IMG/VR virus record: IMGVR_UViG_3300042691_009766
Location: 6,391-70,390 of that record
Source: a virus
Direction: 5' to 3' (one strand)
Length of the DNA: 64,000 nt
In this document: piece after piece, positions 1 through 64,000 of the stretch
Numbering within the stretch: position 1 is the stretch's first letter
Layout: the number at the start of each line of letters is the position of its first letter
The notes under the pieces: generated by a model
The model's database searches: none
The model's input: only the letters and a program-made list of their open reading frames with translations
Told to the model about the DNA's origin: nothing
Made by a program: the position numbers and the translations under genes

Positions 1-22
1 TCGGATTTAAGAGGGACAAATA

Positions 23-310
23 ATGCCTACATCTAAAGACCCTAGACTAGCCCGTGCTGGTGTATCAGGCTACAACAAGCCTAAGCGTACTCCAGACCAT
101 CCAACTAAGTCACACATTGTTGTTGCTAAACAGGGTGACCAAGTTAAGACTATTCGTTTTGGACAGCAAGGTGTTTCTGGTTCTCCTAAAAAAGAAGGAG
201 AGTCTGCGTCTTATCGTAAGCGTCGTGAATCGTTCAAGGCTCGTCATTCAGCAAACATTTCTAAAGGTAAGATGTCTGCGGCATACTGGGCAGACAAGGT
301 TAAATGGTAA
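23..310 (+). CDS. small basic phage protein (RRESFKARH...SAAYWA motif)
   Basis: GAGGG RBS; K/R-rich; motif type recurs in phage hypothetical proteins. Confidence 0.8.
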   Translation: MPTSKDPRLARAGVSGYNKPKRTPDHPTKSHIVVAKQGDQVKTIRFGQQGVSGSPKKEGESASYRKRRESFKARHSANISKGKMSAAYWADKVKW

Positions 311-621
311 TGGCTAAAAAGTTAAAACCAACAGCCATAGTTAAAAGCACCGCTGAGGCTTATGCTAAAGGCGTAATGACTACAGGTCGTAAGCAAAAGA
401 AAATTGCTAAAGATACGTCTATGCTTCCTGCTGAACGTCAGTTATATGTTGACCGTGAACATCAAGTTGCTAATGAAATTGCCCCACAGACGGTGCGAAG
501 TGCAATACAGTTTGCCGCTAAAAAAGGTGTTTCTTTACGTAAAGTCAAAACAGCATACTACACTGGTGCTGTTAAAGGTGTTGTTAAAGGTGCGGTGGAG
601 AACATGAGGAATCGTGGCTAA
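310..621 (+). CDS. small basic hypothetical protein
   Basis: TAATG overlap with previous stop; K-rich. Confidence 0.7.
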   Translation: MAKKLKPTAIVKSTAEAYAKGVMTTGRKQKKIAKDTSMLPAERQLYVDREHQVANEIAPQTVRSAIQFAAKKGVSLRKVKTAYYTGAVKGVVKGAVENMRNRG

Positions 622-823
622 AGTAAAGACTCAAGACGGTGTACGCCACACAGTTACTAAGAATAAAAAAGGCGAAATAATCGTTGACCACACCGATAAA
701 AAAGGTGGCAAATACGACAAGATGAACCTTACCAAGGTTGCTGGCTCTAAGACAGTTAAAGATGGCGTAAAGGCGACTCGTAAGTGGCATAAAGAGAACC
801 CACAGAAGAAAGGTAAAAAATAA
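614..823 (+). CDS. small basic hypothetical protein
   Basis: GAGGA RBS, GTG start, K-rich. Confidence 0.7.
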   Translation: MAKVKTQDGVRHTVTKNKKGEIIVDHTDKKGGKYDKMNLTKVAGSKTVKDGVKATRKWHKENPQKKGKK

Positions 824-1083
824 TGGCTAGTTCACTAAGTCCTAAGCAGTTTAAAGCACGAGCAGCAGCAGGTGCTCCTTTAGCAAAAGGTGTTAAAGGT
901 CGTCAAGAAGCATTAATGAACATGGATTCTAATTCGAGAGAAGTGGCTGAAAGTAAAACTAGAGCCCGTTCAACTTCGCCCACTAAAGGAAAACAAAACA
1001 TTGTAAACCGATACAGCGGTGTAGTTACTGGAAGCACCAAGAAAGCAACTAAGTTTACGGTTAGAGAAAAACGAGTTAAGTAA
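823..1083 (+). CDS. small basic hypothetical protein (N-terminal SLSPKQF)
   Basis: TAATG coupling, K/R-rich. Confidence 0.7.
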   Translation: MASSLSPKQFKARAAAGAPLAKGVKGRQEALMNMDSNSREVAESKTRARSTSPTKGKQNIVNRYSGVVTGSTKKATKFTVREKRVK

Positions 1084-1280
1084 TGGCAGCAAAAAAACCA
1101 GCAAAAAGTAAATCTAGGGTCAATGAGGCTGGCAACTATACTAAGCCAGAACTTCGTGAACGTCTATTTAAAAAGATTAAAGCAGGTACTAAGGGCGGAG
1201 ACCCAGGTGAGTGGTCTGCCCGTAAAGCACAACTTCTAGCCGCAGAATACAAGAAGGCTGGCGGAGGCTACAAGAACTAA
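1083..1280 (+). CDS. basic protein, DUF5872-like N-terminal half
   Basis: YTKPELRERL..KIKAGTKGGDPGEWSARKAQLLAAEYKKAGGGY; family assignment from recall, unverified. Confidence 0.65.
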   Translation: MAAKKPAKSKSRVNEAGNYTKPELRERLFKKIKAGTKGGDPGEWSARKAQLLAAEYKKAGGGYKN

Positions 1281-1522
1281 TGGCTAAAGCAAAACCTCAA
1301 CAGTCACTAGACAAGTGGACTAAAGAAGAGTGGACTACCTCAGATGGAAAACCATCTAAGGGTAAGAAACGCTATCTTCCAAAGAAGGCTTGGGAGGACC
1401 TAACTCCTGGTGAGAAGGCTGCTACTAACCGTGCGAAGAAAAAGGGTGATGGTGGAAAGGCTGGTAAGCAGTTTGTTCCTCAGCCTAAGAAGATTGCTAA
1501 GAAGACAGCGAGACATAGATAA
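1280..1522 (+). CDS. basic protein, DUF5872-like C-terminal half
   Basis: QQSLDKWTKEEW..RYLPKKAW..ATNRAK..GKQFV; coupled by TAATG. Confidence 0.65.
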   Translation: MAKAKPQQSLDKWTKEEWTTSDGKPSKGKKRYLPKKAWEDLTPGEKAATNRAKKKGDGGKAGKQFVPQPKKIAKKTARHR

Positions 1523-1752
1523 TGGCTAAAAAAAGTACAGTTACTATCCATAAGTGGGACCAGCAAAACGGTAATGGCTATGAGGTTGTTTGCGACAGCC
1601 CAAATCATGATGGTGGGTTTGCCATGGCTGAGACAATGGCTGAGGCTAGAGAGTTAAAGAAATCTCCAGAAAATTGGTGTATGGGTTGTAACAGCGAAAA
1701 AAACTCATCAAATAACCCTAATATGGGGAGGCAGTTCAATGGCGGAGACTAA
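1522..1752 (+). CDS. hypothetical protein with C/H and CxxC residues
   Basis: coupled ORF; C..H..WCMGC. Confidence 0.65.
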   Translation: MAKKSTVTIHKWDQQNGNGYEVVCDSPNHDGGFAMAETMAEARELKKSPENWCMGCNSEKNSSNNPNMGRQFNGGD

Positions 1753-2029
1753 GAAGTTTGGACCCTATAAGGGCTCTAAAGCCAATGGTGGCAGACCAAT
1801 CTATGTCTACAAAACTAAGCAAAAAGATGGTACTTGGAAAACCACAAGTAAAAATAAGGCTAGAGCAGACTACGAAAGCAAACATGGTAAACTGAGTAAA
1901 GATACTGATGTTGACCATAAAGATAATGGTGGGCGTAAAGGTCGGGATGGCATGAAAAACCTTCAAGCCATGAGCCACTCTAAGAACGTGGCTAAAGAGA
2001 ACAAGCGTAGAGCAGGAAAGAAGAAGTAA
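1739..2029 (+). CDS. HNH-motif protein (small HNH endonuclease-like)
   Basis: DVDHKDNGG...NLQAMSHSKN HNH-type motif; GGGGAGG RBS. Confidence 0.7.
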   Translation: MAETKKFGPYKGSKANGGRPIYVYKTKQKDGTWKTTSKNKARADYESKHGKLSKDTDVDHKDNGGRKGRDGMKNLQAMSHSKNVAKENKRRAGKKK

Positions 2030-2353
2030 ATGGCAGTAACTAAAAAGACCTTAGCCAAAGACACCAAGAAATACGCAGGTCAAACAGTCCGATTTCGTGC
2101 AACTAAAGAAGTTGCAAAACAAACAGGCGTAGAAGGTAAGTCCTGGAAAGATGCTAGAGATTTTACTCCTAAGCAAGAAAAGGCTTATAGAGCGTTTAAT
2201 AAGGCTGATAGGGAACTTGGTAAAGGTGTAGGAGAAAAAGTTACACCTAGAAGTAAGGGTCAAAACACTAAAATTACTAAGAGAGTCAACCAGTCTATTG
2301 TTGCTCGTGGCGGCAAGCCAGTAAAGACTTACACAAAGAAAGCAGGTAAGTAA
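2030..2353 (+). CDS. small basic hypothetical protein
   Basis: in tandem K-rich ORF chain. Confidence 0.7.
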   Translation: MAVTKKTLAKDTKKYAGQTVRFRATKEVAKQTGVEGKSWKDARDFTPKQEKAYRAFNKADRELGKGVGEKVTPRSKGQNTKITKRVNQSIVARGGKPVKTYTKKAGK

Positions 2354-2490
2354 TGGCTGCAAAGAAACCTTGTACTTGTGGAACATGTCCAGCATGTAAG
2401 ACAAAGAAGAACCCTAACATGAAGCGTGACCAGAGTCTTGCAGCCCGCAAGAAGAACTCTCTAGGCAAAGTCCGTGGAGGAAAGAAGTAA
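2353..2490 (+). CDS. 45-aa basic Cys-cluster peptide (CTCGTCPAC)
   Basis: TAATG coupling; below ORF-track cutoff; translated by hand. Confidence 0.65.
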   Translation: MAAKKPCTCGTCPACKTKKNPNMKRDQSLAARKKNSLGKVRGGKK

Positions 2491-2492
2491 AA

Positions 2493-2546
2493 ATGGATTG
2501 TAACTGCGACAACTGCAACTGCAAGAAGGAGCCTACTAATGGCTAA
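2493..2546 (+). CDS. 17-aa Cys-rich micropeptide MDCNCDNCNCKKEPTNG
   Basis: fills the gap between two genes, GGAGG upstream. Confidence 0.4.
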   Translation: MDCNCDNCNCKKEPTNG

Positions 2547-2835
2547 GAAACCGTCATACGAAAAAGGTAAGTACACCGAGTCTAAAGACAAGAAGAAGGA
2601 TGCAGCGATGCTCCGTAAGGCTGGTCTAACCGAAAAAGATGAGAAGAAGGCTTTTAAGAAGGCTGACGATGCTCATGGTAAGGCTAAGAAGCCTAAGACT
2701 ATGGCTGAAGACAAGAAGATTGATGCCAAGATTATCAAGGGTATCAAGGCTAAAGAAGCCGCTCACGAGAAGCGTGAGGGTAAAAAAGGCGAGAAAGCCG
2801 AAGACAAGCGTGAAAAGAAAGCAGGAAAGAAATAA
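2539..2835 (+). CDS. highly charged K/D/E-rich protein
   Basis: AAGGAG RBS; very Lys-rich. Confidence 0.75.
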   Translation: MAKKPSYEKGKYTESKDKKKDAAMLRKAGLTEKDEKKAFKKADDAHGKAKKPKTMAEDKKIDAKIIKGIKAKEAAHEKREGKKGEKAEDKREKKAGKK

Positions 2836-3170
2836 TGGCTAAAACACCAAAGCCAGTTCGTAAGGCTGGCAAAGTAACTACCCGTTCTGCCAGAACGCCT
2901 GACGGTAAAAAAGTCACTTATCAGACCAGTAAAGAATACAAATCCCCTGTTACGGGAGATGGTGGAAAACCTCCCCTAGATAAATCTGGAAAGTCGGATA
3001 AGCAAACATGGGGACTAATGGGTGTAAAAACAAACGCTCAAATGAAAAAAGCCATTAAAGGTGGCGAGTTTCCAGCAGGTGTTACTGGGCTAAATGGCAA
3101 GGCAAGAGCACCAATCTCAAAATACGGTAAAACTAGTCCTTCATTTAAAAAGAAAGCAGGAAAGAAATAA
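2835..3170 (+). CDS. small basic hypothetical protein
   Basis: TAATG coupling, K-rich, ends KKKAGKK. Confidence 0.7.
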   Translation: MAKTPKPVRKAGKVTTRSARTPDGKKVTYQTSKEYKSPVTGDGGKPPLDKSGKSDKQTWGLMGVKTNAQMKKAIKGGEFPAGVTGLNGKARAPISKYGKTSPSFKKKAGKK

Positions 3171-3529
3171 TGCCGCTAAATAATAAAACAAAGCCGAGTA
3201 AAGGCAAAGCAGCAATAAAGGCATCGGGTCGCAATCTAAACGGTACGCCTGTTAGTAAAAATGTTATTGGTGCAGGTAAAAAGGCTAAAGCATCACTCAA
3301 AAAAGACGCAGTTAAAAAATTGGTCCGTGCCAAGGCTGACGAACAACTTGGTATTTCTCGTGGACTAGGACCTGACGAGGGTTATGGTTACAAGAAGGCT
3401 TTAAGTGCTTCTAACAGGGCTGGTAAGGCTGGTCTACCTATGAACGGACCAGTAGTTGCACTGGGTTCAGGGGCTAGAAAAACTGCTTCCAAGCGTATTA
3501 GGCAATCCGTGAACGCTCGTAAAAAGTAA
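3170..3529 (+). CDS. small basic hypothetical protein
   Basis: TAATG coupling, K/A-rich. Confidence 0.7.
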   Translation: MPLNNKTKPSKGKAAIKASGRNLNGTPVSKNVIGAGKKAKASLKKDAVKKLVRAKADEQLGISRGLGPDEGYGYKKALSASNRAGKAGLPMNGPVVALGSGARKTASKRIRQSVNARKK

Positions 3530-3562
3530 TTACAAACCTTAATTTCAACACAAACAAAGTTT

Positions 3563-3590
3563 AGCCAGCATTATGCTGGCTTTTCTTTTA
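3563..3590 (+). terminator. intrinsic terminator
   Basis: AGCCAGCA-tta-TGCTGGCT followed by T-rich tail. Confidence 0.75.
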
Positions 3591-3663
3591 CTCTAGATGT
3601 GTAGGTATCCATGCGGAGCCTATCTACTAACGTAGCCCTGCACCTTTAATAAAGGATTTTGCG

Positions 3664-3852
3664 ATGTCATCTAAGGACTGGAAACCTTGGTGGGAACGTG
3701 TTGGCGATATACCCAACCCTCAAGAACGACGAGAGTTCATTAGAGCGGTTGGTGGAGCCATCAAACCTACCTTTGGTCAAGAAGTTTTGCTATCCATAAT
3801 TGCTGGCTACGTTGGCGGTAAAATTGCTCAACGTACAGGCGATGAGAAGTGA
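3664..3852 (+). CDS. hypothetical protein
   Basis: AAGGA RBS, overlaps next start. Confidence 0.6.
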   Translation: MSSKDWKPWWERVGDIPNPQERREFIRAVGGAIKPTFGQEVLLSIIAGYVGGKIAQRTGDEK

Positions 3853-4160
3853 AGAAACTTATAGAGGCTACGCAGAAAGCAAAGCAGGACACCGCAAGGT
3901 ATATGACCGCCCAATTGCGTAATCATGCAATACAAAACGGCTGGGATGCAGACGTCGCTGATACCTTGCAGGTTACTCACGAGAATGGCAAATTTGTTGC
4001 CAAAGTTCACCCTGACTATAGTGACCGTGCTTTTGTTCATGAGTACGGCGATGAGAACGTTAAGCCTACCGCCACAATCCGCAAGTTTATGAACGACCCT
4101 AAAGTAGTTAACGATGCTTTTATGGTCACGTTAGATAAGCGTTGGAAGGAGATGAAATGA
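3849..4160 (+). CDS. putative neck/tail-associated protein
   Basis: position before tail completion gene; HEYG motif. Confidence 0.55.
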   Translation: MKKLIEATQKAKQDTARYMTAQLRNHAIQNGWDADVADTLQVTHENGKFVAKVHPDYSDRAFVHEYGDENVKPTATIRKFMNDPKVVNDAFMVTLDKRWKEMK

Positions 4161-4759
4161 CTTTCTTACTTTCAGAAGATGAGGCTTTACGTAAGCAAAT
4201 TCAGGGCATCACCGTAAATGACCAGCGTTCAACTGACGACTCAACTCCACGTCAAGTTGGAGTGTTCTTTGGTCAACCAGACCAAGAACTTCGAGCACAG
4301 GTTTATCCGTACATAACCATCGACATGATTGATATTCAGCGTGACGTTGCCCGTGAAATGCGTGGACGTATTGCTGGGAGTGTCGAACAGTTTGGTTATC
4401 TAGGACCAACAGAAACATCTGAATTTGGTTGGGACATTGAACTTCCTATACCAGTAAACATTGACTACCAAATCACCACATACGCTAGACAGCCAAGACA
4501 CGATAGAGAATTGTTGTCGCAACTGCTACACCAGAAACTTCCTTTCCGTTTCGGTCAATTAACTTTAAACGACAATACTGTTCGTCGTTTAGAGGTTCTT
4601 GATGTTGCGAAAAGAGATAGTGTTGAACAAGCAAAACGTTTGTTTATCAATGCAGTAACTGTGCGAGTTACAAGTGAAATTGCACAGACCACATACCGTC
4701 AGTACTACACGGTTGATGAAATCGATATTGCCGAAATTGAAATACTAAACCGCCACTAA
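4157..4759 (+). CDS. putative tail completion/sheath terminator protein
   Basis: immediately upstream of sheath; YPYITID...PIPVNIDYQIT pattern. Confidence 0.6.
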   Translation: MTFLLSEDEALRKQIQGITVNDQRSTDDSTPRQVGVFFGQPDQELRAQVYPYITIDMIDIQRDVAREMRGRIAGSVEQFGYLGPTETSEFGWDIELPIPVNIDYQITTYARQPRHDRELLSQLLHQKLPFRFGQLTLNDNTVRRLEVLDVAKRDSVEQAKRLFINAVTVRVTSEIAQTTYRQYYTVDEIDIAEIEILNRH

Positions 4760-4793
4760 ATCGAACCCCCCGAAATTAATCTAAGGAGATAAA

Positions 4794-6377
4794 ATGACCT
4801 ATGGTCGTCCTGGAGTCTATGTAAACGAGACTCTAATACCTGCTCCAGTTGCATCCGCAGGAGCGGCTAATGCTGCTGGTGCCGCAATTGGTGCATTTCC
4901 TCAGGGTCCTTCAACTGTAACCCTAGTTACATCTTGGTATGACTTTGTTCAGAAATTTGGTGGCTTTAACGCTACTTACCCAGCAACTGTTGGTGTTAAC
5001 CAGTTCTTTGCAAACGGTGGTTCAGAACTTTATGTTCGCCGTGTGCTTGGTGCGGGTGCCGCTGTTGCTTCTGTCTCACTACCAAAATCTGGTGGTGGAA
5101 ACCTTGGTACAGCCTCTTCTGTAAACAAGGGTGCTGACAGCAACAACCTACGTGTTCAGGTTTCAGGAACTGCAACCGCAAACTACTACAACCTAACTGT
5201 TCTAAAGGAAGTAGAGACTGCTTACCTAGGCACTAACAACGCAAGCGGAACTAACGACGTTATTGTAGAGCAGTTCACCAATGTGCGTTTCGATGTCGCT
5301 ACTTCTCCTGACTATGCTCAGACTGTTGTAAATGCAACTTCGCAGTACATTACTTTGTCTTTGTCTAGCACAGGTACTCCAACTACTCAGGCAATTTCTG
5401 CTGTACTTCCTTTAACTGGTGGTTCAGATGGTTCTGCTCCAGTAACTGCCGATTACACCGCAGTTGTTCCAGCAGACGGAAGTTCGGACTTTGACTCGAT
5501 TGCTCGTCCACTAGTAATCTTTGCCCCTAACCTATACGAAAAGTTAGTGGTAGATGGTGACGCTTCTGCATCAACTAACCTTGCAACTGTTCACGATGCT
5601 TTGATTGCATGGGCTAACGCTGGTGCTGGTTTTGCAATTATTGACACCGCTCCGAGCCTAACTGTTGCTCAGGCTATTGCCTACATCACTGCTCGTACAG
5701 TATCTTCACAGGCTGCTGGTTACTACCCTAACTACTATGTACAGGACCCTTTAGCAAGAAGCCCTCAGGCTTTGCGTAAGACTTCTCCTGCTGGTGCAGT
5801 TGCTGGTATTTACTTGGCTACCGACAAGTCTGACGGACCATTTAAGTCCCCAGCAGGTATCAACGCAAGCATCCGTACCGCAGTATCACTAGAGCGTGCA
5901 TTTACCCCAGCAGACCTAGATTCGCTGAACAGCGGAACTTACGTTAGCGGTGGAAGCACTGTTTACGGAACTTCTGTTAACGCCATCAGAAACCTTCCTG
6001 GTGCTGGTGTAGTTGTAATGGGTGGACGCACTCTAAAGCAGGATGGTACTGCTAACAAGTATGTAAGCACTAGACGTTCTTTGATTTATGTGAAGAAGCA
6101 GTTGCAGAACCTAACTGAGTTCGCCGTGTTCCGCAACAACGACGCAAAACTATGGGACCAGTTGAGAACCGTTATTAGCGTGTTCTTGAATGAGTACCGT
6201 AACCAAGGTGGTTTGCGTGGAACCTCACCTGCCCAGGCGTATTACGTCAAGGTAGATTCAAGCATTAATACCCCAGAAAGCATTGCGACTGGTGTAGTAA
6301 ACATTCAGGTTGGTGTGGCTCTTGAGTACCCTGCCGAATTCGTAGTTATCAACCTAAGCCAAATTACTGGTAACTAG
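4794..6377 (+). CDS. tail sheath protein
   Basis: RPGVYVNE N-terminus, FFANGG, GGRTL, YVSTRR, VGVALEYPAEFVVI C-terminus. Confidence 0.95.
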   Translation: MTYGRPGVYVNETLIPAPVASAGAANAAGAAIGAFPQGPSTVTLVTSWYDFVQKFGGFNATYPATVGVNQFFANGGSELYVRRVLGAGAAVASVSLPKSGGGNLGTASSVNKGADSNNLRVQVSGTATANYYNLTVLKEVETAYLGTNNASGTNDVIVEQFTNVRFDVATSPDYAQTVVNATSQYITLSLSSTGTPTTQAISAVLPLTGGSDGSAPVTADYTAVVPADGSSDFDSIARPLVIFAPNLYEKLVVDGDASASTNLATVHDALIAWANAGAGFAIIDTAPSLTVAQAIAYITARTVSSQAAGYYPNYYVQDPLARSPQALRKTSPAGAVAGIYLATDKSDGPFKSPAGINASIRTAVSLERAFTPADLDSLNSGTYVSGGSTVYGTSVNAIRNLPGAGVVVMGGRTLKQDGTANKYVSTRRSLIYVKKQLQNLTEFAVFRNNDAKLWDQLRTVISVFLNEYRNQGGLRGTSPAQAYYVKVDSSINTPESIATGVVNIQVGVALEYPAEFVVINLSQITGN

Positions 6378-6398
6378 TCCTAAGGAGAAAAGAAAACA

Positions 6399-7091
6399 AT
6401 GGCTACAATCCTAAATAACCGCTCCAACATTGCGACTGACCCGATTAGAAACTTTAGGTTTCTTGTCACTTTTAAGCCGCAAAACAGCATTACTAACAGA
6501 GAGTTAGTTAATGGAAACATTACCGAAACTAATACTCCTCAAAACTATGGTGACTGGGCAACCAAGTTAGCGGCAGTTCCGTTTGGGTTTACCTCTGTGA
6601 GTGGTATGGCTGTGTCTACAGACAGCATCCCTTATCGTGAAGGTGGGTATAACACCACCGTCCACCAGATTCCAGGGCAGACTTCCTTTGCTCCTCTAAC
6701 GCTTCAGCGTGGTGTAGTGCTAGGTTCAAGTCAGAACTGGGGTTGGATGAACCAGTTGTTCCAGACTGTTCAGGGAACTGTAACTCGTACAGCGGCAGAA
6801 AACTTCCGTGTTGATATTGACATCGATGTTCTAAGCCACCCTCTAGCGTCAACTGCTACCGCAAACAACAGTGCATACACTGGAGATTACACTGACCACG
6901 TTTCTATGCGTTTCAAGGTATACAACGCATGGATTACCTCTCTTGCATACTCAGACCTAAACGCTGGTGACAACGCTATCCTTGTAGAGCAGATGTCTTT
7001 AGTGCACGAAGGTTTTGATGTCATTTGGGGTAAGGACCTTACTGATGTTGGTTCAGCCGCAATGATTGATTCGGCTTACCTAGTTCCGTAA
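6399..7091 (+). CDS. tail tube protein (T4 gp19-like)
   Basis: DPIRNFRFLV, YREGG, PGQTSFAPLTLQRG, NAW, LVHEG. Confidence 0.92.
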   Translation: MATILNNRSNIATDPIRNFRFLVTFKPQNSITNRELVNGNITETNTPQNYGDWATKLAAVPFGFTSVSGMAVSTDSIPYREGGYNTTVHQIPGQTSFAPLTLQRGVVLGSSQNWGWMNQLFQTVQGTVTRTAAENFRVDIDIDVLSHPLASTATANNSAYTGDYTDHVSMRFKVYNAWITSLAYSDLNAGDNAILVEQMSLVHEGFDVIWGKDLTDVGSAAMIDSAYLVP

Positions 7092-7118
7092 TCTAAACAA
7101 AAAAATAAGGAGAATAAA

Positions 7119-7925
7119 ATGGAAGAACAAGTTTTAAAAGCAGCCCTAGACCCTAATAAGGCTAACAATCTGCTTAATCAAGCACTAACCGAACAACCAG
7201 CCGTAGAAGCCCCAAAAATCGTTTCTCCTACAGACATTCTTGTTGACCTCCCAGGTGGGACCGTTATTAACGGAGAGGTCATCAAGACTGCTGTAGTGAG
7301 AGAACTAAACGGTAGAGATGAAGAAGCATTAATCCGTGCAGATAATGCAGGAAAGATGTTTTCTATCGTAGTAAACCGTGCCACTGTTTCTTTAGGTGGT
7401 ACTAAAGCAACAGAAGAAATACTAGACAAACTTCTAGTAGGAGACCGAGATGCAATACTTCTCGGTATTTATCGTGCAACATTTGGAGAAACCGCAGAAC
7501 TTGCTGGGTATTGTGAAGGATGCTCAGAATTTAAAGTTGTGGAAATAAACGTAGTTGAAGACATAAAAACTCGACTATTACCTGACCCTACCGCTACTAC
7601 ATTCACCGTTAAAGGCAAAAACAAAGAGTTTGTTGTTGCATTACCTACTGGAATTGCCCAGAAGAAGATGATGGCAAACAAAGATGCGACTGTCGCAGAA
7701 AACTTGACGACTTTGCTGGAAGAGACGATTGTAGAAATAGACGGTAAGCCTGTGTTTAGCAAAGCACAAATTCAGGCTTTAGGTATCGTAGATAGACGAA
7801 CAATTGCAGAAGAGATTTCAGACCGCAACCCTGGACCACAATTTGACCCTGTAAAAGTTACTTGCCCCGATTGCGAGAGTGAAGTGCAGGTGCCGATTAA
7901 CCTCGGCGACTTGTTTCGCTTCTAG
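7119..7925 (+). CDS. tail assembly chaperone / baseplate hub assembly protein
   Basis: VRELNGRDEE, GDRDAILLGI..ATFG, two CxxC; between tube and tape measure. Confidence 0.8.
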   Translation: MEEQVLKAALDPNKANNLLNQALTEQPAVEAPKIVSPTDILVDLPGGTVINGEVIKTAVVRELNGRDEEALIRADNAGKMFSIVVNRATVSLGGTKATEEILDKLLVGDRDAILLGIYRATFGETAELAGYCEGCSEFKVVEINVVEDIKTRLLPDPTATTFTVKGKNKEFVVALPTGIAQKKMMANKDATVAENLTTLLEETIVEIDGKPVFSKAQIQALGIVDRRTIAEEISDRNPGPQFDPVKVTCPDCESEVQVPINLGDLFRF

Positions 7926-8088
7926 TCTGGTAAGTTACGAAGATTTAATTTACACCTGGGCAGCATTGTCTAAGTTGTATAAAAGTTGGACGTTGAGCGA
8001 AATACGTGAGATGTCCTATCGTGAAAGGTTGAATTGGTTAGAGATAGCCAGAGCAAGCGGTAAGGTGGTGAAAGACAGTGGCGGATAA
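7914..8088 (+). CDS. frameshifted chaperone extension (gpE'/gpT-like)
   Basis: +1 frame ORF lacking own RBS; WTLSEIREMSYRER motif; TTT CGC at 7914-7919. Confidence 0.6.
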
Positions 8089-10687
8089 GAACTTAGTTGG
8101 CGATATAGAGTCAGCGAATAATTCTCTTTCCAAAATGGAAAGGCTGCTAGAGAAACTCTCTCAAACTGCTGGTAAATTCACTACCACTTTAAGTCGTGGG
8201 CTGGGACCAGTAGGAAACGGTGGATTCGGTAACCGTGGTTATGGTGTTGGTTCACCGAACGTAATGAACCAGTCATTTGGTTCGTTTGGCTTTATGCCAC
8301 CTACTGGAAATGCTGGGGCAACATTCCAATGGGCTAACCGCATGAACATGGGCATCAGTGCCGCTCAAGGCGGTTTGCGTGCTGCTGGAGGTGCGGTTGT
8401 AGGTGGCTTTATGGCTATGCCAGATGTAGCCATGACCACAGCCCGTTCTACCGCTTTCTATGGGGCTAACCTTATTCAAGGTATGGGGGCTGGAGGACGA
8501 ACTAGAATTGCCAACGCCACTTTCGGGGCTATGAAGGGCGGCATTAGCGAGCCAGGATACGATGCAGCGACTGCGGCTATTCTAAGTAACATGGGCGTCA
8601 GCATGACTACTACTGGCGTTAATAAAAATCAATTTTCAACTTTGGCACGTTCCACTGCAAATGCCGCCAAATATTTAAACATAGATAACGTTTCTGCGGC
8701 TCAAGCATTAGGTGGGTTAACTCAGGGCAGTACTTCTAGTGCGTTGATGAGAAACTTTGGTATCTACACTACTAATCCAATTACTGGAGAGAGATTATCT
8801 CCTACTCAAATCTTTGCCCAGTTAAACCAGCGTATGACTGGTGGGCAGAAGTTGACCCGTGAACAGTTGATGACTTCGATGCAAGGTGGTGCTTTAGCAC
8901 AAAACCTACAGTTGTCTGGTCTTGATGCGACACAGCAGCAGTTAGCCTATCAATATATGCTTGATGCTGCTTCTGGTAAAAACATGGATTTAAGTGACGA
9001 CAAATTAATGGCAAGATTGCAAAAAGAAGCGGGTATTAACCCAATGCAATCTCAATACTCTGCTAACACTTCTCAAGCCGCAACTATGAACGCAGCATCC
9101 GATGCTTACATTGAGGGTATGAAAGAAGCCACTAAATACATTGGTCAATTCAATAAGGCAATGCAAGGCTTCTTAAAGAGTGAGCCTGGTAAGGCTATGG
9201 CTCGACTTAACGCTGGTGTTGACCTCGCTCAAAGAGACCCTAGTATTGCTGGTGGTATTGCGGGTGCTTCGATGGCTTTAGGTGGAGCAGGTCAACTTAT
9301 TGGGGCTGTTGCTGGTGGTGCTTACTTATCTCGTTTGTTAACTAAGCAGGGAATCATCGGTAAAGGCGGTGGAGCAGGAGTTCAGATTGGTGGTAAAACA
9401 TATAAGCCTGGACAGAAACTTCCTAAAGGGTATAAATGGGGCGGTAAAGGTGGCACAAGAGTAGTAGACGCTAAAGGAAGATTTGTTAGTGCAAATGCTT
9501 TAGCAAAAGGTGGGGCTGGTGCTTTATCTAAAGGTCTTGGCAAAGCGGTTCCAATTCTTGGTACTGCTTTAACTGGGTTTAGTTTGTATAACAACATTAT
9601 GGAAGGGGACATGCGTGGAATTGCAGGAGATGTTGGAGGTATCCTTGGTGGTTTAGGTGCCGCTGCTGGTCTTACTGCTGCTACTGGAGGTGTGGGTATT
9701 ATTGGTTCGACAGCGGCATATGCTGGTGGTTCTTTTGCGGGAAGTATGGCTGGTCAAGGTCTTTATGACTTCTTTACAGGAAGTGGCGGTAATGGTGGAC
9801 CAAATCTAATCGGCACAGGTTCAAACACCGCAACTGGTGGAGCCACTGCAAACTTTAAACTTATTCACCCTGTAGGTAAAGCAAACATTGTTTGTCGTTA
9901 TGGTCAATATGATGAACTTCACCCTAATGGTCACTGGGCAGTTGACTGGGCAGCAACCGAAGGTACCCCTATTATGGCGGCGGCTGATGGTACTGTGACA
10001 TTTACGGGCGGTAATGCAAGAAACACTATGGGCACATCAAACAACAGTTATGGTTTGCACATTAAAGTAGACCACGGAAACGGTTATACAACGCTGTATG
10101 CTCACGTCAGTGGATTTGATGCCAGTGTTGGTCAGCAAGTAAAGCAGGGTCAACCAATTGCACGTGTAGGAAATACTGGGTTTTCTCAGGCTCCTCACCT
10201 TCACTTTGAACTTTGGAAAGGCGGTCAAAGAATTGACCCTTCTCCTTTCCTAGGTGCAAATTATGCGGATAGTTCGGGTGGGGCTGGGTATAGTTCTGCC
10301 TCGTCAGGTTCAGCCAGTAATGGCATGATGGGAAGTGGTGACGCTGGGTTATTAGGGTTCAGTAGCGGTGCTGCTGGAAACGGGTTAAAGGTTCCTTCGT
10401 CGTATAAAGGTGCTGCAATTGGTCAAACTGGCATGGGAGGCGGAATTTCAAATGCTGCTACAGGAAGAAACCAAAAAGTATTAGGTCAAGCCAGTACTAG
10501 CACTAATGTGGGTGGAAGTATTGGAACTACAGGTAGTGGTGATGGACCTGGACCTAGAGGTGGAAATAACGTGGTAATTAATTTAACTATTGGTCAAGCA
10601 TCAGACTCCGAAGCAAGACGATTTGCCAAACTTGTTAAAGAGTATATTGACTCAGACACTTTAACTTCTAACATGGGGAGATTCTAA
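8078..10687 (+). CDS. tape measure protein with C-terminal M23 peptidase domain
   Basis: long A/G-rich protein; HWAVD, YAH, PHLHFE M23 motifs. Confidence 0.88.
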   Translation: MADKNLVGDIESANNSLSKMERLLEKLSQTAGKFTTTLSRGLGPVGNGGFGNRGYGVGSPNVMNQSFGSFGFMPPTGNAGATFQWANRMNMGISAAQGGLRAAGGAVVGGFMAMPDVAMTTARSTAFYGANLIQGMGAGGRTRIANATFGAMKGGISEPGYDAATAAILSNMGVSMTTTGVNKNQFSTLARSTANAAKYLNIDNVSAAQALGGLTQGSTSSALMRNFGIYTTNPITGERLSPTQIFAQLNQRMTGGQKLTREQLMTSMQGGALAQNLQLSGLDATQQQLAYQYMLDAASGKNMDLSDDKLMARLQKEAGINPMQSQYSANTSQAATMNAASDAYIEGMKEATKYIGQFNKAMQGFLKSEPGKAMARLNAGVDLAQRDPSIAGGIAGASMALGGAGQLIGAVAGGAYLSRLLTKQGIIGKGGGAGVQIGGKTYKPGQKLPKGYKWGGKGGTRVVDAKGRFVSANALAKGGAGALSKGLGKAVPILGTALTGFSLYNNIMEGDMRGIAGDVGGILGGLGAAAGLTAATGGVGIIGSTAAYAGGSFAGSMAGQGLYDFFTGSGGNGGPNLIGTGSNTATGGATANFKLIHPVGKANIVCRYGQYDELHPNGHWAVDWAATEGTPIMAAADGTVTFTGGNARNTMGTSNNSYGLHIKVDHGNGYTTLYAHVSGFDASVGQQVKQGQPIARVGNTGFSQAPHLHFELWKGGQRIDPSPFLGANYADSSGGAGYSSASSGSASNGMMGSGDAGLLGFSSGAAGNGLKVPSSYKGAAIGQTGMGGGISNAATGRNQKVLGQASTSTNVGGSIGTTGSGDGPGPRGGNNVVINLTIGQASDSEARRFAKLVKEYIDSDTLTSNMGRF

Positions 10688-12414
10688 TGGCTACACCAGA
10701 ACGTTTACCTCAATATCTTTATGACAATCTAAACATCGCTCGTAAAAATAAACGATTAGCAAAAAAGTGTAGAGATGCCGCTAAAGAAATGGCAGATTCC
10801 GCATTTAACCGAATTAAATACACCAAAATTAAAATTAATTCCTATTCAGTGAATAGCGGAGTTGTTTATTTGCAACTAACTGCTGGAATTAATGCCTTCA
10901 GTTCTAAATTTACTTCTAATCATTGGATTAAAGGAATCGATGCAGTTGGCGTTAGAGGTTTAATTGATAACGATTTTAGTTTTCAATCTGGCTCTACAGT
11001 AAACGTTCAATATAACACTGGAGCACCTAACATATCGCTAACTGCTGGTTTAAAAAGTGCCTTTGTGTATTCAGTGGACCCAAATAAAGGCTCATTACCA
11101 GATGTAATTTCTACAGATTGGTCTACACTGCTAAAAAAATACGGAGGACCTGAGGATTACCGTGAATTTCCTGACGGGTTTGATGAAAGACATGACAAAA
11201 ACAATATAGTCCCTACTAATAAAGGTTTGGGAAAAGTAGATGACGTTACTTGGGCATATGAAACCCACCGCTATCTTCAGTTTTTAGAAAGATGGTTACA
11301 AACAAAAACTAAAGAATTTAATGAGGCAAACAAGGCTCTACAAAACTCCAGAAAAACAACTACAACTGCAACATCTCCAAAAAAACCAACTACCACTGGC
11401 ACAACTACCCCAGACAAACCTAACAGCACAGGAAATGGGTATGTTGGTATAGGCGATGATAGAAAGCCTGTTATCTATAACCTACCTGCCGTAAAAGAGC
11501 AGTATTTTCAAAGTACAAATTTAAAAAACTTTAAAGTTTTGGATGGGAACGTCCCTAAGGCTGTGAAGTATGCTTCGCAACTTTGGAATCAGAGTGGTGC
11601 TTACAAAGGAATGATTCAGAGTTATATTGTTCCAGGAAAACTTTCTAAAGAAGCACAGTTCTTTAAACCTCAAGATATTAAAGGTGTCGATGGTAATAGA
11701 AACATTAACCGTAGACGTTATGGCTTTCAGTTTCAATATAATCCTTCTACTTTAACAATGGGATATGCTGGAGCCCCTCAAGTCGACGTGGGGTTAGTAA
11801 CTAGCGGTAATGACGCCGTAAACTTAATTGGTTCTGGGGTTACAAGTAGCACTATTAATTTCCGTTTATTGTTAAACCGCATGAACGACATGAAATACGC
11901 TGATGCTATATTAGCGGGAACTAAGCCCGCTGACTCATTTATACCTTCCCCTAAAGTTGGAGGTCTTTATATTCCAGATTCAGAAGTTGTATTGCCTATC
12001 AAAGATATTTATTCTCATCTAGGTAATCACCCAGCCCAACCTAATGCCGAATATGGTATTACAAGTTATTGGGAAGAAGTTCAAGCAATTAAAGAATTGG
12101 GCACAATGTACGACCTAGAGTATTTATTACGCTCTTTGCTTGGATACCAGTTGATGAGTTCTATGAGAAACAGACTTTCCTCTGACATAGGGTATTTAGG
12201 TGCATATCCTGTCGAATTGCATTTAGGTAAAAACTTAAGATACCTAGTTATTATTGAAAACTTCTCTGTTAGCCACACCATTTTTACTGAAGATATGATT
12301 CCAGTGTTTACAAACGTAGATATAACTGTAAGTCGTCTTCCTGACTTTGCTAAACCTCTCTATGAGTTTGACTGGACTAAAAAGACAACAGTAAAGAAGG
12401 ACCCTAAACCATGA
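10687..12414 (+). CDS. putative tail tube initiator/baseplate protein
   Basis: FQFQYNP motif, position after tape measure. Confidence 0.6.
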   Translation: MATPERLPQYLYDNLNIARKNKRLAKKCRDAAKEMADSAFNRIKYTKIKINSYSVNSGVVYLQLTAGINAFSSKFTSNHWIKGIDAVGVRGLIDNDFSFQSGSTVNVQYNTGAPNISLTAGLKSAFVYSVDPNKGSLPDVISTDWSTLLKKYGGPEDYREFPDGFDERHDKNNIVPTNKGLGKVDDVTWAYETHRYLQFLERWLQTKTKEFNEANKALQNSRKTTTTATSPKKPTTTGTTTPDKPNSTGNGYVGIGDDRKPVIYNLPAVKEQYFQSTNLKNFKVLDGNVPKAVKYASQLWNQSGAYKGMIQSYIVPGKLSKEAQFFKPQDIKGVDGNRNINRRRYGFQFQYNPSTLTMGYAGAPQVDVGLVTSGNDAVNLIGSGVTSSTINFRLLLNRMNDMKYADAILAGTKPADSFIPSPKVGGLYIPDSEVVLPIKDIYSHLGNHPAQPNAEYGITSYWEEVQAIKELGTMYDLEYLLRSLLGYQLMSSMRNRLSSDIGYLGAYPVELHLGKNLRYLVIIENFSVSHTIFTEDMIPVFTNVDITVSRLPDFAKPLYEFDWTKKTTVKKDPKP

Positions 12415-12686
12415 TTTATTCTGATAGCCGCTATGCCACTGGAAGAATTTTTAAGGCTGTGGATTCAAGGACCGCTAAAGCCCAGATTACTGTGACTAGG
12501 ATTTATCCTAGCCTTCAAGAACAGTATTACACCTATGTCTGGAAAGAAGGAGACCGCATAGATGTTATTGCTCAACGCCTCTACTCTAGTAGCGATAAAT
12601 GGCATCACATTATGGATTACAACCCAGAAATATTAGACCCTAGCGGTATTGCTCCTGGAACTATTTTGAGGATGCCAAGTGACTGA
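12411..12686 (+). CDS. LysM/tail-X-like baseplate protein
   Basis: EGDRIDVIA..LY...WHHIMDYNP..I.PGTILRMP. Confidence 0.85.
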   Translation: MIYSDSRYATGRIFKAVDSRTAKAQITVTRIYPSLQEQYYTYVWKEGDRIDVIAQRLYSSSDKWHHIMDYNPEILDPSGIAPGTILRMPSD

Positions 12687-13959
12687 GTTAATTACTTCTT
12701 CAAAATATCGTAGAGGAACCACCTATAGCGTGGAGTTTCCTACCTTACCTTCTTTGTCATTTTTGCCGAGAAGAGTCGAACTTATACAAGAGCCTTACTG
12801 CCATGATGTATTAATTATGGAGTTTGGTCAAACCAGCCCAAAATGGTTTGAATTGGTGAAGACTGGTGTGCCAATTAAGTTTGGCTGGAAGCAGGGAAGC
12901 CTAAGCAAAACATGGGTGGGTTATGTTTCTTTCATTAAAAAGAATGTGGAAGGTAGCCGCTCTCAAATCATGGAAGTGCATTGCATCGGCTCAACTTTTT
13001 CTTTAAAAGAATCTGCGACCAAAGTGTTCTTAAACAAATCTATTCCTGAAATAGTTAAAGAGATTGTTACTGACTACGGGTTTAAATTTGTTGGTGAAGA
13101 CAACAATGTTAAGTTTGAGCAACTCGCTATCGCTGGGCACTCTTATTGGGAATGGATTCAAGAACACGCTAAAAGTATTGGTTATGGGGTTTTGGTGGAG
13201 AACATGACGTTCTACTTTAGACCTCTAGATAAATTAATTGACCAAAATATTACAAATGTTCCAGTTCTAAGCATGAACACTAAGCAATGGGGTATTGGCA
13301 ATGAGGCTTTAGATAGAACATTGGATTCTTTTAAAGTTATTAATGGTGAGCATGTGGAGACAAGGGGAAACATGCGAACTAACAAGCAACTTGGTGGAGT
13401 TGACCCATTAACTAACGAAGTAATTATTTCTATTTCTTCTCCTGACGCTGTTGGAGAAAATCTTAGAGCGATAAGTAATGACGTTTTATTTAATGAAGTT
13501 GATTCGTCTAAAGTATCGAATAGCCAAGAAACTGCTGAAGTATTGTCGGAGGGCTCCGCTCATCTGGGAAGGTTTAACATGCCAGCAAGGGTTACTTGCC
13601 AAGGTGACCCAAGAATTAGACCTTTTGCACCTGTTTTAATTCAGGGAACTGGAAATTTAACGGATGGTTTTTGGATAGCCAAAGAGGTAAAGCACATGTT
13701 TGCCATGATAGGTGATTACCAGATTGAAATGAAAGCCGCTATTGACGGGATTGGCTATGACACAAAGTTTTCTAGAAAAGACGGTATTCAGAGCCCTGCT
13801 GGAGTGGTAAACTTAACTGAAGCAATCTCTGGTAATAATCAAATTTCAAGCAATGAAAAAGTTGTTTTAAATGGATTAAAACCTACAATGCTAGAGGCAA
13901 ACCAGGGCTATAAACGCACCCCAGTTAAGTGGTCAAACATATTTGTAGGAGATAGATAA
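12679..13959 (+). CDS. baseplate hub protein (gpD/gp27-like)
   Basis: synteny; GDPRIRP, G.W....VKH motifs. Confidence 0.75.
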   Translation: MTELITSSKYRRGTTYSVEFPTLPSLSFLPRRVELIQEPYCHDVLIMEFGQTSPKWFELVKTGVPIKFGWKQGSLSKTWVGYVSFIKKNVEGSRSQIMEVHCIGSTFSLKESATKVFLNKSIPEIVKEIVTDYGFKFVGEDNNVKFEQLAIAGHSYWEWIQEHAKSIGYGVLVENMTFYFRPLDKLIDQNITNVPVLSMNTKQWGIGNEALDRTLDSFKVINGEHVETRGNMRTNKQLGGVDPLTNEVIISISSPDAVGENLRAISNDVLFNEVDSSKVSNSQETAEVLSEGSAHLGRFNMPARVTCQGDPRIRPFAPVLIQGTGNLTDGFWIAKEVKHMFAMIGDYQIEMKAAIDGIGYDTKFSRKDGIQSPAGVVNLTEAISGNNQISSNEKVVLNGLKPTMLEANQGYKRTPVKWSNIFVGDR

Positions 13960-14360
13960 TGGCTAATACTGAGTACACTGTTAGTTTGCCTTTTACTCTT
14001 GGGTTTACGGGTTCAGTAGAGACCACAATAGACCAAACTAAAATTTGGTCTGACAAGGTTTTAACCGTAGTGGGAACTGCTTTAGGTGAGCGTACCCAGC
14101 GGTACTACTTTGGAAGCAAAGTTCATTTTGAAGCATTTGAAAATGTTGAACAGGCTAAAGAAGGTATTGAAAAAGCGGTATCAGAAGCATTTTCAGCATA
14201 TCTTCCACTATTAACTTTTAGGGGAATAAGAAGTTCTTACAGCCCTGATACTGGGCAATTAAATGTCACAATCCTATATTCGCTTCCTGATGAGGCATTA
14301 AGTGAAGTAAAAATAGGCAATGTTCAAATTGACGGCAATCAACCACCTAAGGAATTTTAA
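13959..14360 (+). CDS. baseplate wedge protein (gp25/gpW-like)
   Basis: SLPF, T.LGER....FGS motif. Confidence 0.8.
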   Translation: MANTEYTVSLPFTLGFTGSVETTIDQTKIWSDKVLTVVGTALGERTQRYYFGSKVHFEAFENVEQAKEGIEKAVSEAFSAYLPLLTFRGIRSSYSPDTGQLNVTILYSLPDEALSEVKIGNVQIDGNQPPKEF

Positions 14361-16249
14361 TGGCTGAGAAAAAAATAACCACATCTATCGATTACACCAG
14401 TAGAGACTTCTTTTCAATTAGAGAAGACTTAATTACTCGTATAAAGAACCGAGTGGACGCTAATGGTAAAGTATGGAATGGAAGTGACCCTGCTGATTTT
14501 GGAGTAGCAATCGTTGAAGCCTTTGCTCATGTCGGTGATTTAACTAACTATTACATTGATAGGGCGGCAAATGAGTCTTACATCGGAACTGCTACACAAC
14601 GCCAGACGCTTTTAAACTTGGCGTCAATGTATGGCTATCAAGTGTCAGGATGGCGTCAGGCTTATGTGGATGTGACTATAAGCAATAGCGGTGCTACCAG
14701 CCTAGTTGTTCCTGCTAACACACTGTTCTCGGTAACAATCACTGTGACCACTAATGGCTCGTCAACTACCTACCAAGAGTATTACACTCTTCAAGATGAT
14801 GTGACTGTGGGCGGGGGTGGCACTGCCGCAGGAGTTTTAATTCATGGCAGAAATGTGAGTGCTATAGACAGTAACGCCGCAGATGTAAGCGACCCATACG
14901 ATATCCCTGGTGAACGTTTAGGTTATTCGGACGGGTTTTCTAATCAGTCGTATCGACTAAAGTACAATCAGGTGGCTGAAGGAACTGTTGAAGTATTTGT
15001 GCGAAACGGTAATTCTTTTGATAAATGGTCTGAAGTTACCAATCTAAGTGAATATGGACCACAGGAGTTTGTTTACACAATAACTTATGATGGCGATAAT
15101 TACGCTTACATAAATTTTGGTGATGGAGTTTCTGGTTCTATACCAGTATTTGGCGATGATATTAAAGCACAATACTACGTTGGTGGTGGGCTAATCGGAA
15201 ACATTGAGGGCGGAAAGTCGTTCTCTATAGTTAGTGTTCCGCTATCTAGTGGAGTTTTAAAGGCAGATTTAACCCCAATCTCCGTAAGCAATAGCGAGTC
15301 GGGTTATGGTGGAGAGGACCCAGAGTCCAACGATAGTATCAGGCTGAACGCCCCAGCCGCCTTACGGTCTTCACAACGTGCTGTTAGTTTAGATGATTTT
15401 AAGAGTTTGGCTTTAAGTGTCGCAGGGGTGGGTAAGGCTGCCGCATATGCTTCTGCACCTACCTCTATCAATGTATATGTGGGACCGAGTGTATCCGATA
15501 CATCTAATGATTACTTTCCTGGATTTGCGGCAAACGGAACTACTTTAAAAACAAGTTGGACAGATTTACAGTCAATCGTAAGTTCAGAATTTGGTGGAAG
15601 AACGCAGATTGGAACTACTGTCACTATTCTTCCTCCTGCGTATGTTCCTGCGGATGTAGTAGTTGAATATGTTGCGGAAACTGGTTACTCTGATTCGCAA
15701 ATTATTACTGCCCTAAACGCAGGGGTAGTGTTTGATTACGGCTATAACTACCTAGACTTTAACCAGAACATAAGACCAGAAAAACTGGAGCAAAGCCTCA
15801 GTAGTATTGATGGTGTTGATTCGGTTAAGGTAGTCGAACTTTATCGTAATGGGGCTAGTGCGGCTCGAACCACTCTGGTTCCAGCGGCTGGTGAATACTT
15901 TGTATTTAAGGATGTTAATACAAAGATTTATCCAATCTGTAGTTTGAGAAATCTTGTTGTAACTATTGGTAACGGAACTATGCCTACCTTTAATGCCCTA
16001 GTTAAAACCTATGCTTTTACTAGCACAAGTTCCACGATGACATTTACTCCAACATCAGTAAATACGGCTTCTACTCTTACCTATACTTTTACTAATGGTT
16101 CGGGAACAGTGACTGGTCCGACATCTATCACAAGTGGTGTTGCCTCTTCGTCATTAACTTTGACTACAGGTCTAAACACAATTGCCGTAACTTCTACTTC
16201 TTCCGATAGCCTCAACACAAACACTTATTACATCAAGGTAACTAAGTAA
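14360..16249 (+). CDS. baseplate wedge protein (gpJ/gp6-like)
   Basis: DYTSRDF, FGDG, GGEDPES..IR..AP, RAVSLDDF. Confidence 0.9.
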   Translation: MAEKKITTSIDYTSRDFFSIREDLITRIKNRVDANGKVWNGSDPADFGVAIVEAFAHVGDLTNYYIDRAANESYIGTATQRQTLLNLASMYGYQVSGWRQAYVDVTISNSGATSLVVPANTLFSVTITVTTNGSSTTYQEYYTLQDDVTVGGGGTAAGVLIHGRNVSAIDSNAADVSDPYDIPGERLGYSDGFSNQSYRLKYNQVAEGTVEVFVRNGNSFDKWSEVTNLSEYGPQEFVYTITYDGDNYAYINFGDGVSGSIPVFGDDIKAQYYVGGGLIGNIEGGKSFSIVSVPLSSGVLKADLTPISVSNSESGYGGEDPESNDSIRLNAPAALRSSQRAVSLDDFKSLALSVAGVGKAAAYASAPTSINVYVGPSVSDTSNDYFPGFAANGTTLKTSWTDLQSIVSSEFGGRTQIGTTVTILPPAYVPADVVVEYVAETGYSDSQIITALNAGVVFDYGYNYLDFNQNIRPEKLEQSLSSIDGVDSVKVVELYRNGASAARTTLVPAAGEYFVFKDVNTKIYPICSLRNLVVTIGNGTMPTFNALVKTYAFTSTSSTMTFTPTSVNTASTLTYTFTNGSGTVTGPTSITSGVASSSLTLTTGLNTIAVTSTSSDSLNTNTYYIKVTK

Positions 16250-16962
16250 TGTTAAAAGATGCCTCAGGTAATCGGAGATTTTATGGAGTTTATAGAGCGG
16301 TTGTTGTAGATAATAACGACCCTTTAGAGCAAGACAGGCTGCGATTAAAGGTTCCTCAAGTTCTTTTAGAAGAAGAAACTGGTTGGGCTTGGGGTGTAAA
16401 GCAAACTGGTAAACAGACTATCTTGCCTAGCATTGGTTCTGGTGTGTTTGTAATGTTTGAAGGGGGAGACCCTTCTTTTCCTATCTGGCTTGGAACATTT
16501 GTTGATGTGCCACCGATGGCGGTTAGATGGAGCCCCGATTTTAATGCGACTGGTATGACGTTTACTGGTTCTGGAACTACCTACCCTACCTACAACAGTT
16601 ACTATGTGAAGCAAGGACAGTTGGTGACTTTTAACATTAAAATTTTAATGTCTACTGTAACTAATTTTGGTACTGGTCAATACAAGACCGAACTTCCCTT
16701 TTTGCCTATAGCAAGTGCTGCAAACCATTTTTCTACATGGGCGTGGGTTGACCCCAGTCAGCCGCCAGACGAATTGAATGGTCACATACAGTTAGTGGCA
16801 GACCATTTACCTAACACGAAAGCCTTAGATTTACATTGGCTTAAAGAAACTACGGCATCTCCCAAGCCAGTTATTGAAAGCCAATTAATCCAAGGAACGC
16901 CAATGACCTTTACTACAGCCAGTTTTATCTATATCAACGGAACCTACATTTCGGCGGAATAG
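16249..16962 (+). CDS. baseplate spike (gpV/gp5 OB-fold)
   Basis: YGVYRAVVVDNNDP...RLRLKVP, P.IG..V.VMFEGGDP.FPIW.G. Confidence 0.88.
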   Translation: MLKDASGNRRFYGVYRAVVVDNNDPLEQDRLRLKVPQVLLEEETGWAWGVKQTGKQTILPSIGSGVFVMFEGGDPSFPIWLGTFVDVPPMAVRWSPDFNATGMTFTGSGTTYPTYNSYYVKQGQLVTFNIKILMSTVTNFGTGQYKTELPFLPIASAANHFSTWAWVDPSQPPDELNGHIQLVADHLPNTKALDLHWLKETTASPKPVIESQLIQGTPMTFTTASFIYINGTYISAE

Positions 16963-17023
16963 CCGTACACCCTGAAAAACTAGCCTTAATCAGGCAAACT
17001 AGAAGAAAGACTTAGGAGTTTAA

Positions 17024-17428
17024 ATGGCAGCGACCTACCCTTCCAGCGTAAAAACCTTCATAAATAAAGTAGACAATACTGATGCAGTTATTGCCTCGGA
17101 CGTTAACTTGGCTTATGAGGAAATCACCGCTATAGAAACAACCATAGGAGTTACTCCCGCAGTATCCAGTACTTGGTCAGGAAGTTTTAGCACAACCTCA
17201 ACAAATAACTTCAACACAATAGGTGCGAGATTAAACAATATTGAATACGGTTTGTACACGGCGTATAACAACCGTGTGAGTACTGGTGGTGGGTCAACAA
17301 TTGCTTCTACAAGCACCACAGTGGGGCTAACTTTGTCTACATCTGGTTCGGGTAATCTATTGTCTGCTGGAAACACTGTAATTAATTCAAGTGGGAACAT
17401 TGTGACACTTGATGGCGGAACTGCTTAG
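17024..17428 (+). CDS. minor tail/fibre-associated protein
   Basis: AGGAG RBS; S/T/G-rich, ends DGGTA. Confidence 0.6.
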   Translation: MAATYPSSVKTFINKVDNTDAVIASDVNLAYEEITAIETTIGVTPAVSSTWSGSFSTTSTNNFNTIGARLNNIEYGLYTAYNNRVSTGGGSTIASTSTTVGLTLSTSGSGNLLSAGNTVINSSGNIVTLDGGTA

Positions 17429-17439
17429 GAGAGCCCAGA

Positions 17440-19539
17440 TTGGGTGTTTACAATACATTTGATTGGGGCGACGGCACGCTTTACGGAGATGTGTCTAAAG
17501 TTGCGTATTCTGCGTCTCCTTTAACTGCTGTCGCTATTGGCTCGACCACATACCAAGAACAAGTTGTTGTAGGAATGTCGGGCGGCAGCCCCGTCATGGG
17601 AGAGAAAAGCATAACTCGTCCACGAGTAGATTTAACTTGGGCTACCCCGACTGGAAGCGTTTATGGATTTAGAGTGGTCAGAAACCAAGATGGGTTTTCT
17701 GAGACTGAGGAGGATGGTCACGTTATATTTGAGACCTATTCCCCAGCCATTCCTGAAGAGAACTACTTTACCGATGAAATGTATGAAATACCTCTCAGCG
17801 AAAACATGTACGCCTATTACACTATTTGGCTTTTAGTTTTAAACTCTGATGGTACTTATAGTTGGGTAATTGGGGCTTACACCTATTGCCTAATTCCTAA
17901 AGAACACTCCATTAAAACTCCTGAAGGAAATCTGTATAAGACTTCGGAGCGTAAATTCATTGAACTTTTCCCAAAAGTCTATACAACTGAAATGCAAAGT
18001 TACTTAGATGAGGTTAGCGAAACTTCAGATTTGCGTATTTTCTTGGGCGGTTTTGGCTACACTCTGGATGAGATTTTAACTTATGCCGATTTACTTATCC
18101 CAGACTATTCAGGTAAGTCAACCAATCCAAACATGGTTGATTTACAAGCACAGCAATTAGGTCTGCCTAAAGAACCTACATTGAGTATTCAAAGAAAAAA
18201 GGCGTTAATTAGAAACGCTTTTACTATCAATAAACTTAGGGGAAGTGTTGACTCAGTTTCTTTACTTGCTAAAAGTTTAAGTGGGTATGCTGTTCAAACA
18301 TCTGTTTCACCTAACTTATTGTTGAATATTCAAGACAGTTCTTTCTACAAAGGAACTGGTCATTGGGAACTGAGTAGCGGTACTTTAACTTCTAACTTAA
18401 CGACTGGTGCTACTGACCTGCCATTTCAAACAGAGGTCTTCTCGGTTGATAGAAGTTACACGGGGAAGGCAATAACTTCGGGTTCTGATGCAATCTTATC
18501 TTTAGGTTTATCAAGCCCTAAATTAAAAGGCATACCTGTAATTGCTGGTGTTGAATACGAGTTTTCATACTACATAAAAGATGGCTCAAATAATGCGACT
18601 CCATACATCAAGTGGTATGACAGGTTCGGAGTAGTAATTGGCTCTGCTATTGCTGGTACTGCTGTTAATTACGCTGGTTCTTGGGGGCAAACCACGCTTG
18701 TTGCAACAGCACCAAATGATGCCTACTTTGCTTCTGTAGAAATTAAGTTGTCTACTGCTGGAACTTACTATGTAGACATGGTGCAGTTTGCCACTACCTC
18801 TGATGCACGCTATGTGGATTACTATGAAGCCCGTGGGGTGGGGATTCATTTAGAGCCTACCAAAGTTAATTACGCTAAAAATCCATCCATGAACAGTTCC
18901 ACCAGTTGGACGCTTAGTGGTGCTACAGCCGTCTATACCAATAACAGTACTGTTCCAGGAATTAGCCTGGACGGTACAAAGATGACTACTATGACTACCA
19001 GTGCTTCAACCAGTTTTTCTTTAGCCACCACTACGGACAGCATAATTAAGTCTGGAAAGTATTATACTTTCTCTATTTACGCCAAGACTACTTCTGGTAC
19101 TCAAGCAGCGGATTTTAAATTAGAGGTTCTTGACTCTGGAAGTACAGTTATAGCCTCCAAGACTCTAAGTAGCCAAACCATAAACACAACTTGGAATAGG
19201 TTTGTTGTTTCCGTATTTGTGCCTTTTGTTTTGGATAGCATTTCGTTAAAAGCCACTGTTTTGGGAACAGGTAACGGCTCTGTAATAGACCTTGATGCGG
19301 CTCTTATTGAAGAAGGCTATGGTGCAAGCGACTACTTTGACGGTGGTTACACCAGTCGTGGAGCATATTGGTCAGGAACAGCGTCTAACTCTGCCTCCGT
19401 AATTTACAGAAACAAATCCCCTAAAGTTAACCGCATAATGTCTGAAGTCCCTAATTATTTGCCTTTGAATACTGCGTTTGTAGTCACGTCAGGTTTTAAC
19501 GGGACAGTGGTGTTGGAAAATTCTGGTATGTCGTCATAA
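17440..19539 (+). CDS. baseplate/tail protein (gpI/gp7-like) with carbohydrate-binding-like modules
   Basis: repeated NP/NLL..SF...W and YFDG motifs, YTFSIYAK. Confidence 0.65.
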   Translation: MGVYNTFDWGDGTLYGDVSKVAYSASPLTAVAIGSTTYQEQVVVGMSGGSPVMGEKSITRPRVDLTWATPTGSVYGFRVVRNQDGFSETEEDGHVIFETYSPAIPEENYFTDEMYEIPLSENMYAYYTIWLLVLNSDGTYSWVIGAYTYCLIPKEHSIKTPEGNLYKTSERKFIELFPKVYTTEMQSYLDEVSETSDLRIFLGGFGYTLDEILTYADLLIPDYSGKSTNPNMVDLQAQQLGLPKEPTLSIQRKKALIRNAFTINKLRGSVDSVSLLAKSLSGYAVQTSVSPNLLLNIQDSSFYKGTGHWELSSGTLTSNLTTGATDLPFQTEVFSVDRSYTGKAITSGSDAILSLGLSSPKLKGIPVIAGVEYEFSYYIKDGSNNATPYIKWYDRFGVVIGSAIAGTAVNYAGSWGQTTLVATAPNDAYFASVEIKLSTAGTYYVDMVQFATTSDARYVDYYEARGVGIHLEPTKVNYAKNPSMNSSTSWTLSGATAVYTNNSTVPGISLDGTKMTTMTTSASTSFSLATTTDSIIKSGKYYTFSIYAKTTSGTQAADFKLEVLDSGSTVIASKTLSSQTINTTWNRFVVSVFVPFVLDSISLKATVLGTGNGSVIDLDAALIEEGYGASDYFDGGYTSRGAYWSGTASNSASVIYRNKSPKVNRIMSEVPNYLPLNTAFVVTSGFNGTVVLENSGMSS

Positions 19540-19551
19540 GATGTCCTCATG
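19537..19551 (+). promoter_or_regulatory. leaderless promoter -10 (TAAGAT-N6-ATG)
   Basis: TANNNT exactly 6 nt before an ATG lacking SD. Confidence 0.55.
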
Positions 19552-19815
19552 GACATTTTTATTACAATAGTTATTGCAGGTTTTGCTGCTGGTTATATCG
19601 TTGAGTTTTTCGGCTCTTTGTTAGGGCGTTGGCTTTCAATTAAGTTAATTAAACAACTCTTTACTCTTCCCTTTAGTTTTGTGGCTTTATGGGTGCTCGG
19701 TATTCACGACCCCGTTATTTTTGTGTATACTGCTGCTTCTGGGTTTATCTCGTTGGCTATTATGGCGTTCGTGTCTAAGCCTGTTGAGGTCACTCAGGTA
19801 GTTAATAGGAGGTAG
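19549..19815 (+). CDS. small membrane protein (holin-like candidate)
   Basis: three hydrophobic segments at end of the tail module. Confidence 0.55.
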   Translation: MDIFITIVIAGFAAGYIVEFFGSLLGRWLSIKLIKQLFTLPFSFVALWVLGIHDPVIFVYTAASGFISLAIMAFVSKPVEVTQVVNRR

Positions 19816-19816
19816 G

Positions 19817-20740
19817 GTGTCTGATTTAGAATTGCTGGAATTGCCACCAGCCCAATTGAAGGTCTTTTTAGCGATGCGTCATCTGGAGACTCGTTGGGGC
19901 GAAGTTAGGGCTTCTATGGACCTTCTAGGGGGTCTTACGGGGTATTCTAGGTCCTCTGTACACCGTGCAGTTGAGGCACTTGTAGAGGGGGGTTGGGTGC
20001 AGGTGAAGCGTACAAAGCGTAATTACGGGCTTTGGGATGAAAACCGCTACACGTTATTACGATGTGGCATCCGTGAAACATCGAAGCGTAAAATTGAGGT
20101 TTCTGAGACCCCTGAAGGACGTGTCATCCACGACACAACAACAGGTGTCTTATTAACTACTAAGTCTACTAATAGAGATATAACTACTAATAAGTTAAAT
20201 AATACACTTCAGGAGGATTCTGTGGTTAATCGTTGGCAAGACGATGAGGATTTGGGTGCGTTTGGATTGCTTGAGGGTGAAACACCTAGCGGTGCTTCTC
20301 CTGCGGAGAAGAAGAAACTTCATCGTTCTGAGAAGCCTCATGAGAAATGGACGGCTCAGGACGTTGCTTCAGAGTTCTCGTCTAGGGTTTACGCAAAAGT
20401 GCGTGGCATACCTGGGCTAGTGAACACCAAGCGTTTGGCTATTGCGTTGGCACAGAACCGCAAGAAGTTCGGCGTGACCTCAATTCAAGAGATTGGTGCT
20501 TTAGAGAAGTTCTTTAGCGATGAAAGAAACTTAGCGACTATTCGTAAGTTCCCTAAAAATTCTCACGGCATCTTCTTAAATGCCATAACTAAGTTCTTGG
20601 CAGAGAATGTTTCTGTAGAGACTGCTGTTGCAGTTGACGAAACTTCCATGTACATTTATGCTTCTGATGGCAAGCAGTTCGATAACTCAATGCCAGGTCG
20701 TGCATCACTGGCACGATACGAACAAAAACTGAAGGGCTAA
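19817..20740 (+). CDS. replication initiator with N-terminal winged HTH
   Basis: LGGLTGYSRSSVHRAVEALVEGGWV wHTH; followed by DnaC-like loader and DnaB. Confidence 0.75.
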   Translation: MSDLELLELPPAQLKVFLAMRHLETRWGEVRASMDLLGGLTGYSRSSVHRAVEALVEGGWVQVKRTKRNYGLWDENRYTLLRCGIRETSKRKIEVSETPEGRVIHDTTTGVLLTTKSTNRDITTNKLNNTLQEDSVVNRWQDDEDLGAFGLLEGETPSGASPAEKKKLHRSEKPHEKWTAQDVASEFSSRVYAKVRGIPGLVNTKRLAIALAQNRKKFGVTSIQEIGALEKFFSDERNLATIRKFPKNSHGIFLNAITKFLAENVSVETAVAVDETSMYIYASDGKQFDNSMPGRASLARYEQKLKG

Positions 20741-20741
20741 C

Positions 20742-21458
20742 ATGACATACAACCTTGGTGAACTTGATTCGCTAAAACGCAATTGGATTTTCAATCGCTC
20801 AAACATACCTAGAAGATTTATGGGTTTAGAACCATCAGACATCGAGGCTAGAACAGGTAAGTTCCCAGACATTATTGAAGAGTGGCTGGAGTTGGCGTTT
20901 GAAGGCAAAGTCATTAAAAACGTTGGTGGATTAGGCACAACTGGTGTCGGACTATTGTTTGATGGTGGTCCAGGGCTAGGTAAGACAACTCACGCAGTAA
21001 CTACTTTGATGGAGTTTATTCGTCGTATGCCAGAAGACAACATAGAACGAATTTTAGGCATCCCTTCAGGACTATCGCCTGTCGATATGAGACCGATTTA
21101 CTACATGACCTTTCCTGAATTTTTGTCACGCAAGAAAGCCTTGATTGATGCAGACGCAGATTCAAGACCAGACCTTTACCGTGAGATGGAAGGCTTTCAT
21201 GGCAGAGCCAAAGAAGACTGGTTAAATGTTAGGGTTTTAGTACTAGACGATTTAGGAAAAGAATACGGTTCAAAGTATGACGATACTTCATTTGATGAAA
21301 TTTTACGTTCACGCTACGACAAAGCGTTGCCTACAATTGTCACTACAAATGTTAAACGTGAAAACTGGGCGGCTCAGTACGGAGAGGCAATGGGTTCATT
21401 TGCTCACGAGGCTTTCCACAGAGTTGCGATTATCGGTAAGGACCTACGCCAAGGATGA
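20742..21458 (+). CDS. DnaC/IstB-like AAA+ helicase loader
   Basis: Walker A GGPGLGKT, Walker B LVLDDLGKE, PTIVTTN. Confidence 0.88.
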   Translation: MTYNLGELDSLKRNWIFNRSNIPRRFMGLEPSDIEARTGKFPDIIEEWLELAFEGKVIKNVGGLGTTGVGLLFDGGPGLGKTTHAVTTLMEFIRRMPEDNIERILGIPSGLSPVDMRPIYYMTFPEFLSRKKALIDADADSRPDLYREMEGFHGRAKEDWLNVRVLVLDDLGKEYGSKYDDTSFDEILRSRYDKALPTIVTTNVKRENWAAQYGEAMGSFAHEAFHRVAIIGKDLRQG

Positions 21459-21766
21459 GAGATAAAATGGTTGAAATCGAATGGAGAACAATTCAGTTCT
21501 TTATTGATGAAGGAGACTTCAAGGTTTATGAAGTCTGCGTAGACTCCGCAAACCCAAAAAAGAAAAGGTGCGATTGCGATAAGTTCGCCAGAGCCGCTAG
21601 ATGTAAGCACGTTAAATTCGTTACCGACAAACTAGAGAACAGCAACGGAGTGTTTAATTTAGCCATCCCATCAAAAGTCGCTGATGAAGAGGCTATGGAC
21701 GCCTTGTATGACCCTGAGATTTTTCGGCAACTTGTTTTAAAGTACGGAAAGATTGAGGTCATATGA
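21455..21766 (+). CDS. SWIM zinc-finger protein
   Basis: CDC-x7-CKH. Confidence 0.7.
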   Translation: MRDKMVEIEWRTIQFFIDEGDFKVYEVCVDSANPKKKRCDCDKFARAARCKHVKFVTDKLENSNGVFNLAIPSKVADEEAMDALYDPEIFRQLVLKYGKIEVI

Positions 21767-22182
21767 AAAACGGTGACATCTCAAACGAAACATCTCCAAA
21801 AATAGTAGTTGTAATTGACATAGTTGGGACATTAGGTGAAGAAGAAACACGCAAAAACATCCTGCAAAAGGAAAGACGTAAAGTAATAAAGACGTTAAAT
21901 CTAGCGTCAGTTTCACAACTGTGGACTCTAGCAAACAAATACGGGCTGTCTATTGAACTAGCCGCCTTTGAATCAGATGGCTGGACACAGGACGCTGTAG
22001 ATAAAGTTATGATGACTTTAGAACGCAGAGTAGCAAACCCATTTAATTATGCCGAGGTCTATGCGGACATTGACGAGTTAATTTCAATGCTTCCGTATCG
22101 ACCAAATTTAAAGGGCGTAATAGATTTACCAGAACGTATTGCAAGATACGGTTCGTATGGTGTAGAACTAAATAATCTGTAG
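21763..22182 (+). CDS. conserved hypothetical protein (degenerate HAD-like)
   Basis: IVVVIDIVG N-terminal strand; coupled ORF. Confidence 0.55.
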   Translation: MKNGDISNETSPKIVVVIDIVGTLGEEETRKNILQKERRKVIKTLNLASVSQLWTLANKYGLSIELAAFESDGWTQDAVDKVMMTLERRVANPFNYAEVYADIDELISMLPYRPNLKGVIDLPERIARYGSYGVELNNL

Positions 22183-22199
22183 TAAAAGAAGAGGGCTAA

Positions 22200-23447
22200 A
22201 TGGCATTAGACAACGAGCAAAGACTTGTCAGCAAAGTAATTCGTGACAGAGTAATCATTCCTGTCATTGAACAAGGCATAAAAGATGAGTGGTTTGTTGA
22301 TGACGATTTACGAAGAGTGTGGAAGTTTATTCGAGAGCACTACACCAATTACCGTGTAGTTCCTACAGCCGAAACTGTAAAAGATAATTTCCCTAACTTC
22401 ACTATCTATAACATCGAGGAATCGCTAGATTACCTAATTGACACGATGGTGTCGTTCCGTAGAAACGTTCTTACTCGCAACGGTCTGCAAGACGTAATGC
22501 AAAAAATGTCTCAAAATGACCATGAGGCTGCTCTATCTGAGATGAGTAAAACTGTTTCGACAGTAAATGCTCAGGGTGTAATTGGCACTACTCACGTTAA
22601 CCTGACAGAAAACACCGATAAGCGTTTTGAGGAATACGAAAACCTACAAAATAAAAAACTGCTTGGTATACCAACTGGGTTCGCAAAAATTGATGAGGCA
22701 ACGTCTGGCTTACAAGGCGGTCAGTTAATCACGGTTATTGCTCCACCTAAAACAGGTAAATCACAGATTGCATTGCAGATGGCAATTAATGTGCATGAAG
22801 CAGGGCTAACCCCTATGTTCCAATCTTTTGAGATGAACAATCACGAGCAATCTCAACGTCACGATGCTATCCGTGCTCACCTTTCCGCCACCCGTTTCCG
22901 CAACGGAAAACTACAACGGCTGGAAGAAGACCGCTACAAGGCACTACTTCAAGACATGAAAACCGAAAAGCCCTTCCATCTGATTGATGCTATGGGCGGT
23001 CTAACTGTGGATTCGTTGGTTGCCAAGATAGAGCAATTAACGCCAGATATAGTTTTTGTAGACGGTGTGTATTTGATGTTTGACCAAGTTACTGGAGAAG
23101 CGAACACGCCTCAAGCATTGACCAACATTACTCGTTCGCTTAAGCGGGTTGCACAGAAGATGAACATTCCTGTGGTAATCACCACTCAAACCCTGCTATG
23201 GAAAATGAAGGGTGGAAAAGTATCCGCTGATTCAATTGGCTATTCGTCATCTTTCTTCCAAGACTCCGATGTTATCCTTGGGCTAGAACCAATTGAAGAT
23301 GAAGATAAGCAAAGACTTCTAAAGATTGTTCAGTCTCGTAACTGCCCACCTAGTGCAGAAGAAATAACTTGGGATTGGGAGACTGGATGTTTCCACGACA
23401 AGATTAAAACTAAGACGTGTAAATACTGTACTCCTTGGAGTATTTAA
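22200..23447 (+). CDS. dnaB: replicative DNA helicase DnaB-like
   Basis: GIPTGF..ID..TSGL, APPKTGKS, VFVDG, QDSD. Confidence 0.92.
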   Translation: MALDNEQRLVSKVIRDRVIIPVIEQGIKDEWFVDDDLRRVWKFIREHYTNYRVVPTAETVKDNFPNFTIYNIEESLDYLIDTMVSFRRNVLTRNGLQDVMQKMSQNDHEAALSEMSKTVSTVNAQGVIGTTHVNLTENTDKRFEEYENLQNKKLLGIPTGFAKIDEATSGLQGGQLITVIAPPKTGKSQIALQMAINVHEAGLTPMFQSFEMNNHEQSQRHDAIRAHLSATRFRNGKLQRLEEDRYKALLQDMKTEKPFHLIDAMGGLTVDSLVAKIEQLTPDIVFVDGVYLMFDQVTGEANTPQALTNITRSLKRVAQKMNIPVVITTQTLLWKMKGGKVSADSIGYSSSFFQDSDVILGLEPIEDEDKQRLLKIVQSRNCPPSAEEITWDWETGCFHDKIKTKTCKYCTPWSI

Positions 23448-24460
23448 TGTTTGATGTAGTTAAAGCCTTAGAAGCACTAGGCGTTGATTACTTAGAGAGA
23501 AACACCGAGGCTAATGCCTTATGTCCTCAACACAAACAACGCACAGGTAGAGACGATAACTCCCCATCGTGGTGGATAAATCTTGAGTCAGGTATGCACA
23601 CTTGTTTTTCTTGTGGGTATAAAGGAAACCTCCTACAACTTGTTTGCGACATTAAAGAGTTATACATAACTTCTTGGGGCGATGTTAAATCGTATGATTA
23701 TGACGCCGCTAAAGCATGGCTAAAAAATATCGCAGAAGTCTCAATAGAAGATTTGATGTCCATGTTAAACAACATGCCACATTACATAAAAGATATTCCA
23801 AAACCTTTAGAGATGTCTGAAGCGAGATTGGCAGTGTTTGTTGAGCCGCCAGAGGAGCAACTTCTCTCACGTTCAATCACCGCAGAGTCAGCCGCAAAAT
23901 ACGGTGTGCTATGGGACAAAGACAAAAAGGCATGGGTACTACCTCTACGAGACCCTCACTTTAACCAACTGCTGGGTTGGCAAGAAAAAGGAACAGAAGA
24001 TAGAACCTTTATGAACCGTCCAGCAGGTTTAACAAGGTCAAAAACATTGTTTGGAGTTGATGTACAAAATGAAGAAGTCGCAATTGTGGTTGAGTCTCCT
24101 CTTGATTGCCTTAGGATTGACTCTGCTGGGATATCTGGTGCAGTCGCTGTTTGTGGGTCGTCTATAAGTGAAGACCAAATAAAATTACTGCGGTATTCAA
24201 AAAAGATAATTGCTGCATTTGATAACCCTAATATCGACCCCGCTGGTCGTAAGGCATCTAAAGAGATGCTTACTTGGGCTAGAAAATACGGGTTGAACCT
24301 GTTTTTCTTCAATTATGGTGGTACAAATAAGAAGGACCCAGGAGATATGGTGAACGAGGAGATTCTCTGGGGCGTAGAAAACGCTGTGTCATCACTTTTT
24401 GGAGAATCCGCATATGTTCACTGGGACGCTCAAACCATATCAGGTGGAAGCCGTCAATAA
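23447..24460 (+). CDS. DNA primase (Zn finger + TOPRIM)
   Basis: CPQH...CFSC; VVESPLD; AFDN; KDPGD. Confidence 0.9.
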   Translation: MFDVVKALEALGVDYLERNTEANALCPQHKQRTGRDDNSPSWWINLESGMHTCFSCGYKGNLLQLVCDIKELYITSWGDVKSYDYDAAKAWLKNIAEVSIEDLMSMLNNMPHYIKDIPKPLEMSEARLAVFVEPPEEQLLSRSITAESAAKYGVLWDKDKKAWVLPLRDPHFNQLLGWQEKGTEDRTFMNRPAGLTRSKTLFGVDVQNEEVAIVVESPLDCLRIDSAGISGAVAVCGSSISEDQIKLLRYSKKIIAAFDNPNIDPAGRKASKEMLTWARKYGLNLFFFNYGGTNKKDPGDMVNEEILWGVENAVSSLFGESAYVHWDAQTISGGSRQ

Positions 24461-25961
24461 GATGGTTGAGCAAAAGCGTATCCTTGTTGCCTATGAAATG
24501 GGGTTAGGCAAAACCCCGATGACGATAGCCGCCATTGAAGAACTCAAACCAAAAAAGACTTTAGTCCTATGTTTAGCAAGCCTAAAGTATCAATGGGAAA
24601 AAGAGATAAAGAAATTTTCCGACAGTTCTCCTTTAGTTATTGAAGGAACAGCCCAAAAACGCAAAGAACTGTACGAACAAATGTTCGATTACGATTATGT
24701 AATTATGAATTACGAGCAGGTAGTAAATGACTGGGACATTATTAAGACTTTTAATTTTGATGCTATGGTCTGCGATGAGGCAACCGCTATCAAGGGATTT
24801 AGGGCTAAAAGAGCCAAGCGAGTTAAAGAGTTGGCTAAAAGGGTCGAAATAAAGTTTGCCCTAACTGGGACACCGATAGAAAACGGTAAGCCAGAAGAAA
24901 TCTTTTCAATCATGCAGTTTGTTGACTCTACTGTTCTAGGACGCTTCGATATTTTTGATAAAACATTTATTATCAGAAATTATTTTGGTGGGGTTGAAAG
25001 ATACCGAAACCTCCCAACGCTACATCAAGTTTTAACTAAACACGCTGTTCGTAAATCTCAAAAAGACGAAGATGTTAAACCCTATCTTCCTGATGCCGTG
25101 TATCGAGAGCCTATTCTAGTTCCTTTAGACAGGGCTGGAGTAAGCCTTTACAAACACATTGCTACTGACTTAATAAACCTGCTAACAGAAGCCAGTGAAT
25201 TGTTTGGAAAGAACTTTAATTTAGCGGTTCATTATGGTCAAAGTTTCGACCCTGGCGACCCAGCAAACCAAATGCGTGGAGAAATCATGTCTCGCATAAG
25301 TGCATTGCGTATGCTGTGTTCAAGCCCTCAGGTGCTACAGGAAAGCCATGATAATTTTGAAAAGCATAATGGCAAAGGAAGTGCCTACGTTAACTCCCTT
25401 GGTGATTTAGTTCAATCTATATCTAAGACCCCAAAGTTAGATGTGGCTATAACCTACTTGACAGACCATTTAGACATAGACAATACTTACAAGGCTGTAG
25501 TGTTTACTTCCTATCTGCGTTCAGTAGATGAGATTGTAACTCGCTTAAAAGCAAAAGGTATAGATGCAGTAGCCTACACAGGCGAGATGTCTGCGGTGCA
25601 AAAAGAATCCGCTAAAGTGAAGTTCCAAACGGAATGTCAGACCCGTGTGCTAGTATCTAGTGATGCAGGAGGTTATGGGGTAGATTTGCCTCAAGCAAAC
25701 TTACTGCTAAACTACGACCAACCATGGTCTGCTGGACTTGCTGTTCAGCGTAATGGTAGGATAAACCGAGCGTCATCTGAATGGAGTACCATTACCATTC
25801 AGGACATACTGATTAAAGATTCGATAGAACAACGTCAATATGATATGCTCCAACAGAAGAAAACTGTTGCCAACGCTGTCCTAGATGGCGAAGGAATAAA
25901 TTCTTCTGGGGGGGTTGACTTAACTGTAGGAAGTCTCATAAACTTTCTATCTAACAAATAA
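24414..25961 (+). CDS. SNF2-family helicase
   Basis: EMGLGKT, DEAT, LTGTP.EN, GYGVDL, QRNGRINR. Confidence 0.92.
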   Translation: MFTGTLKPYQVEAVNKMVEQKRILVAYEMGLGKTPMTIAAIEELKPKKTLVLCLASLKYQWEKEIKKFSDSSPLVIEGTAQKRKELYEQMFDYDYVIMNYEQVVNDWDIIKTFNFDAMVCDEATAIKGFRAKRAKRVKELAKRVEIKFALTGTPIENGKPEEIFSIMQFVDSTVLGRFDIFDKTFIIRNYFGGVERYRNLPTLHQVLTKHAVRKSQKDEDVKPYLPDAVYREPILVPLDRAGVSLYKHIATDLINLLTEASELFGKNFNLAVHYGQSFDPGDPANQMRGEIMSRISALRMLCSSPQVLQESHDNFEKHNGKGSAYVNSLGDLVQSISKTPKLDVAITYLTDHLDIDNTYKAVVFTSYLRSVDEIVTRLKAKGIDAVAYTGEMSAVQKESAKVKFQTECQTRVLVSSDAGGYGVDLPQANLLLNYDQPWSAGLAVQRNGRINRASSEWSTITIQDILIKDSIEQRQYDMLQQKKTVANAVLDGEGINSSGGVDLTVGSLINFLSNK

Positions 25962-25974
25962 GGAGGGCTACACC

Positions 25975-26190
25975 GTGGCTAAAAGATACAAAAAACTGAC
26001 CGCAGGTCCGTTAGTAATTACCCATGCGTTTCATATAAAGGGCAAGAAGATTGTTCCTAATGTACGCATTTATGATGAGGCAAATGACGAAGACTTTTTC
26101 CTAGACGAAAAAGCAATCAAGCAATTAATTGCGGCATTACCTATCGCATTAGAAAGAGCAAAGAAGGAGTTAATCGACGATGGCAAATAG
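25975..26190 (+). CDS. hypothetical protein
   Basis: AGGAGG RBS, GTG start. Confidence 0.6.
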   Translation: MAKRYKKLTAGPLVITHAFHIKGKKIVPNVRIYDEANDEDFFLDEKAIKQLIAALPIALERAKKELIDDGK

Positions 26191-26623
26191 AATTGAAGAA
26201 GAAGGAACTCGATTCAGCAACCCTGATGACTTGCAGTCACAAGTTCAAGAGTATGTAAAACTCAAGGAAAGCATTTCTTTCATGGAGACTCGCCAAAAGG
26301 AACTTCGTGAAAAGATTTTTGGGAAACTTGATTCAGAAGGTTCTGAAGATACCGCTGGAAGCCTAAGCATTTATCTGGACACACCGATTGGTGATTACCA
26401 GAGAGTGCAGAAGACTCGCCGTGCAAAGCGTGCTCTAAACGAAGAGACCGCTGACCGCATCATTGAGGCAACTGGAATTGGTGAAGAAGTTTATGAAATG
26501 AAACGAGTCATCAATGAGGGTGCTTTAATGGCTGCTTATTACGAAGAGAAGATTACCGAGGAACAACTTGACGAGATGTTTCCTACCAAAGTAATCTGGG
26601 CGTTGGATATCCTAAAGAAGTAA
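26180..26623 (+). CDS. coiled-coil hypothetical protein
   Basis: AAGGAG RBS; in replication operon. Confidence 0.7.
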   Translation: MANRIEEEGTRFSNPDDLQSQVQEYVKLKESISFMETRQKELREKIFGKLDSEGSEDTAGSLSIYLDTPIGDYQRVQKTRRAKRALNEETADRIIEATGIGEEVYEMKRVINEGALMAAYYEEKITEEQLDEMFPTKVIWALDILKK

Positions 26624-26627
26624 ACCA

Positions 26628-27110
26628 ATGGCAGGGCTACGTTCAGAAAAAGAAATCCTTCAAGCATTTGAAGGTCTAGACCGTGCACCTGGCTCAAAAC
26701 AAAAACGCAGAGAGCCAACTGAAAAGGCTGTTAAGCGTAAAAAACAAGTCTTAGGCGAGAGTAATGGTTGGGACGAAAACCCAATCATTAAGACCGTCAA
26801 AGGAGTGGAGACGGAACTGTTTACTATCGGTGCTTTAGCACAAGCGTTAGAAAAACAGATTGTCACCATTCGTTTATGGGAAAAGAAGGGTTACATCCCT
26901 TCGGCTCCCTACCGTTTGCGTTCTAAAGAACTTAATGGTAAAAAGGTATTAGGTAATCGTGTTTACACACGAGAACTAATCCAGATAGCCATTGAAGAGT
27001 TTTCTAGACGTGGACTTCTGGGCACTGCTCGTGTAGAGTGGAAAAAGCACCAGACCCTAACTGACGACATTGTACGTCGTTGGAAAATAGCAATAAATCA
27101 AACCGATTAA
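26628..27110 (+). CDS. MerR-like HTH DNA-binding protein
   Basis: FTIGALAQAL....TIRLWEKKGYIP...RVYT. Confidence 0.8.
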   Translation: MAGLRSEKEILQAFEGLDRAPGSKQKRREPTEKAVKRKKQVLGESNGWDENPIIKTVKGVETELFTIGALAQALEKQIVTIRLWEKKGYIPSAPYRLRSKELNGKKVLGNRVYTRELIQIAIEEFSRRGLLGTARVEWKKHQTLTDDIVRRWKIAINQTD

Positions 27111-27141
27111 AACCGATTAGACCGATAAGGAAAATACCATT

Positions 27142-27795
27142 ATGGTAAACGACCCATCTGTTAACGCCAACAACTATTTTGTTGACGAAAACGAAAACAT
27201 CCCTGCAAAGCACGGCACGACTGTACAGTCTGGCTGGGACATTGCAGACAAGTTCCTCAAGCCAAAGAAAGAAGCAGGGGCTTACCCTACAGACTTCAAG
27301 ATTGCGGAACAGCCAAGGCTAGTACGTTTCTTGGACGATGCACCGTTCATGATTTACGAACAGCACTGGATTAACCGTACTGAAGGTAAGCGTTCATTCG
27401 TTTGCCTCGGTGAGGACTGCCCACTGTGTACTATTGCAGGAGACCAGCCTCGCCCACGTTTCGTGTTCAACGTCCTTGTCATTACTGACGAAGAGCCAAA
27501 CGTTCAAATCCTTTCAGCAACTCCAACTTTGGCTAAGATTCTTCGTGCGAAGAACGACGACCCAAAGTTCGGTCCTTTGTCCAAATTCTATTGGGCAATT
27601 TCTCGTCAAGGTACAGCCACTACTACTCAATACATCGTTGAGCGTGTAAAGGCTATGGACCTTGCTGAGGAGTGGGAACTTGATGTTGAGGAAATCGAAT
27701 CTGCAATCGCTAGTGCAGTAAAGTATGACGACTCAGCAGTCTACGTTAGCCCCCGTGAAGAACTGCTAAAACTGGCTCGTCAACTCGTTTCCTAA
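27142..27795 (+). CDS. ssDNA-binding protein (T4 gp32-like, Zn)
   Basis: VRFL, H..., C.G..CPLC; adjacent to polymerase. Confidence 0.7.
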   Translation: MVNDPSVNANNYFVDENENIPAKHGTTVQSGWDIADKFLKPKKEAGAYPTDFKIAEQPRLVRFLDDAPFMIYEQHWINRTEGKRSFVCLGEDCPLCTIAGDQPRPRFVFNVLVITDEEPNVQILSATPTLAKILRAKNDDPKFGPLSKFYWAISRQGTATTTQYIVERVKAMDLAEEWELDVEEIESAIASAVKYDDSAVYVSPREELLKLARQLVS

Positions 27796-27866
27796 ACAAT
27801 CCACTCGTGTGGGGGGCAGGGTCTATCCTTTCTACCTGCCTCCCACAACCAAACTTTCGGGGCATC

Positions 27867-29885
27867 ATGAACATCATTACAACTGTTGAACAGTTACAAG
27901 AATTTGTAGATTACTACTCTAAAGTCGATGCGTTTGCATTTGACGTTGAAACAATTGGCGAAAATCGCCTCTATCCAGTCATCAACGATGTCTGCTGGAT
28001 TTCTTTTGCAACTGAAGGTCGCACAGACGTTATCCCTATGGGTCACCCTAATGGTGAACTGGATGGCTATGACAAACCACTTCTTATTGATGGCAAGCGT
28101 CGCCTTGCTGAGGGCAAAGAAATTACTGATGCTCATTACAGCAAAGACCAGCGTAAATGGGTTCCTCGCTTTAGCGAAGCACCAGCACAACTAACTCCAC
28201 GTCAAGTCTTTGATGCGATTGAGCCATTGATGTTTTCGGACAAACTAAAAATTGCTCACAATGCAAAATTTGATTTAAAATCTATCGCTAAATACTACAA
28301 GGGCAAAGTACCACCGAAACCATACTTTGATACTTTAACCGCATCGTTTATCATCAACAACTTAGCCGCAAAAATGGGATTAGGTCTAAAAGACTGTGTT
28401 AAACGAGAACTTGGCGTAGAAATGGAAAAGGGTATCGGAGAAAACGTTGCCCTACACAGTTTTTCCGATGTTGCAAATTACTCTGGAATTGACTCAGAGT
28501 TAACGTGGAAACTTTACCAAGTTCTGGAAGAAAAGATTACGGGCAATCTAAAGAATGTTTGGCGTCTAGAGATGGACGTTCTATCAGTACTCTGTGACAT
28601 GGAACTCACAGGTGCTTATATCGACACCGATATGCTTGAGGTTTTGGCGGAGCAAATCGGTGCCGATAAAGAAGCCGCTAAAGCCAAGGCTTTTAAAGTG
28701 GCTGGTGAAGCATTTGCAATTAACTCTGTTCAAGAGAAGCAGAGATTGCTCTTCACCATGATTAACGGAAAATCAGCACGGCTATCTCCATCTATCTACA
28801 TTAATGGAAACATAAATAAGTCAGTACTTACCGATAAAGGTGTCGAGGCTGTAAAAGCCAAACAACACCTGCTTCCAAGCCATTTCTCCACAGGTGCGGA
28901 GGCATTGGAGTATTATCGTGGAAAAGACGATTTAGTAGATGCTCTTCTAGAGTATTCCGACTTAAACAAACTAATGACCACTTATGTAACCCCCTATAAA
29001 GGAGGTTTAGTGGAGCGTGAAACTAACGGAAAGAAAACCGTAGTAGAAAAGAAGTCGTTACTAATAAATGGTCGTGTTCACACCAATTTTAAATCCCATG
29101 GTGCTGAGACGGGTAGATTCTCTTCAAGCGAACCTAATCTTCAAAACATCCCATCATCGGGAGATTATGGAAAACTGGTCCGTAATTTATTTGTAGCCCC
29201 ACCTGACCACAAGTTAATTGTTGCAGATTACTCCCAAATTGAGCCGAGAATTATTGCGTCCTTCTCTGGCGACCCTAGACTAATAAGTAATTATCTTGAA
29301 GGCGGAGACATCTACACCACGATTGGCGACACCATGGGTGTTGACCGCAAAGCAGGTAAAGTATTGGTGCTGGCTATTTCATACGGCGTTGGTCCCGATA
29401 AAATCGCTGCTCAAATCGGGTGTACTTCTCAAGAGGCAAAGGACCTTCTTAAAAGGTTCGAGTCAGAATTTGCGTCTATCACAAAGTACAAAGAACGAGT
29501 TGTTAGAGCCGCCAAAAACAGTGGTAGCCTACCTTATGTAGAGACCATCTTTGGACGTCGCAGGTACATCCCTGGGCTAAAAAGCACAGACCGAATTGAA
29601 TTGTCTCGTGCAGAACGGCAAGCATTTAACACCATGATTCAAGGCTCTGCCGCTGATGTAATGAAACTGGCTTTAGTCCGTGCCCACTCTTGCTTTTTGG
29701 ATGAAAATGACATTAATGTTATTCTTACAGTTCACGATGAGTTGGTAACTATAACGCCGCAAGATAGAGCCGAAGAAACCGCAGAGGCTATTAGAAGTTC
29801 CATGGAAGGTATTAAAATTAGAGAGATTACAGTTCCACTTATTGCGGATGTACAAATCGTTGACAAATGGGGAGAAGCCAAGTGA
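27867..29885 (+). CDS. polA: DNA polymerase family A with 3'-5' exonuclease
   Basis: FDVET, HNAKFD, TGRFSSSEPNLQNIP, ADYSQIE, YG, QGSAAD, VHDE. Confidence 0.95.
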   Translation: MNIITTVEQLQEFVDYYSKVDAFAFDVETIGENRLYPVINDVCWISFATEGRTDVIPMGHPNGELDGYDKPLLIDGKRRLAEGKEITDAHYSKDQRKWVPRFSEAPAQLTPRQVFDAIEPLMFSDKLKIAHNAKFDLKSIAKYYKGKVPPKPYFDTLTASFIINNLAAKMGLGLKDCVKRELGVEMEKGIGENVALHSFSDVANYSGIDSELTWKLYQVLEEKITGNLKNVWRLEMDVLSVLCDMELTGAYIDTDMLEVLAEQIGADKEAAKAKAFKVAGEAFAINSVQEKQRLLFTMINGKSARLSPSIYINGNINKSVLTDKGVEAVKAKQHLLPSHFSTGAEALEYYRGKDDLVDALLEYSDLNKLMTTYVTPYKGGLVERETNGKKTVVEKKSLLINGRVHTNFKSHGAETGRFSSSEPNLQNIPSSGDYGKLVRNLFVAPPDHKLIVADYSQIEPRIIASFSGDPRLISNYLEGGDIYTTIGDTMGVDRKAGKVLVLAISYGVGPDKIAAQIGCTSQEAKDLLKRFESEFASITKYKERVVRAAKNSGSLPYVETIFGRRRYIPGLKSTDRIELSRAERQAFNTMIQGSAADVMKLALVRAHSCFLDENDINVILTVHDELVTITPQDRAEETAEAIRSSMEGIKIREITVPLIADVQIVDKWGEAK

Positions 29886-30313
29886 AATTCTTCAAACGCA
29901 AAAAGCCTAAATACGCCAAGATTACTTCCGTCAAACAGATAAAGGCTCATCTTCGAGAGTTCATCCTAGACTCTCAGATACCTGATGGCGATGCAATTAG
30001 CGTAGAACTAGGTTGTTCTCCCGTTAGCGAAGAAGTGTTGGAAAGAGAGCATGAAGAAAGCGATGCTCGTGTAGAAAAGATAGGGTTCTTAGTTCCTTTG
30101 CTATATGGCTATGCCGCTTTATTTTCTGAGGCGTTTGTTTCCGTATCACCATCGGCTCATGACCACGAAAACCCAGAAATGGAAAAATTTTACGACCACA
30201 TTGCCGAGATAACTAAGCATGCACTGAAAGAGCCAATGGCTCATTTATTAGTGGGTTCAATTTCACAGATGGTAGATTTAGGTCTACTAGAAATACCGAA
30301 AGGGAAACGATGA
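29882..30313 (+). CDS. hypothetical protein
   Basis: GGAG RBS, GTG overlapping polA stop. Confidence 0.65.
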   Translation: MKFFKRKKPKYAKITSVKQIKAHLREFILDSQIPDGDAISVELGCSPVSEEVLEREHEESDARVEKIGFLVPLLYGYAALFSEAFVSVSPSAHDHENPEMEKFYDHIAEITKHALKEPMAHLLVGSISQMVDLGLLEIPKGKR

Positions 30314-30693
30314 ATAACGCAGATTGGTGGGCTAAAAAATTAGGCACCCAACCACAAACTCAAGTTGGTCGACCTGACCCTACACCTCCTATGCCTCCGA
30401 GCCAGCAACCATTGCCTCAGATGCCTTCCTTTCAGCCCGTCAAAGACCCAGCAGAACGTGCTCAAAGTGCAAAGCAAACGCAGACGTGCCCTGACTGCGG
30501 TTCTGCCAATTACATGGCGGTTCAAAATGCTGCGGCACGCTGTTATGATTGCGGGTATCCCATTCAGCAATCAGGCTCACGGTATGGCACTCTTGCGGGG
30601 GCTCATATCGAGGGTGGCGTCAGTCAAGCGGCAGGAAACAACTCGCAAAGTAATTACAACCCACAACAAATCATTGGAAGGATTGGAGAATAA
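30310..30693 (+). CDS. Zn-ribbon protein with Pro/Gln-rich N-terminus
   Basis: CPDCG...CYDCGY. Confidence 0.7.
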   Translation: MNNADWWAKKLGTQPQTQVGRPDPTPPMPPSQQPLPQMPSFQPVKDPAERAQSAKQTQTCPDCGSANYMAVQNAAARCYDCGYPIQQSGSRYGTLAGAHIEGGVSQAAGNNSQSNYNPQQIIGRIGE

Positions 30694-30881
30694 TGGCAAC
30701 AACAGAACAACTAGATAGACTTCAGGAACTAACTTGGATTATGGCTAGAGCCCGTATGGTGACTATCCTTGTCCAAAACGGTCTGGTCGAAGTATCCCCA
30801 GAGGGCAACGCAGGTTTTTACCGAGGCGATGAGTGGGTTTCCATTTACGACTTGTTTGGAGAATTAAATGAAAACAATTGA
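30693..30881 (+). CDS. hypothetical protein
   Basis: TAATG coupling, GGAG RBS. Confidence 0.6.
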   Translation: MATTEQLDRLQELTWIMARARMVTILVQNGLVEVSPEGNAGFYRGDEWVSIYDLFGELNENN

Positions 30882-31005
30882 GTGGATAACTTTTGCAATT
30901 TTTATTACTACCATAATAACCTCATTGATTTGGGCTTTGGCATGGTCTCTTTCTACCAGTGCCCGACTCACAAGCGAACTTAGAAAAAAGGAAAAGAATG
31001 GTTAA
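30868..31005 (+). CDS. small single-pass membrane protein
   Basis: MKTIEWITFAIFITTIITSLIWALAW...; translated by hand. Confidence 0.55.
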   Translation: MKTIEWITFAIFITTIITSLIWALAWSLSTSARLTSELRKKEKNG

Positions 31006-32041
31006 TGCAGATGCCATGAAAATCATGGCTCAATTAAATAAGCGATTCGGTGATAATACAGTCGTAATGGCTGGAAACATACGTTCCGAGTTGATTAAAC
31101 GCATGACCACAGGCAGCACAACCTTCGACTACATTCTTGGCGGAGGGTTTCCTAGCAATCAGTGGAACGAATTAATCGGTGAGCCATCTCATGGCAAAAC
31201 TGCAATCGCTTTGAAAACCATTGCCGCCAACCAACAGAACGACCCAGAGTTCATAACTGTATGGGTAGCCGCAGAACAATGGGTTCCAGAGTATGCGGAA
31301 ATGTGTGGCGTAGATATAAGTCGTGTAATAGTAGTTGAGACCAACATCATGGAAGAAGCGTACGATGCAGTCATAGCATTTGCCGAATCAAAATCAGTAG
31401 ATGCCATAGTAATCGACTCTTTGCCAGCCCTAGTCCCTGGTCCAGAAGATGAAAAGACTATGGATGAGTTTACAGTTGGTCGTGGAGCATTACTTACAAA
31501 CAAGTTTTTCCGCAAGGCTGGTGCCGCAATGAAGCGTAGCCTGACCGAAAATGAACGCCCAATTCTAGGCATCATTATTAACCAGTGGCGTATGAAGATT
31601 GGCGTGATGCACGGTGACCCTCGCACAACCCCAGGCGGTGTAGGTAAAGACTATGCGTTCTTCACTCGCTCAGAGGTAAAGCGTGATGAGTGGATTGAAG
31701 CAGGAACAGGCGTAAATAAAATGCGTGTAGGTCAGCGAATTAAAATCCGCACACTAAAGAATAAGACGGCTCCGCCTAGTCGTACCGCATACCTAGACTT
31801 CTATTTCTCTGACCATAGCATTTATTCTGCGGGAGATTACGATGTCGCTAAAGAAGTTGCGGCTATGGCAATAGTGAAGCAGATAGTTGACCGTAAAGGT
31901 GGCTGGATTTACTATGCAGACCGTAAATGGCAGGGTCAAGAGGCTCTTGTTAATTCTTTGCGTGAAGAGGTAGACTTCTTTGATGAGTTACGAGATAAAG
32001 TACTTACAACACCAGATAGTTTTGTAGGAGAGGAAGAGTAA
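30998..32041 (+). CDS. recA: RecA-like recombinase
   Basis: GEPSHGKT, IVIDSLPAL, INQ.RMKIGVMHGDP.TTPGG, KNKTAPP. Confidence 0.95.
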   Translation: MVNADAMKIMAQLNKRFGDNTVVMAGNIRSELIKRMTTGSTTFDYILGGGFPSNQWNELIGEPSHGKTAIALKTIAANQQNDPEFITVWVAAEQWVPEYAEMCGVDISRVIVVETNIMEEAYDAVIAFAESKSVDAIVIDSLPALVPGPEDEKTMDEFTVGRGALLTNKFFRKAGAAMKRSLTENERPILGIIINQWRMKIGVMHGDPRTTPGGVGKDYAFFTRSEVKRDEWIEAGTGVNKMRVGQRIKIRTLKNKTAPPSRTAYLDFYFSDHSIYSAGDYDVAKEVAAMAIVKQIVDRKGGWIYYADRKWQGQEALVNSLREEVDFFDELRDKVLTTPDSFVGEEE

Positions 32042-32268
32042 TGGAATTTGACCAAAAATGGGCGGAAGACCTCGAAAGAAGTTATGAAGAGTATCTTTGG
32101 GACTGTGAAGCCTCGATAGATGGAGAAGAGTCGGAGGACTTTGCAACTTTATCGGGTGAACCGTTTGATGGGTGCAGTACTTGTTACACCCGTGAACAGT
32201 TATTCTTTTTAATCCCAAGAATTATCAAAGCCTATAAAGAGGGTAAGATTACTGTTAATGAAGAGTGA
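32041..32268 (+). CDS. acidic hypothetical protein
   Basis: coupled ORF with C..C. Confidence 0.6.
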   Translation: MEFDQKWAEDLERSYEEYLWDCEASIDGEESEDFATLSGEPFDGCSTCYTREQLFFLIPRIIKAYKEGKITVNEE

Positions 32269-32578
32269 AGGTCAAAAGAACTCGCAAAAACACGAGAAAC
32301 GTCTAGCCAAAGCAATTAATGGTAAAACTAATGCTGGCTCTGGGGCGTTCTGGTCCCGTAAAGGAGACGTCAGAAGCGATAGTATTTTGATTGAACACAA
32401 GTGGACTGGTAAACTATCCAAGACCATACACTCCAAAGATTTAAAGAAGATAACTAATGAAGCGATTATGGATGGAAGACTGCCAGTGTTTGGCATCCAT
32501 CTTGATGGCGAAGACTATGTTATTCTTTTGGAAACTGACTTTTTAGAATTGTGGAATAAAGTTGAAACTACCTTATGA
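32258..32578 (+). CDS. PD-(D/E)xK nuclease (Holliday junction resolvase-like)
   Basis: E...., GSGA, GDV, IEHK. Confidence 0.75.
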   Translation: MKSEGQKNSQKHEKRLAKAINGKTNAGSGAFWSRKGDVRSDSILIEHKWTGKLSKTIHSKDLKKITNEAIMDGRLPVFGIHLDGEDYVILLETDFLELWNKVETTL

Positions 32579-32912
32579 TGACGACTACTCTTGGTTTGAT
32601 GAGGCGGCTTGTGCCGCTAAAGGAGTAGACCCAGAGATTTTTTATCCACCAAGAGATAAAGATTTATACAGGCAACAGGCAGATGAAGCAAAGGGGTATT
32701 GTTATGGAACAGTTGGAAGACCGCCATGCCCAGTCAGGACTAGGTGTCTGTGGCAAGCAGTTAGAACAGATGAACAACATGGAATTTGGGGCGGAATGTC
32801 CCACAGAGAACGTAACGCTTACATCCGTAAGTGGCAACGACAGTATAAAAACAAAATGACATTAAAGGAATATGTCTTTTTAGGAAAGGAATACAACAAT
32901 GGCAGTAACTGA
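32562..32912 (+). CDS. whiB: WhiB-family transcription factor
   Basis: AAC..DPEIFY, C...CPV...C, HGIWGG.S..ER. Confidence 0.93.
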   Translation: MKLPYDDDYSWFDEAACAAKGVDPEIFYPPRDKDLYRQQADEAKGYCYGTVGRPPCPVRTRCLWQAVRTDEQHGIWGGMSHRERNAYIRKWQRQYKNKMTLKEYVFLGKEYNNGSN

Positions 32913-33750
32913 TGCAGAACTAAAGAGGTTCTTGGACGCAAAGAAAACTAAATCACGTCTACTAGGCGACATTGAACGCTACTTACAGAAGCGTCCAGCA
33001 GGGGATAGAAGCACTACTGTTCTCCACCCTTCAGAGATTATCAAAAAGGATTTCTGTATCCGTGGGTCTTATTTCCTCATGCGTGGTCACACAAAGGTGG
33101 CTGCAAACCCTGGGCTAAAACTTCAGAGCATATTTGATACAGGGCATCAAATTCACGCCAAATGGCAATCATGGTTTCAAGACATGGGCGTTCTACACGG
33201 CAACTTTAAGTGTCTTGTATGTAATAAATTGACTTGGGGAACTTCACCTCAAGCGTGTGAGCACTGTGGTCGACCAGACCGCCTAGAGTACGCCGAAGTA
33301 ACTCTAAAAGACGACAACTTGCGTATCGCTGGGCACACCGATGGCTGGATTAAAGGAATTGGTAACGACACTTTAATTGAAATTAAGTCAATCGGTGCAG
33401 GAACAATTCGTTATGGTCAGCCATCACTTTTGGCGGATGCTGATGGAGATTTGTTCAAAGCATGGGGCAGAATCACTCGACCATTTTCTGACCACATTTT
33501 GCAGGGTCAGGTTTATCTTGAACTGATGAACCGCATGGGTCATGACATTAATGAGATTGTATTTTTGTACGAACTTAAGGCTGACCAATCGTTCAAGGAG
33601 TTCTCAGTGAAGCGTGACTTTGAACTTGTAAGACACATTTTTGACAAAGCCCAAAAAGTAATCGATGCGGTAGACGCTTCTACTGAACCCGCTTGCACCA
33701 ACAACCCAGGCAGTACTTGCCCACAATGCTCACCGTATAGCGAGGATTAA
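32899..33750 (+). CDS. Cas4-like PD-(D/E)xK exonuclease
   Basis: HPS...C, G..IH, GHTDG, IEIKS, Q...Y, C-terminal C..CPQC. Confidence 0.8.
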   Translation: MAVTDAELKRFLDAKKTKSRLLGDIERYLQKRPAGDRSTTVLHPSEIIKKDFCIRGSYFLMRGHTKVAANPGLKLQSIFDTGHQIHAKWQSWFQDMGVLHGNFKCLVCNKLTWGTSPQACEHCGRPDRLEYAEVTLKDDNLRIAGHTDGWIKGIGNDTLIEIKSIGAGTIRYGQPSLLADADGDLFKAWGRITRPFSDHILQGQVYLELMNRMGHDINEIVFLYELKADQSFKEFSVKRDFELVRHIFDKAQKVIDAVDASTEPACTNNPGSTCPQCSPYSED

Positions 33751-34211
33751 TGAGTGCCCTAGAGAAGTTTAAGGATTGGGGTCTTCATTTTCACAAGCCT
33801 TCTGGCGAACAAGTAATCTTGCCGAATGATATAACTTCGGTTGACTCAGAAGAACTTGGCGGGTTATTCACAAGACTAACCGCTTGGACAGATTACATTG
33901 CTTCGCAGTTAACTATGGCGTTGTTGGAAGAACGAGCCGCTTTGAAGAAAAAAGAATTTACCGAGAACACTATGTTAATAAGGCGTATGGGTGCTCAAGT
34001 AAAAGGTGAGAGAGTAACTAAAGTCAAAGCGGAAATATCCATTTCTCCAGAACTAGTTGAACTAGATAATGATTATGAAGAAAAGTATGCTTATCGCAAA
34101 TTAGTAGAGATGCTGTTGTCTAATCATGAAAGAGACTTACAGTTAGTTAGCCGTGAGATAACACGGAGACAGAGCGAGTCTAGGCTATCTAGAAAAGACT
34201 TGGGTATCTAA
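33750..34211 (+). CDS. helical protein, possible recombination mediator
   Basis: coiled-coil ending SREITRR; recombination context. Confidence 0.5.
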   Translation: MSALEKFKDWGLHFHKPSGEQVILPNDITSVDSEELGGLFTRLTAWTDYIASQLTMALLEERAALKKKEFTENTMLIRRMGAQVKGERVTKVKAEISISPELVELDNDYEEKYAYRKLVEMLLSNHERDLQLVSREITRRQSESRLSRKDLGI

Positions 34212-34315
34212 TGAGCATACTTTTTCAAGGGCTAATCGCACTAGGGCTTATTTTAGCAATTGTCGCATTTGCAACATGGATTGAGAAAAAATTTGACCAT
34301 TGGGATGAAGAATGA
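34211..34315 (+). CDS. small membrane peptide
   Basis: MSILFQGLIALGLILAIVAFATWIEK...; coupled on both sides. Confidence 0.5.
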   Translation: MSILFQGLIALGLILAIVAFATWIEKKFDHWDEE

Positions 34316-34878
34316 TTATTGGTTTAAGTGGCTATGCTCGTAGTGGCAAAGATACAGTGGCAGAGTTTTTGGTTGAGAAATACGGATTCACTAGGTTAGC
34401 CTTTGCAGACCCTATGCGGGAAGCGTTACTTAGGCTAAACCCTAAAGTCACCGTCAGCGGTGTTCAAGGTGTTTATCTGGCATCTGTGGTCAATAAACTG
34501 GGCTGGGACGCAATTAAGGATTTAAGTCCAGAAGTTCGTGAACTGCTTCAGCGTATGGGTACTGAAGTTGGTCGTGAAATGTTTGGCGAGCATTTTTGGA
34601 TTGACTATCTTATGAATAAAGCAATTGACGCCAAGACCGATGTGGTCATTTCTGACGTCAGATACCTAAATGAAATAGAAGCAATCAGGCTTTGGAACGG
34701 TCAAGTATGGCGAGTAAACAGACCTAATGTTGGTCCTGCCAATTCCCATTCTTCCGAACAAGAGGTTGACCTTTACCAAAACTATGATGTCATCATAAAT
34801 AACGACTCTACTAAAGAAGAACTATTTTTTGAGTTAGCACCTCTTTTGGACAGACTTAAGGCTCATAATGGCAATTAA
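34312..34878 (+). CDS. deoxynucleoside monophosphate kinase
   Basis: IIGLSGYARSGKDT, FADP, RELLQRMGTE, ISDVR..NE, H.SE. Confidence 0.92.
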   Translation: MIIGLSGYARSGKDTVAEFLVEKYGFTRLAFADPMREALLRLNPKVTVSGVQGVYLASVVNKLGWDAIKDLSPEVRELLQRMGTEVGREMFGEHFWIDYLMNKAIDAKTDVVISDVRYLNEIEAIRLWNGQVWRVNRPNVGPANSHSSEQEVDLYQNYDVIINNDSTKEELFFELAPLLDRLKAHNGN

Positions 34879-35446
34879 GGAGTTCAACGGACACCTGAAA
34901 AGCGACCAAGAAATAACACTAGGTATTGACCAATCATTAACAGGGTTTGCACTATCAGCAGTCTCCGTTGCAACTCCATCAGAGCATATGACTTGGGTGT
35001 ATAAATCTCCGTATAAAGGCGTGCAACGCCTAGCAGATATCATGGAGTGGCTAGACGTCAAGATAGAAGACCTACTTTTTGAGCGTCTAACTATAAAAGA
35101 TATTGCTATGGAAGGCACAGTTTTAGCCTCACAATCAGCCCTAGTTTTAGGCGAGTTATCCGCCACAGTCAAACTAACTTTATGGAATTTCTTTGACGAC
35201 CACCTAAAAACCCCCCTTCAAATTCCTCCAATGACCCTAAAGAAATACGCTACTGGCAAAGGAACAGCAAAAAAACAAGAGATGCTCCTACAAATCTACA
35301 AAAGATGGGGCATAGAATTTAACGATGATAATGCCGCTGACGCCTATTCTTTGGCTAGATTGGCTGGAGGTCACGCTATTTCAGCCATAGAAACTCAAAT
35401 TGTTGAACAAATAAAAGACCCGAAGTATAGGGACACAATAGGCTAA
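34868..35446 (+). CDS. ruvC: RuvC-like Holliday junction resolvase
   Basis: LGIDQSLTG, MEG, LKKYATGKG.A.K, DN.ADA. Confidence 0.88.
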   Translation: MAIKEFNGHLKSDQEITLGIDQSLTGFALSAVSVATPSEHMTWVYKSPYKGVQRLADIMEWLDVKIEDLLFERLTIKDIAMEGTVLASQSALVLGELSATVKLTLWNFFDDHLKTPLQIPPMTLKKYATGKGTAKKQEMLLQIYKRWGIEFNDDNAADAYSLARLAGGHAISAIETQIVEQIKDPKYRDTIG

Positions 35447-35503
35447 ATACTGGGTATTCTTAGTTGTAGGGATGGCATACAATTCGACAACTAAGGACTA
35501 CAA

Positions 35504-35797
35504 ATGTCAGAAGAAATCAATGCACCCTCCACAGAAGAGCCCTTTCTTCGTGTAAGTGCCAGTTCTAACGCACAATCTCTAGCATCCGCAATCGCACACG
35601 CTATCTACGACAGTCGACAGGTAAAACTTCGTGCCGTAGGTGCAGGGGCAGTAAACCAGGCAGTAAAGGCTATCGCCATTGCTCGTGGTTATGTTGCTCC
35701 AAGAGGTCTAGACCTCGTTGATAAGCCTGGGTTCACCACTATTGATTCCCGTGATGGCGAAATCAGTGCAATAGTATTTACCGTTACAGCAAGTTAA
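35504..35797 (+). CDS. spoVS: SpoVS-family (Alba-like) protein
   Basis: LRVSASS....LASAIA, AVGAGAVNQAVKAIAIARGYVAP.G.DL...P.F. Confidence 0.9.
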   Translation: MSEEINAPSTEEPFLRVSASSNAQSLASAIAHAIYDSRQVKLRAVGAGAVNQAVKAIAIARGYVAPRGLDLVDKPGFTTIDSRDGEISAIVFTVTAS

Positions 35798-35833
35798 AAA
35801 AGGTTTACTCTTATAGAGAGATAAAGGAGCCAC

Positions 35834-36244
35834 ATGGCAACTCGTTTTAGTGTTGGACACGCAATGCGTCGTCGCAACGGAACCCCTTCAAGTTCAATGA
35901 AAGCAGCAGGAAACATGAAAAACCGCACTCACCTAACTCACCACGAAGCAATTGATGCAGCATCTCAGGTTGGTAGCCCACGTCTACCAATTAGTGCTGC
36001 TCCAGCACTTCAGGGAACTCTAGTTCCAAAGAAGAGCGTACAGGCAGGTGACCCAACCAACCCTGGAAGTAAGGCTAACCGCCAGAACATCGAGCGTATT
36101 GGTGCTACCTATCGTGTCACTGTTCCTTTCACCCCAACCATCGACCCAGCCGCTGGACCAACTATGGCTAACGCCAAGATGATTCCATCAGTATCAGGTC
36201 GTACCAATAACTTCGGTCAAGAAGCGTCTATTTCCGTACAGTAA
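35834..36244 (+). CDS. hypothetical protein
   Basis: AAGGAG RBS. Confidence 0.7.
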   Translation: MATRFSVGHAMRRRNGTPSSSMKAAGNMKNRTHLTHHEAIDAASQVGSPRLPISAAPALQGTLVPKKSVQAGDPTNPGSKANRQNIERIGATYRVTVPFTPTIDPAAGPTMANAKMIPSVSGRTNNFGQEASISVQ

Positions 36245-36246
36245 TC

Positions 36247-36504
36247 ATGTCGTTATCTAGAAGAGTAACCGAGAGCCCTGACTCCCCGAATAGTAGTGTC
36301 GAACAAGACCACTATGAAGGTCCTCATGGCGGCGGAACATCTTACCAAAAAGAATACCGTACATCTTTTCAGTCATCGGGTGGGTCATTTACTACCAAAG
36401 GTTTAACTGGTGGTCGTGTTATTGGTTTAAGCGGTCAAAGTCGTTCAAGCCTAGTCAACTGGGATGCTGGGGCAAGTAGTACGCCAGGATTTACAAAGAA
36501 CTAA
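36247..36504 (+). CDS. Ser/Gly-rich hypothetical protein
   Basis: follows previous ORF, ends before terminator. Confidence 0.55.
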   Translation: MSLSRRVTESPDSPNSSVEQDHYEGPHGGGTSYQKEYRTSFQSSGGSFTTKGLTGGRVIGLSGQSRSSLVNWDAGASSTPGFTKN

Positions 36505-36506
36505 TG

Positions 36507-36534
36507 AAATACCCCCGATTATTCGGGGGTATTT
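36507..36534. terminator. bidirectional terminator-like hairpin
   Basis: AAATACCCCCGA-ttat-TCGGGGGTATTT between convergent ORFs. Confidence 0.7.
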
Positions 36535-36698
36535 TCTTCATGCAAAGCAATGTGCTCTGTTTGAAGTTGTTTTAACTCTTTAGGGTCAATAGTCGGATTT
36601 CCAAAAGATTCTCCGCATTTATAGCAGAAGACCGTCCATCTAGTCACGTCATCCTCTAGTACTTTATGCCCACTAATTACTGCAATCTGTCCGTTCAT
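36519..36698 (-). CDS. small Zn-finger-like protein (CYKC...H..H)
   Basis: AAAGGA RBS before ATG at 36698; lone minus-strand gene. Confidence 0.55.
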   Translation of the reverse strand: MNGQIAVISGHKVLEDDVTRWTVFCYKCGESFGNPTIDPKELKQLQTEHIALHEENTPE

Positions 36699-36749
36699 TT
36701 TATTCCTTTTTATCCTGTATCCCTGAATGTTATCAGTCATACTTAGTTT

Positions 36750-37316
36750 ATGACAAGTTTTGATAAAAACCAAGTTACAGTAACCCCAACTCAGGGTAAC
36801 TACGTAATTCGCCGCCTAGCGACTAGCCCTGGTGCCCAAAAGTTTATTGATTCCACCGAAACAAATGGTGGGGCAACCATGGATTTGCGTACCATGAAAC
36901 TTTATGGTGAAAATGGTCCAGAAGAAGCGGAATCCGTAGGTGCAGAGCCCTCATCCCTGACAGGCAAACCAATCGCTACCCATATTTATGAAAGCGTGCC
37001 TAACATCAGCCATCAGCAATTTGCCCACGAGTTCCTTAGAATCCAAAATCAAAGTCATCCTGGAGCATCTATTGGTTCTTGGAAGAATGATGGCAATATT
37101 GAAATAGACGCATCTAGAGTCTTTTCAGACCCAATGGAAGCCAGCCACGCAGTAGTGGACCGAGACCAAGACGCCTCATTTGATTTCCGAAAGTTTGATG
37201 ACACTACCTACGAAGAACACGCAAAGCGTATCGGAAGCACTAAACCACAGAACAAAAAAGCAAAAACAGAGGTTAGAATACCTCCTGAAGGAACACCAAA
37301 GATTACAGGTGAATAA
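36750..37316 (+). CDS. hypothetical protein (leaderless)
   Basis: CATACT-N6-ATG; IGSW...EIDAS motif. Confidence 0.7.
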   Translation: MTSFDKNQVTVTPTQGNYVIRRLATSPGAQKFIDSTETNGGATMDLRTMKLYGENGPEEAESVGAEPSSLTGKPIATHIYESVPNISHQQFAHEFLRIQNQSHPGASIGSWKNDGNIEIDASRVFSDPMEASHAVVDRDQDASFDFRKFDDTTYEEHAKRIGSTKPQNKKAKTEVRIPPEGTPKITGE

Positions 37317-37843
37317 TGGCTGGTGTAGTTAATAACTTTAGCCCTCAACAAAACTGGCAGTCATTAGGTGGCAACGGTTTTATAGGCTATAACAATCAAG
37401 GCGGTCAGGGCGTTCCTATTGCCCGTAGCGACCTTGACGCTATCCGTATTGGTACAGGACGAGTTCCTTACGCAGAATACCCTGACGGCTATTTAGGCAC
37501 AATTCGTTCGAGACGTGATGACCGTTTACTCGATTCAATTAAAAGTCGTGTAGGACAAAAAGCCTATCAGCGTGGTGTTCACAAAGGTGAACGTATTGAG
37601 CCTTCAATGTATTTCTGGTCACCAGAGTTTAACGACCAGATGGGTTTACAGCGTCAAGCAAAAGCCAAATACGATGCTAAAGCAGGTGTATGGCGTACAC
37701 CAAAAGCAGGTCCACAGTTCCAACTAACTCCTGCACCGCACCTCGTCAATGACGGTAAGGCAAACATTACCTCAGATGCCCCAAGTGCCATGAATACAAT
37801 TCGTGCCCAACAGATGGCTTATCTAAAGCCAGTTTGGAGATAA
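37316..37843 (+). CDS. conserved phage hypothetical protein
   Basis: P.AEYPDGYLGTIRSRR.DRLL...YQRGVHKGERI. Confidence 0.75.
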   Translation: MAGVVNNFSPQQNWQSLGGNGFIGYNNQGGQGVPIARSDLDAIRIGTGRVPYAEYPDGYLGTIRSRRDDRLLDSIKSRVGQKAYQRGVHKGERIEPSMYFWSPEFNDQMGLQRQAKAKYDAKAGVWRTPKAGPQFQLTPAPHLVNDGKANITSDAPSAMNTIRAQQMAYLKPVWR

Positions 37844-37844
37844 C

Positions 37845-38216
37845 ATGGGGTCGTATTCTTTTGATGGTCGCTATGACTACACAAAGCCTTGGGTAGGAAC
37901 TCCTAGAGAAAATGTAGAAGCACTACCCCCAAGATGGAGTTACAACGGTCCTTGGGCATCAAACATGGAACGCTTAACCCAGCAAGCGTTGATGGCAGCC
38001 ACCATGCCTGGGGCAGTTTTGCAGGAGCAAGTTAGACCACCAATTCCACAAATCAGAGTTTTTCCAGACAGATTTGGGTTTGGTGTGAGACTACAGCCAG
38101 ACATAAATGACGTAGTTTCATTAGACAGAGTTTACACGGAACCCAGAGTTTCGTGGTACAGCGGAAGCCCAGCAGGGTATTCTGGTAGCAGTAGAAATAG
38201 TTTGGAGAGTCTATAA
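37845..38216 (+). CDS. hypothetical protein
   Basis: GGAG RBS. Confidence 0.7.
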   Translation: MGSYSFDGRYDYTKPWVGTPRENVEALPPRWSYNGPWASNMERLTQQALMAATMPGAVLQEQVRPPIPQIRVFPDRFGFGVRLQPDINDVVSLDRVYTEPRVSWYSGSPAGYSGSSRNSLESL

Positions 38217-39043
38217 TGGCAGGAAACGAACGTTCGGGCAGGTTTACCACTAATCGCCCTGAACTTATAGGTAATGAAGGAAATCAAACTCCCCTAGAAT
38301 TTCGTGGTGTTGATAAAAGTAAAGCACAAGGCATGATTGATGACCTTAACGCCGAAGCAACCTACAATGATTGGTCAAACCATAAAGCCTCTGGTCATCT
38401 AAATGAACTTCACCAATCGCTAGAGTATTTGCACCAAAACTCAGAAAGCCGTAGTGCGTTGGTACTAAAGAGTCGTGTAGGAGAATTAGCGGATGCAAGA
38501 AATAAACTTGGGTTTACTTTGCACGAAGACATCATGAATGGCGTGAAAGACATTGCAGAACGTCTAAGCACAATGGATGTAGAGTCACTTCCAGAACATG
38601 CTAAACCTCACCACGCCACAGCACTAGAAGCCGCTAACAACTTTATTCGTACAGCAGAACCTGCGTATAGTACCGAAAGCACCTCTAACTATTACACTCG
38701 TCAGAAGCAGCATAAAGATGCCACTAAGACATCCATTATGCTTGAGCCAGAATATCGTGCAAATATCTATGATTACCCACATTCTAGAGCAGAAGAAGCC
38801 CCAGTCAAAAAAACTGAACCATTGAGCACTACCGCCACTATGACCGCATCTGGCAATGTAGTTGAAGGAGTTCGTAAACGTCAAAGTTGGTTAGACATGA
38901 TGAAGGCTACCACTCACGGCAGATACGCCCTCAGAGCCCAAGGTAAAATGCCTAACTATGAAGCGTCAAGAACGCCAGAGCAGATTGCCGCTAAAGCCGC
39001 TGCTCGCAAGGCTAGAAATGCCGCAAAGAAGGCAGGTCAATAA
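38216..39043 (+). CDS. hypothetical protein (possible internal virion protein)
   Basis: TAATG coupling; helical; K/A-rich C-terminus. Confidence 0.7.
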   Translation: MAGNERSGRFTTNRPELIGNEGNQTPLEFRGVDKSKAQGMIDDLNAEATYNDWSNHKASGHLNELHQSLEYLHQNSESRSALVLKSRVGELADARNKLGFTLHEDIMNGVKDIAERLSTMDVESLPEHAKPHHATALEAANNFIRTAEPAYSTESTSNYYTRQKQHKDATKTSIMLEPEYRANIYDYPHSRAEEAPVKKTEPLSTTATMTASGNVVEGVRKRQSWLDMMKATTHGRYALRAQGKMPNYEASRTPEQIAAKAAARKARNAAKKAGQ

Positions 39044-40149
39044 TGGCTGAAGAAATTGAAAACGTAAACCCAGAACGTCGTGCAAAATATAAAGCCGAAA
39101 TGGAGGCTCGCCGTGCAAAAGTCGCAGCAGATACTGAGAGAGACCCAGAAAAACTAAAGCAATGGTATGAACTTATCGGTGAAAAAGCAGAAGACCCTGA
39201 TGCCGCACTTAGTGAATCTGCTCGTATTATTAAGAGTGAAGAAAAACTTAAAGCACCTAAACCAAAAGGATTTAGGGGAGGAGCCATCGATGAAGCCATT
39301 GATTTAGAAGAAGGAAAAACTGAAGGCGGAAGGACTAATGTATCTTCCAACAGAAATTTAGTCCCTCTAACCCCCTTAGGTCTAGCCGCTCACCGTCAAA
39401 TCTATGCGGTTGCTGAAGCAAATCATCAAGCAAAAATGGCTGGTAGAGAATCTGCAACTCCAGAAGAGGTTGAGCAGTATGGTAAAGAATGGGACAGTCT
39501 GCCAAAAGCAGAGCAATGGCAATGGCAACAAACCCCTCACGGTAAAAAAGCAACTAAAGAAGCGATTGCTGCGGCTCCTGCAAGAGTATCGACTGAACGT
39601 GCTATCTCAACTGTTAGAACACAGCGAACTAGAGATAAAGTCTCCACATTAGCATTAGGGTCTCAAGAGGCTGTAGATAGGTTTAAATCTACAGGTGAAC
39701 TATTAGATGAAAACCAGGAACAAGAAAGGGACTGGCGTAAACCATTCGCCTTAGCCAATGCAACTTCACAACTTGCATCAACTAAAACTGGTTTTCAAAG
39801 AGAAGGCATAGCATTACACACAGACCCTCAGCATCACCAAGCCCTTAGCGACCATATCGATGAATTAATGAGACGCCCAAGTGCAAGTGCCTCATCAAAT
39901 CTTCAAGGCGGTCAGTTTAATGTTAAAGAAGGTTTGGCTAATGCGGCTAAAGAATCTTTGGCACGTTCAGCAATGGCACACGCACTAGGTATGAAAGACC
40001 TTGCAATCAGCCATTTCAGACAAGCAGTCACACATGCAGGAAATTTGGCGGAAGCCGTTCATGACCGTAATAGTCAACCAATAGATGATTGGGATAAGCA
40101 AGACGGTATTCAATCTAAATACATTAAGTCTGTAAGTGGCGGTAAATAA
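39043..40149 (+). CDS. hypothetical protein (possible internal virion protein)
   Basis: TAATG coupling; A/E/K-rich helical. Confidence 0.7.
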   Translation: MAEEIENVNPERRAKYKAEMEARRAKVAADTERDPEKLKQWYELIGEKAEDPDAALSESARIIKSEEKLKAPKPKGFRGGAIDEAIDLEEGKTEGGRTNVSSNRNLVPLTPLGLAAHRQIYAVAEANHQAKMAGRESATPEEVEQYGKEWDSLPKAEQWQWQQTPHGKKATKEAIAAAPARVSTERAISTVRTQRTRDKVSTLALGSQEAVDRFKSTGELLDENQEQERDWRKPFALANATSQLASTKTGFQREGIALHTDPQHHQALSDHIDELMRRPSASASSNLQGGQFNVKEGLANAAKESLARSAMAHALGMKDLAISHFRQAVTHAGNLAEAVHDRNSQPIDDWDKQDGIQSKYIKSVSGGK

Positions 40150-40346
40150 TGGGTAAAGTCCCTAACAGAGCCAGCCAACGTGTAGGTCAGATTGATGTTA
40201 ATGCCGCCAGACTAAAAGCGGAGAGAGCAGCATTGAATGATTCAAGCGGCAAGTTTAAGACGGGGGCTCAAAAGAACCCTGGAACTAAACGTGCCAGAAC
40301 CCGTAGTGCGGCTAAAACTAGGGCAATCAGAGAGGACATGAATTAA
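40149..40346 (+). CDS. small basic protein (N-terminal VPNRAS)
   Basis: coupled ORF. Confidence 0.65.
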   Translation: MGKVPNRASQRVGQIDVNAARLKAERAALNDSSGKFKTGAQKNPGTKRARTRSAAKTRAIREDMN

Positions 40347-40546
40347 TGTTTGATGGCGATGGTCAGGAAACTTTAGAGTTACAGGCGTACAAGATAGCCC
40401 AAAATGCTACACTATATAAAGGGTCAGCACCATGCCCAACCTGTGGCGTGATTGTTAATCCTGTAGAGTTTATGTACAACAAGGGGTTGTGTTCTCCTTG
40501 TAAAGAAACTCGCAACAACAACCGCATTAAAGGAAAAATGGTATGA
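40346..40546 (+). CDS. small Zn-finger protein
   Basis: CPTCG...CSPC. Confidence 0.65.
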   Translation: MFDGDGQETLELQAYKIAQNATLYKGSAPCPTCGVIVNPVEFMYNKGLCSPCKETRNNNRIKGKMV

Positions 40547-40809
40547 CACAGTTTAATGACCGCAGACCAGGAACTGGTCCAAAAGATTTAACCAGTTTGG
40601 CTCAGGCTGCACAATCTTACCGAAAGTTGCGTGAAGCACAGGATGCAAAGGCGGCGGGTAATCCCCGTGCCCAGGGTGCAATTGATGACGCATTTGAAGA
40701 GTTATCGTTGATGCACGTTGACGAGAACACTGGTCAAGTAGATAGTGCTAGTCTTCAAAACACCCTTAAGTATTTTGATAGTCACTACAAAAAAGGCAAG
40801 AGCGTCTAA
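40543..40809 (+). CDS. hypothetical protein
   Basis: ATGA overlap. Confidence 0.65.
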   Translation: MTQFNDRRPGTGPKDLTSLAQAAQSYRKLREAQDAKAAGNPRAQGAIDDAFEELSLMHVDENTGQVDSASLQNTLKYFDSHYKKGKSV

Positions 40810-41132
40810 TGGAACCAGTACCTAATAGGGCGTCAAAACTTAACTCAAGTGGTTCATTAGAGGATTTGATTTCTAGTTATCAAGCAGCGAAAGATGCTGG
40901 ACGAGCAAAATATCAGGCAAGAAAAAACGATACTCGCAAGCCAGGACAAAAGCGTCACAAGCACGAGTTTGATGATGCTGGCGGAAGTATAAGCGGTCCT
41001 TGCGTGTTTGATGGTTGCAACGCCTATATCGAGCACAGCGTAGACGTTGACCCTAGTGGAAGAATTAACCGTTATGCGGAAGTGAAGCAAGCAAAATATA
41101 ACCCTGGCAGTCGCCCAGACTTAGGGTATTAA
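40809..41132 (+). CDS. hypothetical protein (N-terminal VPNRAS)
   Basis: coupled ORF; HKH...C...C. Confidence 0.65.
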   Translation: MEPVPNRASKLNSSGSLEDLISSYQAAKDAGRAKYQARKNDTRKPGQKRHKHEFDDAGGSISGPCVFDGCNAYIEHSVDVDPSGRINRYAEVKQAKYNPGSRPDLGY

Positions 41133-41143
41133 GGAAAGTAATC

Positions 41144-41356
41144 ATGGCAGTTAACACATCACGTTCAATGAACAAGAGCCTAAATGAAGGTTCAACAGAC
41201 GGTAAGTACCGTAAAGTACGCCCAGACACCGAAGTAGTAGATGTTATGGGTAACGAGAAGACTCTAGACAATCGTCAGAGCCTACACCCATTCTTTGGCT
41301 ATGGTTTCGTAACTAGCGAGTATCCAGCCGAATCTAAGGTTAACCCAGGAAAGTAA
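41144..41356 (+). CDS. hypothetical protein
   Basis: AAGGA RBS. Confidence 0.7.
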   Translation: MAVNTSRSMNKSLNEGSTDGKYRKVRPDTEVVDVMGNEKTLDNRQSLHPFFGYGFVTSEYPAESKVNPGK

Positions 41357-41358
41357 TC

Positions 41359-41571
41359 ATGCCAGAATCAGCATACGAAAGAGCACGCAGACACTCAGGC
41401 TCAAATGAGTGGGGTTATGGAGAGCAGTATAACGCTGTAGGTAAACTAAACCCACGAATGTCCTCTTGCCTTGATTGTGGGCGATATCATGAGCAAGAAG
41501 AATTAACTTTTAACGATAAAGCCGAAGATTATCTTTGCCCCACCTGCAATAGCAGAAGAGAATCAGAGTAG
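41359..41571 (+). CDS. small Zn-finger protein
   Basis: CLDCG...CPTC. Confidence 0.65.
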   Translation: MPESAYERARRHSGSNEWGYGEQYNAVGKLNPRMSSCLDCGRYHEQEELTFNDKAEDYLCPTCNSRRESE

Positions 41572-41604
41572 CATTAATTTACCAACACTAATAAGGAGCA
41601 TAAA

Positions 41605-42174
41605 TTGGCAGAAGAATTCAAACCCGTAATCGGGTCTAAACCTATTGAGGGTCCAATCATCAGACTATTAGTCTGTTTGGTCTGTGAAACTATTGAAGAG
41701 TTACCAGACTACGAAGGTCCAGTCCAGTATGACTATCTCCTAGAAATCTCCGTAGAGAAACATAAGTTTCCTTCAGGTGAAGAGCACAAGGGTCGCCTAT
41801 TCAAGGTTCCAGTTAAGTCATGGGCTAATGCCAAAGACAAGAAGGAAATCCTCGACCAGTTAAAGACTGGTGGTTCTGGAGGTCTAAATGAACTAGACCC
41901 AGACAGAAAGTTTTACGAAACCAAAATGACCTTTGCACAAGATGCAATGGATTGCTGGGAGCGACACAATCGTGTAACCCTAGATAAAGGGTGTGAAGAT
42001 TACGAATCTCCATCTAAACGCCTACTACCAGACACCGCTAAAGAGCGTGGCGAACTAGGACTACCTAAGCCAGAACATTTGGAAGGTCCAAAGGTTTACA
42101 CCTGCCATTTCTGCCCATATCACGGTCAAGTAGTTCAGCGTAGACGATTAATTGCTGGACTATATAATAAGTAG
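41605..42174 (+). CDS. Cys-motif hypothetical protein
   Basis: AAGGAG RBS, TTG start; CLVC, C..H, CHFCP. Confidence 0.7.
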   Translation: MAEEFKPVIGSKPIEGPIIRLLVCLVCETIEELPDYEGPVQYDYLLEISVEKHKFPSGEEHKGRLFKVPVKSWANAKDKKEILDQLKTGGSGGLNELDPDRKFYETKMTFAQDAMDCWERHNRVTLDKGCEDYESPSKRLLPDTAKERGELGLPKPEHLEGPKVYTCHFCPYHGQVVQRRRLIAGLYNK

Positions 42175-42182
42175 AGGATAAA

Positions 42183-42293
42183 ATGGCTAAAGCAAAAGGT
42201 GCACGCAACGATAAACGCAACAATGGTAAAGCGTCAAAGAAGCGTCCAAAAGTGTTCGATAAAGTTAAAAGAAAACTAGTTACTAAGGAGTAA
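42183..42293 (+). CDS. 36-aa basic peptide
   Basis: GAGGA RBS; MAKAKGARNDKRNNGKASKKRPK... Confidence 0.6.
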   Translation: MAKAKGARNDKRNNGKASKKRPKVFDKVKRKLVTKE

Positions 42294-42295
42294 TA

Positions 42296-42589
42296 ATGGC
42301 AGTAGAAACCTATTTCCTAATCACCGTTAACGAGGATGGCACACTAACCTCCTACACTGAAATTCCAGAGGAATTGCCAGAGTCCAAGCGTGTCGCATCT
42401 AACTGGGATGTGTATAACACCGCAAAGCAGATTGTAGAAGAGTTTGACCGTCAGATTTTGGTTGACAGAGTTCTACAGGGCGTAGCAGCGTTGTTAACGC
42501 CTGTTGAGGCACCAAAGCCTTCAGGCAAAGTAAAGGACGCCCTAAAAGAGCGTGGCATTGACCCTGAAAGTACAGCCGTAGCCGAATAA
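42296..42589 (+). CDS. hypothetical protein
   Basis: AAGGAG RBS. Confidence 0.7.
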   Translation: MAVETYFLITVNEDGTLTSYTEIPEELPESKRVASNWDVYNTAKQIVEEFDRQILVDRVLQGVAALLTPVEAPKPSGKVKDALKERGIDPESTAVAE

Positions 42590-42601
42590 ACTAGTACCAT
42601 G
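42587..42601 (+). promoter_or_regulatory. leaderless promoter -10 (TAAACT-N6-ATG)
   Basis: TANNNT 6 nt before ATG with no SD. Confidence 0.55.
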
Positions 42602-43504
42602 AGTATTTCTGGTGCTGGTAATCCTACCTCGTATTTTAGTGAACCTAATACAGAGTTAGACCCTACCTTATTTCAAGGTAGGCAACTTCGTGAGTGGGTG
42701 CGTACAGGCATTGTTAGCCTGTTGCAAGACTATTTGCACCAAAAGTATCGTCACGCTGAATTATGGGCACACCCATGGTTAGCAGGTAGTGGTGTTTCGT
42801 TTCAATGGTCAGCCGCAAGACAGCCAGGAGACTTGGATTGTTTAGTTGGCGTAAACTTTAACCAGTTCCGTCAAGCCAACCCTGAGTACAGAGCACTAAC
42901 CGATAGACAGATTTCAGCAACTCTAAACGAAGGTTTTAGAGCAGACCTCCAGCCTAAAACGGAGAACTGGAATGGTTATGAGTTAACATTTTACGTCAAC
43001 ACCACAGGCACGGACATTAAAAACATAAAGCCGTATGCGGCGTATGATTTAAAATATAACGAGTGGACTGTAACTCCTGACCCAACACAAACACCGCCAA
43101 ACAAGCCTGAGTGGGAATCGGTAGTTTCAAGTGATTTTAATTTGACGAATCAAATTCATACAAGGTTCAACGCAGCCCTACAAGACCTACAGGACACCCG
43201 TAATGGGGCATCTCAGCGTAATGCTGAAGCCAGATTGAACGCAGCCGCACAGCAAGGAGTAGCCCTTTTTGACGAGATACACGAAAACCGTAGCCAAGCA
43301 TTTTCGCCTACAGGTGAGGGGTATTTGGATTTCAATAACTATCGCTGGCAAGCAGGTAAGCGTATGGGGACGATAGATAAACTGCGTGCCATACGGAAGT
43401 ATTACGGAGATATGAATAAGACCAGACAGGCGGCAACCTACGGAGTAGAGTTACCTGATGTGGACACACTTATTCGCAGAGCAACCCTATACAGGAACCA
43501 GTAA
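42599..43504 (+). CDS. Pol-beta-superfamily nucleotidyltransferase
   Basis: LAGS-x12-GDLDCLV (hG[GS]...DhD) plus later ELTFY strand. Confidence 0.75.
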   Translation: MSISGAGNPTSYFSEPNTELDPTLFQGRQLREWVRTGIVSLLQDYLHQKYRHAELWAHPWLAGSGVSFQWSAARQPGDLDCLVGVNFNQFRQANPEYRALTDRQISATLNEGFRADLQPKTENWNGYELTFYVNTTGTDIKNIKPYAAYDLKYNEWTVTPDPTQTPPNKPEWESVVSSDFNLTNQIHTRFNAALQDLQDTRNGASQRNAEARLNAAAQQGVALFDEIHENRSQAFSPTGEGYLDFNNYRWQAGKRMGTIDKLRAIRKYYGDMNKTRQAATYGVELPDVDTLIRRATLYRNQ

Positions 43505-43602
43505 TGTCGTTAACAGATACCTGTCGCATGTGTGGTCATGACCTCTACCAAGAAATGTGTGTAGTAGATGATTGTAAGTGTGATTGTCTAGCGGAGGATT
43601 AA
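43504..43602 (+). CDS. 32-aa Cys-rich peptide
   Basis: MSLTDTCRMCGHDLYQEMCVVDDCKCDCLAED; TAATG coupling. Confidence 0.55.
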   Translation: MSLTDTCRMCGHDLYQEMCVVDDCKCDCLAED

Positions 43603-43607
43603 AGTAG

Positions 43608-44093
43608 ATGCAAATACTCGTAGAACTAGAAGGCGTACTAAGAGGACAAAAAGATGAGCCAATTGCCACGGGCATCATTCTCACAGCCCAATTAGCAGCC
43701 CATAATCAAATCATTTTTATGACGGAGTTATCCCAAGCCGAAGCAGAGCAGTGGATTAACGTCAATAAAGTCGTTGATTACGACATGTTAGTAGACGCCA
43801 ACCTATCTCTGGTAGATGAGCCATTAAAGCATCGTCAGTTAAAGTACGCTCGTGCTAGAGGCAGTGTTGATTTAGTAATCACCAATGACCCATCATTTTG
43901 GGCGTATGCGTTTGACCAAGGCATTACCTGCATGATGTTTGGTGTCCCATCCTATACCCGCCCAGAGTTTCGCCCAGATGCCCCTAAAAAAGTCAGGGCA
44001 TGGAGTGAGATTGAGTTAGCCGTTGCTAAACAAAACGAGTTGCGTACAACAGATAAGCGTTTAACACGCACTGAAGGCACAAGGTTTGAATGA
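43608..44093 (+). CDS. HAD-like fold protein (degenerate motif I)
   Basis: ILVELEGVL resembles hhhDhDGVL; GGAGG RBS. Confidence 0.55.
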   Translation: MQILVELEGVLRGQKDEPIATGIILTAQLAAHNQIIFMTELSQAEAEQWINVNKVVDYDMLVDANLSLVDEPLKHRQLKYARARGSVDLVITNDPSFWAYAFDQGITCMMFGVPSYTRPEFRPDAPKKVRAWSEIELAVAKQNELRTTDKRLTRTEGTRFE

Positions 44094-45580
44094 TAATTTT
44101 TGGCGGAGTTGAGATACCTTCCAACAGAACACTATTGGAACGGTCAGGCGTAACAAATGTAATGTTGAATTACTGGGGGTTACGTAAGCGTGGATTGCCC
44201 AAGACTAAACCCTATTTGATAGGCGAGCATTTCCTTCCTGAGACTAAAGTATGGGTGGATTCAGGTGCAACTCAGGCAGACAAATCAAACCTGTCTAAAG
44301 TCGAATTAGAGGAATATGCCGCTGATTATGAGGAGTTTATTTCCCTAAATTATGACCGCATTGAAGGCTGGACAGAGTTTGATAGTCAGGTCATGGGGTT
44401 TGACTGGATTTTGAAACAGCGGGATGCGTTTGAAAATGACCCGAAATTATGGGTAGTTTGGCACAGCAAGTATAAGACCAACCTGTTGCAGTATTGGTCT
44501 GCCCAGTATCAAAACATAGCCATACCCCACGAATCTATAGAGGCAACCGTTAATTTAGCCACTATTACCAGAAATTTACGGAGGTCTAATGGAGTTCAAT
44601 TCCATGCGTTAGCAACAGCAAAACCAGACAATCTCCGACAAATCCCTTTTGCTACCGCAAGCACGCTGGCATGGTTAAGCCCAATGAGAAGAGGCGAGAC
44701 AATCATTTGGGATGGCAGTAAACTGGTTAGGTATCCTAAAAAGATGAAAGACCAAGCACGGCTACGATACAAGGCAACTGTTGAACGTGCAGGATTAAAT
44801 TTTCAGAAGTTCGTTTCAGACGACACCTTGGAAGCAACTAGGGTTGCAATATGGTCGTATTTACAGTTAGAGGCAAATGTGGACAAAGATAAGCCAGACC
44901 TAAGAGTTATTCAAGGCGGTCAAAAAGACCCGTTAATAGCAGATAACAATGACGACACCCTATATACGGGTTTGATGGAATTAGGGGGGGTAGGTTCTGA
45001 TAACAGTGCATTAGAAATGCGGAAAGAAGTTGTGCAGAGAGACCCTCAAGAAATGACCGCAATGCCCGTTTTTGGGTATGAAATGAAGACCATAGTGGAG
45101 AACCAAGATGGTCGAGATGTGTTAAAACAAGTTTCAGTTGTACAGACCAATACAAGTAGTTTGAGACAATGCGACACCTGTTTTGTTGCATCAAATTGTC
45201 CTGCATTTAAGCCTCAAAATACATGTGCGTTTAACCTTCCAGTAGAGGTAAAAACTCCAGAACAATTGAAGGCGTTGAACACCGCAATGTTAGAGATGCA
45301 AGCCCAACGAGTAGCATTTATGCGGTTTGCAGAGGAAGCCAATGGTGGTTATGCTGACCCTAACCTGTCTCAAGAGATGGACAGATACTTCAAGATGTTG
45401 GAGAAGTTAAAGGCGTTAGACGAGAACAAAGAGTTTATTCAAATTACCGCTCAACGAGCAGCGTCACAGGGTGTATTAAGTGCTATCTTTGGTGACCGAG
45501 TGGCAGCCGCAAAGGAGATTCAACCTGTAATCTCCGAAGAGCAAACCACTATGATTATCAAGAACCAGATAGAAGACTAA
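44090..45580 (+). CDS. TGT/DpdA-like barrel protein with C-terminal Cys cluster
   Basis: VWVDSGA, FHALAT, ASTLAW..PMR.G; CDTC..NCP...C. Confidence 0.5.
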   Translation: MIIFGGVEIPSNRTLLERSGVTNVMLNYWGLRKRGLPKTKPYLIGEHFLPETKVWVDSGATQADKSNLSKVELEEYAADYEEFISLNYDRIEGWTEFDSQVMGFDWILKQRDAFENDPKLWVVWHSKYKTNLLQYWSAQYQNIAIPHESIEATVNLATITRNLRRSNGVQFHALATAKPDNLRQIPFATASTLAWLSPMRRGETIIWDGSKLVRYPKKMKDQARLRYKATVERAGLNFQKFVSDDTLEATRVAIWSYLQLEANVDKDKPDLRVIQGGQKDPLIADNNDDTLYTGLMELGGVGSDNSALEMRKEVVQRDPQEMTAMPVFGYEMKTIVENQDGRDVLKQVSVVQTNTSSLRQCDTCFVASNCPAFKPQNTCAFNLPVEVKTPEQLKALNTAMLEMQAQRVAFMRFAEEANGGYADPNLSQEMDRYFKMLEKLKALDENKEFIQITAQRAASQGVLSAIFGDRVAAAKEIQPVISEEQTTMIIKNQIED

Positions 45581-45734
45581 TAGCAGATAACATCTGGTAA
45601 GAATAGTTGGAACGCTATTCCCCCTAAAATTTATCAAAATTTGCAAAGTTAGTAGAAGGTCATTAGACTATTCTGCGAGACAATAGAACTCCCTCAATCG
45701 AGGGGTATTTACTAAAAACAGAAAATGGTGGCTT

Positions 45735-47774
45735 ATGGTTAACTTCTCCTTCAAACTTGCGGAAGACTTTATCGCAGGATACAAGAACAAGAAAGCCCCA
45801 TTCGGTTACGCAGATGTTGCAGGAAACTCCGTTGGTGAGATTACATTCCTCCGCACATACTCTCGCCTCAAAGAAGACGGCACTAAGGAAACTTGGGCTG
45901 AAGTATGTGAGCGTGTAATCAATGGGATGTATTCTTTACAAAAAGATTGGGCTAAGGTTTCACGCTTACCTTGGTCAGATGCAAAAGCAGCGGCTTCGGC
46001 TAAAGAAGCGTATGACCGCTTATTCAACCTAAAGTGGACCCCGCCTGGGCGTGGGCTTTGGGTAATGGGAACTGAGATTGTAAATGTCCAAAAGAACTCA
46101 GCGGCTTTACAGAACTGTGCCTTTGTTTCTACTTTAGAAATGACTAAAAACAATCCCGCTAAACCTTTCGGCTTTCTTATGGAGGCTTCCATGCTAGGCG
46201 TAGGAGTTGGCTTTGACGACAAGGGTGCTGATAAAGGCTTTGAAATCTATGAGCCGCAAGGAACTCAAGCCTATGTTATTCCAGATACTCGTGAAGGCTG
46301 GCAGGAAAGCACCTCTGCTTTGATTAACTCTTACTTGAAGCCAGAACAATCTGCTTTGGTTTTTGACTATTCTGCTATTCGTCCTTATGGAGCCCCTATC
46401 GCTACTTTTGGCGGTACTGCTTCTGGACCAGAACCTCTTGTAAGGCTTCATAAACAACTCTTCAAGATGTTCTCTGGTCGTAAAGGCGAGACGCTCACTC
46501 GTAAAGACATTGCAGACATTGGAAACCTGATTGGCGTGTGTGTTGTCTCTGGGAATGTGAGACGCTCTGCCGAACTTCTTATTGGTCGAATTGACGATGA
46601 AGACTTCTTGAACTTGAAGAACGCTGAACGCTTCCCTGAAAGAAACTCTTATGACCCTGAAGCCCCAGGATGGGCTTGGATGTCTAACAACTCTGTTGAA
46701 GTTGCTGTTGGAACTGACTTCTCTCCTATCGTAGATGGAATTGTCCGTAACGGAGAGCCTGGGGTTATCTGGATGGACACCTCTAGGGCTTATGGACGGC
46801 TTGTAGATGCTCCAAACAACAAAGACCACCGCATTATGGGCTACAACCCTTGTGCCGAACAATCTTTGGAGTCTTTTGAAATGTGTACGCTTGTAGAAAC
46901 CTACTTGAATAGGCACGACTCTTTGGAAGACTTCAAGAGGACTTTGAAGTTTGCTTATCTTTACGCCAAAACAGTTACTCTTCTTCCTACTCACTGGGAA
47001 GAAACTAACTCCATCATGCAAAGAAACCGCAGAATAGGTACTTCTATTTCTGGCGTTGCCAACTTTGCGGATAACAAGGGGCATCATGTGCTTCGTCAAT
47101 GGATGGATGAAGGCTACAAAGTTGTTCAAGGCTACGACAAGACCTACTCTGAGTGGCTTGGTATTCGTGAAAGCATCAAGACCACTACTGTAAAGCCTTC
47201 TGGAACTGTATCTATCTTGGCTGGTGAAAGCCCAGGAGTTCACTGGACTTCTGGCGGAAAGTTCTTCTTGCGAGCCATCCGCTTTGGAAACAATGACCCT
47301 ATGCTTCCTCTTTTCAAAATGGCTAACTATCGCATTGAACCTGCTTCTGAAAGCCCAGACACTACTTCGGTTGTCTTCTTTCCTATCAAGACTGACGCAA
47401 AGCGTTCTGAAAAAGATGTCTCCATCTTTGAAAAAATGGCTTTGGCTTCTACTGCTCAACGCTACTGGAGTGATAACTCGGTCTCCTGTACAATCACCTT
47501 CAACACAAACACTGAGGCTAAAGATGTCGGAACTGTCCTTCACCTCTACGATGGGCAGTTGAAGACGGCTTCGTTCTTGCCGATGGGGAATGATACTTAC
47601 CCTCAAATGCCGTACACGCAAATCAGCGAAGAGGACTACGAGGCTTATGGTCATAAACTATTTCCGATTGACTTTACGGGAGTGTATGCGGGGATGGCTT
47701 CTGATGCCATTGGGGAAGCGTATTGCACGACTGATGCTTGTGAAATCAAACTAATCACAGACAATAGCAAGTAA
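45735..47774 (+). CDS. nrdJ: class II (adenosylcobalamin-dependent) ribonucleotide reductase
   Basis: TFLRTYSR, PPGRGLW, NCAF, GNVRRSA, NPCAEQ, TTVKPSGTVS, C-terminal CTTDAC. Confidence 0.93.
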   Translation: MVNFSFKLAEDFIAGYKNKKAPFGYADVAGNSVGEITFLRTYSRLKEDGTKETWAEVCERVINGMYSLQKDWAKVSRLPWSDAKAAASAKEAYDRLFNLKWTPPGRGLWVMGTEIVNVQKNSAALQNCAFVSTLEMTKNNPAKPFGFLMEASMLGVGVGFDDKGADKGFEIYEPQGTQAYVIPDTREGWQESTSALINSYLKPEQSALVFDYSAIRPYGAPIATFGGTASGPEPLVRLHKQLFKMFSGRKGETLTRKDIADIGNLIGVCVVSGNVRRSAELLIGRIDDEDFLNLKNAERFPERNSYDPEAPGWAWMSNNSVEVAVGTDFSPIVDGIVRNGEPGVIWMDTSRAYGRLVDAPNNKDHRIMGYNPCAEQSLESFEMCTLVETYLNRHDSLEDFKRTLKFAYLYAKTVTLLPTHWEETNSIMQRNRRIGTSISGVANFADNKGHHVLRQWMDEGYKVVQGYDKTYSEWLGIRESIKTTTVKPSGTVSILAGESPGVHWTSGGKFFLRAIRFGNNDPMLPLFKMANYRIEPASESPDTTSVVFFPIKTDAKRSEKDVSIFEKMALASTAQRYWSDNSVSCTITFNTNTEAKDVGTVLHLYDGQLKTASFLPMGNDTYPQMPYTQISEEDYEAYGHKLFPIDFTGVYAGMASDAIGEAYCTTDACEIKLITDNSK

Positions 47775-47782
47775 AGACAGGT

Positions 47783-47820
47783 AAAAGAAAACCCCCAGTT
47801 TCGGCTGGGGGTTCTCCTTT
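47783..47820. terminator. bidirectional intrinsic terminator
   Basis: AACCCCCAG-tttcgg-CTGGGGGTT between convergent nrdJ and whiB. Confidence 0.8.
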
Positions 47821-47821
47821 A

Positions 47822-48154
47822 CTAATCCTTTAGGATGGTGTTCTCATCTGTAAGTTGTACGAGAGTTTTTTGACCGCCACTCTCAACAAGAGCCTTGAGA
47901 AACTCTGCTTTTCTGCTTGGGTGCTTACGGAGGTAGATGCGTTCTTTCATCGTAGTTCCGCCCCAGATACCCCACTCATCATTTCTGATGGCATAGTTCA
48001 GGCAGGTCTCTAACAAAGGACATCTGGAACAGATGGTTTTGGCTTGTCTTGTAATCTTCATCCAGTCTTTACCCTCAGGCATAAAGATGTCTGGGTCTTC
48101 ACCGAAACAGATTGCTTTCTCGGTATCAAATAATGGCTCTTTTTCTTTTGCCAT
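47822..48154 (-). CDS. whiB: WhiB-family transcription factor (second copy)
   Basis: C.GEDPDIF, AKTICSRCPL..TCL, WGIWGGTT..ER. Confidence 0.92.
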   Translation of the reverse strand: MAKEKEPLFDTEKAICFGEDPDIFMPEGKDWMKITRQAKTICSRCPLLETCLNYAIRNDEWGIWGGTTMKERIYLRKHPSRKAEFLKALVESGGQKTLVQLTDENTILKD

Positions 48155-48286
48155 GGCTATCTTCCTCTCTTGTATTCTTTGATTGCTTGCCTGATACGAG
48201 GCTTGATAAACCCGTACCAACGATTTTGCATGACCATCTTGTATTCACCTAATGGATAGCGGAGTAAATGCCACTCCGCCCTATGC

Positions 48287-48535
48287 CTAGCGGTCTTCCT
48301 GCTCATAGTTCTCTTTCATGTAGTCATAGATTTCGCCCATAAACTCAATGGTGCTTAGTTCAAATGCTTTAGCGATTGCTTCTAGCGTATCGGTGCTGGG
48401 CTTCTTCTTCCCCATCTCCACCCCTGAGAGATGACCTAAAGATACATACGACCTTTCGGAGACATCTCGGAGGTTTAGTTGCTTCTCTGTTCTAATGGCT
48501 CTAATAGCCTCACCGATTGCTTCATTTAGTTTCAT
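48287..48535 (-). CDS. XRE-family HTH protein
   Basis: IRAIR....LNLRDVS....VSLGHLSGVEMGKK.PS...LEAIA.A. Confidence 0.9.
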   Translation of the reverse strand: MKLNEAIGEAIRAIRTEKQLNLRDVSERSYVSLGHLSGVEMGKKKPSTDTLEAIAKAFELSTIEFMGEIYDYMKENYEQEDR

Positions 48536-48719
48536 TCAGTCCTCCCTTGATGCGACCAATACCTGCCGATAAAACATCCGTTGGATGCCCCATTGCTTTA
48601 GCGAAGTCTCGCAGTTCTTCTAGTAGTTTGACTATGCGTTCTTGCTCGTCTTGCTTGCCAAGGTTATACGACATCAAGTCGCTTACGCCCATAGCATTTA
48701 GTTCTTTCATCTTTCCCAT
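48522..48719 (-). CDS. hypothetical protein
   Basis: GGAGAACTAAATG junction. Confidence 0.65.
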   Translation of the reverse strand: MGKMKELNAMGVSDLMSYNLGKQDEQERIVKLLEELRDFAKAMGHPTDVLSAGIGRIKGGLNETK

Positions 48720-49024
48720 TAGTTCTCCTTTACGAACATAGGTAGCAACTCAACTACACCATCCACACAAGTTTCGTGGATAGGTTGCCCATACACAATC
48801 TTTGCAGGTTCACCATCATACACCTTATGGCAGACAATGCAAGTTTTGGGCGGGGGTGTGTTCAGCAGAACACCTTTAGAGACTTCTTCAAATAAAGTCA
48901 TCAACCCAGCGTCAGTCCAATCATGAACTGAACGAAGGTGATACTCAACTGCATCTTTCATCCGCAAGTGTTCCGCCTTCATACCAGCCGTATAAATGCT
49001 GGCTAAAGCAGATAACTTACTCAC
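48719..49024 (-). CDS. hypothetical Zn-finger protein
   Basis: CIVC...H..C. Confidence 0.6.
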   Translation of the reverse strand: MSKLSALASIYTAGMKAEHLRMKDAVEYHLRSVHDWTDAGLMTLFEEVSKGVLLNTPPPKTCIVCHKVYDGEPAKIVYGQPIHETCVDGVVELLPMFVKEN

Positions 49025-49301
49025 CGCCCACCTCTTTTGGAAAGGTGTAGTAGTGCAGTTTGAAGTTCTCCATTAGAACTCCGACAGATGCCGTAGTGCC
49101 ATCTTTATACAAAACATCTTCAGGCAAATCTACATGTTGTTCCATGTCTCCGCCAGCGTTCACAATCTCAATGGCTTCTTTCAGCACAGGTATCATGCTT
49201 TGCGGGATACTACGATTGAACAAGGCTAGATGCCACGATAGTTTATCTTCTATGCTCATTGGTGCTTTTGCTATTTCTTCTGCTATTTCTGTTGATTTCA
49301 T
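49017..49301 (-). CDS. hypothetical protein
   Basis: AAGGAG RBS. Confidence 0.7.
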   Translation of the reverse strand: MKSTEIAEEIAKAPMSIEDKLSWHLALFNRSIPQSMIPVLKEAIEIVNAGGDMEQHVDLPEDVLYKDGTTASVGVLMENFKLHYYTFPKEVGGE

Positions 49302-49755
49302 TTATTCTCCTTTATTAGTTGGTCATAGATGGGCTGTAAAACTGCATGCTTTACATCGTCCCCGTAGTCATTGCTATCAGCAATCACTTCCGCCAGTATG
49401 CCTTGCAATACTTCGGCTTGAAAATCTGTAATGTGTATCTCCATTAGTCTTCCTCATCTGGTTCTAGGTTATACTTCTCAACGCACTTCATACAGACAGG
49501 GTAATCAAATCTGTAATCAAAGCCGTTGGGGTCTTGCTCGTCATAGTTGGTAGCACATAGGTCGCAGTATGGGTCATCATTCAACATCTCATTACTCATC
49601 CTTTAGTCCTCCTACTTCATAGTTGTCGCATACTTCTTTGATGGCTTCTTCCAAAGTGTCGTAGAACATGGATAGGTTGTTGCTATCCAAGTGAACCACT
49701 TGGAGTTCTCGTAAGGAGAACTCCCATACGATTTCGCCTAGTCTATGCTGTTCCA

Positions 49756-49890
49756 TTAGTCCTCCTTGGTCTTGGTTCGTATAACTATCTCGTTGTCGGG
49801 ATACTTTAGGTACGCTATCTTGGCGTACTCTATGAGTTCCTCCAAAGTATCAAACTCCATAGTCCCACTTCTAACCAGAATGTATTTCAT
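49756..49890 (-). CDS. small hypothetical protein
   Basis: GGAGGACTAATG start at 49890. Confidence 0.6.
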   Translation of the reverse strand: MKYILVRSGTMEFDTLEELIEYAKIAYLKYPDNEIVIRTKTKED

Positions 49891-50234
49891 TAGTCCTCCT
49901 TTTTGATAGAGGGTAAAGCGTTGAACACATCCCAGAGCCTGTCGGAGATTTGCCACTCGTAGTCCTTTAGAAATCCGTCAAGTCCATACCAGCAATCATC
50001 CTCGTTGAAATAGCCTGAGCCTAGTTGCAACTTGGCACTCTCTTCAGATGTGAACTCATACTGAACTCCCACCTGCTCTTTGGATACAGAACCCCAAACA
50101 GCATTGAATGGGTCTCCATCAGTCCTCACTAGGTAGATGTCCATGAACCAAGGGTCAGCGTAGACCCACTTGCCATCAACTACTACTTCTTGCCTGTAAA
50201 TGTTCAGGTCATAATCTAATAACTCGTCCAACAC
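49890..50234 (-). CDS. acidic hypothetical protein
   Basis: AGGAG RBS; D/E-rich. Confidence 0.65.
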   Translation of the reverse strand: MLDELLDYDLNIYRQEVVVDGKWVYADPWFMDIYLVRTDGDPFNAVWGSVSKEQVGVQYEFTSEESAKLQLGSGYFNEDDCWYGLDGFLKDYEWQISDRLWDVFNALPSIKKED

Positions 50235-50240
50235 AAACTC

Positions 50241-50537
50241 CTATTCTGTCTCGCACAAATCGCAACCACAAGTTCCCTCAACCCAATCAGGGTCTGAGGG
50301 GCTTTCAGGGTAGCCTCTATGCTGGTCTATTGGCAAACATTCAGGATGATAAAAGCCACCCTCTTCATCACGAACATCACAATCCAGATAAATCTGCTTA
50401 TCACATTCATCACAAGCAAAACCTGAACACTCGGCACAGCCCCAGCCGTCCTCAACTGGCAAGCGGTTCACGAACCTACCGAAACCAAAAGCGGTGCTAT
50501 TACCGCAATAGTAGCAAGGGTCAATTACCTCACTCAT
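50241..50537 (-). CDS. Cys-rich acidic protein
   Basis: multiple CxxC. Confidence 0.65.
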   Translation of the reverse strand: MSEVIDPCYYCGNSTAFGFGRFVNRLPVEDGWGCAECSGFACDECDKQIYLDCDVRDEEGGFYHPECLPIDQHRGYPESPSDPDWVEGTCGCDLCETE

Positions 50538-50736
50538 CTTCGTCCTCCCAATAACTCAGGTCTTTATCATTGAGAATGGCAAATACATACTCTATCCTTT
50601 CACTATCCCGTAGGTTAGCGAGCAAACCCCACTGCTTATCAGTCAAGCGGTCTGGGTGAAACACAGCCAATGCCCCAGACCCATACGAGCCATCAGCATC
50701 TACATAAGCCATGTTGTGAAAAACTTTATCTTCCAT
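50530..50736 (-). CDS. acidic hypothetical protein
   Basis: GGAGAACTAATG junction. Confidence 0.65.
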   Translation of the reverse strand: MEDKVFHNMAYVDADGSYGSGALAVFHPDRLTDKQWGLLANLRDSERIEYVFAILNDKDLSYWEDEDE

Positions 50737-50900
50737 TAGTTCTCCTCTGTTGGTTCGTAAGTTGTTGAGCCGTCTAGATACTCTGCATTTTCAGGCTCGT
50801 GTCCATTTACACGAGCCATACGGAATACATATTGAGCATCTTCCAAACTGTTTGCTTCTACAAGCCACCTGTTAGTTTCGGTGATAATAAACTTTTCCAT
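50736..50900 (-). CDS. small acidic protein, VEAxS family
   Basis: WLVEANSLEDA; start at GGAGAACTAATG. Confidence 0.65.
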   Translation of the reverse strand: MEKFIITETNRWLVEANSLEDAQYVFRMARVNGHEPENAEYLDGSTTYEPTEEN

Positions 50901-51088
50901 TAGTTCTCCTTTACTTCTGTTGGGGTATCCCAATCGGTCTCGCCACTCTTCCAGAACTTTTCTGAGTTAGGTAGGTCATCTACATCTAACATTTCATCCA
51001 TGAGTTCTTTGGCATGTTCAAGGCTATCTGCCTCAAAGGTAATGATGTTCTTGGTGTATTCGTGTTCTACGAACTGATACTTTGGCAT
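50900..51088 (-). CDS. small acidic protein, VEAxS family
   Basis: TFEADSLEHA. Confidence 0.65.
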   Translation of the reverse strand: MPKYQFVEHEYTKNIITFEADSLEHAKELMDEMLDVDDLPNSEKFWKSGETDWDTPTEVKEN

Positions 51089-51258
51089 TAGTTCTCCTCT
51101 ACCTCTCCTATTTCAATCTCACCATCTATGAAGTCGTTGTCTTTACGAACATCATAGAACACTCCTGAGATTGCTTTATTGACCATTTCCCATGCTTCAT
51201 CAGCACTATCCGCTTCAACCTCGTAGTATGCCGAGATGTCTACATTGTATGTTGCCAT
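51088..51258 (-). CDS. small acidic protein, VEAxS family
   Basis: YEVEADSADEA; translated by hand; GGAGG RBS. Confidence 0.65.
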   Translation of the reverse strand: MATYNVDISAYYEVEADSADEAWEMVNKAISGVFYDVRKDNDFIDGEIEIGEVEEN

Positions 51259-51268
51259 GTGTTGCCTC

Positions 51269-51937
51269 CTATTTACTCTCTGTTATCTTGTTCAGCAAAC
51301 GCTGGAACTCTCTAATCCCTAGGGATACACTCCCTGATTGACTAATGATGTAATCCTGCTCGGTAGCACCATCATCGTAAGTTTGCCATTGACCATCAAC
51401 CCTGACGCTAACAAGGGCGGTTTCCGCAATCGCATTACCCAGTAGCACTACCAAGTTCTTTTTGATTGTTTCAGCAGTGTTATCCGCTTGCTCTCTTGCA
51501 ACGCCCAACTTGTTTTCCTGAATAAGTCTTCTGCGATTTGCTTCAGCATCACGCTTCTCCTGCTCAATACGATTAGCCTCAGCCTCAGCATCCAAACGAG
51601 CCTGTTCAACTACCCAAACACTCTCGTAATCATCAGCCTTGGCTATGAAGTCTCTTGCCCTGATTACCCGATAGTGATTAGTTTCACCACCTGTGGGGTT
51701 GGGGCGTTTTTCAAGAACCAAATACCCTACATCTTTAGTTCCGCCAAATACCCTCTGAAATCTACTAATGTCTGCACCAACCCCATAGCCAGTGTGGTAG
51801 AGATGAGTGTCGTATAGATGGACAAAGATAACTCGGCTTGGGCTAATGTCTTCCAAACGCTTCTCGGTGCTTCTCTTGCCCTGAGGCACAACAGCCCACC
51901 TAACATCTGGAGTTTTTAGAATGTCTTTACTTTGCAT
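51269..51937 (-). CDS. hypothetical protein with coiled-coil
   Basis: AAAGGA RBS directly after a 40-bp element. Confidence 0.75.
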   Translation of the reverse strand: MQSKDILKTPDVRWAVVPQGKRSTEKRLEDISPSRVIFVHLYDTHLYHTGYGVGADISRFQRVFGGTKDVGYLVLEKRPNPTGGETNHYRVIRARDFIAKADDYESVWVVEQARLDAEAEANRIEQEKRDAEANRRRLIQENKLGVAREQADNTAETIKKNLVVLLGNAIAETALVSVRVDGQWQTYDDGATEQDYIISQSGSVSLGIREFQRLLNKITESK

Positions 51938-52016
51938 GAATGTTCCTTTCGGTTAGTTGCTTCACTATTGGGTCAGCAGGTTATCTTATTGTTAGTTCCC
52001 AAAGTTTCTAGGTGTA

Positions 52017-52060
52017 TGAGGGAGGGTAGGTGCTGAGGAGGCATACCACTACCACCCTCA
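52017..52060 (-). other. hairpin with CUCCUCA loop (antisense to conserved RBS)
   Basis: UGAGGGUGGUAGUGGUAUGC-CUCCUCA-GCACCUACCCUCCCUCA directly after VWA stop. Confidence 0.6.
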
Positions 52061-52066
52061 CCACCC

Positions 52067-54013
52067 CTAGTAGGTTAGATGACGAGCAATCGCCATCTCC
52101 ACTAGAGAACGACCTAGATGAACTAAGTCGCTGGCATTACGAACATGGCATACCACTTCTGCACCATGCAAGTTCTGTTCTTTTAGGTCAATCTTGTAAG
52201 GTGTAAGCCATGCTAACGAGGTAAGAACGCCACCATCTCGCATGTTGCGGATACTCTCCTCACTCTTTTCTAGGGCATCAGGGTTCCACTCACCATCAGT
52301 TATGACGATTAGCAGTTTCACTGCACGATTGCTATTGGCAAATAAGCCTTGAGCATACTGCAACGCTTTAGTTGGGTTCGTGCCACCATGAGTTCCTATG
52401 TAAGTCATAGTGTCTTTAGCCCGTTCATCAGGGCTGTAAAGGGTCATTGCATTATCGCTGTATGCCACCACACTTGTTGTGGCGTTGATTACATCCAACG
52501 CTTTTTTGATTGCCCACATACTCTCGGAGGCATCTCTAATCATGCCACCCATAGAGCCAGATACATCCAGTAGGACAACCGCTTCAATGTCTGTGGCATC
52601 AGCCCTACCATTCTCGTAGCGGTCAAATGCTTCTTCAAAGTCGCAACCCTGTTCCCAGCGAGACGGGTTGATACGCCCAGTCTCTACTCGGTAGTTCCAA
52701 GCAGGGTCATACTGAGAACGCAACCTACGAAGTTCAGTTGCAAACGCCTCTGCACCATCAACCGCTGTTGGAGATACCTCAACTTCTGAGGCATACTTGT
52801 ATTTAGGCGGGTCAGGCAATCTCTCACCCTCAAGCAACACATCACCATTGTAGATGTCTATGTCTCTGGCGAGTTTATCGTCAAGGCGGTCAAGCACCTC
52901 GTCTAGTGCCTCTAGCAAAGTGTCTTCCAGTTCTTTCTGCAACTGCTCTAGTTCTTCGGTGTTCTTACCCGAACCGCTACTGCCTTCAGGAGTATCTTGC
53001 CCTGAGTTTGAGCCATCATTACCCTCGTCATCTGAACCTGAACCAGAACCATCTTTGTCCTCGTCATCTGAACCAGAACCAGAACCATCCCCGTCCTCGT
53101 CCTCGTCATCTGAACCAGAACCAGAACCATAACCATCACAGCCATCATTGGTCTCGTCATCCGAGCCAGAGCCATCCTCGTCCTCGCCATCCCAGTCATC
53201 ATCAGTATCTACATCATCATACGGGCTATCGTCTTCTTCAACATCTTCGGAAGCCTTGGTCTGCTTACCTCTAGGCAAGCAACCGCTGTTGATGTCTGTG
53301 CCATGCTCATCCTCAGGTCTGCTGTCGTGTCCATGAGGGTTTTCCATCTCCAAATCTTGGGTAAGCCCATGGTAGCGAAGCACCAAATCTTTAGCGGTGT
53401 CGTAGTTATCAGGGTTGCCCATGTCTAAGGCTCGGAACTGGTCAATGATGACTTCAAGTTCAGCCACTCGGTCAGGATAAACAAACATGTCTCTAGCAAG
53501 TTTGCGAACTTGCTTGTCCAGATACTTACGACCATGAACTAACGGGAACGCTGACTCGTAGTGGTGAGACGAGGCTAGAAGATACTGGTTCATGGTTGCA
53601 ATAAACCAGTCTCTAATGCTCGGATACAGGGCTATCAACTGGCTCTCTATACGCTGGTCTTCCAAAGCGTTCCATGCCCTAGACAACTTGTTCTCAATCA
53701 CCCAATCTCTAAACTCGTTGCCAACACGAGGGCTTAGGAGGATGTGGCTAATCTCATGCAGGGTCAAGCCCTTTAGCGAAGCCACACCAGCCTTGGTTGT
53801 GAGGTCAGCGACTAGGTTCTCCTGAAACCAAATGCGGTTGCTATCCGAGAACGCTGGTGCTGAACCTACCCTGCTCAGTTTTACGCTGATAGGTCGCAGG
53901 GTGAAACTGGACGAGAACGATTGGATTACTTGCACCATACGAAGCAAGCGTTCTCTGTTGCGGTTTGCTAATAACTGCCTGTTATTTTGGATGTCTAGGT
54001 ATTCATGTTGCAT
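52067..54013 (-). CDS. VWA-domain protein with HExxH motif and acidic linker (CobT-like)
   Basis: HEISH, NALED.RIE, MIDAS DVSGSM, GGT, ITDG; GSGSGSDDE repeats. Confidence 0.85.
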   Translation of the reverse strand: MQHEYLDIQNNRQLLANRNRERLLRMVQVIQSFSSSFTLRPISVKLSRVGSAPAFSDSNRIWFQENLVADLTTKAGVASLKGLTLHEISHILLSPRVGNEFRDWVIENKLSRAWNALEDQRIESQLIALYPSIRDWFIATMNQYLLASSHHYESAFPLVHGRKYLDKQVRKLARDMFVYPDRVAELEVIIDQFRALDMGNPDNYDTAKDLVLRYHGLTQDLEMENPHGHDSRPEDEHGTDINSGCLPRGKQTKASEDVEEDDSPYDDVDTDDDWDGEDEDGSGSDDETNDGCDGYGSGSGSDDEDEDGDGSGSGSDDEDKDGSGSGSDDEGNDGSNSGQDTPEGSSGSGKNTEELEQLQKELEDTLLEALDEVLDRLDDKLARDIDIYNGDVLLEGERLPDPPKYKYASEVEVSPTAVDGAEAFATELRRLRSQYDPAWNYRVETGRINPSRWEQGCDFEEAFDRYENGRADATDIEAVVLLDVSGSMGGMIRDASESMWAIKKALDVINATTSVVAYSDNAMTLYSPDERAKDTMTYIGTHGGTNPTKALQYAQGLFANSNRAVKLLIVITDGEWNPDALEKSEESIRNMRDGGVLTSLAWLTPYKIDLKEQNLHGAEVVCHVRNASDLVHLGRSLVEMAIARHLTY

Positions 54014-55386
54014 TAGTTGTTCTCCTCTAGGTTGATGTTTAGGTCTCGTGCAATGTTTTCCCGCTGAGTATCAAGGTGCATAGACACAGCCTCTCTCTCC
54101 TCTGGTGAGAAGTTAGCGAGAAAGCGGTTGATTGCAAACTGGAAGTTGTATGTCTTCGCTTGCTTGACGAAGTTCAGCAACATACGAAGACCAACTCTGG
54201 TCTTGTGCCTTGCTGGTTCACTCTTGGATAAGTAGCGGAGGGCGGTTGCAATCTCCAGCAACGCTGGACTTGGTATCAACTGCTTCTCAATCTCAGGGTC
54301 ATCATCAAACTCAATCTTCACATTGAAGCGGTCAATCAAGGCTGGGTCTTGCTGACGAGTGCCAACATACCTTGACCCGACATTCTGGTCAGCAATGAAG
54401 ATAGTGTTTGGGTGAACAGGGATGACCTCGTTCAGCGTTTCAATCTGCAACTGCTTCTCCTCTAAGATACCTAGGAAGAGAGTTGAGTTAGCAGGAAGCA
54501 TACGGCTAAACTCGTTGAGCAAGACGATGCCGCCATGCTTGATGATTGTGGCAAATCGTGAATAGTGCCAGTCCCAACCACCAGTGCCATTTGGCAATAA
54601 GCGACCCTCAGTTTCCGCCTTGGACAGCGAGCCATCCATTTCCAAACGAACATAAGGAAGCCCCAAGTGTGAAGCAAGGTTGATTGTTGCCTGAGTTTTA
54701 CCTACACCAGCCTCACCAGAGAGCAGGAAGTTATCTCCAGCCTGAATACCACGAGTGAACATGTCTATCTCGTCAATCCCGTCAATCTTACGCTGGATGT
54801 GGAAAGGCTTTTCAGGAACGCTGAGTTTTGCCCAATAGCGAGGTGCTTGACCAGTAGTAATCATCTCAGCCACAGGTTCGGAAGTTGTCCCAACACAAAC
54901 CTCTTCGGCTACTGGCGGTGCAGATACAGGGGTCTCCTGAGTAATCGCCACCGATACTGGTGAAACATAGGTGTTTGACTTAGCGTATCTCGCCAGATGT
55001 TCTGGCTTGTGGTCAATGGTGTTGAATAGTTCTTGTGCCATGGTGTCCCACCTCACATCAGTAGTGCTGGTCTGGTCTTGAACTGCACGAGCCAACTTCT
55101 GCAATAGCGTAGTTGGTCTGCCAATCATGATGTCCCGTTCATCACTAGCAGTGATGAATAATGATACGGGCTTGCCGAGCATGACTTCATCTTCGGCTTT
55201 GAGCCAAAGTTCAGCACGACCCGTTCTGGATACTGGCATCCAAGCCCCAGCCACACCACGCAACTTGGTATCATTACCAAGACTACGGGTGTAAATCAAA
55301 GGCTCTCTCCCATGAACATCAGGGATGAAAGCGGTTTGGCGAATACCATTTACCGCATGATTAGATTGCAAGATTGTTGCATACAT
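54013..55386 (-). CDS. MoxR/CbbQ-type AAA+ ATPase (CobS-like)
   Basis: GEAGVGKT, VLLNE, DPALIDRF; adjacent to VWA gene. Confidence 0.85.
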   Translation of the reverse strand: MYATILQSNHAVNGIRQTAFIPDVHGREPLIYTRSLGNDTKLRGVAGAWMPVSRTGRAELWLKAEDEVMLGKPVSLFITASDERDIMIGRPTTLLQKLARAVQDQTSTTDVRWDTMAQELFNTIDHKPEHLARYAKSNTYVSPVSVAITQETPVSAPPVAEEVCVGTTSEPVAEMITTGQAPRYWAKLSVPEKPFHIQRKIDGIDEIDMFTRGIQAGDNFLLSGEAGVGKTQATINLASHLGLPYVRLEMDGSLSKAETEGRLLPNGTGGWDWHYSRFATIIKHGGIVLLNEFSRMLPANSTLFLGILEEKQLQIETLNEVIPVHPNTIFIADQNVGSRYVGTRQQDPALIDRFNVKIEFDDDPEIEKQLIPSPALLEIATALRYLSKSEPARHKTRVGLRMLLNFVKQAKTYNFQFAINRFLANFSPEEREAVSMHLDTQRENIARDLNINLEENN

Positions 55387-55457
55387 GTTTTACCTCCTCA
55401 GGTTTTGTTGTTGCTTCACTATTGGGTCAGCAAGTTATTTGATTGTTAGTTCCCAAA

Positions 55458-55949
55458 CTATTCTGTCCAGATGTATTCATAACTGACGGGTGCTTCCCCT
55501 GTATCCTCCACCCAACCGAACTGCGAATACCATGCGTAGTTCTTACATAGCAACGCTAGTCGGTGTGATGAAATAATGCTCTCCAACAAATCTCCGTCAT
55601 ACATCCATGACGGGAGAGTTATTGGTTGCTCATCTCTTACGAGATTGAGTTTGAGTGCTTGCTCGTAAGTGCGTTCAGCCTTGTCGTAGATAGTTGATTT
55701 ATACCCACGAGCCTTCCACTCAAATACCATAGCCCCAATGTAATCCAGCAAGGCGTTCTCATGTCCTCGCCACATCTTTACGGCAGGGTGATTACGCCAG
55801 CCCTTAGGCTCTCGCTTGTTGCCCTCAGGGTCAAGAGCAAGGTTGGTCATCATGATTTGCCAACCCTCTAACGCTTGCTTGTTGAGGCGTTGATTATCCA
55901 GCACTGAGGCAACCTCAGTGAAATCTGCGTATGGCAGGAATGTTTGCAT
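55458..55949 (-). CDS. pyrimidine-dimer DNA glycosylase-like (DenV/MSMEG_6728 family)
   Basis: MQTFLPY..F...A..LD..RL.KQ..E, HPAV.MW.G, SHR..L. Confidence 0.8.
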   Translation of the reverse strand: MQTFLPYADFTEVASVLDNQRLNKQALEGWQIMMTNLALDPEGNKREPKGWRNHPAVKMWRGHENALLDYIGAMVFEWKARGYKSTIYDKAERTYEQALKLNLVRDEQPITLPSWMYDGDLLESIISSHRLALLCKNYAWYSQFGWVEDTGEAPVSYEYIWTE

Positions 55950-55998
55950 TAGTCCTCCTCAGGTCTATTCACTATTGGGTCAGCAAGTTATTTGATTG

Positions 55999-56241
55999 TT
56001 AGTTCCCAAAGTCTTCGGGTTCGTCCCATGTTTCTTCAGGGTATAACGACACGCCCTCAGCATTGGTGTTGCCCGTTTCTTCTGTCCAGAACTCAGGCAA
56101 GAAATCGGTAGTGTTATCCAACATCTCCCAATAATCACCTATGCCCTCGGCTACCATACGGATAGCCTCCACAGCACTCTCGGCTTCTACCTCTGTTTGA
56201 TACCAGATGGTCGCTTTCTGTTGCACCTTGTATGTTCCCAT
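55999..56241 (-). CDS. small acidic protein, VEAxS family
   Basis: TEVEAESAVEA; ends GN* inside repeat. Confidence 0.7.
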   Translation of the reverse strand: MGTYKVQQKATIWYQTEVEAESAVEAIRMVAEGIGDYWEMLDNTTDFLPEFWTEETGNTNAEGVSLYPEETWDEPEDFGN

Positions 56242-56489
56242 TAGTTCTCCTTTACGAACTTGGCAAAGCCAATCAGCATGTCGTAGTTGCTCTCAATCTG
56301 CTCACACAAGAAGTCTGCCCAATAGTTTTCCATGGCTTCCCAGACAATTATGTCCTCATCATCAACTTCCGTTCCAATGTCCTCCAAGCGTTCAATGACT
56401 TCTTCGTAAGTAAGTTCGCCCCACTCACTCAACACCAAGCCCATAGCCTTTTGCTTACACTCTTCAATGATTTCAGGTGATAGTTCCAT
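56241..56489 (-). CDS. very acidic hypothetical protein
   Basis: TAATG coupling. Confidence 0.7.
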   Translation of the reverse strand: MELSPEIIEECKQKAMGLVLSEWGELTYEEVIERLEDIGTEVDDEDIIVWEAMENYWADFLCEQIESNYDMLIGFAKFVKEN

Positions 56490-56593
56490 TAGTATCCTGC
56501 TTTCTCTAACATTGCTAGTAGTTTCTTCAATGTTTCCTCGTCAAGTGAAGCGATTGCTTCCTCGTTGATTGCTTCTTTACCGAACTCTTCCAT
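56489..56593 (-). CDS. 34-aa acidic peptide
   Basis: GGAGG RBS after repeat; MEEFGKEAINEEAIASLDEE... Confidence 0.6.
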   Translation of the reverse strand: MEEFGKEAINEEAIASLDEETLKKLLAMLEKAGY

Positions 56594-56658
56594 GTTGCCT
56601 CCTTGTTGTTGTTCTCACTATTGGGTCAGCAAGTTATTTGATTGTTAGTTCCCAAAGT

Positions 56659-56847
56659 TTATGTATCCCGTAGATACACTTGGGCAAATGCCTCTGCTTC
56701 TTCATGGCTATTACACTCCTGCCAGAAGTCATGGAGGTATTCCCAATCAGGTCTAGCGAGATTGGTGTAGCAAACCCAACCCATAGCCCCGTTCCACACG
56801 AGTTTCAAGTGCGGTTTATCTTCTCGTGTGAAGACAACCCACTCCAT
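56659..56847 (-). CDS. hypothetical protein
   Basis: TAATG coupling. Confidence 0.6.
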   Translation of the reverse strand: MEWVVFTREDKPHLKLVWNGAMGWVCYTNLARPDWEYLHDFWQECNSHEEAEAFAQVYLRDT

Positions 56848-57278
56848 TAGTTTTCCTCTCGGTCTATTTTGCTACCCCAGAAGTCAAAGACTTCACCCAA
56901 GGCTGTTGCTTGGTCAAAGATTTTGTTGATGTTGATAGAGATTGTTTCGCCCTTGCTGTTGTAAGCCACTGCGAAGCCAGCAAAGTAGCGTAGTTTCTCA
57001 CTACCTATCTCTTGGATAATCACTACGGAGTTCTCTTGGAGATGTCTGCTGAAGATACCAGCCCAATCTATTTCATCACCACCAAATACAGCGTCATCAC
57101 TGAAGTAATCGTTCCAAGGGAACGCCCCGTCATCACTTTGAACGAACAAGGCAACGAACTCAGGGTTATCGTCCTTGCTTACAACCTCTAGGTTGTATTT
57201 CTCTACCTCTTCTGTGAAAGCCTTTACATCTTTCACCTGAAAGTAGTTGGTTCTAGCACTAGCGTAATAGTTAGCCAT
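56847..57278 (-). CDS. conserved phage hypothetical protein
   Basis: MANYY..ARTNYF.VKD...G.EKLRY..G.A.A. Confidence 0.75.
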   Translation of the reverse strand: MANYYASARTNYFQVKDVKAFTEEVEKYNLEVVSKDDNPEFVALFVQSDDGAFPWNDYFSDDAVFGGDEIDWAGIFSRHLQENSVVIIQEIGSEKLRYFAGFAVAYNSKGETISININKIFDQATALGEVFDFWGSKIDREEN

Positions 57279-57519
57279 TGTTGTCCTCCTTGTTTAGTAT
57301 TGCGATTGCGTTTTGTAGTTTCTCTTGGGCTAATTCATAAGACGAAGCATGTTCGTAAATGTCTTCCCAAGTGCTTTCATCAACGAGCCAGATGTCTTCC
57401 CCGTTCCAAGAAACACTAGCCCGTTCATCATCAACCCAAGCACCAGCGACTTTCTCTGTCCCGTCATCTGCTACTTCTACCTCAACACACAGGGCGAAAT
57501 AAACCTGTTTAGTTGCCAT
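57271..57519 (-). CDS. acidic hypothetical protein
   Basis: GAGGA RBS. Confidence 0.65.
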   Translation of the reverse strand: MATKQVYFALCVEVEVADDGTEKVAGAWVDDERASVSWNGEDIWLVDESTWEDIYEHASSYELAQEKLQNAIAILNKEDNNG

Positions 57520-57761
57520 TAGTTATCCTCTTCCTCTTCGGTAAGTGTGTAGTCGTTGAACTTATCTACAACAAGTTCGCTGATTTCATCAGCAATCTCG
57601 CCATAGTATTCCTGTTTCTCTACGAACTCTGCCCAAGTTCCAACGCCAACAGAAGCGATAGCGTGGGGTTTTACATCATCAAACGAGAGTGTTTGCCATA
57701 GCAGTTCTTCGTCAGGTTCATAGTTCTCTTGTAAGAACTTGATTAGGTTATCTCTGGTCAT
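57519..57761 (-). CDS. very acidic hypothetical protein
   Basis: CCTGAGGAGG RBS after repeat. Confidence 0.7.
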   Translation of the reverse strand: MTRDNLIKFLQENYEPDEELLWQTLSFDDVKPHAIASVGVGTWAEFVEKQEYYGEIADEISELVVDKFNDYTLTEEEEDN

Positions 57762-57825
57762 TTAGTCCTCCTCAGGTCTAAGTGTTGTTGTGTCCTCACT
57801 ATTGGGTCATGAGGTTATTTGATTG

Positions 57826-57939
57826 TTAGTTCCCAAATCCTCGGTTGCTCTTGATACATCTTTGTTCGTGGCGTAGCAGTTGTAGCAGGTGTAGCCCTCT
57901 TCTATGAAGTTCGGCACAATGGCAGGTCGTATTTTCCAT
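57826..57939 (-). CDS. 37-aa peptide
   Basis: GGAGAAGTAATG start; ends GN* in repeat. Confidence 0.5.
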   Translation of the reverse strand: MENTTCHCAELHRRGLHLLQLLRHEQRCIKSNRGFGN

Positions 57940-58400
57940 TACTTCTCCTCCTCTTCTTCTTCTTCTTCGTGTGTTCTCTTCTTCTTCTTCTTCGTATGTT
58001 CTTCCAACCATGCTTGTCGCTGGCTCTCCTCAGCATTGTCCAGCCACTCCTGCTCTTCTTCTGTAAGCGTCCCAACACAAACAACACAAGTGCCTCGGCA
58101 CTCAGGTTCATAGGGGTCAGGCTTAGTCAGCACCCTAACCCTCTCAACATACATGCTGTCCAAGTCCTGCTCGTTGTGGCAGGACGGACATAGCAATCTG
58201 CCGTCAGTTGTAAGTGTGTTCTCGCCAAAGAAACGCCAGCAAGCACCACACTCCCAAGCGTAGATAAAGTTAGGTGCTTCACTTTCGTATGCCTCAAACT
58301 CATACAAGTCCTCGTCATGCTTCGGGCATACAGCAAAGTAGTCAGGTGATACATCATCAAACGAAACTTCTGTATTACAGCGATTACAATACCAAGCCAT
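57939..58400 (-). CDS. multi-CxxC Zn-finger protein with acidic tail
   Basis: CNRC, CPKH, CGAC, CPSC, C...CVVC. Confidence 0.7.
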   Translation of the reverse strand: MAWYCNRCNTEVSFDDVSPDYFAVCPKHDEDLYEFEAYESEAPNFIYAWECGACWRFFGENTLTTDGRLLCPSCHNEQDLDSMYVERVRVLTKPDPYEPECRGTCVVCVGTLTEEEQEWLDNAEESQRQAWLEEHTKKKKKRTHEEEEEEEEK

Positions 58401-58762
58401 TAGTTAGCCTCCTCTGCCATGAGTTTCATAGCCCCAGCGATAGCCTCTACAATGTCCCCGTAGATACCATACTCGTTGTCGTAGTCATCAGCCTTGGCAA
58501 CTACGAACCAAGGGTTCATGTGCCAATCTAACTCGTCATGCTTCTCAGCGTGAGCAACTTTATCGTCAGTATCTAAACCAACCTTGATGAAATCGCTATT
58601 GGTGTAAAGCCTCTCGCCCTTGTAATCAACTCGCATTTCGCCACAACGAATAACAACCCACTTCTCGTCATCACTAGACCAAACCCACCCGTCATCATAG
58701 AACACATCTAAGCGTTGGTCAGGGTTGATGTTGTATTTCGCAATAATCTCTTGCTCGTTCAT
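58400..58762 (-). CDS. acidic hypothetical protein
   Basis: GEMR...NPWF motif; coupled. Confidence 0.7.
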   Translation of the reverse strand: MNEQEIIAKYNINPDQRLDVFYDDGWVWSSDDEKWVVIRCGEMRVDYKGERLYTNSDFIKVGLDTDDKVAHAEKHDELDWHMNPWFVVAKADDYDNEYGIYGDIVEAIAGAMKLMAEEAN

Positions 58763-58947
58763 TAGTTAGCCTCACTCTCAAAGTGGTCAGGGTATTCTTC
58801 TCGCAGGTAATCAAGCAGTTCATCTTTGGTCGCACCATTGACTAGCAACTTGATAAAGCCCTCGTCTTCACGAAGAGCATAGTAAGAAATGTAGTTGGGG
58901 TAATCACTCCAACGGGATAATGCTTTGTCTAGTTGGTCTAGGGTCAT
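58762..58947 (-). CDS. acidic hypothetical protein
   Basis: CCTGAGGAGG RBS after repeat. Confidence 0.7.
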   Translation of the reverse strand: MTLDQLDKALSRWSDYPNYISYYALREDEGFIKLLVNGATKDELLDYLREEYPDHFESEAN

Positions 58948-59009
58948 GCTGTCTGCCTCCTCAGGTCAGTTTGGTTGCCTCACTATTGGGTCAGTGAGTT
59001 ATTTGATTG

Positions 59010-59171
59010 TTAGTTCCCAAGAGTTCCAGCGAATAGTGTGAAAGCCAAGGCAGACATACTAAACGACATGAACGGACTATTGCCATGTTGTATCGCCCCG
59101 ATACCTGAGGTGATACCTAGCACGAAGAACACGAGCAAGCCCCAACGAGCAAGCACTTTCATTTCGTTCAT
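59010..59171 (-). CDS. small two-TM membrane protein
   Basis: MNEMKVLARWGLLVFFVLGITSGIGAI...LFAGTLGN*; translated by hand. Confidence 0.6.
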   Translation of the reverse strand: MNEMKVLARWGLLVFFVLGITSGIGAIQHGNSPFMSFSMSALAFTLFAGTLGN

Positions 59172-59356
59172 AGCAACTCCCAACTGAAATCTAATCTTCT
59201 ACGGCTGAGGTCAATGCCCTCTTCATCTTTGATACGAGCAATAGCCAAGTCGTATAACTTGTCCTCGTCTAGTTCTTCATCACCCTCGTAGATGTAATCA
59301 ACGCTAATGATAAAGGTGGTGCTATCGCTAGACAGCGAAACGCTGTAAGTTTCCAT
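59168..59356 (-). CDS. acidic hypothetical protein
   Basis: coupled ORF. Confidence 0.65.
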   Translation of the reverse strand: METYSVSLSSDSTTFIISVDYIYEGDEELDEDKLYDLAIARIKDEEGIDLSRRRLDFSWELL

Positions 59357-59604
59357 TAGTTCTTCTCCAATCCGTCAGTAGCGTTGGTGTCGTGGTCGCA
59401 GTGTTCAGCACACTCTCCGCAATCGCCACACCTGCCCTCTCTTGAGGAGAGTTCATACAACTCATCACAGGTATCGCAGTTGCCGAAGTTCTCGCAATCA
59501 TGCTCGTTCCACTCAGCAACCTCGTAAGTGTTCTCAGGGTCAAAGGTTCTGCCACAGCCATCACACTCCACGAACTCAACTCCGTTGTCTTTCTTCATGC
59601 TCAT
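59356..59604 (-). CDS. Cys-rich acidic Zn-finger protein
   Basis: CDGC, H.C, CDTC, CGDCGEC..HC. Confidence 0.65.
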   Translation of the reverse strand: MSMKKDNGVEFVECDGCGRTFDPENTYEVAEWNEHDCENFGNCDTCDELYELSSREGRCGDCGECAEHCDHDTNATDGLEKN

Positions 59605-59729
59605 TAGCAATCTCCCTCGTTGATTAGTTGTTCTAGTTCCCAAAGTGCTTCATCAGCACTCATAGTTCCCATGTGATACATAGAGTAGATACTCTGTATC
59701 TTCTTGGCTTCTTCAGTTGTTAGTTCCAT
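59604..59729 (-). CDS. 41-aa peptide
   Basis: CCTGAGGAGGCAAC RBS; translated by hand. Confidence 0.55.
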   Translation of the reverse strand: MELTTEEAKKIQSIYSMYHMGTMSADEALWELEQLINEGDC

Positions 59730-59773
59730 GTTGCCTCCTCAGGCTTGTTGGTTGGTGTTGCCTCACTATTGGG

Positions 59774-59926
59774 TCAGCGAGTTATTTGATTGTTAGTTCC
59801 CAAGTCAATCTCTTCTTGCTTGGTTCGTAGCAAAGCAATAAGCCCGTCAATAATCCTAGACTTGTCGCTTGTGGCTATGAGTATCTTGGCTATCTCTTGG
59901 TCAAGGGGAGTAATAATCTTATCCAT
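59774..59926 (-). CDS. 50-aa peptide ending LGTNNQITR* in repeat
   Basis: GAGGACTAATG start; translated by hand. Confidence 0.55.
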   Translation of the reverse strand: MDKIITPLDQEIAKILIATSDKSRIIDGLIALLRTKQEEIDLGTNNQITR

Positions 59927-60180
59927 TAGTCCTCGCCCTCCTCGTCATCAAGACCAGCGAACATCATGTCCCAGCAAGTCCCACAATAGCCCGATAAGAA
60001 CTGCTCACGAATACCTAGGTCAGTATCAGGCAAGACCTCGCCAATCAACGCCCCTTGATTGTATTTCCATACCTGCTGTCCCGTAATCTCAATGGTCTTT
60101 ACATCACTACACATGGGACATGGGTAAGTGCTGAGTGTGTATCTGTCTTCGGCAATCTTGCCTACATGAGCAACTCTCAT
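59926..60180 (-). CDS. Zn-finger protein (CPMC...RE..LSG.C..CW)
   Basis: motif plus GGAGG RBS. Confidence 0.7.
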   Translation of the reverse strand: MRVAHVGKIAEDRYTLSTYPCPMCSDVKTIEITGQQVWKYNQGALIGEVLPDTDLGIREQFLSGYCGTCWDMMFAGLDDEEGED

Positions 60181-60386
60181 TAGTTAGCCTCCTGTATGTC
60201 GGTTGTTAGTTCCCAAAGTTCCTCTGCTATCTCCTGAATAACTAAACGCTTCTCCATAGCCCTAGTAGTCAGGTCATCACAGCAAGCATAGGACATAGCG
60301 TTTCGCATGAGCCTAGCCCTCTTCGGCTTTAGGTGCTTGTTTCGTGCTTTCTTTACTGCTGGTGTATCTTTGAGTGTTCTACTCAC
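60180..60386 (-). CDS. hypothetical protein
   Basis: AAGGAG RBS after repeat, GTG start. Confidence 0.65.
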   Translation of the reverse strand: MSRTLKDTPAVKKARNKHLKPKRARLMRNAMSYACCDDLTTRAMEKRLVIQEIAEELWELTTDIQEAN

Positions 60387-60472
60387 TTGCTCTCCTTGTT
60401 TGGTTGGTGTTGCCTCACTATTGGGTCAGTGAGTTATTTGATTGTTAGTTCCCAAATCTTCAGGCTAGTTAG

Positions 60473-60678
60473 GTGAGCAGTTTAGACACTTACTCAGGTG
60501 CTTAGATAGTTTAGCCACTCTTGCGATAATCTAAATGTGGTCGCATTGACTAAGGCAGGTCGCACCCTCCTTAGTTTGCTCATACCAACTCTGCCTCGGT
60601 TGGCTGAGGTTAGGACACGATTGCGAGTTCCTAACTAATCTTTAGTTGTGTGAGCAGTTTAGACACTTGCTCAGGTGT
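60473..60678 (-). ncRNA. candidate structured RNA (3 pseudoknot motifs + 3 hairpins)
   Basis: intergenic on - strand; covarying stems; complementary UCGCA/UGCGA loops. Confidence 0.6.
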
Positions 60679-60701
60679 TTCTACCAACCACCAGCAGAAA
60701 T

Positions 60702-61070
60702 CTACCCGTAAGTTATTTCCCCGAAGATTGCGTATTGGCATACCAAATCACCGAAGCAAGCGTCAGGGTCTTCCAAGTCCAATGGATAGTTCCCACAATG
60801 AGTTTGCCCAGCAGACAAGGCTAGTTGATAGCCCTTGGCTAGTTGGTCTAGCGTAATGGTGTGCCACTTCTCTTCGTAATCGTCCCAGAGCATAAAGTCC
60901 TGAGGGTTAGGCTCGTAATCAGGTTTAGTCCAAAGACTAATGCCCTTGCCGTCAGGCTTACGAACCTTGCTTGCCCAATAACCCATACCAGCACCATCAC
61001 TACCCCAGATTGCTTCCCAGAGTTCGTTGAGTGATACTTCCATGCTTATTGTTATCTTCTTGTCTTCCAT
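60702..61070 (-). CDS. conserved phage hypothetical protein
   Basis: G.GYWA...DA...D...QYAIFGEI.YG. Confidence 0.75.
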   Translation of the reverse strand: MEDKKITISMEVSLNELWEAIWGSDGAGMGYWASKVRKPDGKGISLWTKPDYEPNPQDFMLWDDYEEKWHTITLDQLAKGYQLALSAGQTHCGNYPLDLEDPDACFGDLVCQYAIFGEITYG

Positions 61071-61131
61071 GTGTTCTTCTTTCTGTTTGGTTGGTGTTGC
61101 CTCACTATTGGGTCAGCAAGTTATCTTATTG

Positions 61132-61281
61132 TTAGTTCCCAAGAGTTTCGGTCTTGCTTACAGCAAGTCGGTCTAGTGTGTCTAGTCGTGTTGCCTTAGG
61201 CAGAAGAGTAATCCTCAATAGGTCTATCATTGAGTAGTCCTCAGGTAGAACCCAAGTAATCATGTCCTCTGTGTATTCCAT
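61132..61281 (-). CDS. 49-aa peptide ending GN* in repeat
   Basis: AAGGAGG RBS between two repeats; translated by hand. Confidence 0.55.
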   Translation of the reverse strand: MEYTEDMITWVLPEDYSMIDLLRITLLPKATRLDTLDRLAVSKTETLGN

Positions 61282-61327
61282 GTTGCCTCCTTGTTGTGTT
61301 CTCACTATTGGGTCAGCGAGTTATCTT

Positions 61328-61490
61328 ATTGTTAGTTCCCAAATCTCGTATGTATGCCCAACACAAACAATCGCATTGTTAGTTCCCAAGCGTGAGGCAT
61401 TGTTAGTTCCCAAGACACAGGCTCGCAGGTATGCCAATACCCCCCACCCTTACGGGTGAGGGGTAGAGGTATGCGATTGTTAGTTCCCAG
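61328..61490. repeat. cluster of four ATTGTTAGTTCCCA half-sites with GC hairpin
   Basis: copies at 61328, 61375, 61399, 61476; hairpin TACCCCCCACCC-ttac-GGGTGAGGGGTA. Confidence 0.85.
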
Positions 61491-61686
61491 AAGTTTCGGG
61501 TGTTGCCTTGGTGATGTGTCCTGCCTCTATCAAAGCCTCGGCAGTTCTCCCGTAGAACCCTTGTAGTTGCCATGCCATACCTGTATCAACTAGGTATTGG
61601 AACATAGCCAGCAAGCGTTCCTCAGTAATCTCGCCACACTCAAAGTCCATGATGTCCATGACTAGATTGTCCTTGTTGTATTCCAT
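61480..61686 (-). CDS. conserved phage protein (Q.L.DTG.AW.LQG.YGRTA)
   Basis: motif; AAGGA RBS after repeat. Confidence 0.75.
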   Translation of the reverse strand: MEYNKDNLVMDIMDFECGEITEERLLAMFQYLVDTGMAWQLQGFYGRTAEALIEAGHITKATPETSGN

Positions 61687-61748
61687 GTTGTTTCCTTATC
61701 TGTTGGTTGGTTGTTGCCTCACTATTGGGTCATGAGGTTATTTGATTG

Positions 61749-62033
61749 TTAGTTCCCAATGTTCTTGCGTTCAGTTGGCAAGCCGTTCTTCTGGAAGAAG
61801 TATCCCCTCATGATTAGAGGCACATACTTATCGTCCAAAGCCCACTCATCATCAAGGCGAAATACTTGGTTGCCCTCTTTATCAGTAGTCCATGAGGCTA
61901 CTACCTCACCAAAGACTTTCACAATGTAATCGCCCTTGTGGTTCTTGTATCCCGTCATGCTACCCCACCTAAACTCCTCATAGGTGTTGATGAAGTATGG
62001 CACTTGTTCTTTAGCAATAGTTAGTCTTGCCAT
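61749..62033 (-). CDS. hypothetical protein
   Basis: CCTGAGGAGG RBS; ends GN* in repeat. Confidence 0.7.
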   Translation of the reverse strand: MARLTIAKEQVPYFINTYEEFRWGSMTGYKNHKGDYIVKVFGEVVASWTTDKEGNQVFRLDDEWALDDKYVPLIMRGYFFQKNGLPTERKNIGN

Positions 62034-62081
62034 GTTGCTTGCCTCCTCAGGCTTGTTGGTTGGTGTTGCCTCACTATTGGG

Positions 62082-62243
62082 TCAGCGAGTTATTTGATTG
62101 TTAGTTCCCAAGTCCTCTTCGCCTTGCTCGGCTGAGGCGTGGCACTCACACTCACACACCCAAGTCTTCTCGTAATAGGTGATTGACTTGTGGCAGGTGT
62201 CGTGGTGTCGGGTGATACAGAACCCAGATACATACTTGCTCAT
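62082..62243 (-). CDS. 53-aa Cys/His peptide ending LGTNNQITR* in repeat
   Basis: GFC...H..C...CECECH; GAGG RBS; translated by hand. Confidence 0.6.
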   Translation of the reverse strand: MSKYVSGFCITRHHDTCHKSITYYEKTWVCECECHASAEQGEEDLGTNNQITR

Positions 62244-62450
62244 GGTTGTTGCCTCTCGTGCTTGGTGGTGGAGGGAGGGGGTCGGGGGGAGGTTGCCCTC
62301 CCCCCTCTATGAAACTTAGTTTCTAAGTCCCATAGGTTCGGCATGTTGTTATTCAGCAGTATTACCTCAACGCCTCTTACTTGCTACTGCCTAGTATGTT
62401 TATCCCGTATCAAACATACAAACTTTATCTAGGTCATCTGCCTAGCAAGA

Positions 62451-62477
62451 GAGCAGTTTAGCCACTTGCTCAGGTGG
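62451..62477 (-). ncRNA. pseudoknot motif copy in 3' UTR
   Basis: CCAC-CUGAGCAA-GUGG-CUAAACU-GCUC, 12 nt after stop of 62490-62858. Confidence 0.6.
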
Positions 62478-62489
62478 TGTTGCCTAGCC

Positions 62490-62858
62490 TTAGGCTAGAA
62501 CCTCAGCCTCAGCCTCAGCCTTGGTGATTGCTACTGCCTTAGGCTTCGCCTTAGCCTTGCCCTTAGCCTTAGCCTTGGTTGCCTTAGCCTTAGCCTTGGC
62601 TCGTGCCTCAGCCTTAGCCTTTCTCTCACTCTTGAGAACGAGAGCCTTGGTGTCCCCTAGTTCAGCGAGCAGACCTCTAATGAAGTCAATGTCGTTGCTG
62701 TATGCTTCAGCGTTCTCTTCGCTGAAACTATCGCTTGCCTCGTCCTGAGCATACTTACGGAGAGTATCTCTCTGGAGAGCCAACTTTCGTAGTCCCTCAA
62801 TGATGTATGGGACGGCTTCTGTTGCTACTTTGGTGGTGCTTGCTGGCTTGTTTGCCAT
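62490..62858 (-). CDS. protein with histone-H1-like KA-repeat tail
   Basis: KAKAEARAKAKAKATKAKAKGKAKAKPK. Confidence 0.75.
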   Translation of the reverse strand: MANKPASTTKVATEAVPYIIEGLRKLALQRDTLRKYAQDEASDSFSEENAEAYSNDIDFIRGLLAELGDTKALVLKSERKAKAEARAKAKAKATKAKAKGKAKAKPKAVAITKAEAEAEVLA

Positions 62859-62935
62859 GATTGCCTCCTCAGGCTAGTTGTTTGGTTGTTTGGTGCAGTG
62901 TTGCTTCACTATTGGGTCAGGAAGTTATTTGATTG

Positions 62936-63238
62936 TTAGTTCCCAACCAACAGGTCTTTCCACTTGGTCGTGGTCTTGGCGTGGTCTAGGTTGATTGCCC
63001 ATACTACATCTCGGCTAGACAAGCCACGCTTTACATGGCTTAGGTGGTGTGCTGTGGTCATGGAATAAGTCCTAGTGCTTATCCAGATGATACCCTCAGG
63101 GGATACCTCGGCAATCTTGGTGTTGTATGAGTAGATTACATACGAGCCGTCAGCCCTGTTGTATCCGTAGAAGTTGCTTCCTGTGAAATCTCTTCTGGCG
63201 GAAATTAGTTCATGTGCTTTCCAATTTGCAGTTCTCAT
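62936..63238 (-). CDS. conserved phage hypothetical protein
   Basis: YVIYSYNT.IA...YS.TT..H; ends GN* in repeat. Confidence 0.75.
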   Translation of the reverse strand: MRTANWKAHELISARRDFTGSNFYGYNRADGSYVIYSYNTKIAEVSPEGIIWISTRTYSMTTAHHLSHVKRGLSSRDVVWAINLDHAKTTTKWKDLLVGN

Positions 63239-63251
63239 GCTAGTTGCCTCC

Positions 63252-63428
63252 TCAGGCTAGTTGTTTGGTTGGTTGCTGGACAGCGTTAGTTTCAGGGACA
63301 TCTTGCCAACTACACTCTTTACAAACAGCGTGAATTGTTGGCGAATTGCTAGTGGTTGAGTATCTATAAACATACTTAGTGAAGTCATACATAGAAACTG
63401 AGTTTAGGCATACTGAACAAGTAGTCAT
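63252..63428 (-). CDS. 58-aa Zn-finger peptide (CSVC...CKEC)
   Basis: AAGGA RBS after repeat; translated by hand. Confidence 0.55.
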   Translation of the reverse strand: MTTCSVCLNSVSMYDFTKYVYRYSTTSNSPTIHAVCKECSWQDVPETNAVQQPTKQLA

Positions 63429-63492
63429 TATTTATTTCCTTATCTGTTGGTTGGTTGGTGTTTCACTATTGGGTCAGGAGGTTATTTGGTTG

Positions 63493-63693
63493 TTAGTTCC
63501 CAAGCCAATCTTTCATTTGCTCTATCTCGTCCTCGGTCATTTCGCCTTTGGCTACCTTTAGAACTAGACTAAGACGGCTAATGTTTAGCCTAAGTTTCGC
63601 TACGGCTTCGGGCTTTATCTTTGAGGTGTTGTAAGAGTTTAGGATAAATCCTAAGAAGTTTGCTTGTTCTTCTGTTAGTTTCATGGTAATCAT
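63493..63693 (-). CDS. hypothetical protein
   Basis: CCTGAGGAGG RBS; ends GN* in repeat. Confidence 0.7.
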   Translation of the reverse strand: MITMKLTEEQANFLGFILNSYNTSKIKPEAVAKLRLNISRLSLVLKVAKGEMTEDEIEQMKDWLGN

Positions 63694-63753
63694 GTTGCCT
63701 CCTCAGGCTTCTCGGTTGGTGCTTCACTATTGGGTCAGGGGGTTATTTGGTTG

Positions 63754-63903
63754 TTAGTTCCCAAAGGTCTTCTTCGCCTCGGCTATGAGGTAGTTGTTTA
63801 TGGTTGTTTGTAAGTCAGCGGAAACTGCTATAAAGTCAGCGTTCAGCCAGCCCCACTCTTTAGATAGATAGAATAGTTCGCCTTTGTAAGTTATGTTTGG
63901 CAT
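63754..63903 (-). CDS. 49-aa peptide ending GN* in repeat
   Basis: AAGGAGG RBS between two repeats; translated by hand. Confidence 0.6.
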   Translation of the reverse strand: MPNITYKGELFYLSKEWGWLNADFIAVSADLQTTINNYLIAEAKKTFGN

Positions 63904-64000
63904 AGTGCCTCCTTGGTTGGTTGGTTGCCTCATTATTGGGTCATGAGGTTATTTGATTGTTAGTTCCCAAATCGGTTGGTGGTGGTTCGTGTCCCGATAG

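What the first reader, a model, noticed from the sequence alone, without database searches (positions are those of the whole stretch)
46194..47657. Ambigrammatic nrdJ: 486-codon in-register antisense ORF from total avoidance of CTA/TTA/TCA
Seen: the minus ORF 46194-47654 is codon-aligned with nrdJ, so nrdJ has no TTA, CTA or TCA codon for about 487 codons (roughly 32 Leu and 35 Ser by hand count). The first 154 codons of the same gene contain 10 such codons, the last 39 contain 2, and the rest of the genome uses them heavily. At the upstream rate about 30 would be expected. Other A-ending codons (GGA, GTA, CCA, CAA) remain in use. An ATG lies two codons after the bounding stop, and the ORF points the same way as the minus-strand early arm that converges on nrdJ. 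Established: the same codon-avoidance signature marks the reverse ORFs of ambigrammatic narnaviruses. Inference: selection for an open antisense frame (translated product or ribosome coverage of antisense RNA); the alternative is a recombined patch from a donor with different codon usage.
Basis: partly seen in the sequence, partly recalled or inferred. Interest (0 to 1): 0.75.

Follow-up and report, generated by a model that had tools for sequence, protein, structure and literature searches.

The report
Stop-free antisense frame across phage nrdJ
A lake phage's ribonucleotide reductase gene, like those of its closest relatives, avoids exactly the three codons that would read as stops on the opposite strand, so a long backwards reading frame with no conserved protein sequence stays open, although nothing yet shows that this frame is expressed.

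Summary
nrdJ (45735-47774, +) has no TTA, CTA or TCA in codons 155-641. This leaves a codon-aligned 486-aa minus-strand ORF (46194-47654). The rest of the 70-kb phage genome uses these codons at 5.0% of codons, and the next longest such run is 123 codons.

It is not a recent recombined patch. A monophyletic clade of five diverged homologues (Q, L082, L003, L083, L002; pS 0.44-0.69, except the near-identical pair L002/L083) keeps 394-601 codons open. Their flanking genes, and most of the 217 nrdJ relatives, use the three codons freely.

- **Codon-specific:** the three are the most depleted of 59 codons.
- **Frame-specific:** the same trinucleotides in the other two codon phases are not depleted.
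- **Region-limited:** the first ~80-150 codons are exempt.
- **Ongoing:** at least 59 synonymous Leu/Ser changes produced at most 2 such codons.

The antisense product shows no amino-acid constraint.

Best reading (about 0.5): selection keeps the antisense frame open, which implies ribosomes read an antisense RNA, as in ambigrammatic narnaviruses. Against it, a strong conserved terminator lies between the minus arm and nrdJ, and I found no promoter, no conserved start and no RNA data. The main rival is a gene-specific codon preference on the sense strand.

[quoted passage not shown] This scan has noted stop-free 'bridge' ORFs in other phages; the architecture here is different.

The parts
45735..47774 (+). 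nrdJ, a class II (B12-dependent) ribonucleotide reductase, 679 aa. It is the real, conserved gene at this locus.
   Evidence: ORF. (Pfam PF17975 3e-30, PF21995 1e-15, PF02867 8e-6). (69% nt identity to the 'ribonucleoside-triphosphate reductase' of Actinomycetia phage DSL-LC01). (thousands of homologues).
46194..47657 (-). In-register antisense open frame. It is 487 codons from stop to stop (46197-47657) plus its stop (46194-46196), and it covers nrdJ codons 155-641.
   Evidence: Its product has no Pfam family.
47652..47654 (-). First in-frame ATG of the antisense frame (rc of nrdJ His640 CAT). It is preceded only by a weak GGAAA. The start is not conserved: L082 has TTG at codon 641, and L003/L083/L002 have TTG at the nrdJ end.
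47658..47660 (-). Upstream bounding antisense stop, TAG (rc of nrdJ codon 642 CTA). It is shared with L082 and absent in L003/L083/L002, where the frame stays open to the nrdJ stop codon.
45936..46196 (+). nrdJ codons 68-154, carrying 10 TTA/CTA/TCA codons. This is the part of the gene exempt from the avoidance. Codon 154 (CTA, 46194-46196) gives the antisense stop.
   Evidence: TCA at codon 81 occurs in 71 of 126 family members, so these are ordinary family states.
47781..47822 (.). Bidirectional intrinsic-terminator hairpin (18-bp stem followed by a U-run) between the whiB stop and the nrdJ stop. It is predicted to stop minus-arm transcripts before they enter nrdJ.
   Evidence: (dG -34.2 kcal/mol, z -7.2, 0 of 200 shuffles as stable). 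Equivalent hairpins occur in L003, L083 and L082.
47822..48220 (-). WhiB-family regulator gene, the last gene of the converging minus-strand arm.
   Evidence: (PF02467, 2.5e-17).

Best explanation
Natural selection keeps the codon-aligned antisense frame of nrdJ free of stop codons. In the clade's ancestor the open frame covered roughly codons 80-97 to 679. In this genome it covers 155-641, and nine relatives share a core of about 248-525.

Only a ribosome can 'see' a reading frame. The inference is therefore that an antisense RNA across nrdJ is translated, at least occasionally.

The encoded amino-acid sequence is not conserved. What matters would be the passage of ribosomes, for example shielding the antisense RNA from Rho-dependent termination or from nucleases, and so controlling how far antisense transcription reaches into nrdJ. 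A folded protein is not needed. This works like the reverse ORF of ambigrammatic narnaviruses.

Shown: the codon avoidance, its specificity, its persistence and its regional limits. Inferred: that the cause is antisense translation. Speculative: its purpose, such as timing or damping of nrdJ expression.
For: 1. Clade conservation despite saturated synonymous sites. Q, L082, L003, L083 and L002 form one clade. Their open runs are 487, 394, 591, 601 and 583 codons. Pairwise pS is 0.44-0.69 and NG86 dS is 1.0-1.9.

2. Ongoing avoidance. At the 56 patch columns where all four lineages have Leu or Ser there are at least 59 synonymous codon changes, yet only 2 stop-complement codons exist in the four patches. 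P = 7e-5 at the flank usage of 0.22 and 1e-8 at 0.34.

3. Gene-specific. Flanking genes of the same loci use the three codons at 22-39% of Leu+Ser. Co-oriented replication genes of this genome use them at 0.33-0.37. Among 163 flanking ORFs of at least 250 codons the longest such run is 209 and the median is 57. Among 217 unique nrdJ the median is 75 and only 8 reach 300.

4. Codon-specific. Comparing the clean clade with 18 'dirty' relatives, the three most depleted of 59 codons are exactly TCA (0.03x), TTA (0.04x) and CTA (0.045x). The next well-populated codon is GCA at 0.26x. CCA, the fourth YYA codon, whose complement is not a stop, is at 0.55x.

5. A versus G among R-ending TCN+CTN codons. 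The A:G ratios are 0:4, 2:5, 0:11 and 0:19, against 36:17, 39:14, 33:13 and 21:20 in the other four-fold families.

6. Frame-specific. The same trinucleotides in codon phases 2 and 3 occur 27-32 times per patch, no fewer than in relatives. This excludes DNA or RNA word avoidance.

7. ORF-shaped. Stop-complement codons cluster at the ends. Shuffle results: Q 0/20,000, L082 0/20,000, L086 0/20,000, L003 4e-4, L087 0.002, L085 0.005, L002 0.045. The upstream end of the frame is nearly fixed (codon 679 or 641, always with a start codon within 2 codons), while the downstream end varies from 79 to 248.

8. No recombination breakpoints at the patch borders.
Against: 1. Terminator. A strong bidirectional terminator lies between the minus arm and nrdJ in Q, with equivalents in L003, L083 and L082. 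In L003/L083/L002 a real thioredoxin gene, whose antisense has stops, also intervenes.

2. No visible expression signals. There is no sigma-70-like promoter in 45400-48700 (0 found, 4.3 expected), no good Shine-Dalgarno sequence and no conserved start codon.

3. Openness is leaky. The closest relative, L082, has two stops at codons 242 and 247, and the sister clade has 5-7 stops in the patch.

4. A general sense-level codon shift exists in the same region (GCA, ACA and GTA down 2-4 fold).

5. TTA is rare relative to TTG throughout the nrdJ family, even in members with many antisense stops.

6. L001 (DSL-LC01), L088 and L037 prefer TCG/CTG over TCA/CTA (4:26, 16:29, 11:21) without having an open frame. 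Sense-level preferences against these codons therefore do occur.

7. With the most conservative background, the sister clade's own nrdJ usage of 0.11, the Fitch test gives only P = 0.036.

8. Effectively only four independent lineages have DNA in hand.
Confidence: 0.5

Rival explanations
1. Sense-strand codon preference. In this clade nrdJ is under gene-specific translational selection, or a leftover host-like codon usage, that disfavours the Leu/Ser codons read by tRNAs with anticodons UAA, UAG and UGA. The open antisense frame is then a by-product. This is the classic explanation for long frame -1 'shadow' ORFs.
For: The patch has a general shift to NNY in four-fold families (Y3 0.71-0.92), with GCA, ACA and GTA down 2-4 fold. 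TTA is rare versus TTG across the whole nrdJ family, although this genome's commonest Leu codon is TTA. L001, L088 and L037 disfavour TCA/CTA versus TCG/CTG without an open frame. No antisense expression signals were found and a terminator is in the way. The literature treats most long antiparallel ORFs as not coding for essential proteins (10.1101/724807, abstract and Results read).
Against: It does not explain why the first 80-150 codons of the same mRNA are exempt: codons 1-96 versus 97-679 give L003 4/13 vs 0/80, L082 8/17 vs 5/78 and Q 5/13 vs 7/82. It does not explain why genes of the same operon and expression class use the codons freely. The depletion is 20-30 fold for exactly the three stop complements but at most 4 fold for any other populated codon, CCA included. 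Members with very different GC3 (0.44 to 0.64) share the same zero. 'Dirty' relatives in the same genomic context use CTA+TCA for about half of CTN+TCN. The genome carries no tRNA genes that could explain a split usage.
Confidence: 0.27
2. A conventional antisense overlapping gene: the 486-aa product is a functional protein born by overprinting.
For: The frame is long and has an ATG. The open frame is conserved in the clade. Long translated antisense overlapping genes have been reported in bacteria (PMC8850804, abstract only seen).
Against: There is no amino-acid constraint. Antisense pN/pS is 1.20-1.44 in clean-clade pairs, the same as 1.11-1.66 in 18 pairs without an open frame. Antisense identity is only 52-70% where the sense protein is 87-93% identical. 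Sense pS is not reduced relative to pairs of equal protein divergence, or relative to the gene's 5' part. The product has no Pfam family. The start codon and both ends vary between relatives.
Confidence: 0.08
3. Recombined patch or chance: codons 155-641 were recently imported from a donor that lacks these codons, or the run is a sampling accident of one gene out of many scanned.
For: The codon usage of the patch differs from its flanks and from the genome. The sister clade and L086 show intermediate states that could be read as amelioration.
Against: Third-position identity to 13 relatives shows no step at codons 154 or 641. The trait is shared by a clade with saturated synonymous divergence and has survived at least 59 Leu/Ser codon turnovers. 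Two-fold A-ending codons (GAA 25/33, CAA 11/13) are already at or above genome usage, so amelioration is not incomplete. Chance is excluded by the independent relatives and by 0 of 20,000 shuffles.
Confidence: 0.04

Closest known systems
Ambigrammatic narnaviruses (reverse ORF over the RdRp gene of Culex narnavirus 1 and relatives). Sources: Retallack et al. 2021, PMC8316113 (passages read); Dudas et al. 2021, PMC8155312 (abstract and outline read).
   Same: The reverse frame is codon-aligned and kept open by avoiding the forward codons TTA/CTA/TCA. Openness is conserved among diverged relatives. The reverse product is poorly conserved or unconstrained, which suggests that the act of translation matters rather than the protein.
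   Different: Here the genome is a dsDNA phage, so an antisense RNA has to be made first, and none is shown. Only one gene of about 88 ORFs is affected. The frame covers 72% of the gene in Q and 87-88% in L003/L083, not the whole gene. It is leaky in some relatives. There is no experimental evidence of translation.
[quoted passage not shown] Source: Moshensky & Alexeevski 2019, bioRxiv 10.1101/724807 (abstract and Results part 1 read).
   Same: Frame -1, long overlap, statistically significant avoidance of opposite-strand stops through synonymous codon choice, and no negative selection on the translated product. [quoted passage not shown]
   Different: For dnaK the authors found no clade in which all members carry the long ORF. 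Here a monophyletic clade does. The host genome is 44% GC and uses the three codons heavily elsewhere, so background codon bias does not explain it. The gene is a phage nrdJ. Whether their 2,898 cases include phage genes I could not see (supplementary tables are closed).
Stop-free 'bridge' ORFs over backward-inserted genes in phage operons. These are earlier unpublished notes of this scan: e1-5916191, e1-6121455, e1-3483498 and others.
   Same: A phage gene whose opposite strand is kept free of stops by codon choice, with a meaningless product.
   Different: Those genes sit backwards inside an operon, and the open frame links the operon's neighbouring genes stop-to-start. Here nrdJ points the same way as its whole 54-kb arm. 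The antisense frame leads to no minus-strand gene and is separated from the minus arm by a terminator.
Translated antisense overlapping genes of bacteria, for example two long OLGs of Pseudomonas aeruginosa (PMC8850804, abstract only seen).
   Same: A long ORF embedded antisense in an annotated gene.
   Different: Those are reported as being under purifying selection and translated. Here the product shows no constraint and expression is untested.

Membership tests
Ambigrammatic (narnavirus-type) gene | The codon-aligned reverse frame is kept free of stops by avoiding forward TTA/CTA/TCA. | tested here: met
Ambigrammatic (narnavirus-type) gene | The reverse ORF spans essentially the whole forward ORF. 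| tested here: not met
   487 of 679 codons in Q and 583-601 of 679 in L002/L003/L083. The first ~80-150 codons always carry stops.
Ambigrammatic (narnavirus-type) gene | Openness is conserved across diverged relatives while the reverse product is not conserved. | tested here: met
   5 of 5 clade members keep at least 394 codons open at pS 0.44-0.69. Antisense pN/pS is 1.2-1.4, the same as the controls.
Ambigrammatic (narnavirus-type) gene | Both strands exist as RNA and the reverse ORF is translated. | not testable with these tools
   This is a dsDNA phage. No RNA run was listed. A terminator lies upstream and no promoter was found.
Long antiparallel ORF with stop-codon avoidance (Moshensky & Alexeevski 2019) | Frame -1 ORF overlapping a gene by more than 180 bp, with significant avoidance of opposite-strand stops through synonymous codon choice. 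| tested here: met
   1,461-bp overlap. P = 2e-13 against genome usage and 0 of 20,000 within-gene shuffles.
Long antiparallel ORF with stop-codon avoidance (Moshensky & Alexeevski 2019) | The translation is not under negative selection. | tested here: met
Conventional antisense overlapping protein-coding gene | Purifying selection on the overlapping product, or reduced synonymous rate in the host gene. | tested here: not met
Conventional antisense overlapping protein-coding gene | Own promoter, ribosome-binding site and conserved start codon. | tested here: inconclusive
   None found with a sigma-70 consensus scan, which does not cover actinobacterial promoter types. The start codon differs between relatives.
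Bridge ORF over a backward gene (earlier notes of this scan) | The covered gene lies opposite to the surrounding operon, and the open frame is joined to operon genes on both sides. | tested here: not met
   nrdJ is co-oriented with all large ORFs from the genome start to 47774. The antisense frame starts 168 nt beyond the whiB stop, behind a terminator, and ends inside nrdJ.
Class II ribonucleotide reductase (NrdJ), for the forward gene | RNR alpha N-terminal domain, class II insertion domain and RNR barrel domain. | tested here: met
   PF17975 (105 bits), PF21995 (58 bits) and PF02867 (25.2 bits, cut-off 23.9). Homologues are named adenosylcobalamin-dependent ribonucleoside-triphosphate reductase by their sources.

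The most novel reading that the evidence does not exclude
A dsDNA phage lineage maintains a true ambigram. An antisense RNA over its ribonucleotide reductase gene must stay translatable for hundreds of codons, although the product is meaningless. Ribosome transit on that RNA, for example by blocking Rho and setting how far antisense transcription invades nrdJ, would then be a regulatory device for a nucleotide-metabolism gene. [quoted passage not shown]
Probability: 0.35. Interest if true: 0.8.

Novelty: new variant of a known kind. Interest (0 to 1): 0.6.

Why it matters
Long ORFs opposite real genes are usually dismissed as by-products of codon bias. Here the usual explanation is hard to sustain. 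The genome is 44% GC and uses the three stop-complement codons heavily. Neighbouring and co-expressed genes do too, and so do most nrdJ relatives. Even so, one clade has kept exactly these three codons out of one contiguous part of one gene through saturating synonymous turnover.

If ribosomes are the agent, this is a natural test case in a DNA phage for 'translation without a protein'. It is accessible to simple experiments, namely nrdJ-synonymous antisense stop mutants and stranded RNA-seq/Ribo-seq. If the cause turns out to be a sense-strand effect, it would be an unusually sharp, region-limited codon constraint that also needs explaining.

It is also a practical caution for annotation. The 486-aa ORF should not be called as a protein gene on length alone.

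Tried and rejected
1. Recombined patch. The sliding third-position identity of Q against 13 relatives shows no step at the patch borders. Rejected.

2. DNA or RNA word avoidance (restriction sites, RNase motifs). TTA/CTA/TCA in codon phases 2 and 3 are as common as in relatives. Rejected.

3. Phage tRNAs explaining a split codon usage. There are no tRNA genes in the window or in the genome.

4. Conventional protein. No Pfam hit and no amino-acid constraint.

5. 'Bridge ORF' architecture, a lead from earlier notes. The gene orientation and the terminator do not fit.

6. A second antisense frame over nrdJ codons 24-171 (146 codons in Q). It is also present in L007 and L086, and shorter in L006 and L082, but absent in L003/L083. 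It is most likely a by-product of the protein sequence.

7. Conserved antisense stops at codons 76, 78 and 81. TCA at codon 81 occurs in 71 of 126 family members, so these are ordinary family states rather than a conserved stop signal.

8. Link to the CTT/CTC 'deserts' noted in related lake phages. In this window the + strand is CTY-poor at 42-45 kb (6-10 per kb) but nrdJ is CTY-rich (50-65 per kb). That follows from its NCT/CTT codon preference. No desert border coincides with the patch.

9. Extension of the clean zone into the upstream gene in L083/L002/L003. Only marginal (P 0.03 and 0.11).

10. Expression data. For window:45735-47774, kind rna, no RNA holder was listed. This is no evidence either way.

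Two further IMG/VR scans with P0008 and P0012 as queries brought 138 more loci but no new member of the clean clade.

12. Literature. Searches for 'ambigrammatic'+'bacteriophage', long antisense ORF with codon-usage terms, antisense/antiparallel overlapping + bacteriophage + stop codon and 'nrdJ'+'antisense' listed no paper describing a stop-free antisense frame in a phage nrdJ or in another DNA-phage gene. I read listings only, apart from the three papers cited.
Full report
**What is there**

The window is 64 kb of a 70,390-bp phage genome. The phage probably infects an actinobacterium. It has a WhiB gene at 47822-48220, and the nearest GenBank record is Actinomycetia phage DSL-LC01 from lake water.

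nrdJ (45735-47774, +, 679 aa) is a class II ribonucleotide reductase (Pfam PF17975, PF21995, PF02867). It is the last gene of a long plus-strand arm that also holds the helicase, DNA polymerase and UvsX-like genes. That arm converges on a minus-strand arm of small genes.

The minus ORF 46194-47654 (486 aa, ATG) is codon-aligned with nrdJ. TTA/CTA/TCA occur only at nrdJ codons 68, 76, 78, 81, 96, 99, 122, 125, 134, 154, 642 and 673.

**Is it more than chance?**

- In 82 other long ORFs (18,525 codons) the three codons make up 5.0% of codons. The next longest run without them is 123 codons.
- With genome usage, P(0 among 32 Leu + 37 Ser) = 2e-13.
- When the gene's own Leu/Ser codons are shuffled over their positions, 0 of 20,000 shuffles reach 487 codons.
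- The first figure is inflated, because the patch also has a milder general shift away from NNA in four-fold families (GCA 2/32, ACA 3/35, ATA 1/26). The decisive evidence therefore has to come from relatives.

**Relatives**

Scans of IMG/VR and of metagenome contigs gave 160 loci at first and 298 in the end. These contain 217 unique nrdJ sequences. The median in-register antisense-open run is 75 codons, and only 8 sequences reach 300.

In a protein tree, Q groups as ((L083,L002),(L003,(L082,Q))).

| Locus | Stop-complement codons in Q's 487-codon patch | Longest open run (codons) |
|---|---|---|
| Q | 0 | 487 |
| L082 | 2 | 394 |
| L003 | 0 | 591 |
| L083 | 0 | 601 |
| L002 | 0 | 583 |

- The sister clade (L006, L087, L005, L085, L004) has 5-13 such codons in the patch. 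L087, L085 and L005 keep 318-431 codons open.
- The further family has 13-41.
- The clean state is therefore derived and clade-wide. It is not a property of Q alone.

**Persistence**

Synonymous sites between clade members are saturated or nearly so. NG86 dS is 1.0-1.9 in the patch and pS is 0.44-0.69, except for the near-identical pair L002/L083.

At the 56 patch columns where Q, L082, L003 and L083 all have Leu or all have Ser, parsimony needs at least 59 synonymous codon changes. The four patches nevertheless contain only 2 stop-complement codons, both in L082, at Q codons 242 and 247.

| Assumed background rate of the three codons | Source of the rate | P |
|---|---|---|
| 0.22 | flanking genes | 7e-5 |
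| 0.34 | flanking genes | 1e-8 |
| 0.11 | sister clade's own, already depleted, nrdJ usage | 0.036 |

**Specificity**

- *To the gene.* Flanking genes of all clade loci use the three codons at 22-39% of Leu+Ser. Among 163 flanking ORFs of at least 250 codons the longest such run is 209.
- *To the codons.* Comparing the clean clade with 18 relatives, the three most depleted of 59 codons are exactly TCA 0.03x, TTA 0.04x and CTA 0.045x. The next populated codons are GCA 0.26x, ACA 0.37x, GTA 0.48x and CCA 0.55x.
- *A versus G.* In L083 and L003 the R-ending TCN/CTN codons are plentiful but all end in G (0:19 and 0:11). Other four-fold families have A:G of 21:20 and 33:13.
- *To the frame.* The same trinucleotides in codon phases 2 and 3 occur 27-32 times per patch.
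- *To a region.* Stop-complement codons cluster at the gene's 5' end, and in Q/L082 also in the last 38 codons. Within-gene shuffle results are below.

| Locus | Shuffle P |
|---|---|
| Q | 0 of 20,000 |
| L082 | 0 of 20,000 |
| L086 | 0 of 20,000 |
| L003 | 4e-4 |
| L087 | 0.002 |
| L085 | 0.005 |
| L002 | 0.045 |
| L083 | 0.25 (only one such codon, so no power) |

The open regions of nine sequences share codons 248-525.

**What it is not**

- There is no step in third-position identity at codons 154 or 641, so it is not a recent import.
- There is no amino-acid constraint on the antisense product. Antisense pN/pS is 1.20-1.44 in clean-clade pairs, against 1.11-1.66 in 18 pairs without an open frame. 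Sense pS is not reduced.
- The product matches no Pfam family. It is therefore not a conventional overlapping gene.
- The genome has no tRNA genes.

**Evidence against expression**

- An 18-bp GC-rich hairpin with a U-run (47781-47822; dG -34.2 kcal/mol, z -7.2) sits between the whiB stop and the nrdJ stop.
- Equivalent hairpins follow the last minus-arm gene in L003, L083 and L082.
- In L003/L083/L002 a real thioredoxin gene (WCxPC motif, 81% identical between the two) lies between that hairpin and nrdJ. Its antisense has stops.
- No sigma-70-like promoter was found in 45400-48700. That scan does not cover actinobacterial promoter types.
- The start codon is not conserved: ATG at codon 640 in Q, TTG at codon 641 in L082, and TTG at the nrdJ end in the others.
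- No RNA run was listed. This is reported only as something tried.

**Cautions for the selection reading**

- TTA is rare relative to TTG in the whole nrdJ family.
- DSL-LC01 (L001), L088 and L037 disfavour TCA/CTA against TCG/CTG without having an open frame.
- A 2-4 fold general loss of NNA accompanies the specific loss.
- A sense-level codon preference can therefore contribute. What it does not explain is the exemption of the first 80-150 codons, the free use of the codons in neighbouring and co-expressed genes, the complete rather than partial loss, or the same zero in members with GC3 from 0.44 to 0.64.

**Reading**

The most economical account of a constraint that is codon-specific, frame-specific, contiguous and persistent is selection against stops in the antisense frame. 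That implies ribosomes read a minus-strand RNA over nrdJ.

The product is unconstrained, so the passage of ribosomes would be what matters. One possibility is protection of an antisense transcript from Rho or from nucleases, which would set how far it reaches into nrdJ. I put this reading at about 0.5. The sense-level rival is at about 0.27, a conventional protein at 0.08 and patch or chance at 0.04. The remainder is unknown.

The steps from 'selection on openness' to 'translation' and then to 'purpose' are inference.

**Comparison with what is known**

- The signature matches ambigrammatic narnaviruses. There, stops in the reverse ORF abolish persistence, and the authors propose that translation itself matters (PMC8316113, passages read; PMC8155312, abstract read). 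A dsDNA phage lacks the defining RNA genome, and coverage of the gene here is partial.
- The closest published kind is the 'long antiparallel ORF with stop-codon avoidance' of prokaryotes: 2,898 significant cases in 929 genomes, mostly frame -1, with products not under negative selection and dnaK as the example (10.1101/724807, abstract and Results read). The present case adds a phage gene, a low-GC background that uses the codons heavily, and a monophyletic clade that keeps the frame. The authors did not find such a clade for dnaK.
- Earlier notes of this scan describe stop-free 'bridge' ORFs over backward genes in other phages. That architecture was tested here and does not apply.
- My four literature searches listed no description of this in a phage nrdJ.

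**Verdict**

This is a new variant of a known kind, with interest 0.6.

Noticed in passing
window 42000-45500 (+ strand) versus 45700-47800: CTT/CTC words on the + strand fall to 6-10 per kb at 42-45 kb, over the operon upstream of nrdJ. The + arm typically has 20-30 per kb. nrdJ itself has 50-65 per kb, like the + strand over minus-arm genes. Earlier notes of this scan describe CTT/CTC 'deserts' next to or inside nrdJ in related lake phages.
   Followed up: partly
window 47781-47822; L003 5340-5400; L083 5340-5400; L082 5040-5085: A GC-rich bidirectional terminator hairpin at the convergence point of the two arms is conserved in position across relatives, although its sequence differs.
   Followed up: yes
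L083, L002 and L003 5034-5348 (+): A thioredoxin gene (WCxPC motif) follows nrdJ with an ATGA stop-start overlap in L083/L002/L003. It is absent in Q and L082, where the terminator follows nrdJ directly.
   Followed up: partly
L083/L002 1320-2840 (+); L003 1341-2840 (+): The gene upstream of nrdJ is the homologue of window 44090-45580. A first-reader note calls it TGT/DpdA-like; I did not test that, and Pfam gave no hit. Its last 209 codons (L083/L002) or 113 codons (L003) are free of TTA/CTA/TCA, the longest such runs among 163 flanking ORFs. Within-gene shuffle P is only 0.03 and 0.11.
   Followed up: partly
window 45735-45915 (nrdJ codons 1-60): Third-position identity to clade members is higher here (0.68-0.85) than in most of the gene (0.4-0.65). 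This suggests an extra synonymous constraint, or recombination, at the gene's 5' end.
   Followed up: no
window 45806-46222 (-): A second antisense frame, not codon-aligned, is open for 146 codons over nrdJ codons 24-171. The same frame is open in L086 and L007, which have many in-register stops, so it looks like a by-product of the protein sequence.
   Followed up: yes
nrdJ homologues L001 (DSL-LC01), L088 and L037: These use TCG/CTG far more than TCA/CTA (A:G of 4:26, 16:29 and 11:21), while other four-fold families prefer A. None has a long open antisense frame. This is a codon-family-specific preference of unknown cause.
   Followed up: partly
L086 (metagenome contig), nrdJ codons 239-578: L086 sits in a different subclade, next to members with 16-30 stop-complement codons in the patch. 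It still has a 340-codon clean central run (0 of 20,000 shuffles). This is either an independent origin or a recombinant centre.
   Followed up: no

Follow-up and report, generated by a model that had tools for sequence, protein, structure and literature searches.

A repeated bipartite 40-base element, probably a transcription-control module, in a myovirus contig and in Rhodoluna genomes

The stretch of DNA analyzed here (the window) corresponds to the terminal 64 kb of a viral contig of 70,390 bases, and its end is the contig end. The contig derives from a freshwater actinobacterial phage, a myovirus with two WhiB genes and with Rhodoluna as the likely host genus. A UvsX-like recombinase and a Cas4/RecE-like exonuclease are among its genes. 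In the available parts the phage looks lytic, and neither an integrase nor an immunity-type repressor was found in them. The ORFs scanned in the 70 kb of phage sequence and in 9.4 kb of the relative G002 contained no domain of a sigma factor or an RNA polymerase, about 25% of the genome being missing. The distal end of the leftward arm and the second WhiB gene are located as follows.

32562..32912, plus strand, second WhiB-like protein, rightward arm
47781..47822, no strand, hairpin with an 18-bp stem at the convergence point of both arms, likely a two-way terminator
47822..48154, minus strand, WhiB-like protein, final gene of the leftward arm
48287..48535, minus strand, XRE-type helix-turn-helix protein, second-to-last gene of the arm

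The leftward arm of small ORFs is punctuated by a 40-base element, of which 16 copies were detected in the window, every one of them on the minus strand. The copy at 63931-63970 carries a single mismatch and the other fifteen are identical to the consensus, while 100 dinucleotide-preserving shuffles yielded 0.00 matches. Searching the entire 70,390-base record returned the same 16 copies, none on the other strand and none with a reversed-pattern control. The copies are restricted to this arm, are co-oriented with its genes and lie 160-3414 bp apart according to their coordinates. As the window is the terminal 64 kb of the contig, the array is interrupted by the contig end.

63931..63970, minus strand, full copy 1, one mismatch (AATAATG), heads a 49-aa ORF (63754-63903), contig end 30 nt away
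63725..63764, minus strand, full copy 2, heads a 66-aa ORF
63464..63503, minus strand, full copy 3, heads 58-aa and 100-aa ORFs
62907..62946, minus strand, full copy 4, heads a 122-aa Lys/Ala-repeat ORF and a 53-aa Cys-rich ORF
62072..62111, minus strand, full copy 5, TGA at 28-30 is the stop of the upstream ORF
61720..61759, minus strand, full copy 6, heads a 68-aa DUF7417 ORF
61303..61342, minus strand, full copy 7, AATAAGATAAC subtype
61103..61142, minus strand, full copy 8, AATAAGATAAC subtype, heads a 122-aa ORF (start 61070)
60416..60455, minus strand, full copy 9, no counterpart in the relative G001
59764..59803, minus strand, full copy 10
58981..59020, minus strand, full copy 11
57797..57836, minus strand, full copy 12
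56616..56655, minus strand, full copy 13
55970..56009, minus strand, full copy 14, heads a pyrimidine-dimer glycosylase gene
55417..55456, minus strand, full copy 15, heads an AAA ATPase and VWA gene pair
51963..52002, minus strand, full copy 16, last of the array, heads an element-free distal operon

Downstream of each of the 16 copies come a leader rich in C and A, a ribosome-binding site of the GGAGG type and, 20-48 nt from the element, a start codon, taken from the ORF table for 15 copies and from the ATG at 61070 for copy 8. The stop codon of the upstream ORF lies inside the element in 10/16 copies, eight times at a TAA (positions 9-11) and twice at a TGA (28-30), and 1-64 nt ahead of the element in four more. 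Together with a TAA at 20-22, these codons provide stops in three frames. The original prediction had described 16 equally oriented copies with this spacing, the leader-RBS-ORF order behind them and their overlap with or proximity to preceding stops, all of which was confirmed. Behind copy 16, about 15 ORFs without elements extend down to 47822.

Two conserved blocks are present in the element, block 1 (TTGGGAACTAAYAA, positions 1-14) and block 2 (TGACC-N6-TGAG, positions 28-42), separated by a constant 13 nt in phage and host copies. Weak conservation reaches about 7 nt upstream of the element. Block 1 is the most conserved part; the 14-mer is identical in nearly all 16 window copies and 22 copies of related phages, as well as in solo copies. 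Block 2 alone (TGACC-N6-TGAR) gave 16 sense-strand matches, all inside elements, and 0 on the opposite strand (shuffle mean 0.5). The hexamer at positions 34-39 is AATAGT in 15/16 window copies and AATAAT in the other, and lacks a T at -12, as had been noted before.

Three related viral contigs show the same architecture of an invariant 14-mer, a 13-base spacer, TGACC and a TANNNT-like hexamer, with a spacer sequence that differs from that of the window. In the relatives' hexamer, T34 is present in 22/22 copies, A35 in 17/22 and T39 in about 19/22, and positions 36-38 are variable, a pattern expected of an actinobacterial TANNNT -10 box (TAAGAT, TATAGT, TATGGT, TATGAT, TAATGT, TAGGGT; exceptions TTAGAT, TGTAAT and TAAGAC). 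Upstream of the homologous copy, G002 carries one more full copy and four solo 14-mers, then element-free ORFs and the point at which the arms diverge. Within the window, copies differ at 4.29 positions per 44 nt, compared with 12.8 for 9 orthologous pairs. This indicates concerted evolution, since copies inside one genome are far more alike than orthologues between genomes.

In the window the first 14 bases also occur alone at four places (solo copies). Their minus-strand starts are 60216, 61389, 61413 and 61490, the last of these with C as its first base.

61346..61490, minus strand, non-coding stretch with three solo 14-mers (starts 61490, 61413, 61389) and a G+C-rich hairpin
60203..60216, minus strand, solo 14-mer within the 3' end of a 68-aa ORF

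The non-coding stretch is homologous to solo-bearing stretches of G001 and G002. The G001 counterpart of copy 14 has lost the 3' part of the element, the leader and the RBS, so that a solo 14-mer is joined directly to the ATG. Solo copies are perfectly conserved and lack block 2, which is more in keeping with an operator or roadblock than with a promoter.

The element also occurs in genomes of the genus Rhodoluna, where it is essentially confined to a single locus that precedes a small ORF and a TPR gene. The pattern GRGAACTAAY-N15-TGACC (≤1 mismatch) was found at eight places in five host genomes, seven of them at this locus, and controls gave 0. The locus is an intergenic region with divergent flanking genes, RelB-like ribbon-helix-helix genes on one side and a 94-101-aa ORF followed by the TPR gene on the other, on contigs that also bear nusG, rplK and rplA; it is fast-evolving and carries the element in single copies. 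Host-phage similarity is confined to the element (86-95% identity across 35-50 nt). Both blocks are conserved and the spacer is variable, with spacer variants corresponding to particular phage lineages. Contigs of runs X2 and X5 that match only copy 13 (56616..56655) have the flanks of host locus L038, and the host locus of G162 contains an additional phage-like cassette with elements on its borders. Several host hexamers (TCTAGT, TTTGGT, AAAGGT, AATGGC) lack A at -11 or another key base. The space separating element and gene at host loci contains two more conserved motifs, CGGGAATAA and ATGTCAGTGG, which might represent the actual host promoter.

A search for sigma-70 consensus promoters gave 9 sites, compared with 22 ± 4.1 expected, and one overlapped an element (55469-55442), taking its first hexamer from the copy-specific flank. 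A canonical sigma-70 promoter was ruled out, as the element does not fit the consensus.

We consider it somewhat probable that each element is a module for the control of transcription. Most likely it would be a promoter of non-canonical type that includes its own recognition site and is read by the host RNA polymerase. The promoter or operator function proposed in the original prediction thereby stands as the best reading, suggested by the TANNNT-like hexamer, fixed spacing, co-orientation with the genes and the short set distance to them. In the leftward arm, each module would drive a single cassette of small genes of the early or accessory kind. The hexamer within block 2 is probably the -10 box, and TANNNT -10 boxes are typical of actinobacterial sigma-A promoters. 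With this assignment transcription would start near position 45-47, and block 1, at about -45 to -32, may be the site for a sigma region-4 partner, an activator or a repressor. The WhiB and XRE proteins of the phage are candidate binders, as is a host factor; the XRE protein shares only 52% identity with its G001 ortholog, compared with a typical 70-90%. The host polymerase is the likely reader because no sigma or polymerase domain was seen in the scanned phage ORFs. The -10 assignment is shaky, as the window hexamer lacks T at -12 and several relative and host copies lack key bases (A at -11 or another key base is missing in 5/22 relative copies and several host copies). In activator- or appropriator-dependent phage middle promoters, such as those with a T4 MotA box, and in the conserved early promoters of phiC31, a Streptomyces phage, the -35 box gives way to a conserved upstream box that is paired with a -10-like box; such promoters occur in many copies serving one temporal gene class. 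The element would resemble them in all these features, but a host chromosomal copy exists for the element and no MotA/AsiA-like proteins were identified in the phage.

The copies might instead, or in addition, act mainly as portable homology for excision, duplication, swapping and inter-genome exchange of cassettes, an explanation that we regard as rather unlikely. The same slot between identical element flanks holds a different family in the window and in the relatives G002 and G003; one gene family occurs in different cassettes across genomes, and one family has been duplicated into its own cassette in G001. The recombinase and exonuclease genes, the element-bounded cassette in G162 and the element as sole sequence common to host and phage would fit such a role, and the concerted copies need either copy-to-copy transfer or joint selection. 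At copy 9 (60416..60455), the two flanking gene families adjoin in G001 without an element, and a contig in run X4 departs from the window. However, gene adjacency between the window and its relatives was broken at 9/13 element junctions and at 20/27 element-free junctions (Fisher p = 1.0), in a comparison which, covering four genomes of two lineages at ~77% nucleotide identity, is too coarse for recent events. With G001 as reference the values were 9/12 and 17/24. ORFs also change places within cassettes, and gene gain and loss proceed at an equal rate in the operon that lacks elements (47822-51937). A dedicated recombination joint with breakpoints inside the element, the second half of the original proposal, is therefore not specifically supported. 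The element does participate in sequence exchange of some kind, because its copies evolve in concert, spacer variants are common to host and phage, and one host locus carries an extra cassette. The likeness of copies within a genome may be maintained by gene conversion, co-selection or both.

A pure operator or roadblock, in which the asymmetric 14-mer binds a phage or host repressor for stoperator-like shut-off or insulation of cassettes and the promoter is elsewhere or secondary, appears improbable; the diverged XRE protein (48287-48535) and a host ribbon-helix-helix protein are examples of such repressors. The strong conservation of the 14-mer, its asymmetry, its single orientation relative to transcription, its overlap with stop codons and the solos in short non-coding stretches beside hairpins would suit this role. 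The relatives' 14-mer region forms a 17-bp palindrome (ACTAACA-N3-TGTTAGT) typical of helix-turn-helix dimers, and XRE divergence parallels the altered centre of the element. Yet the palindrome is missing in the window version and most host versions, the sites are limited to one arm rather than genome-wide, the available phage parts lack an immunity-type repressor or integrase, and all full copies keep block 2 and a set gene distance, neither of which a pure roadblock needs. It is quite doubtful that the promoter is read not by the principal sigma but by a dedicated reader, either an ECF-type sigma factor or a single-subunit polymerase of the phage. The constant spacing of two invariant blocks, an ECF-sized sigma gene (one per host genome, open frame of 164-172 aa) and a single host locus, as expected of a very small regulon, agree with it. 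The GGGAAC of the element matches the ECF -35 signature, and its TGAC-N2-TATAG core resembles the SP6/T7 promoter core. A register with GGGAAC as -35 and TGAC as -10 is possible, but the AAC-to-GAC distance of 20 nt is about 3 nt above that of ECF promoters (about 17 nt), no sigma or polymerase domain was found in the phage sequence scanned, and the chromosomal host copy speaks against a phage-polymerase promoter. Least credible is an RNA-level element in a long polycistronic RNA, serving as three-frame translation stop, processing site or inter-cistron insulator. Three-frame stops are kept in both lineages despite the altered centre (TAA or TAG at 20-22), the element supplies the upstream stop codon in 8/16 window and 11/14 G001 copies, and most window copies can form a 7-bp hairpin at positions 23-42 (mean -4.83 kcal/mol, compared with -4.26 for permuted arms, reached in 11/500 permutations). 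This hairpin lacks a U-tract, is not conserved in the relatives (109/500) or visibly in hosts, and the host copies occupy a region of divergent promoters instead of separating cistrons. No conserved secondary structure across lineages and no Rfam family match for the element were found, which favors a site at the DNA level.

Among known systems, the T4-type promoter-early stem-loops (PeSLs) come close to the predicted control module, as far as the accessible sections of the published accounts describe them (Arbiol et al., 2010, PMC2839356; Comeau et al., 2014, PMC4122927). Both are repeated composite motifs concentrated in a plastic region of small unknown ORFs, with the upstream stop at the 5' end, a promoter-like core, sometimes overlapped by a short stem-loop, and behind it the Shine-Dalgarno sequence and start of the next gene, and close relatives differ in their cassettes. 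This analogy, part of the original prediction, holds for layout and plastic region, but the element lacks a sigma-70 -35/-10 consensus, its stem-loop is weak and unconserved between lineages, breakpoints are not enriched and the host is an actinobacterium; those sections report no matching copy on a host chromosome. Cluster A mycobacteriophage stoperators are, in the available text of PMC9283540, likewise short, asymmetric and numerous, located in short intergenic spaces and promoters, and oriented with transcription. The element's site differs in belonging to a longer bipartite 40-bp unit at fixed gene distance, restricted to one arm of a seemingly lytic phage with no Cluster A-type repressor or integrase in the available parts. 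The proposed likeness to integrons and to the start-associated sequences (SAS/ESAS) of Cluster K mycobacteriophages failed on defining features. The latter are also single-orientation repeats that precede unrelated genes and are limited to the non-structural half of an actinophage genome, with a consensus that shifts by lineage, but the consulted part of PMC3203893 places them 3-7 bp from the start codon and with the ribosome-binding site inside, whereas the element ends 20-48 nt upstream and leaves that site separate.

Taken together, the conservation of both blocks around a variable spacer in the host would represent the footprint of a bipartite, protein-recognized site that works in the uninfected or the infected cell. 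Because the module is present at essentially one Rhodoluna locus, it may be a host-compatible regulatory element that was multiplied by the phage.

The 16 same-orientation copies claimed in the original prediction were all recovered at the coordinates given there. When the window was scanned with the 40-base consensus, allowing up to three mismatches, 15 exact copies and one copy with a single mismatch were obtained, all on the minus strand, and none was found in 100 dinucleotide-preserving shuffles. The element array is a real and highly non-random feature. The source record (IMG/VR, linear, 70,390 bases, estimated to be 75% complete, with the window corresponding to bases 6391-70390) contained the same 16 copies and no others and, as the window reaches the record end, the array is cut by the end of the contig and not by the window. 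The rightward arm and the initial 6.4 kb of the record contained no copies; 16 of 16 were located within the arm of small, mostly unannotated ORFs. The 10-base core GGGAACTAAC occurred 20 times, always on the minus strand, which is the sense strand of the array. The four additional occurrences are solos, which consist of the first 14 bases of the element (the 14-mer) without its 3' half (minus-strand starts 61490, 61413, 61389 and 60216).

The two arms of the genome meet at the following feature:
47781-47822: convergence hairpin with an 18-bp stem
The rightward arm encodes virion proteins (tail sheath, T4 gp19-type tube and baseplate proteins), replication proteins (DnaB-type helicase, family-A DNA polymerase and UvsX-like recombinase) as well as a Cas4/RecE-like exonuclease, a queuine tRNA-ribosyltransferase-like enzyme, ribonucleotide reductase, SpoVS and one WhiB protein. 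The leftward arm (64000 down to 47822) harbors mostly unannotated small ORFs, and its annotated genes code for an AAA ATPase and VWA pair, a pyrimidine-dimer glycosylase, an 82-aa XRE protein and a second WhiB protein. The WhiB genes presumably indicate an actinobacterial host; no tRNA was found in the window. The original prediction suggested a search for a recombinase; no integrase-type recombinase or integrase domain, sigma factor or RNA polymerase was obtained from the scanned ORFs (98 + 11 of the phage and 22 of the related contig G002; the record is about 75% complete). With regard to the cognate two-domain immunity repressor that accompanies Cluster A stoperators, Pfam and PHROG scans returned only the 82-aa XRE protein, which is 52% identical between two phage lineages compared to 70-90% for most of its neighbors. 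The first gene past the last element, a 222-aa ORF without family match (window 51269-51937, minus strand), is 46% identical to its ortholog in the related contig G001. It belongs to the most diverged syntenic genes, together with the XRE gene and those for a 368-aa protein (39043-40149, 52%) and a 70-aa ORF (41359-41571, 49%).

Other features were observed between and within the array genes. A second repeat, CACCTGAGCAAGTGTCTAAACTGCTC, is located on the minus strand at 60475-60500, 60652-60677 and 62451-62476 (3 copies versus 0 expected) in the two longest non-coding gaps of the array, and the 250-nt gap 60456-60705 folds with z = -2.1, possibly reflecting a small RNA or another control site. 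A hairpin of G/C tracts (GGGGGGAGGGCAACCTCCCCCC...) was found at 62255-62335 (minus strand) in a 245-nt gap upstream of a 53-aa Cys-rich ORF; a similar hairpin adjoins solo 14-mers at 61430-61470 and is also present in the related contigs G002 and G003. The 122-aa ORF at 62490-62858 (minus strand) carries a long Lys-Ala (AAGGCT) repeat. In four of four sequencing runs the contig depth in the bin of this ORF was hundreds to thousands of times that of its neighbors, most likely due to low-complexity cross-matching from other organisms.

The 14-mer is asymmetric and is separated by a 13-nt spacer from the second block, which starts with TGACC at position 28. Stop codons within the element cover all three frames (TAA at 9-11, TAA at 20-22 and TGA at 28-30). 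According to the ORF table, the preceding ORF terminates at positions 9-11 in eight copies and at 28-30 in two, and in four copies it ends 1-64 nt ahead of the element. Unrelated small phage proteins (e.g. at window 63764, 63503, 62946 and 61759, and at G001 copies) have a C-terminal ...(F/L)GN tail in common, because their last three codons and the stop codon fall in the 14-mer. This frame is used at eight window copies and at 11 of the 14 G001 copies, and the stop frame at positions 20-22 is unused apart from one doubtful 38-aa ORF. The start codon follows 20-48 nt past the element, with a ribosome-binding site separate from it (for the copy at 61103-61142, the downstream start is the ATG at 61070). 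In contrast, the start-associated sequence of Cluster K is described in an excerpt of its source as lying 3-7 bp upstream of the start codon and containing the Shine-Dalgarno core (PMC3203893). The earlier analogy to this sequence therefore fails on both position and content.

Megablast of positions 51900-64000 against 50,697 GenBank phage records gave no match, and the exact full-length element was not present in any other viral contig. Relatives were found only by a relaxed bipartite pattern (14-mer, N13, TGACC), which yielded three related contigs: G001 (34,340 bases), G002 (13,819 bases), which overlaps the end of G001 and extends past the array, and G003 (6,572 bases). The 14-mer occurs 18, 15 and 7 times in them, respectively, on a single strand throughout. 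Two of the five contigs with the relaxed pattern (L012 and L022) look like chance matches, as they contain neither the third block nor any homology. The AAA ATPase alone as query returned nothing in viral contigs, and a two-sequence alignment of this protein searched against metagenome contigs found only a twin of G001. The full element in G001-G003 reads TTGGGAACTAAYAA-(CC/GG)TGTTAGTnnC-CTGACC-n-TAnnnT-G and has the first 14 bases, TGACC and their spacing in common with the window. The center forms a palindrome with the 14-mer in the relatives; in the window it is ATCAAATAAC and no palindrome is formed. The hexamer at positions 34-39 varies around TANNNT in the relatives and is AATAGT in the window.

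At the upstream end of the G002 array, one full copy and four solos lie beyond the copy that is homologous to the window copy nearest to the contig end; past these copies, five element-free ORFs precede the beginning of the rightward arm. In G002, the first ORF of the leftward arm (L025 5990-6130, minus strand) starts 6 nt past a TAGATT hexamer, which may represent a leaderless start from an ordinary promoter, although the consensus scan did not report it. In G001, the glycosylase gene has its ATG joined immediately to the 14-mer, with neither the remainder of the element nor a leader or ribosome-binding site in between. As judged from this case, solos can arise by deletion.

Most window copies are able to form a 7-bp hairpin at positions 23-42 (-3.3 to -7.9 kcal/mol in 12 of 15 distinct copies), which has no U-tract. 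When left arms were permuted among copies, the observed mean energy was reached in 11 of 500 permutations for the window and in 109 of 500 for the relatives. No structure was conserved between window and relatives, and no Rfam family matched the window or the host loci described below. A canonical sigma-70 scan gave 9 sites versus 22 expected, and the conserved blocks of the element did not make up any of the sites found. Of a canonical sigma-70/sigma-A promoter (TTGACA-like -35, TATAAT-like -10, 16-18 bp spacing), the element contains only the -10-like hexamer TANNNT or AATAGT. Two further arrangements were rejected. TGACC was discarded as the -35 box of a promoter reaching into the leader, because the leader contains no TANNNT at 16-18 nt downstream. 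A MerR-type promoter with a palindrome centered in a long spacer was discarded because the palindrome of the relatives, with its center at about position 15.5, falls on the would-be -35 box and not on the spacer.

Divergence of the element was expressed as differences over 44 positions. Copies differed on average by 4.29 within the window genome, by 7.19 within G001-G003 and by 13.57 between the window genome and G001-G003; nine orthologous pairs, i.e. copies preceding the same downstream gene family, differed by 12.8. Paralogous copies thus resemble each other far more than orthologous ones do. The copies are homogenised within a genome, with gene conversion, amplification and joint selection through a lineage-specific factor as the possible causes. 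Sense-strand ORFs with a ribosome-binding site were called in the four arrays and clustered by BLASTP. Many ORF families were shared between arrays in differing order, one family occupies different cassettes in different genomes, and one was duplicated in G001 into a cassette of its own. At one slot, the window, G002 and G003 have three unrelated cassettes. Elements flank some of the cassette replacements, and several ORFs were also reshuffled inside cassettes.

For the breakpoint analysis, every junction of neighboring ORFs in the window arm was scored, junctions were skipped if neither family exists in a relative, and three doubtful ORFs of 29-38 aa in non-coding stretches were left out. With the window as reference, 9 of 13 element-bearing and 20 of 27 other junctions were broken (Fisher p = 1.0); with G001 as reference, the numbers were 9 of 12 and 17 of 24. 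In the element-free operon past the last copy, gene gain and loss were as frequent as in the array. Given these break rates at ~77% nucleotide identity, breakpoints are not tied to the element at this divergence, and the proposal that it serves as a dedicated recombination joint was not supported by this comparison. Contigs of four DNA sequencing runs on 47800-64000 are short (~200-1000 nt) and break at repeats, and thus do not bear on repeat-to-repeat deletions or on element-to-element mini-circles, a further PeSL feature (promoter-early stem-loop, see below); the three joints listed for them are not at elements (51099/57571, 55544/55757 and 55805/55921). No RNA run containing 55400-64000 was listed. 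The negative result matters, since here a repeat-punctuated cassette array exists without an excess of gene-order breakpoints at the repeats.

In integrons, the cassettes lack promoters and end at their 3' side in attC sites, which are imperfect inverted repeats that fold. Unlike these, the element has no inverted repeat that is conserved between lineages, and a promoter-like core of its own and a leader lie 5' of each gene. No integron-type tyrosine recombinase was found next to the array in the ORFs scanned (98 + 11 of the phage, from ~75% of its genome, and 22 of G002), and the integron analogy therefore fails in the parts covered. Among known systems, the closest analogue is the promoter-early stem-loop (PeSL) of T4-type phages, which has the same layout and genomic setting in the parts of the sources available (PMC2839356; PMC4122927), namely a repeated motif that is concentrated in a hyperplastic region upstream of ORFans. 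However, the PeSL core is a sigma-70 -35/-10 consensus, and the conserved blocks of the element form no such site. The PeSL stem-loop is a stable terminator or attenuator; the 7-bp hairpin forms in most window copies, has no U-tract and is not kept in the relatives. Insertions, deletions and replacements end at the PeSL motif; here some replacements are element-bounded, without enrichment (9/13 vs 20/27). The analogy thus held for layout and setting and not for the sigma-70 core, and it is doubtful for a strong stem-loop and the association with breakpoints. The stoperators of Cluster A mycobacteriophages, as far as an excerpt of their description reaches, resemble the element as asymmetric sites of ~13 bp oriented with transcription, but they are distributed genome-wide in both arms and the element is confined to the leftward arm (PMC9283540). 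A literature search at the level of main texts found no paper describing the element or Rhodoluna phages.

The bipartite pattern was also searched in one genome per prokaryotic species, which gave four matches. Three of these are freshwater actinobacterial assemblies, two of Rhodoluna sp. and one of Micrococcales. The three contigs are chromosomal and carry nusG, rplK, rplA, a decarboxylase and, on the longest one, ordinary metabolic genes. Each contains one full element in a divergent intergenic region, with two RelB-like ribbon-helix-helix genes on one side and a 94-101 aa ORF (C...CxxC...H pattern) followed by a ~490-aa TPR protein on the other. The locus adjoins nusG-rplK-rplA, and the host-only motifs CGGGAATAA and ATGTCAGTGG recur upstream of both locus genes. 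It was found on the following contigs (assemblies G005, G006, G007, G231 and G162):
L036, 3478-6871: host locus
L034, 1-2356: host locus
L035, 1-3232: host locus
L038/L053: host locus
L040: host locus
L041: host locus, with a mini-array at 1501-1930 (G162:C20)

The exact 14-mer is present once or twice per host assembly of 1.1-1.3 Mb. With at most one mismatch, the bipartite motif was found at eight places in five assemblies, seven of them at the host locus, and controls gave none. Within two mismatches, 6 of 81 sampled genomes of the genus contained the pattern (six of nine places at the host locus), and 150 other sampled genomes of the family contained no match. A homolog of the small ORF is encoded in 11 of the 81 genus genomes, showing that the locus is accessory, and the element, sometimes degenerate, lies at most 330 nt upstream in 7 of the 11 loci examined. 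The host locus evolves fast, with 46-69% identity between assemblies for the small ORF and 26-32% for the TPR protein. In the host copies, the blocks are kept as in the phages and the spacer differs. The element is the only sequence that host loci and phages have in common, aligning at 86-95% identity along 35-50 nt, and neither the small ORF nor the TPR protein matched the four phage records or GenBank phages in tblastn. Both proteins gave no PADLOC match, NCBIfam and Pfam were uninformative beyond TPR, and a protein atlas returned generic leads only. The mini-array in G162, located upstream of the small ORF, consists of a full copy, a solo and a degenerate full copy, and continues with a 73-aa ORF and its phage-like ribosome-binding site CCTGAGGAG. 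None of the four phage records contains a homolog of the 73-aa ORF. Another short ORF in this mini-array ends in ...GFGN at the element, like the phage ORFs.

Host copies differ from one another at 12-21 of 44 positions. The L038 spacer equals that of window copies at 13 of 13 positions, with 5 of 44 differences from the nearest window copy overall. For L034, 10 of 13 spacer positions agree with the G001 type, and the closest pair differs at 6 of 44 positions. Both host versions are located on contigs of one assembly, which may represent two strains. Contigs of the sequencing runs X2 and X5 match the phage only at the element 56616-56655, and their flanks are those of L038 (30 of 30 bases on each side); the L038 allele and the phage sequence thus occur together in these runs. 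Sequence exchange involving the element is nevertheless evident from its concerted evolution, the variants shared between host and phage, and the cassette in G162.

The invariant blocks at fixed spacing, the short and fixed distance to a strong ribosome-binding site, the strict co-orientation with the genes, the lack of a conserved RNA structure and the host copy in a divergent promoter region point to a DNA site that is read by a protein and controls transcription of the downstream gene. The element is therefore most likely a non-canonical promoter that includes a recognition site. It would be recognized by the host polymerase, with the hexamer at 34-39 as the likely -10 box, an assignment that is weak in some copies, and with the 14-mer as a site for a sigma partner, an activator or a repressor. 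The phage WhiB proteins, the XRE protein or a host factor are candidate binders. That an ECF-type or another dedicated sigma factor reads the element is an alternative of low probability. About three genes of the sigma-70 family are present in the hosts, including a single ECF-sized one, and GGGAAC is present at positions 3-8. In ECF-sigma promoters, a -35 box of the GGAAC type is followed at a distance of about 16-17 nt by the -10 box, and the next invariant block of the element, TGACC from position 28, lies ~3 nt beyond this spacing. The solos are perfectly kept, which fits an operator role of the 14-mer; that the element serves mainly as such, with promoter activity elsewhere or secondary, we regard as unlikely. 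Judged from its anatomy, promoter/operator function is the best-supported part of the original prediction, and the dedicated recombination joint is the part that the breakpoint analysis did not support.

An added twist is that the likely host keeps lineage-matched element copies at essentially one fast-evolving locus. It is conceivable, though rather unlikely, that the element is a regulatory currency common to the phage lineage and this single hypervariable locus, which comprises the RelB-like ribbon-helix-helix genes, the element, the small Zn-ribbon-like ORF and the fast-evolving TPR protein. Two routes could lead there: the host might wire an infection-triggered sentinel or defence operon to the early-promoter type of the phage, or the phage might multiply a host-strain-specific promoter/operator to exploit or titrate a host regulator. 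On either route, the 13-nt spacer co-varies allele by allele across the lineages of the phage and the strains of the host, as would befit an arms race or gene conversion that recurs when cells are infected.

To our knowledge, no part of phage genomes is more plastic or less understood than the arrays of small unknown early genes, and the phage biology of freshwater Actinobacteria such as Rhodoluna is almost unknown even though these hosts are abundant. The element provides a precise and testable handle on the timing and organisation of early expression in a phage without canonical promoter, and it allowed a host to be assigned by a shared regulatory element and not by CRISPR spacers or tRNAs. 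It represents a natural case in which a putative phage promoter family and a single host locus have lineage-matched variants in common. If the host copy is an infection sentinel or a hijacked switch, this would be a new way in which host and phage read each other's transcription signals.

Follow-up and report, generated by a model that had tools for sequence, protein, structure and literature searches.

A variable non-coding slot bounded by gene-end RNA pseudoknots in an uncultured phage genome

Results

A non-coding stretch within a gene-dense arm

The DNA analyzed here (the window) is the terminal 64 kb of a 70.4-kb record of an uncultured virus. Its genes include those for a tail sheath, baseplate, DNA polymerase A and ribonucleotide reductase, together with one that is DpdA/TGT-like, and the phage is a sheath-tailed myovirus. 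Genes between 48 and 64 kb are on the minus strand, and among them a stretch of 205 nt (60475-60678, minus) is flanked by a gene of 122 aa and a gene of 68 aa. The features of this region are as follows, in the order in which the minus strand is read.

62451-62477, minus strand: T3, a third bona fide pseudoknot copy, outside the 205-nt stretch (covariance model 42.1 bits)
60702-61070, minus strand: upstream gene, 122 aa, from the ORF list; its stop codon is 23 nt before T1
60652-60678, minus strand: T1, a bona fide H-type pseudoknot at a gene end (42.2 bits with the covariance model, E 2.6e-8; family covariation)
60609-60635, minus strand: H1, hairpin GUUAGGA/UCCUAAC with a 7-bp stem and a 13-nt loop containing UCGCA
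60579-60608, minus strand: H2, hairpin of 10 bp with one bulge
60549-60575, minus strand: H3, hairpin ACUAAGG/CCUUAGU with a 7-bp stem and UGCGA in the loop
60502-60540, minus strand: an apparent degenerate pseudoknot copy, termed the variant (9.5 bits, E=2)
60475-60501, minus strand: T2, a bona fide gene-end pseudoknot (covariance model 38.5 bits, E 2e-7)
60409-60455, minus strand: a copy of the P repeat, 19 nt after T2, which the closest relative lacks here
60180-60386, minus strand: downstream gene, 68 aa, GTG start, from the ORF list

Four ORFs overlap the 205-nt stretch: two on the minus strand, of 29 and 36 aa, and two on the plus strand, of 33 and 68 aa. The AUG of the 29-aa ORF is buried within the H2 stem, the 36-aa ORF is located mostly within the upstream gene and the 68-aa plus-strand ORF is antisense to that gene; none of these ORFs is credible. 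The ORF list thus agrees with a first-pass annotation of this DNA, which had described a non-coding sense-strand stretch, free of any credible ORF, in an arm densely packed with genes. No tRNA genes were detected in the window using ARAGORN, and Rfam returned no match in the whole window at the gathering score. At E<=10, Rfam returned only snoU6-53 noise for 60380-60760 and only noise for 62300-62520. A "distant" blastn search of 59800-61400 against GenBank phages yielded no match, and no relative of the 68-aa downstream protein was found among viral contigs.

Three pseudoknot copies and a degenerate one

The proposal that pseudoknots are present at both ends of the stretch was confirmed: T1 and T2 share the covariation of their family, and the covariance model recovered exactly three copies in the window (T1, T2 and T3), the next-best match scoring only 10.9 bits. 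Further, a 28-nt pseudoknot pattern matched three times in the window and never in 100 shuffles. The sequence of T1 is ACAC CU GAGCA A GUGU CUAAAC UGCUC and that of T2 is GCAC CU GAGUA A GUGU CUAAAC UGCUC. All three copies possess the 27-nt layout of the family. T1 and T3 are also on the sense strand and follow a stop codon by less than about 30 nt (23 and 12 nt, respectively), a position that T2, upstream of which there is no ORF, does not share. T3 follows the gene at 62490-62858, the stop codon of which is in the loop of a 6-bp hairpin immediately upstream of T3.

The sequence at 60502-60540 had been described as a variant pseudoknot carrying UCGCA. The sequence and its UCGCA are present as described, but its status as a knot is not supported, as its score is at noise level (eighth of 24 covariance-model matches). 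It keeps CCAC...GUGGCUAAAC; the 12-mer match GUGGCUAAAC is the only core that it has in common with T3. The invariant C5 is replaced by A, the junction loop is 10 nt, stem 2 differs and the 27-nt layout is lost. Note that generalised knots with a junction loop of more than 1 nt occur at background frequency (7 in the real DNA compared with 4 in shuffled DNA). The variant looks like a decayed pseudoknot copy.

Covariation supports the fold of the family

In the family, stem 1 comprises 4 bp (NNNC/GNNN) and is closed by C-G, and loop 1 is C(U). Stem 2 comprises 5 bp (RRNYA/UGNYY), the junction is 1 nt and loop 3 is NNAAA(C/A). A 16-base core, used to scan viral contigs, returned 93 stretches, and the full element with unrelated flanks was present in 65 of the 74 distinct contexts; the remaining nine are either chance matches or members of a coding family with no relation to the element. 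The 27-nt H-type pseudoknot is present in dozens of viral contigs that are otherwise unrelated. A structure-aware scan detected 157 copies in 880 kb of knot-bearing loci (71 distinct 27-mers) compared with one in shuffled DNA.

When anchors were placed on unpaired bases only, 152 fully paired matches were found in the real DNA compared with 2 in the shuffled DNA. When stem 1 was left free, all 78 distinct sequences formed pairs 2:15 and 3:14, compared with expectations of 32.5 and 46.6, and 63 of them formed pair 1:16. When stem 2 was left free, at least 4 of the 5 pairs were formed in 76 of 84 sequences. In an alignment of 94 sequences, 96.2% of cells were paired compared with 75.8% in shuffles, a percentage that is inflated because the rows were partly chosen by pairing; the unpaired-anchor and free-stem tests are therefore fairer and less circular. 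In the same alignment, changes on both sides were present in 8 of 9 pairs across 160 cells. None of 500 shuffles was as good, and slid partners did not come close to the covariation of the family either. As judged from these sequences, the pseudoknot fold is shown to be under strong selection. The U.G pairs fit the gene (sense) strand only, which indicates that the fold is one of RNA; here the minus strand is the sole strand compatible with them. Further, the sequence of the knot is more conserved than pairing alone requires.

The family appears to be uncatalogued. Rfam detected only three tRNAs in 150 kb from 17 knot-bearing loci, and a search of the literature with the motif sequence found no paper on it, as judged by title. 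A catalogued candidate, DNAVirus_1850, has 27 occurrences, one of them overlapping a tRNA-Asp, according to PMC10690425, and might be the same motif. The 24-base consensus was found in two contigs among 185,579 prokaryote species genomes, both single copies in MAGs. In four metagenome DNA runs, three of them labelled freshwater, contigs of other organisms pile up on the knot.

Family members are located behind stop codons and before tRNA-Asp

In 80 of 80 loci, all copies were on the gene strand, with one strand per locus. Of 124 contexts, 42 had the knot starting 5-10 nt behind a stop codon and 91 had it starting within 30 nt; only 40 had a Shine-Dalgarno start 15-40 nt downstream of the knot. 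The information content from -40 to -4 was near zero. The 42 nt upstream of the knot were unusually structured (mean z -1.48; 44% below -1.5 compared with 17% of random windows), and downstream structure was near background (24% below -1.5). The knot is thus shown to follow closely on stop codons, in many cases with a hairpin ahead of it. Downstream of it, +1 was A in 72 and +2 was C in 53 of 112 contexts, and G was scarce to +7.

All 11 tRNA-Asp genes in knot-bearing loci (tRNA-Asp(GUC) in L007, L014, L023, L043, L051, L063, L072, L073, L076, L078 and L086) were preceded by a knot at 4-11 nt; two of these knots have a longer loop 3 and had been missed by the initial filter. No knot preceded any of seven other tRNAs on the same strand for which the upstream sequence was inspected, and the tRNA-Met, Arg, Leu and Glu genes of these loci lack one.

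The knot also occurs in cultured phages, where it is unannotated and separates the ribonucleotide reductase gene from the one that follows: 9 nt after the ribonucleotide reductase stop codon in Roseobacter phage SIO1 (NC_002519.1 22200-22226) and 14 nt after it in Lentibacter phage vB_LenP_ICBM1 (NC_048672.1 14305-14334). It is further present in Celeribacter P12053L, CRP-6 and CRP-13. Early-gene regions possess up to 6-7 copies per 14 kb, and in 8 of the 15 close knot pairs listed the gap was non-coding and no longer than 150 nt. A protein common to all carriers did not emerge: the top 10 ORF families of knot-bearing loci comprised DUF932, GP88, CHAP endolysin or nothing recognizable, with no RNA-binding candidate among them.

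The knots are retained in close relatives and the sequence between them is exchanged

The 122-aa upstream protein has homologues at 54-81% identity, found in 10 viral loci and 15 from metagenomes. The closest relatives (81% identity; L165, L166 and L175-L177, mutually identical here) keep the order gene, knot, insert, knot, 68-aa gene, and their insert is an unrelated sequence of 73 nt with one long hairpin. They lack the P repeat before the 68-aa gene, which directly follows the second pseudoknot. Relatives at 77-78% identity possess other non-coding sequence and a terminator, with no knot, and in those at 54-58% identity the upstream gene runs straight into the next gene. The suggestion of a cassette slot was supported in that the slot is variable: the knots stay and the content differs between relatives. 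One dedicated ncRNA of about 205 nt was not supported, as both knots were kept around an unrelated insert.

In the window, a non-coding module of about 90 nt with two hairpins is present just downstream of T3 (62343-62428, minus). It is approximately 88% identical to stretches in two viral contigs, L008 and L087 (E 3e-11), where its counterparts have a pseudoknot on both sides; the module has no Rfam match. Slots bounded by knots can thus hold conserved non-coding RNA.

Discussion

Pseudoknots as possible message-end elements

We lean, with modest confidence, towards reading the whole as an intercistronic slot with end-protecting knots at message ends and lineage-specific filler, and not as one dedicated RNA machine. 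The 205-nt stretch would be a non-coding intercistronic slot of a polycistronic minus-strand message, in which T1 and T2 are putatively functional copies of the widespread 27-nt phage H-type RNA pseudoknot. The knot may set and shield the ends of RNAs, as a compact mechanical block or as a mark. Most likely it would protect the 3' end of the upstream message after the transcript has been cut farther downstream; one such cut would be that made by RNase P where the knot is followed, as is often the case, by tRNA-Asp. Protection of the upstream 3' end is favored because of the tight spacing to the stop codon, the frequent upstream hairpin and the position before an RNase P site; a knot directly before tRNA-Asp can serve only the upstream RNA. 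That the knot protects or marks RNA ends is our favored guess.

The approximately 110 nt between the knots (H1-H3), together with the decayed third knot, would be lineage-specific filler. Its two orphan Shine-Dalgarno-like sequences suggest that it is probably what remains of a lost or exchanged cassette. The filler would be co-transcribed and at most accumulate as a by-product bounded by the two knots.

Certain observations fit end protection less well. T2, which has no upstream ORF, has no message to cap, and a lost gene or tandem redundancy would have to be assumed there. Further, about a third of the copies are 15-40 nt before a start codon, which counts against end protection. The 68-aa gene of the closest relatives has only knots upstream, indicating that a knot does not stop the expression of what follows it and could equally be a 5' element. 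A generic model in which the knot acts at any cut site does not predict the exclusivity for tRNA-Asp (11 of 11, compared with none of seven other tRNAs).

The MALAT1-type 3'-end module and the tRNA punctuation of mitochondria are eukaryotic, with a triple helix and an A-rich tail, and differ from the phage knot in these respects. By analogy, the phage knot may resemble these systems in being a compact protective structure directly before a tRNA or tRNA-like RNase P site. If the knot fixes or shields RNA ends, it would be a very compact, portable and widespread punctuation mark of phage mRNA, and the cultured roseophages (SIO1 and Lentibacter ICBM1-3) are ready experimental systems for it. Whichever of the roles considered here the knot has, the supposed ncRNA of 205 nt resolves into two generic elements around private filler, and should not be counted as a separate new RNA class.

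Resistance to 5'-to-3' decay as the main rival

The main rival of end protection, to which transcription control and recombination are secondary, is that the knot blocks 5'-to-3' decay (by RNase J, or by 5'-end-dependent entry of RNase E) in the manner of an xrRNA. T1 would then protect what is downstream, and the unit of T1, hairpins and T2 would accumulate as a stable small RNA, as does flaviviral sfRNA. We regard this as rather unlikely, although the knot is found ahead of genes, of a tRNA and of non-coding modules, and short non-coding stretches (150 nt or less) between knots recur in the close pairs described above. The layout and conserved letters of the knot also resemble those of the coremin xrRNA and its Watson-Crick variant (PMC10321173). 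Coremin (xrRNA-C) and this variant have a short stem, a loop starting Y-G-A and a spacer ...AAACUAC; coremin is modelled as a BWYV-like H-type knot, its loop-1 nucleotide cannot be changed, it is found in plant and other RNA viruses and it needs a downstream hairpin (PMC10321173).

Compared with coremin, the phage knot is likewise very small, has a short stem closed by C-G and a loop starting pyrimidine-G-A, and has a 3' spacer ending ...AAAC U(A/G)C that pairs back into the loop. Unlike coremin, it belongs to DNA phages of bacteria, has a clear 5-bp Watson-Crick stem 2, is located after stop codons and has its partner hairpin upstream, not downstream. The likeness is one of layout only, and we do not claim membership in coremin or in the luteoviral knots. 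Three points oppose resistance to 5'-to-3' decay. Before tRNA-Asp, RNase P cuts the knot off, so that it cannot protect the tRNA; the spacing is tight to the upstream stop codon and not to the downstream start; and coremin needs a downstream hairpin, whereas here structure is enriched upstream. The stronger version, by analogy with eukaryotic exonuclease-resistant RNAs, in which the knot would be their bacterial-virus counterpart and 60475-60678 would survive as an sfRNA-like RNA of approximately 200 nt with loops possibly acting in trans, seems to us more doubtful still.

Transcription control or recombination

An improbable alternative is that the knot acts on transcription, as nascent RNA that modifies RNA polymerase, or as a recombination site. 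The put RNA of phage HK022 is a nascent-RNA element that modifies RNA polymerase. In the recombination version, the nearly identical 27 nt would provide homology for the exchange of cassettes, and the content of the slot would be what the last exchange left behind. The density of copies in early-gene regions (up to 6-7 per 14 kb), the exchange of slot content around constant knots and the conservation of sequence in excess of pairing needs are consistent with such roles. However, the knot has no fixed promoter or terminator partner, as the near-zero information from -40 to -4 indicates, and loop 3 also occurs as CAAAAC, TGAAAC and AGAAAC, which rules out a -10 hexamer. Recombination would occur as a by-product and would leave the covariation unexplained.

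Other identities were considered and rejected. For a sigma-70 promoter, no upstream hexamer is conserved, and the key -12/-11 positions fall at variable sites of loop 3; no promoter-like site was found on the minus strand, and the sequence TTGTGC-18-CATAAT before the tRNA-Asp knots may simply be the end of the upstream ORF. A CRISPR repeat, solitary unit or decoy does not fit the scarcity of the consensus in prokaryote species genomes (2 contigs). For ToxI-like antitoxin repeats, the copies are not in tandem and no toxin gene is adjacent. As for a mimic of the tRNA acceptor, the A at +1 and C at +2 (72 and 53 of 112) are suggestive only.

The -1 frameshifting pseudoknots of luteoviruses and poleroviruses (BWYV, PLRV) are about 28 nt, with a 2-nt loop 1 starting with C, a 1-nt junction and an A-rich loop 3 of 6-7 nt facing stem 1. 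The phage knot is like them in size, loop 1, junction and loop 3. A role as a -1 frameshift stimulator was nevertheless rejected, as the window copies are behind stop codons with no slippery heptamer (X XXY YYZ) before them and no overlapping frame, and family copies also precede tRNA genes.

The middle hairpins and their complementary loops

The first-pass annotation had proposed a single dedicated ncRNA of about 205 nt in which UCGCA and UGCGA loops kiss within or between molecules, as in phi29 pRNA, a non-coding phage RNA with loop-loop complementarity. The listed hairpins, motifs and coordinates were all present when checked on the minus strand, including a second UGCGA at 60541-60545 and a second UCGCA at 60522-60526. 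In the MFE fold, H3 has 10 bp and exposes UGCGA within its loop of 6 nt (GUGCGA). The 5' arm of H3 contains the orphan Shine-Dalgarno-like UAAGGAGG, and the loop and stem of H2 contain GAGG and the AUG of the 29-aa ORF. The fold of H1-H3 (MFE -34.7 kcal/mol, z -2.77) was equalled by one of 200 shuffles, and for the 241-nt region z was -2.26 (minus strand) and -1.77 (plus strand). The hairpins thus fold moderately better than chance. These folds and the lack of a credible ORF favor such an RNA.

However, z <= -2.5 was found for 8.5% of 318 windows of 100 nt in the minus arm, and more extreme values for at least 15. The most structured of them in a sliding scan are 62250-62349 and 55250-55349 (z -5.5 and -5.75). 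Kissing loops were not borne out either: a Watson-Crick loop-loop match of at least 5 nt arose in 1638 of 20,000 loop shuffles (8.2%), and a 5-mer present twice with its complement present twice arose in 1812 of 20,000 shuffles and 1906 of 20,000 random 150-nt windows (about 9%). The complementarity of UCGCA and UGCGA is at chance level. Further, three extra inner pairs in the MFE fold of H1 bury part of its UCGCA. Conservation of the H1-H3 stems in related phages, the lack of which had been named in advance as part of what would refute such an RNA, was absent in the closest relatives, as these hold another insert, and the flanking knots belong to a generic family found beside many genes. We therefore consider a dedicated kissing-loop ncRNA quite improbable.

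The analogy with phi29 pRNA fared no better. The stretch is similar to pRNA in being non-coding phage RNA with loop-loop complementarity; unlike pRNA, it belongs to a sheath-tailed myovirus, is not near packaging genes and has hairpins that are not conserved. No match to Phage_pRNA was obtained from Rfam in the window at the gathering score or in 60380-60760 at E<=10, and in place of a conserved complementarity of interlocking loops we found a chance-level 5-nt match in hairpins that relatives lack.

No homologue of the insert was found in about 1.5 Mb of fetched loci and no protein remnant by blastx (best E 0.51). In the four metagenome DNA runs, contigs cover the 205-nt stretch without a single difference, and none of them joins across it; with an identical insert in all four runs, there is no natural variation for testing. 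A private function of H1-H3 is possible, considering the z of -2.77 and the retention of the identical insert in these runs. A small protein encoded by the 29-aa ORF (60494-60583, minus) is very improbable: the ATG has GAGG 10 nt upstream, but both are within H2, the ORF crosses the decayed knot and ends in T2, and the insert of the closest relatives has no counterpart.

The P repeat and a possible 7-deazaguanine-related gene

A 496-aa protein encoded at 44090-45580 (plus strand) matches the PHROG "queuine tRNA-ribosyltransferase" (E 3e-56), which suggests 7-deazaguanine modification of DNA. To link this gene with the association of the knot with tRNA-Asp would be pure speculation.

The P repeat found after T2 has the architecture UUGGGAACUAACAA, 10 nt, a covarying hairpin and GGCAAC. 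It is present in 16-18 intergenic copies between 51956 and 63991 (minus) and precedes almost all of the small genes. When the plus strand is read, the hairpin and T-run of the repeat have the form of an intrinsic terminator. A scan with a 15-base piece of the repeat returned single matches, among which L121 and L134 are true relatives with 5-10 copies. The closest relatives possess 5-10 copies in 5-14 kb.
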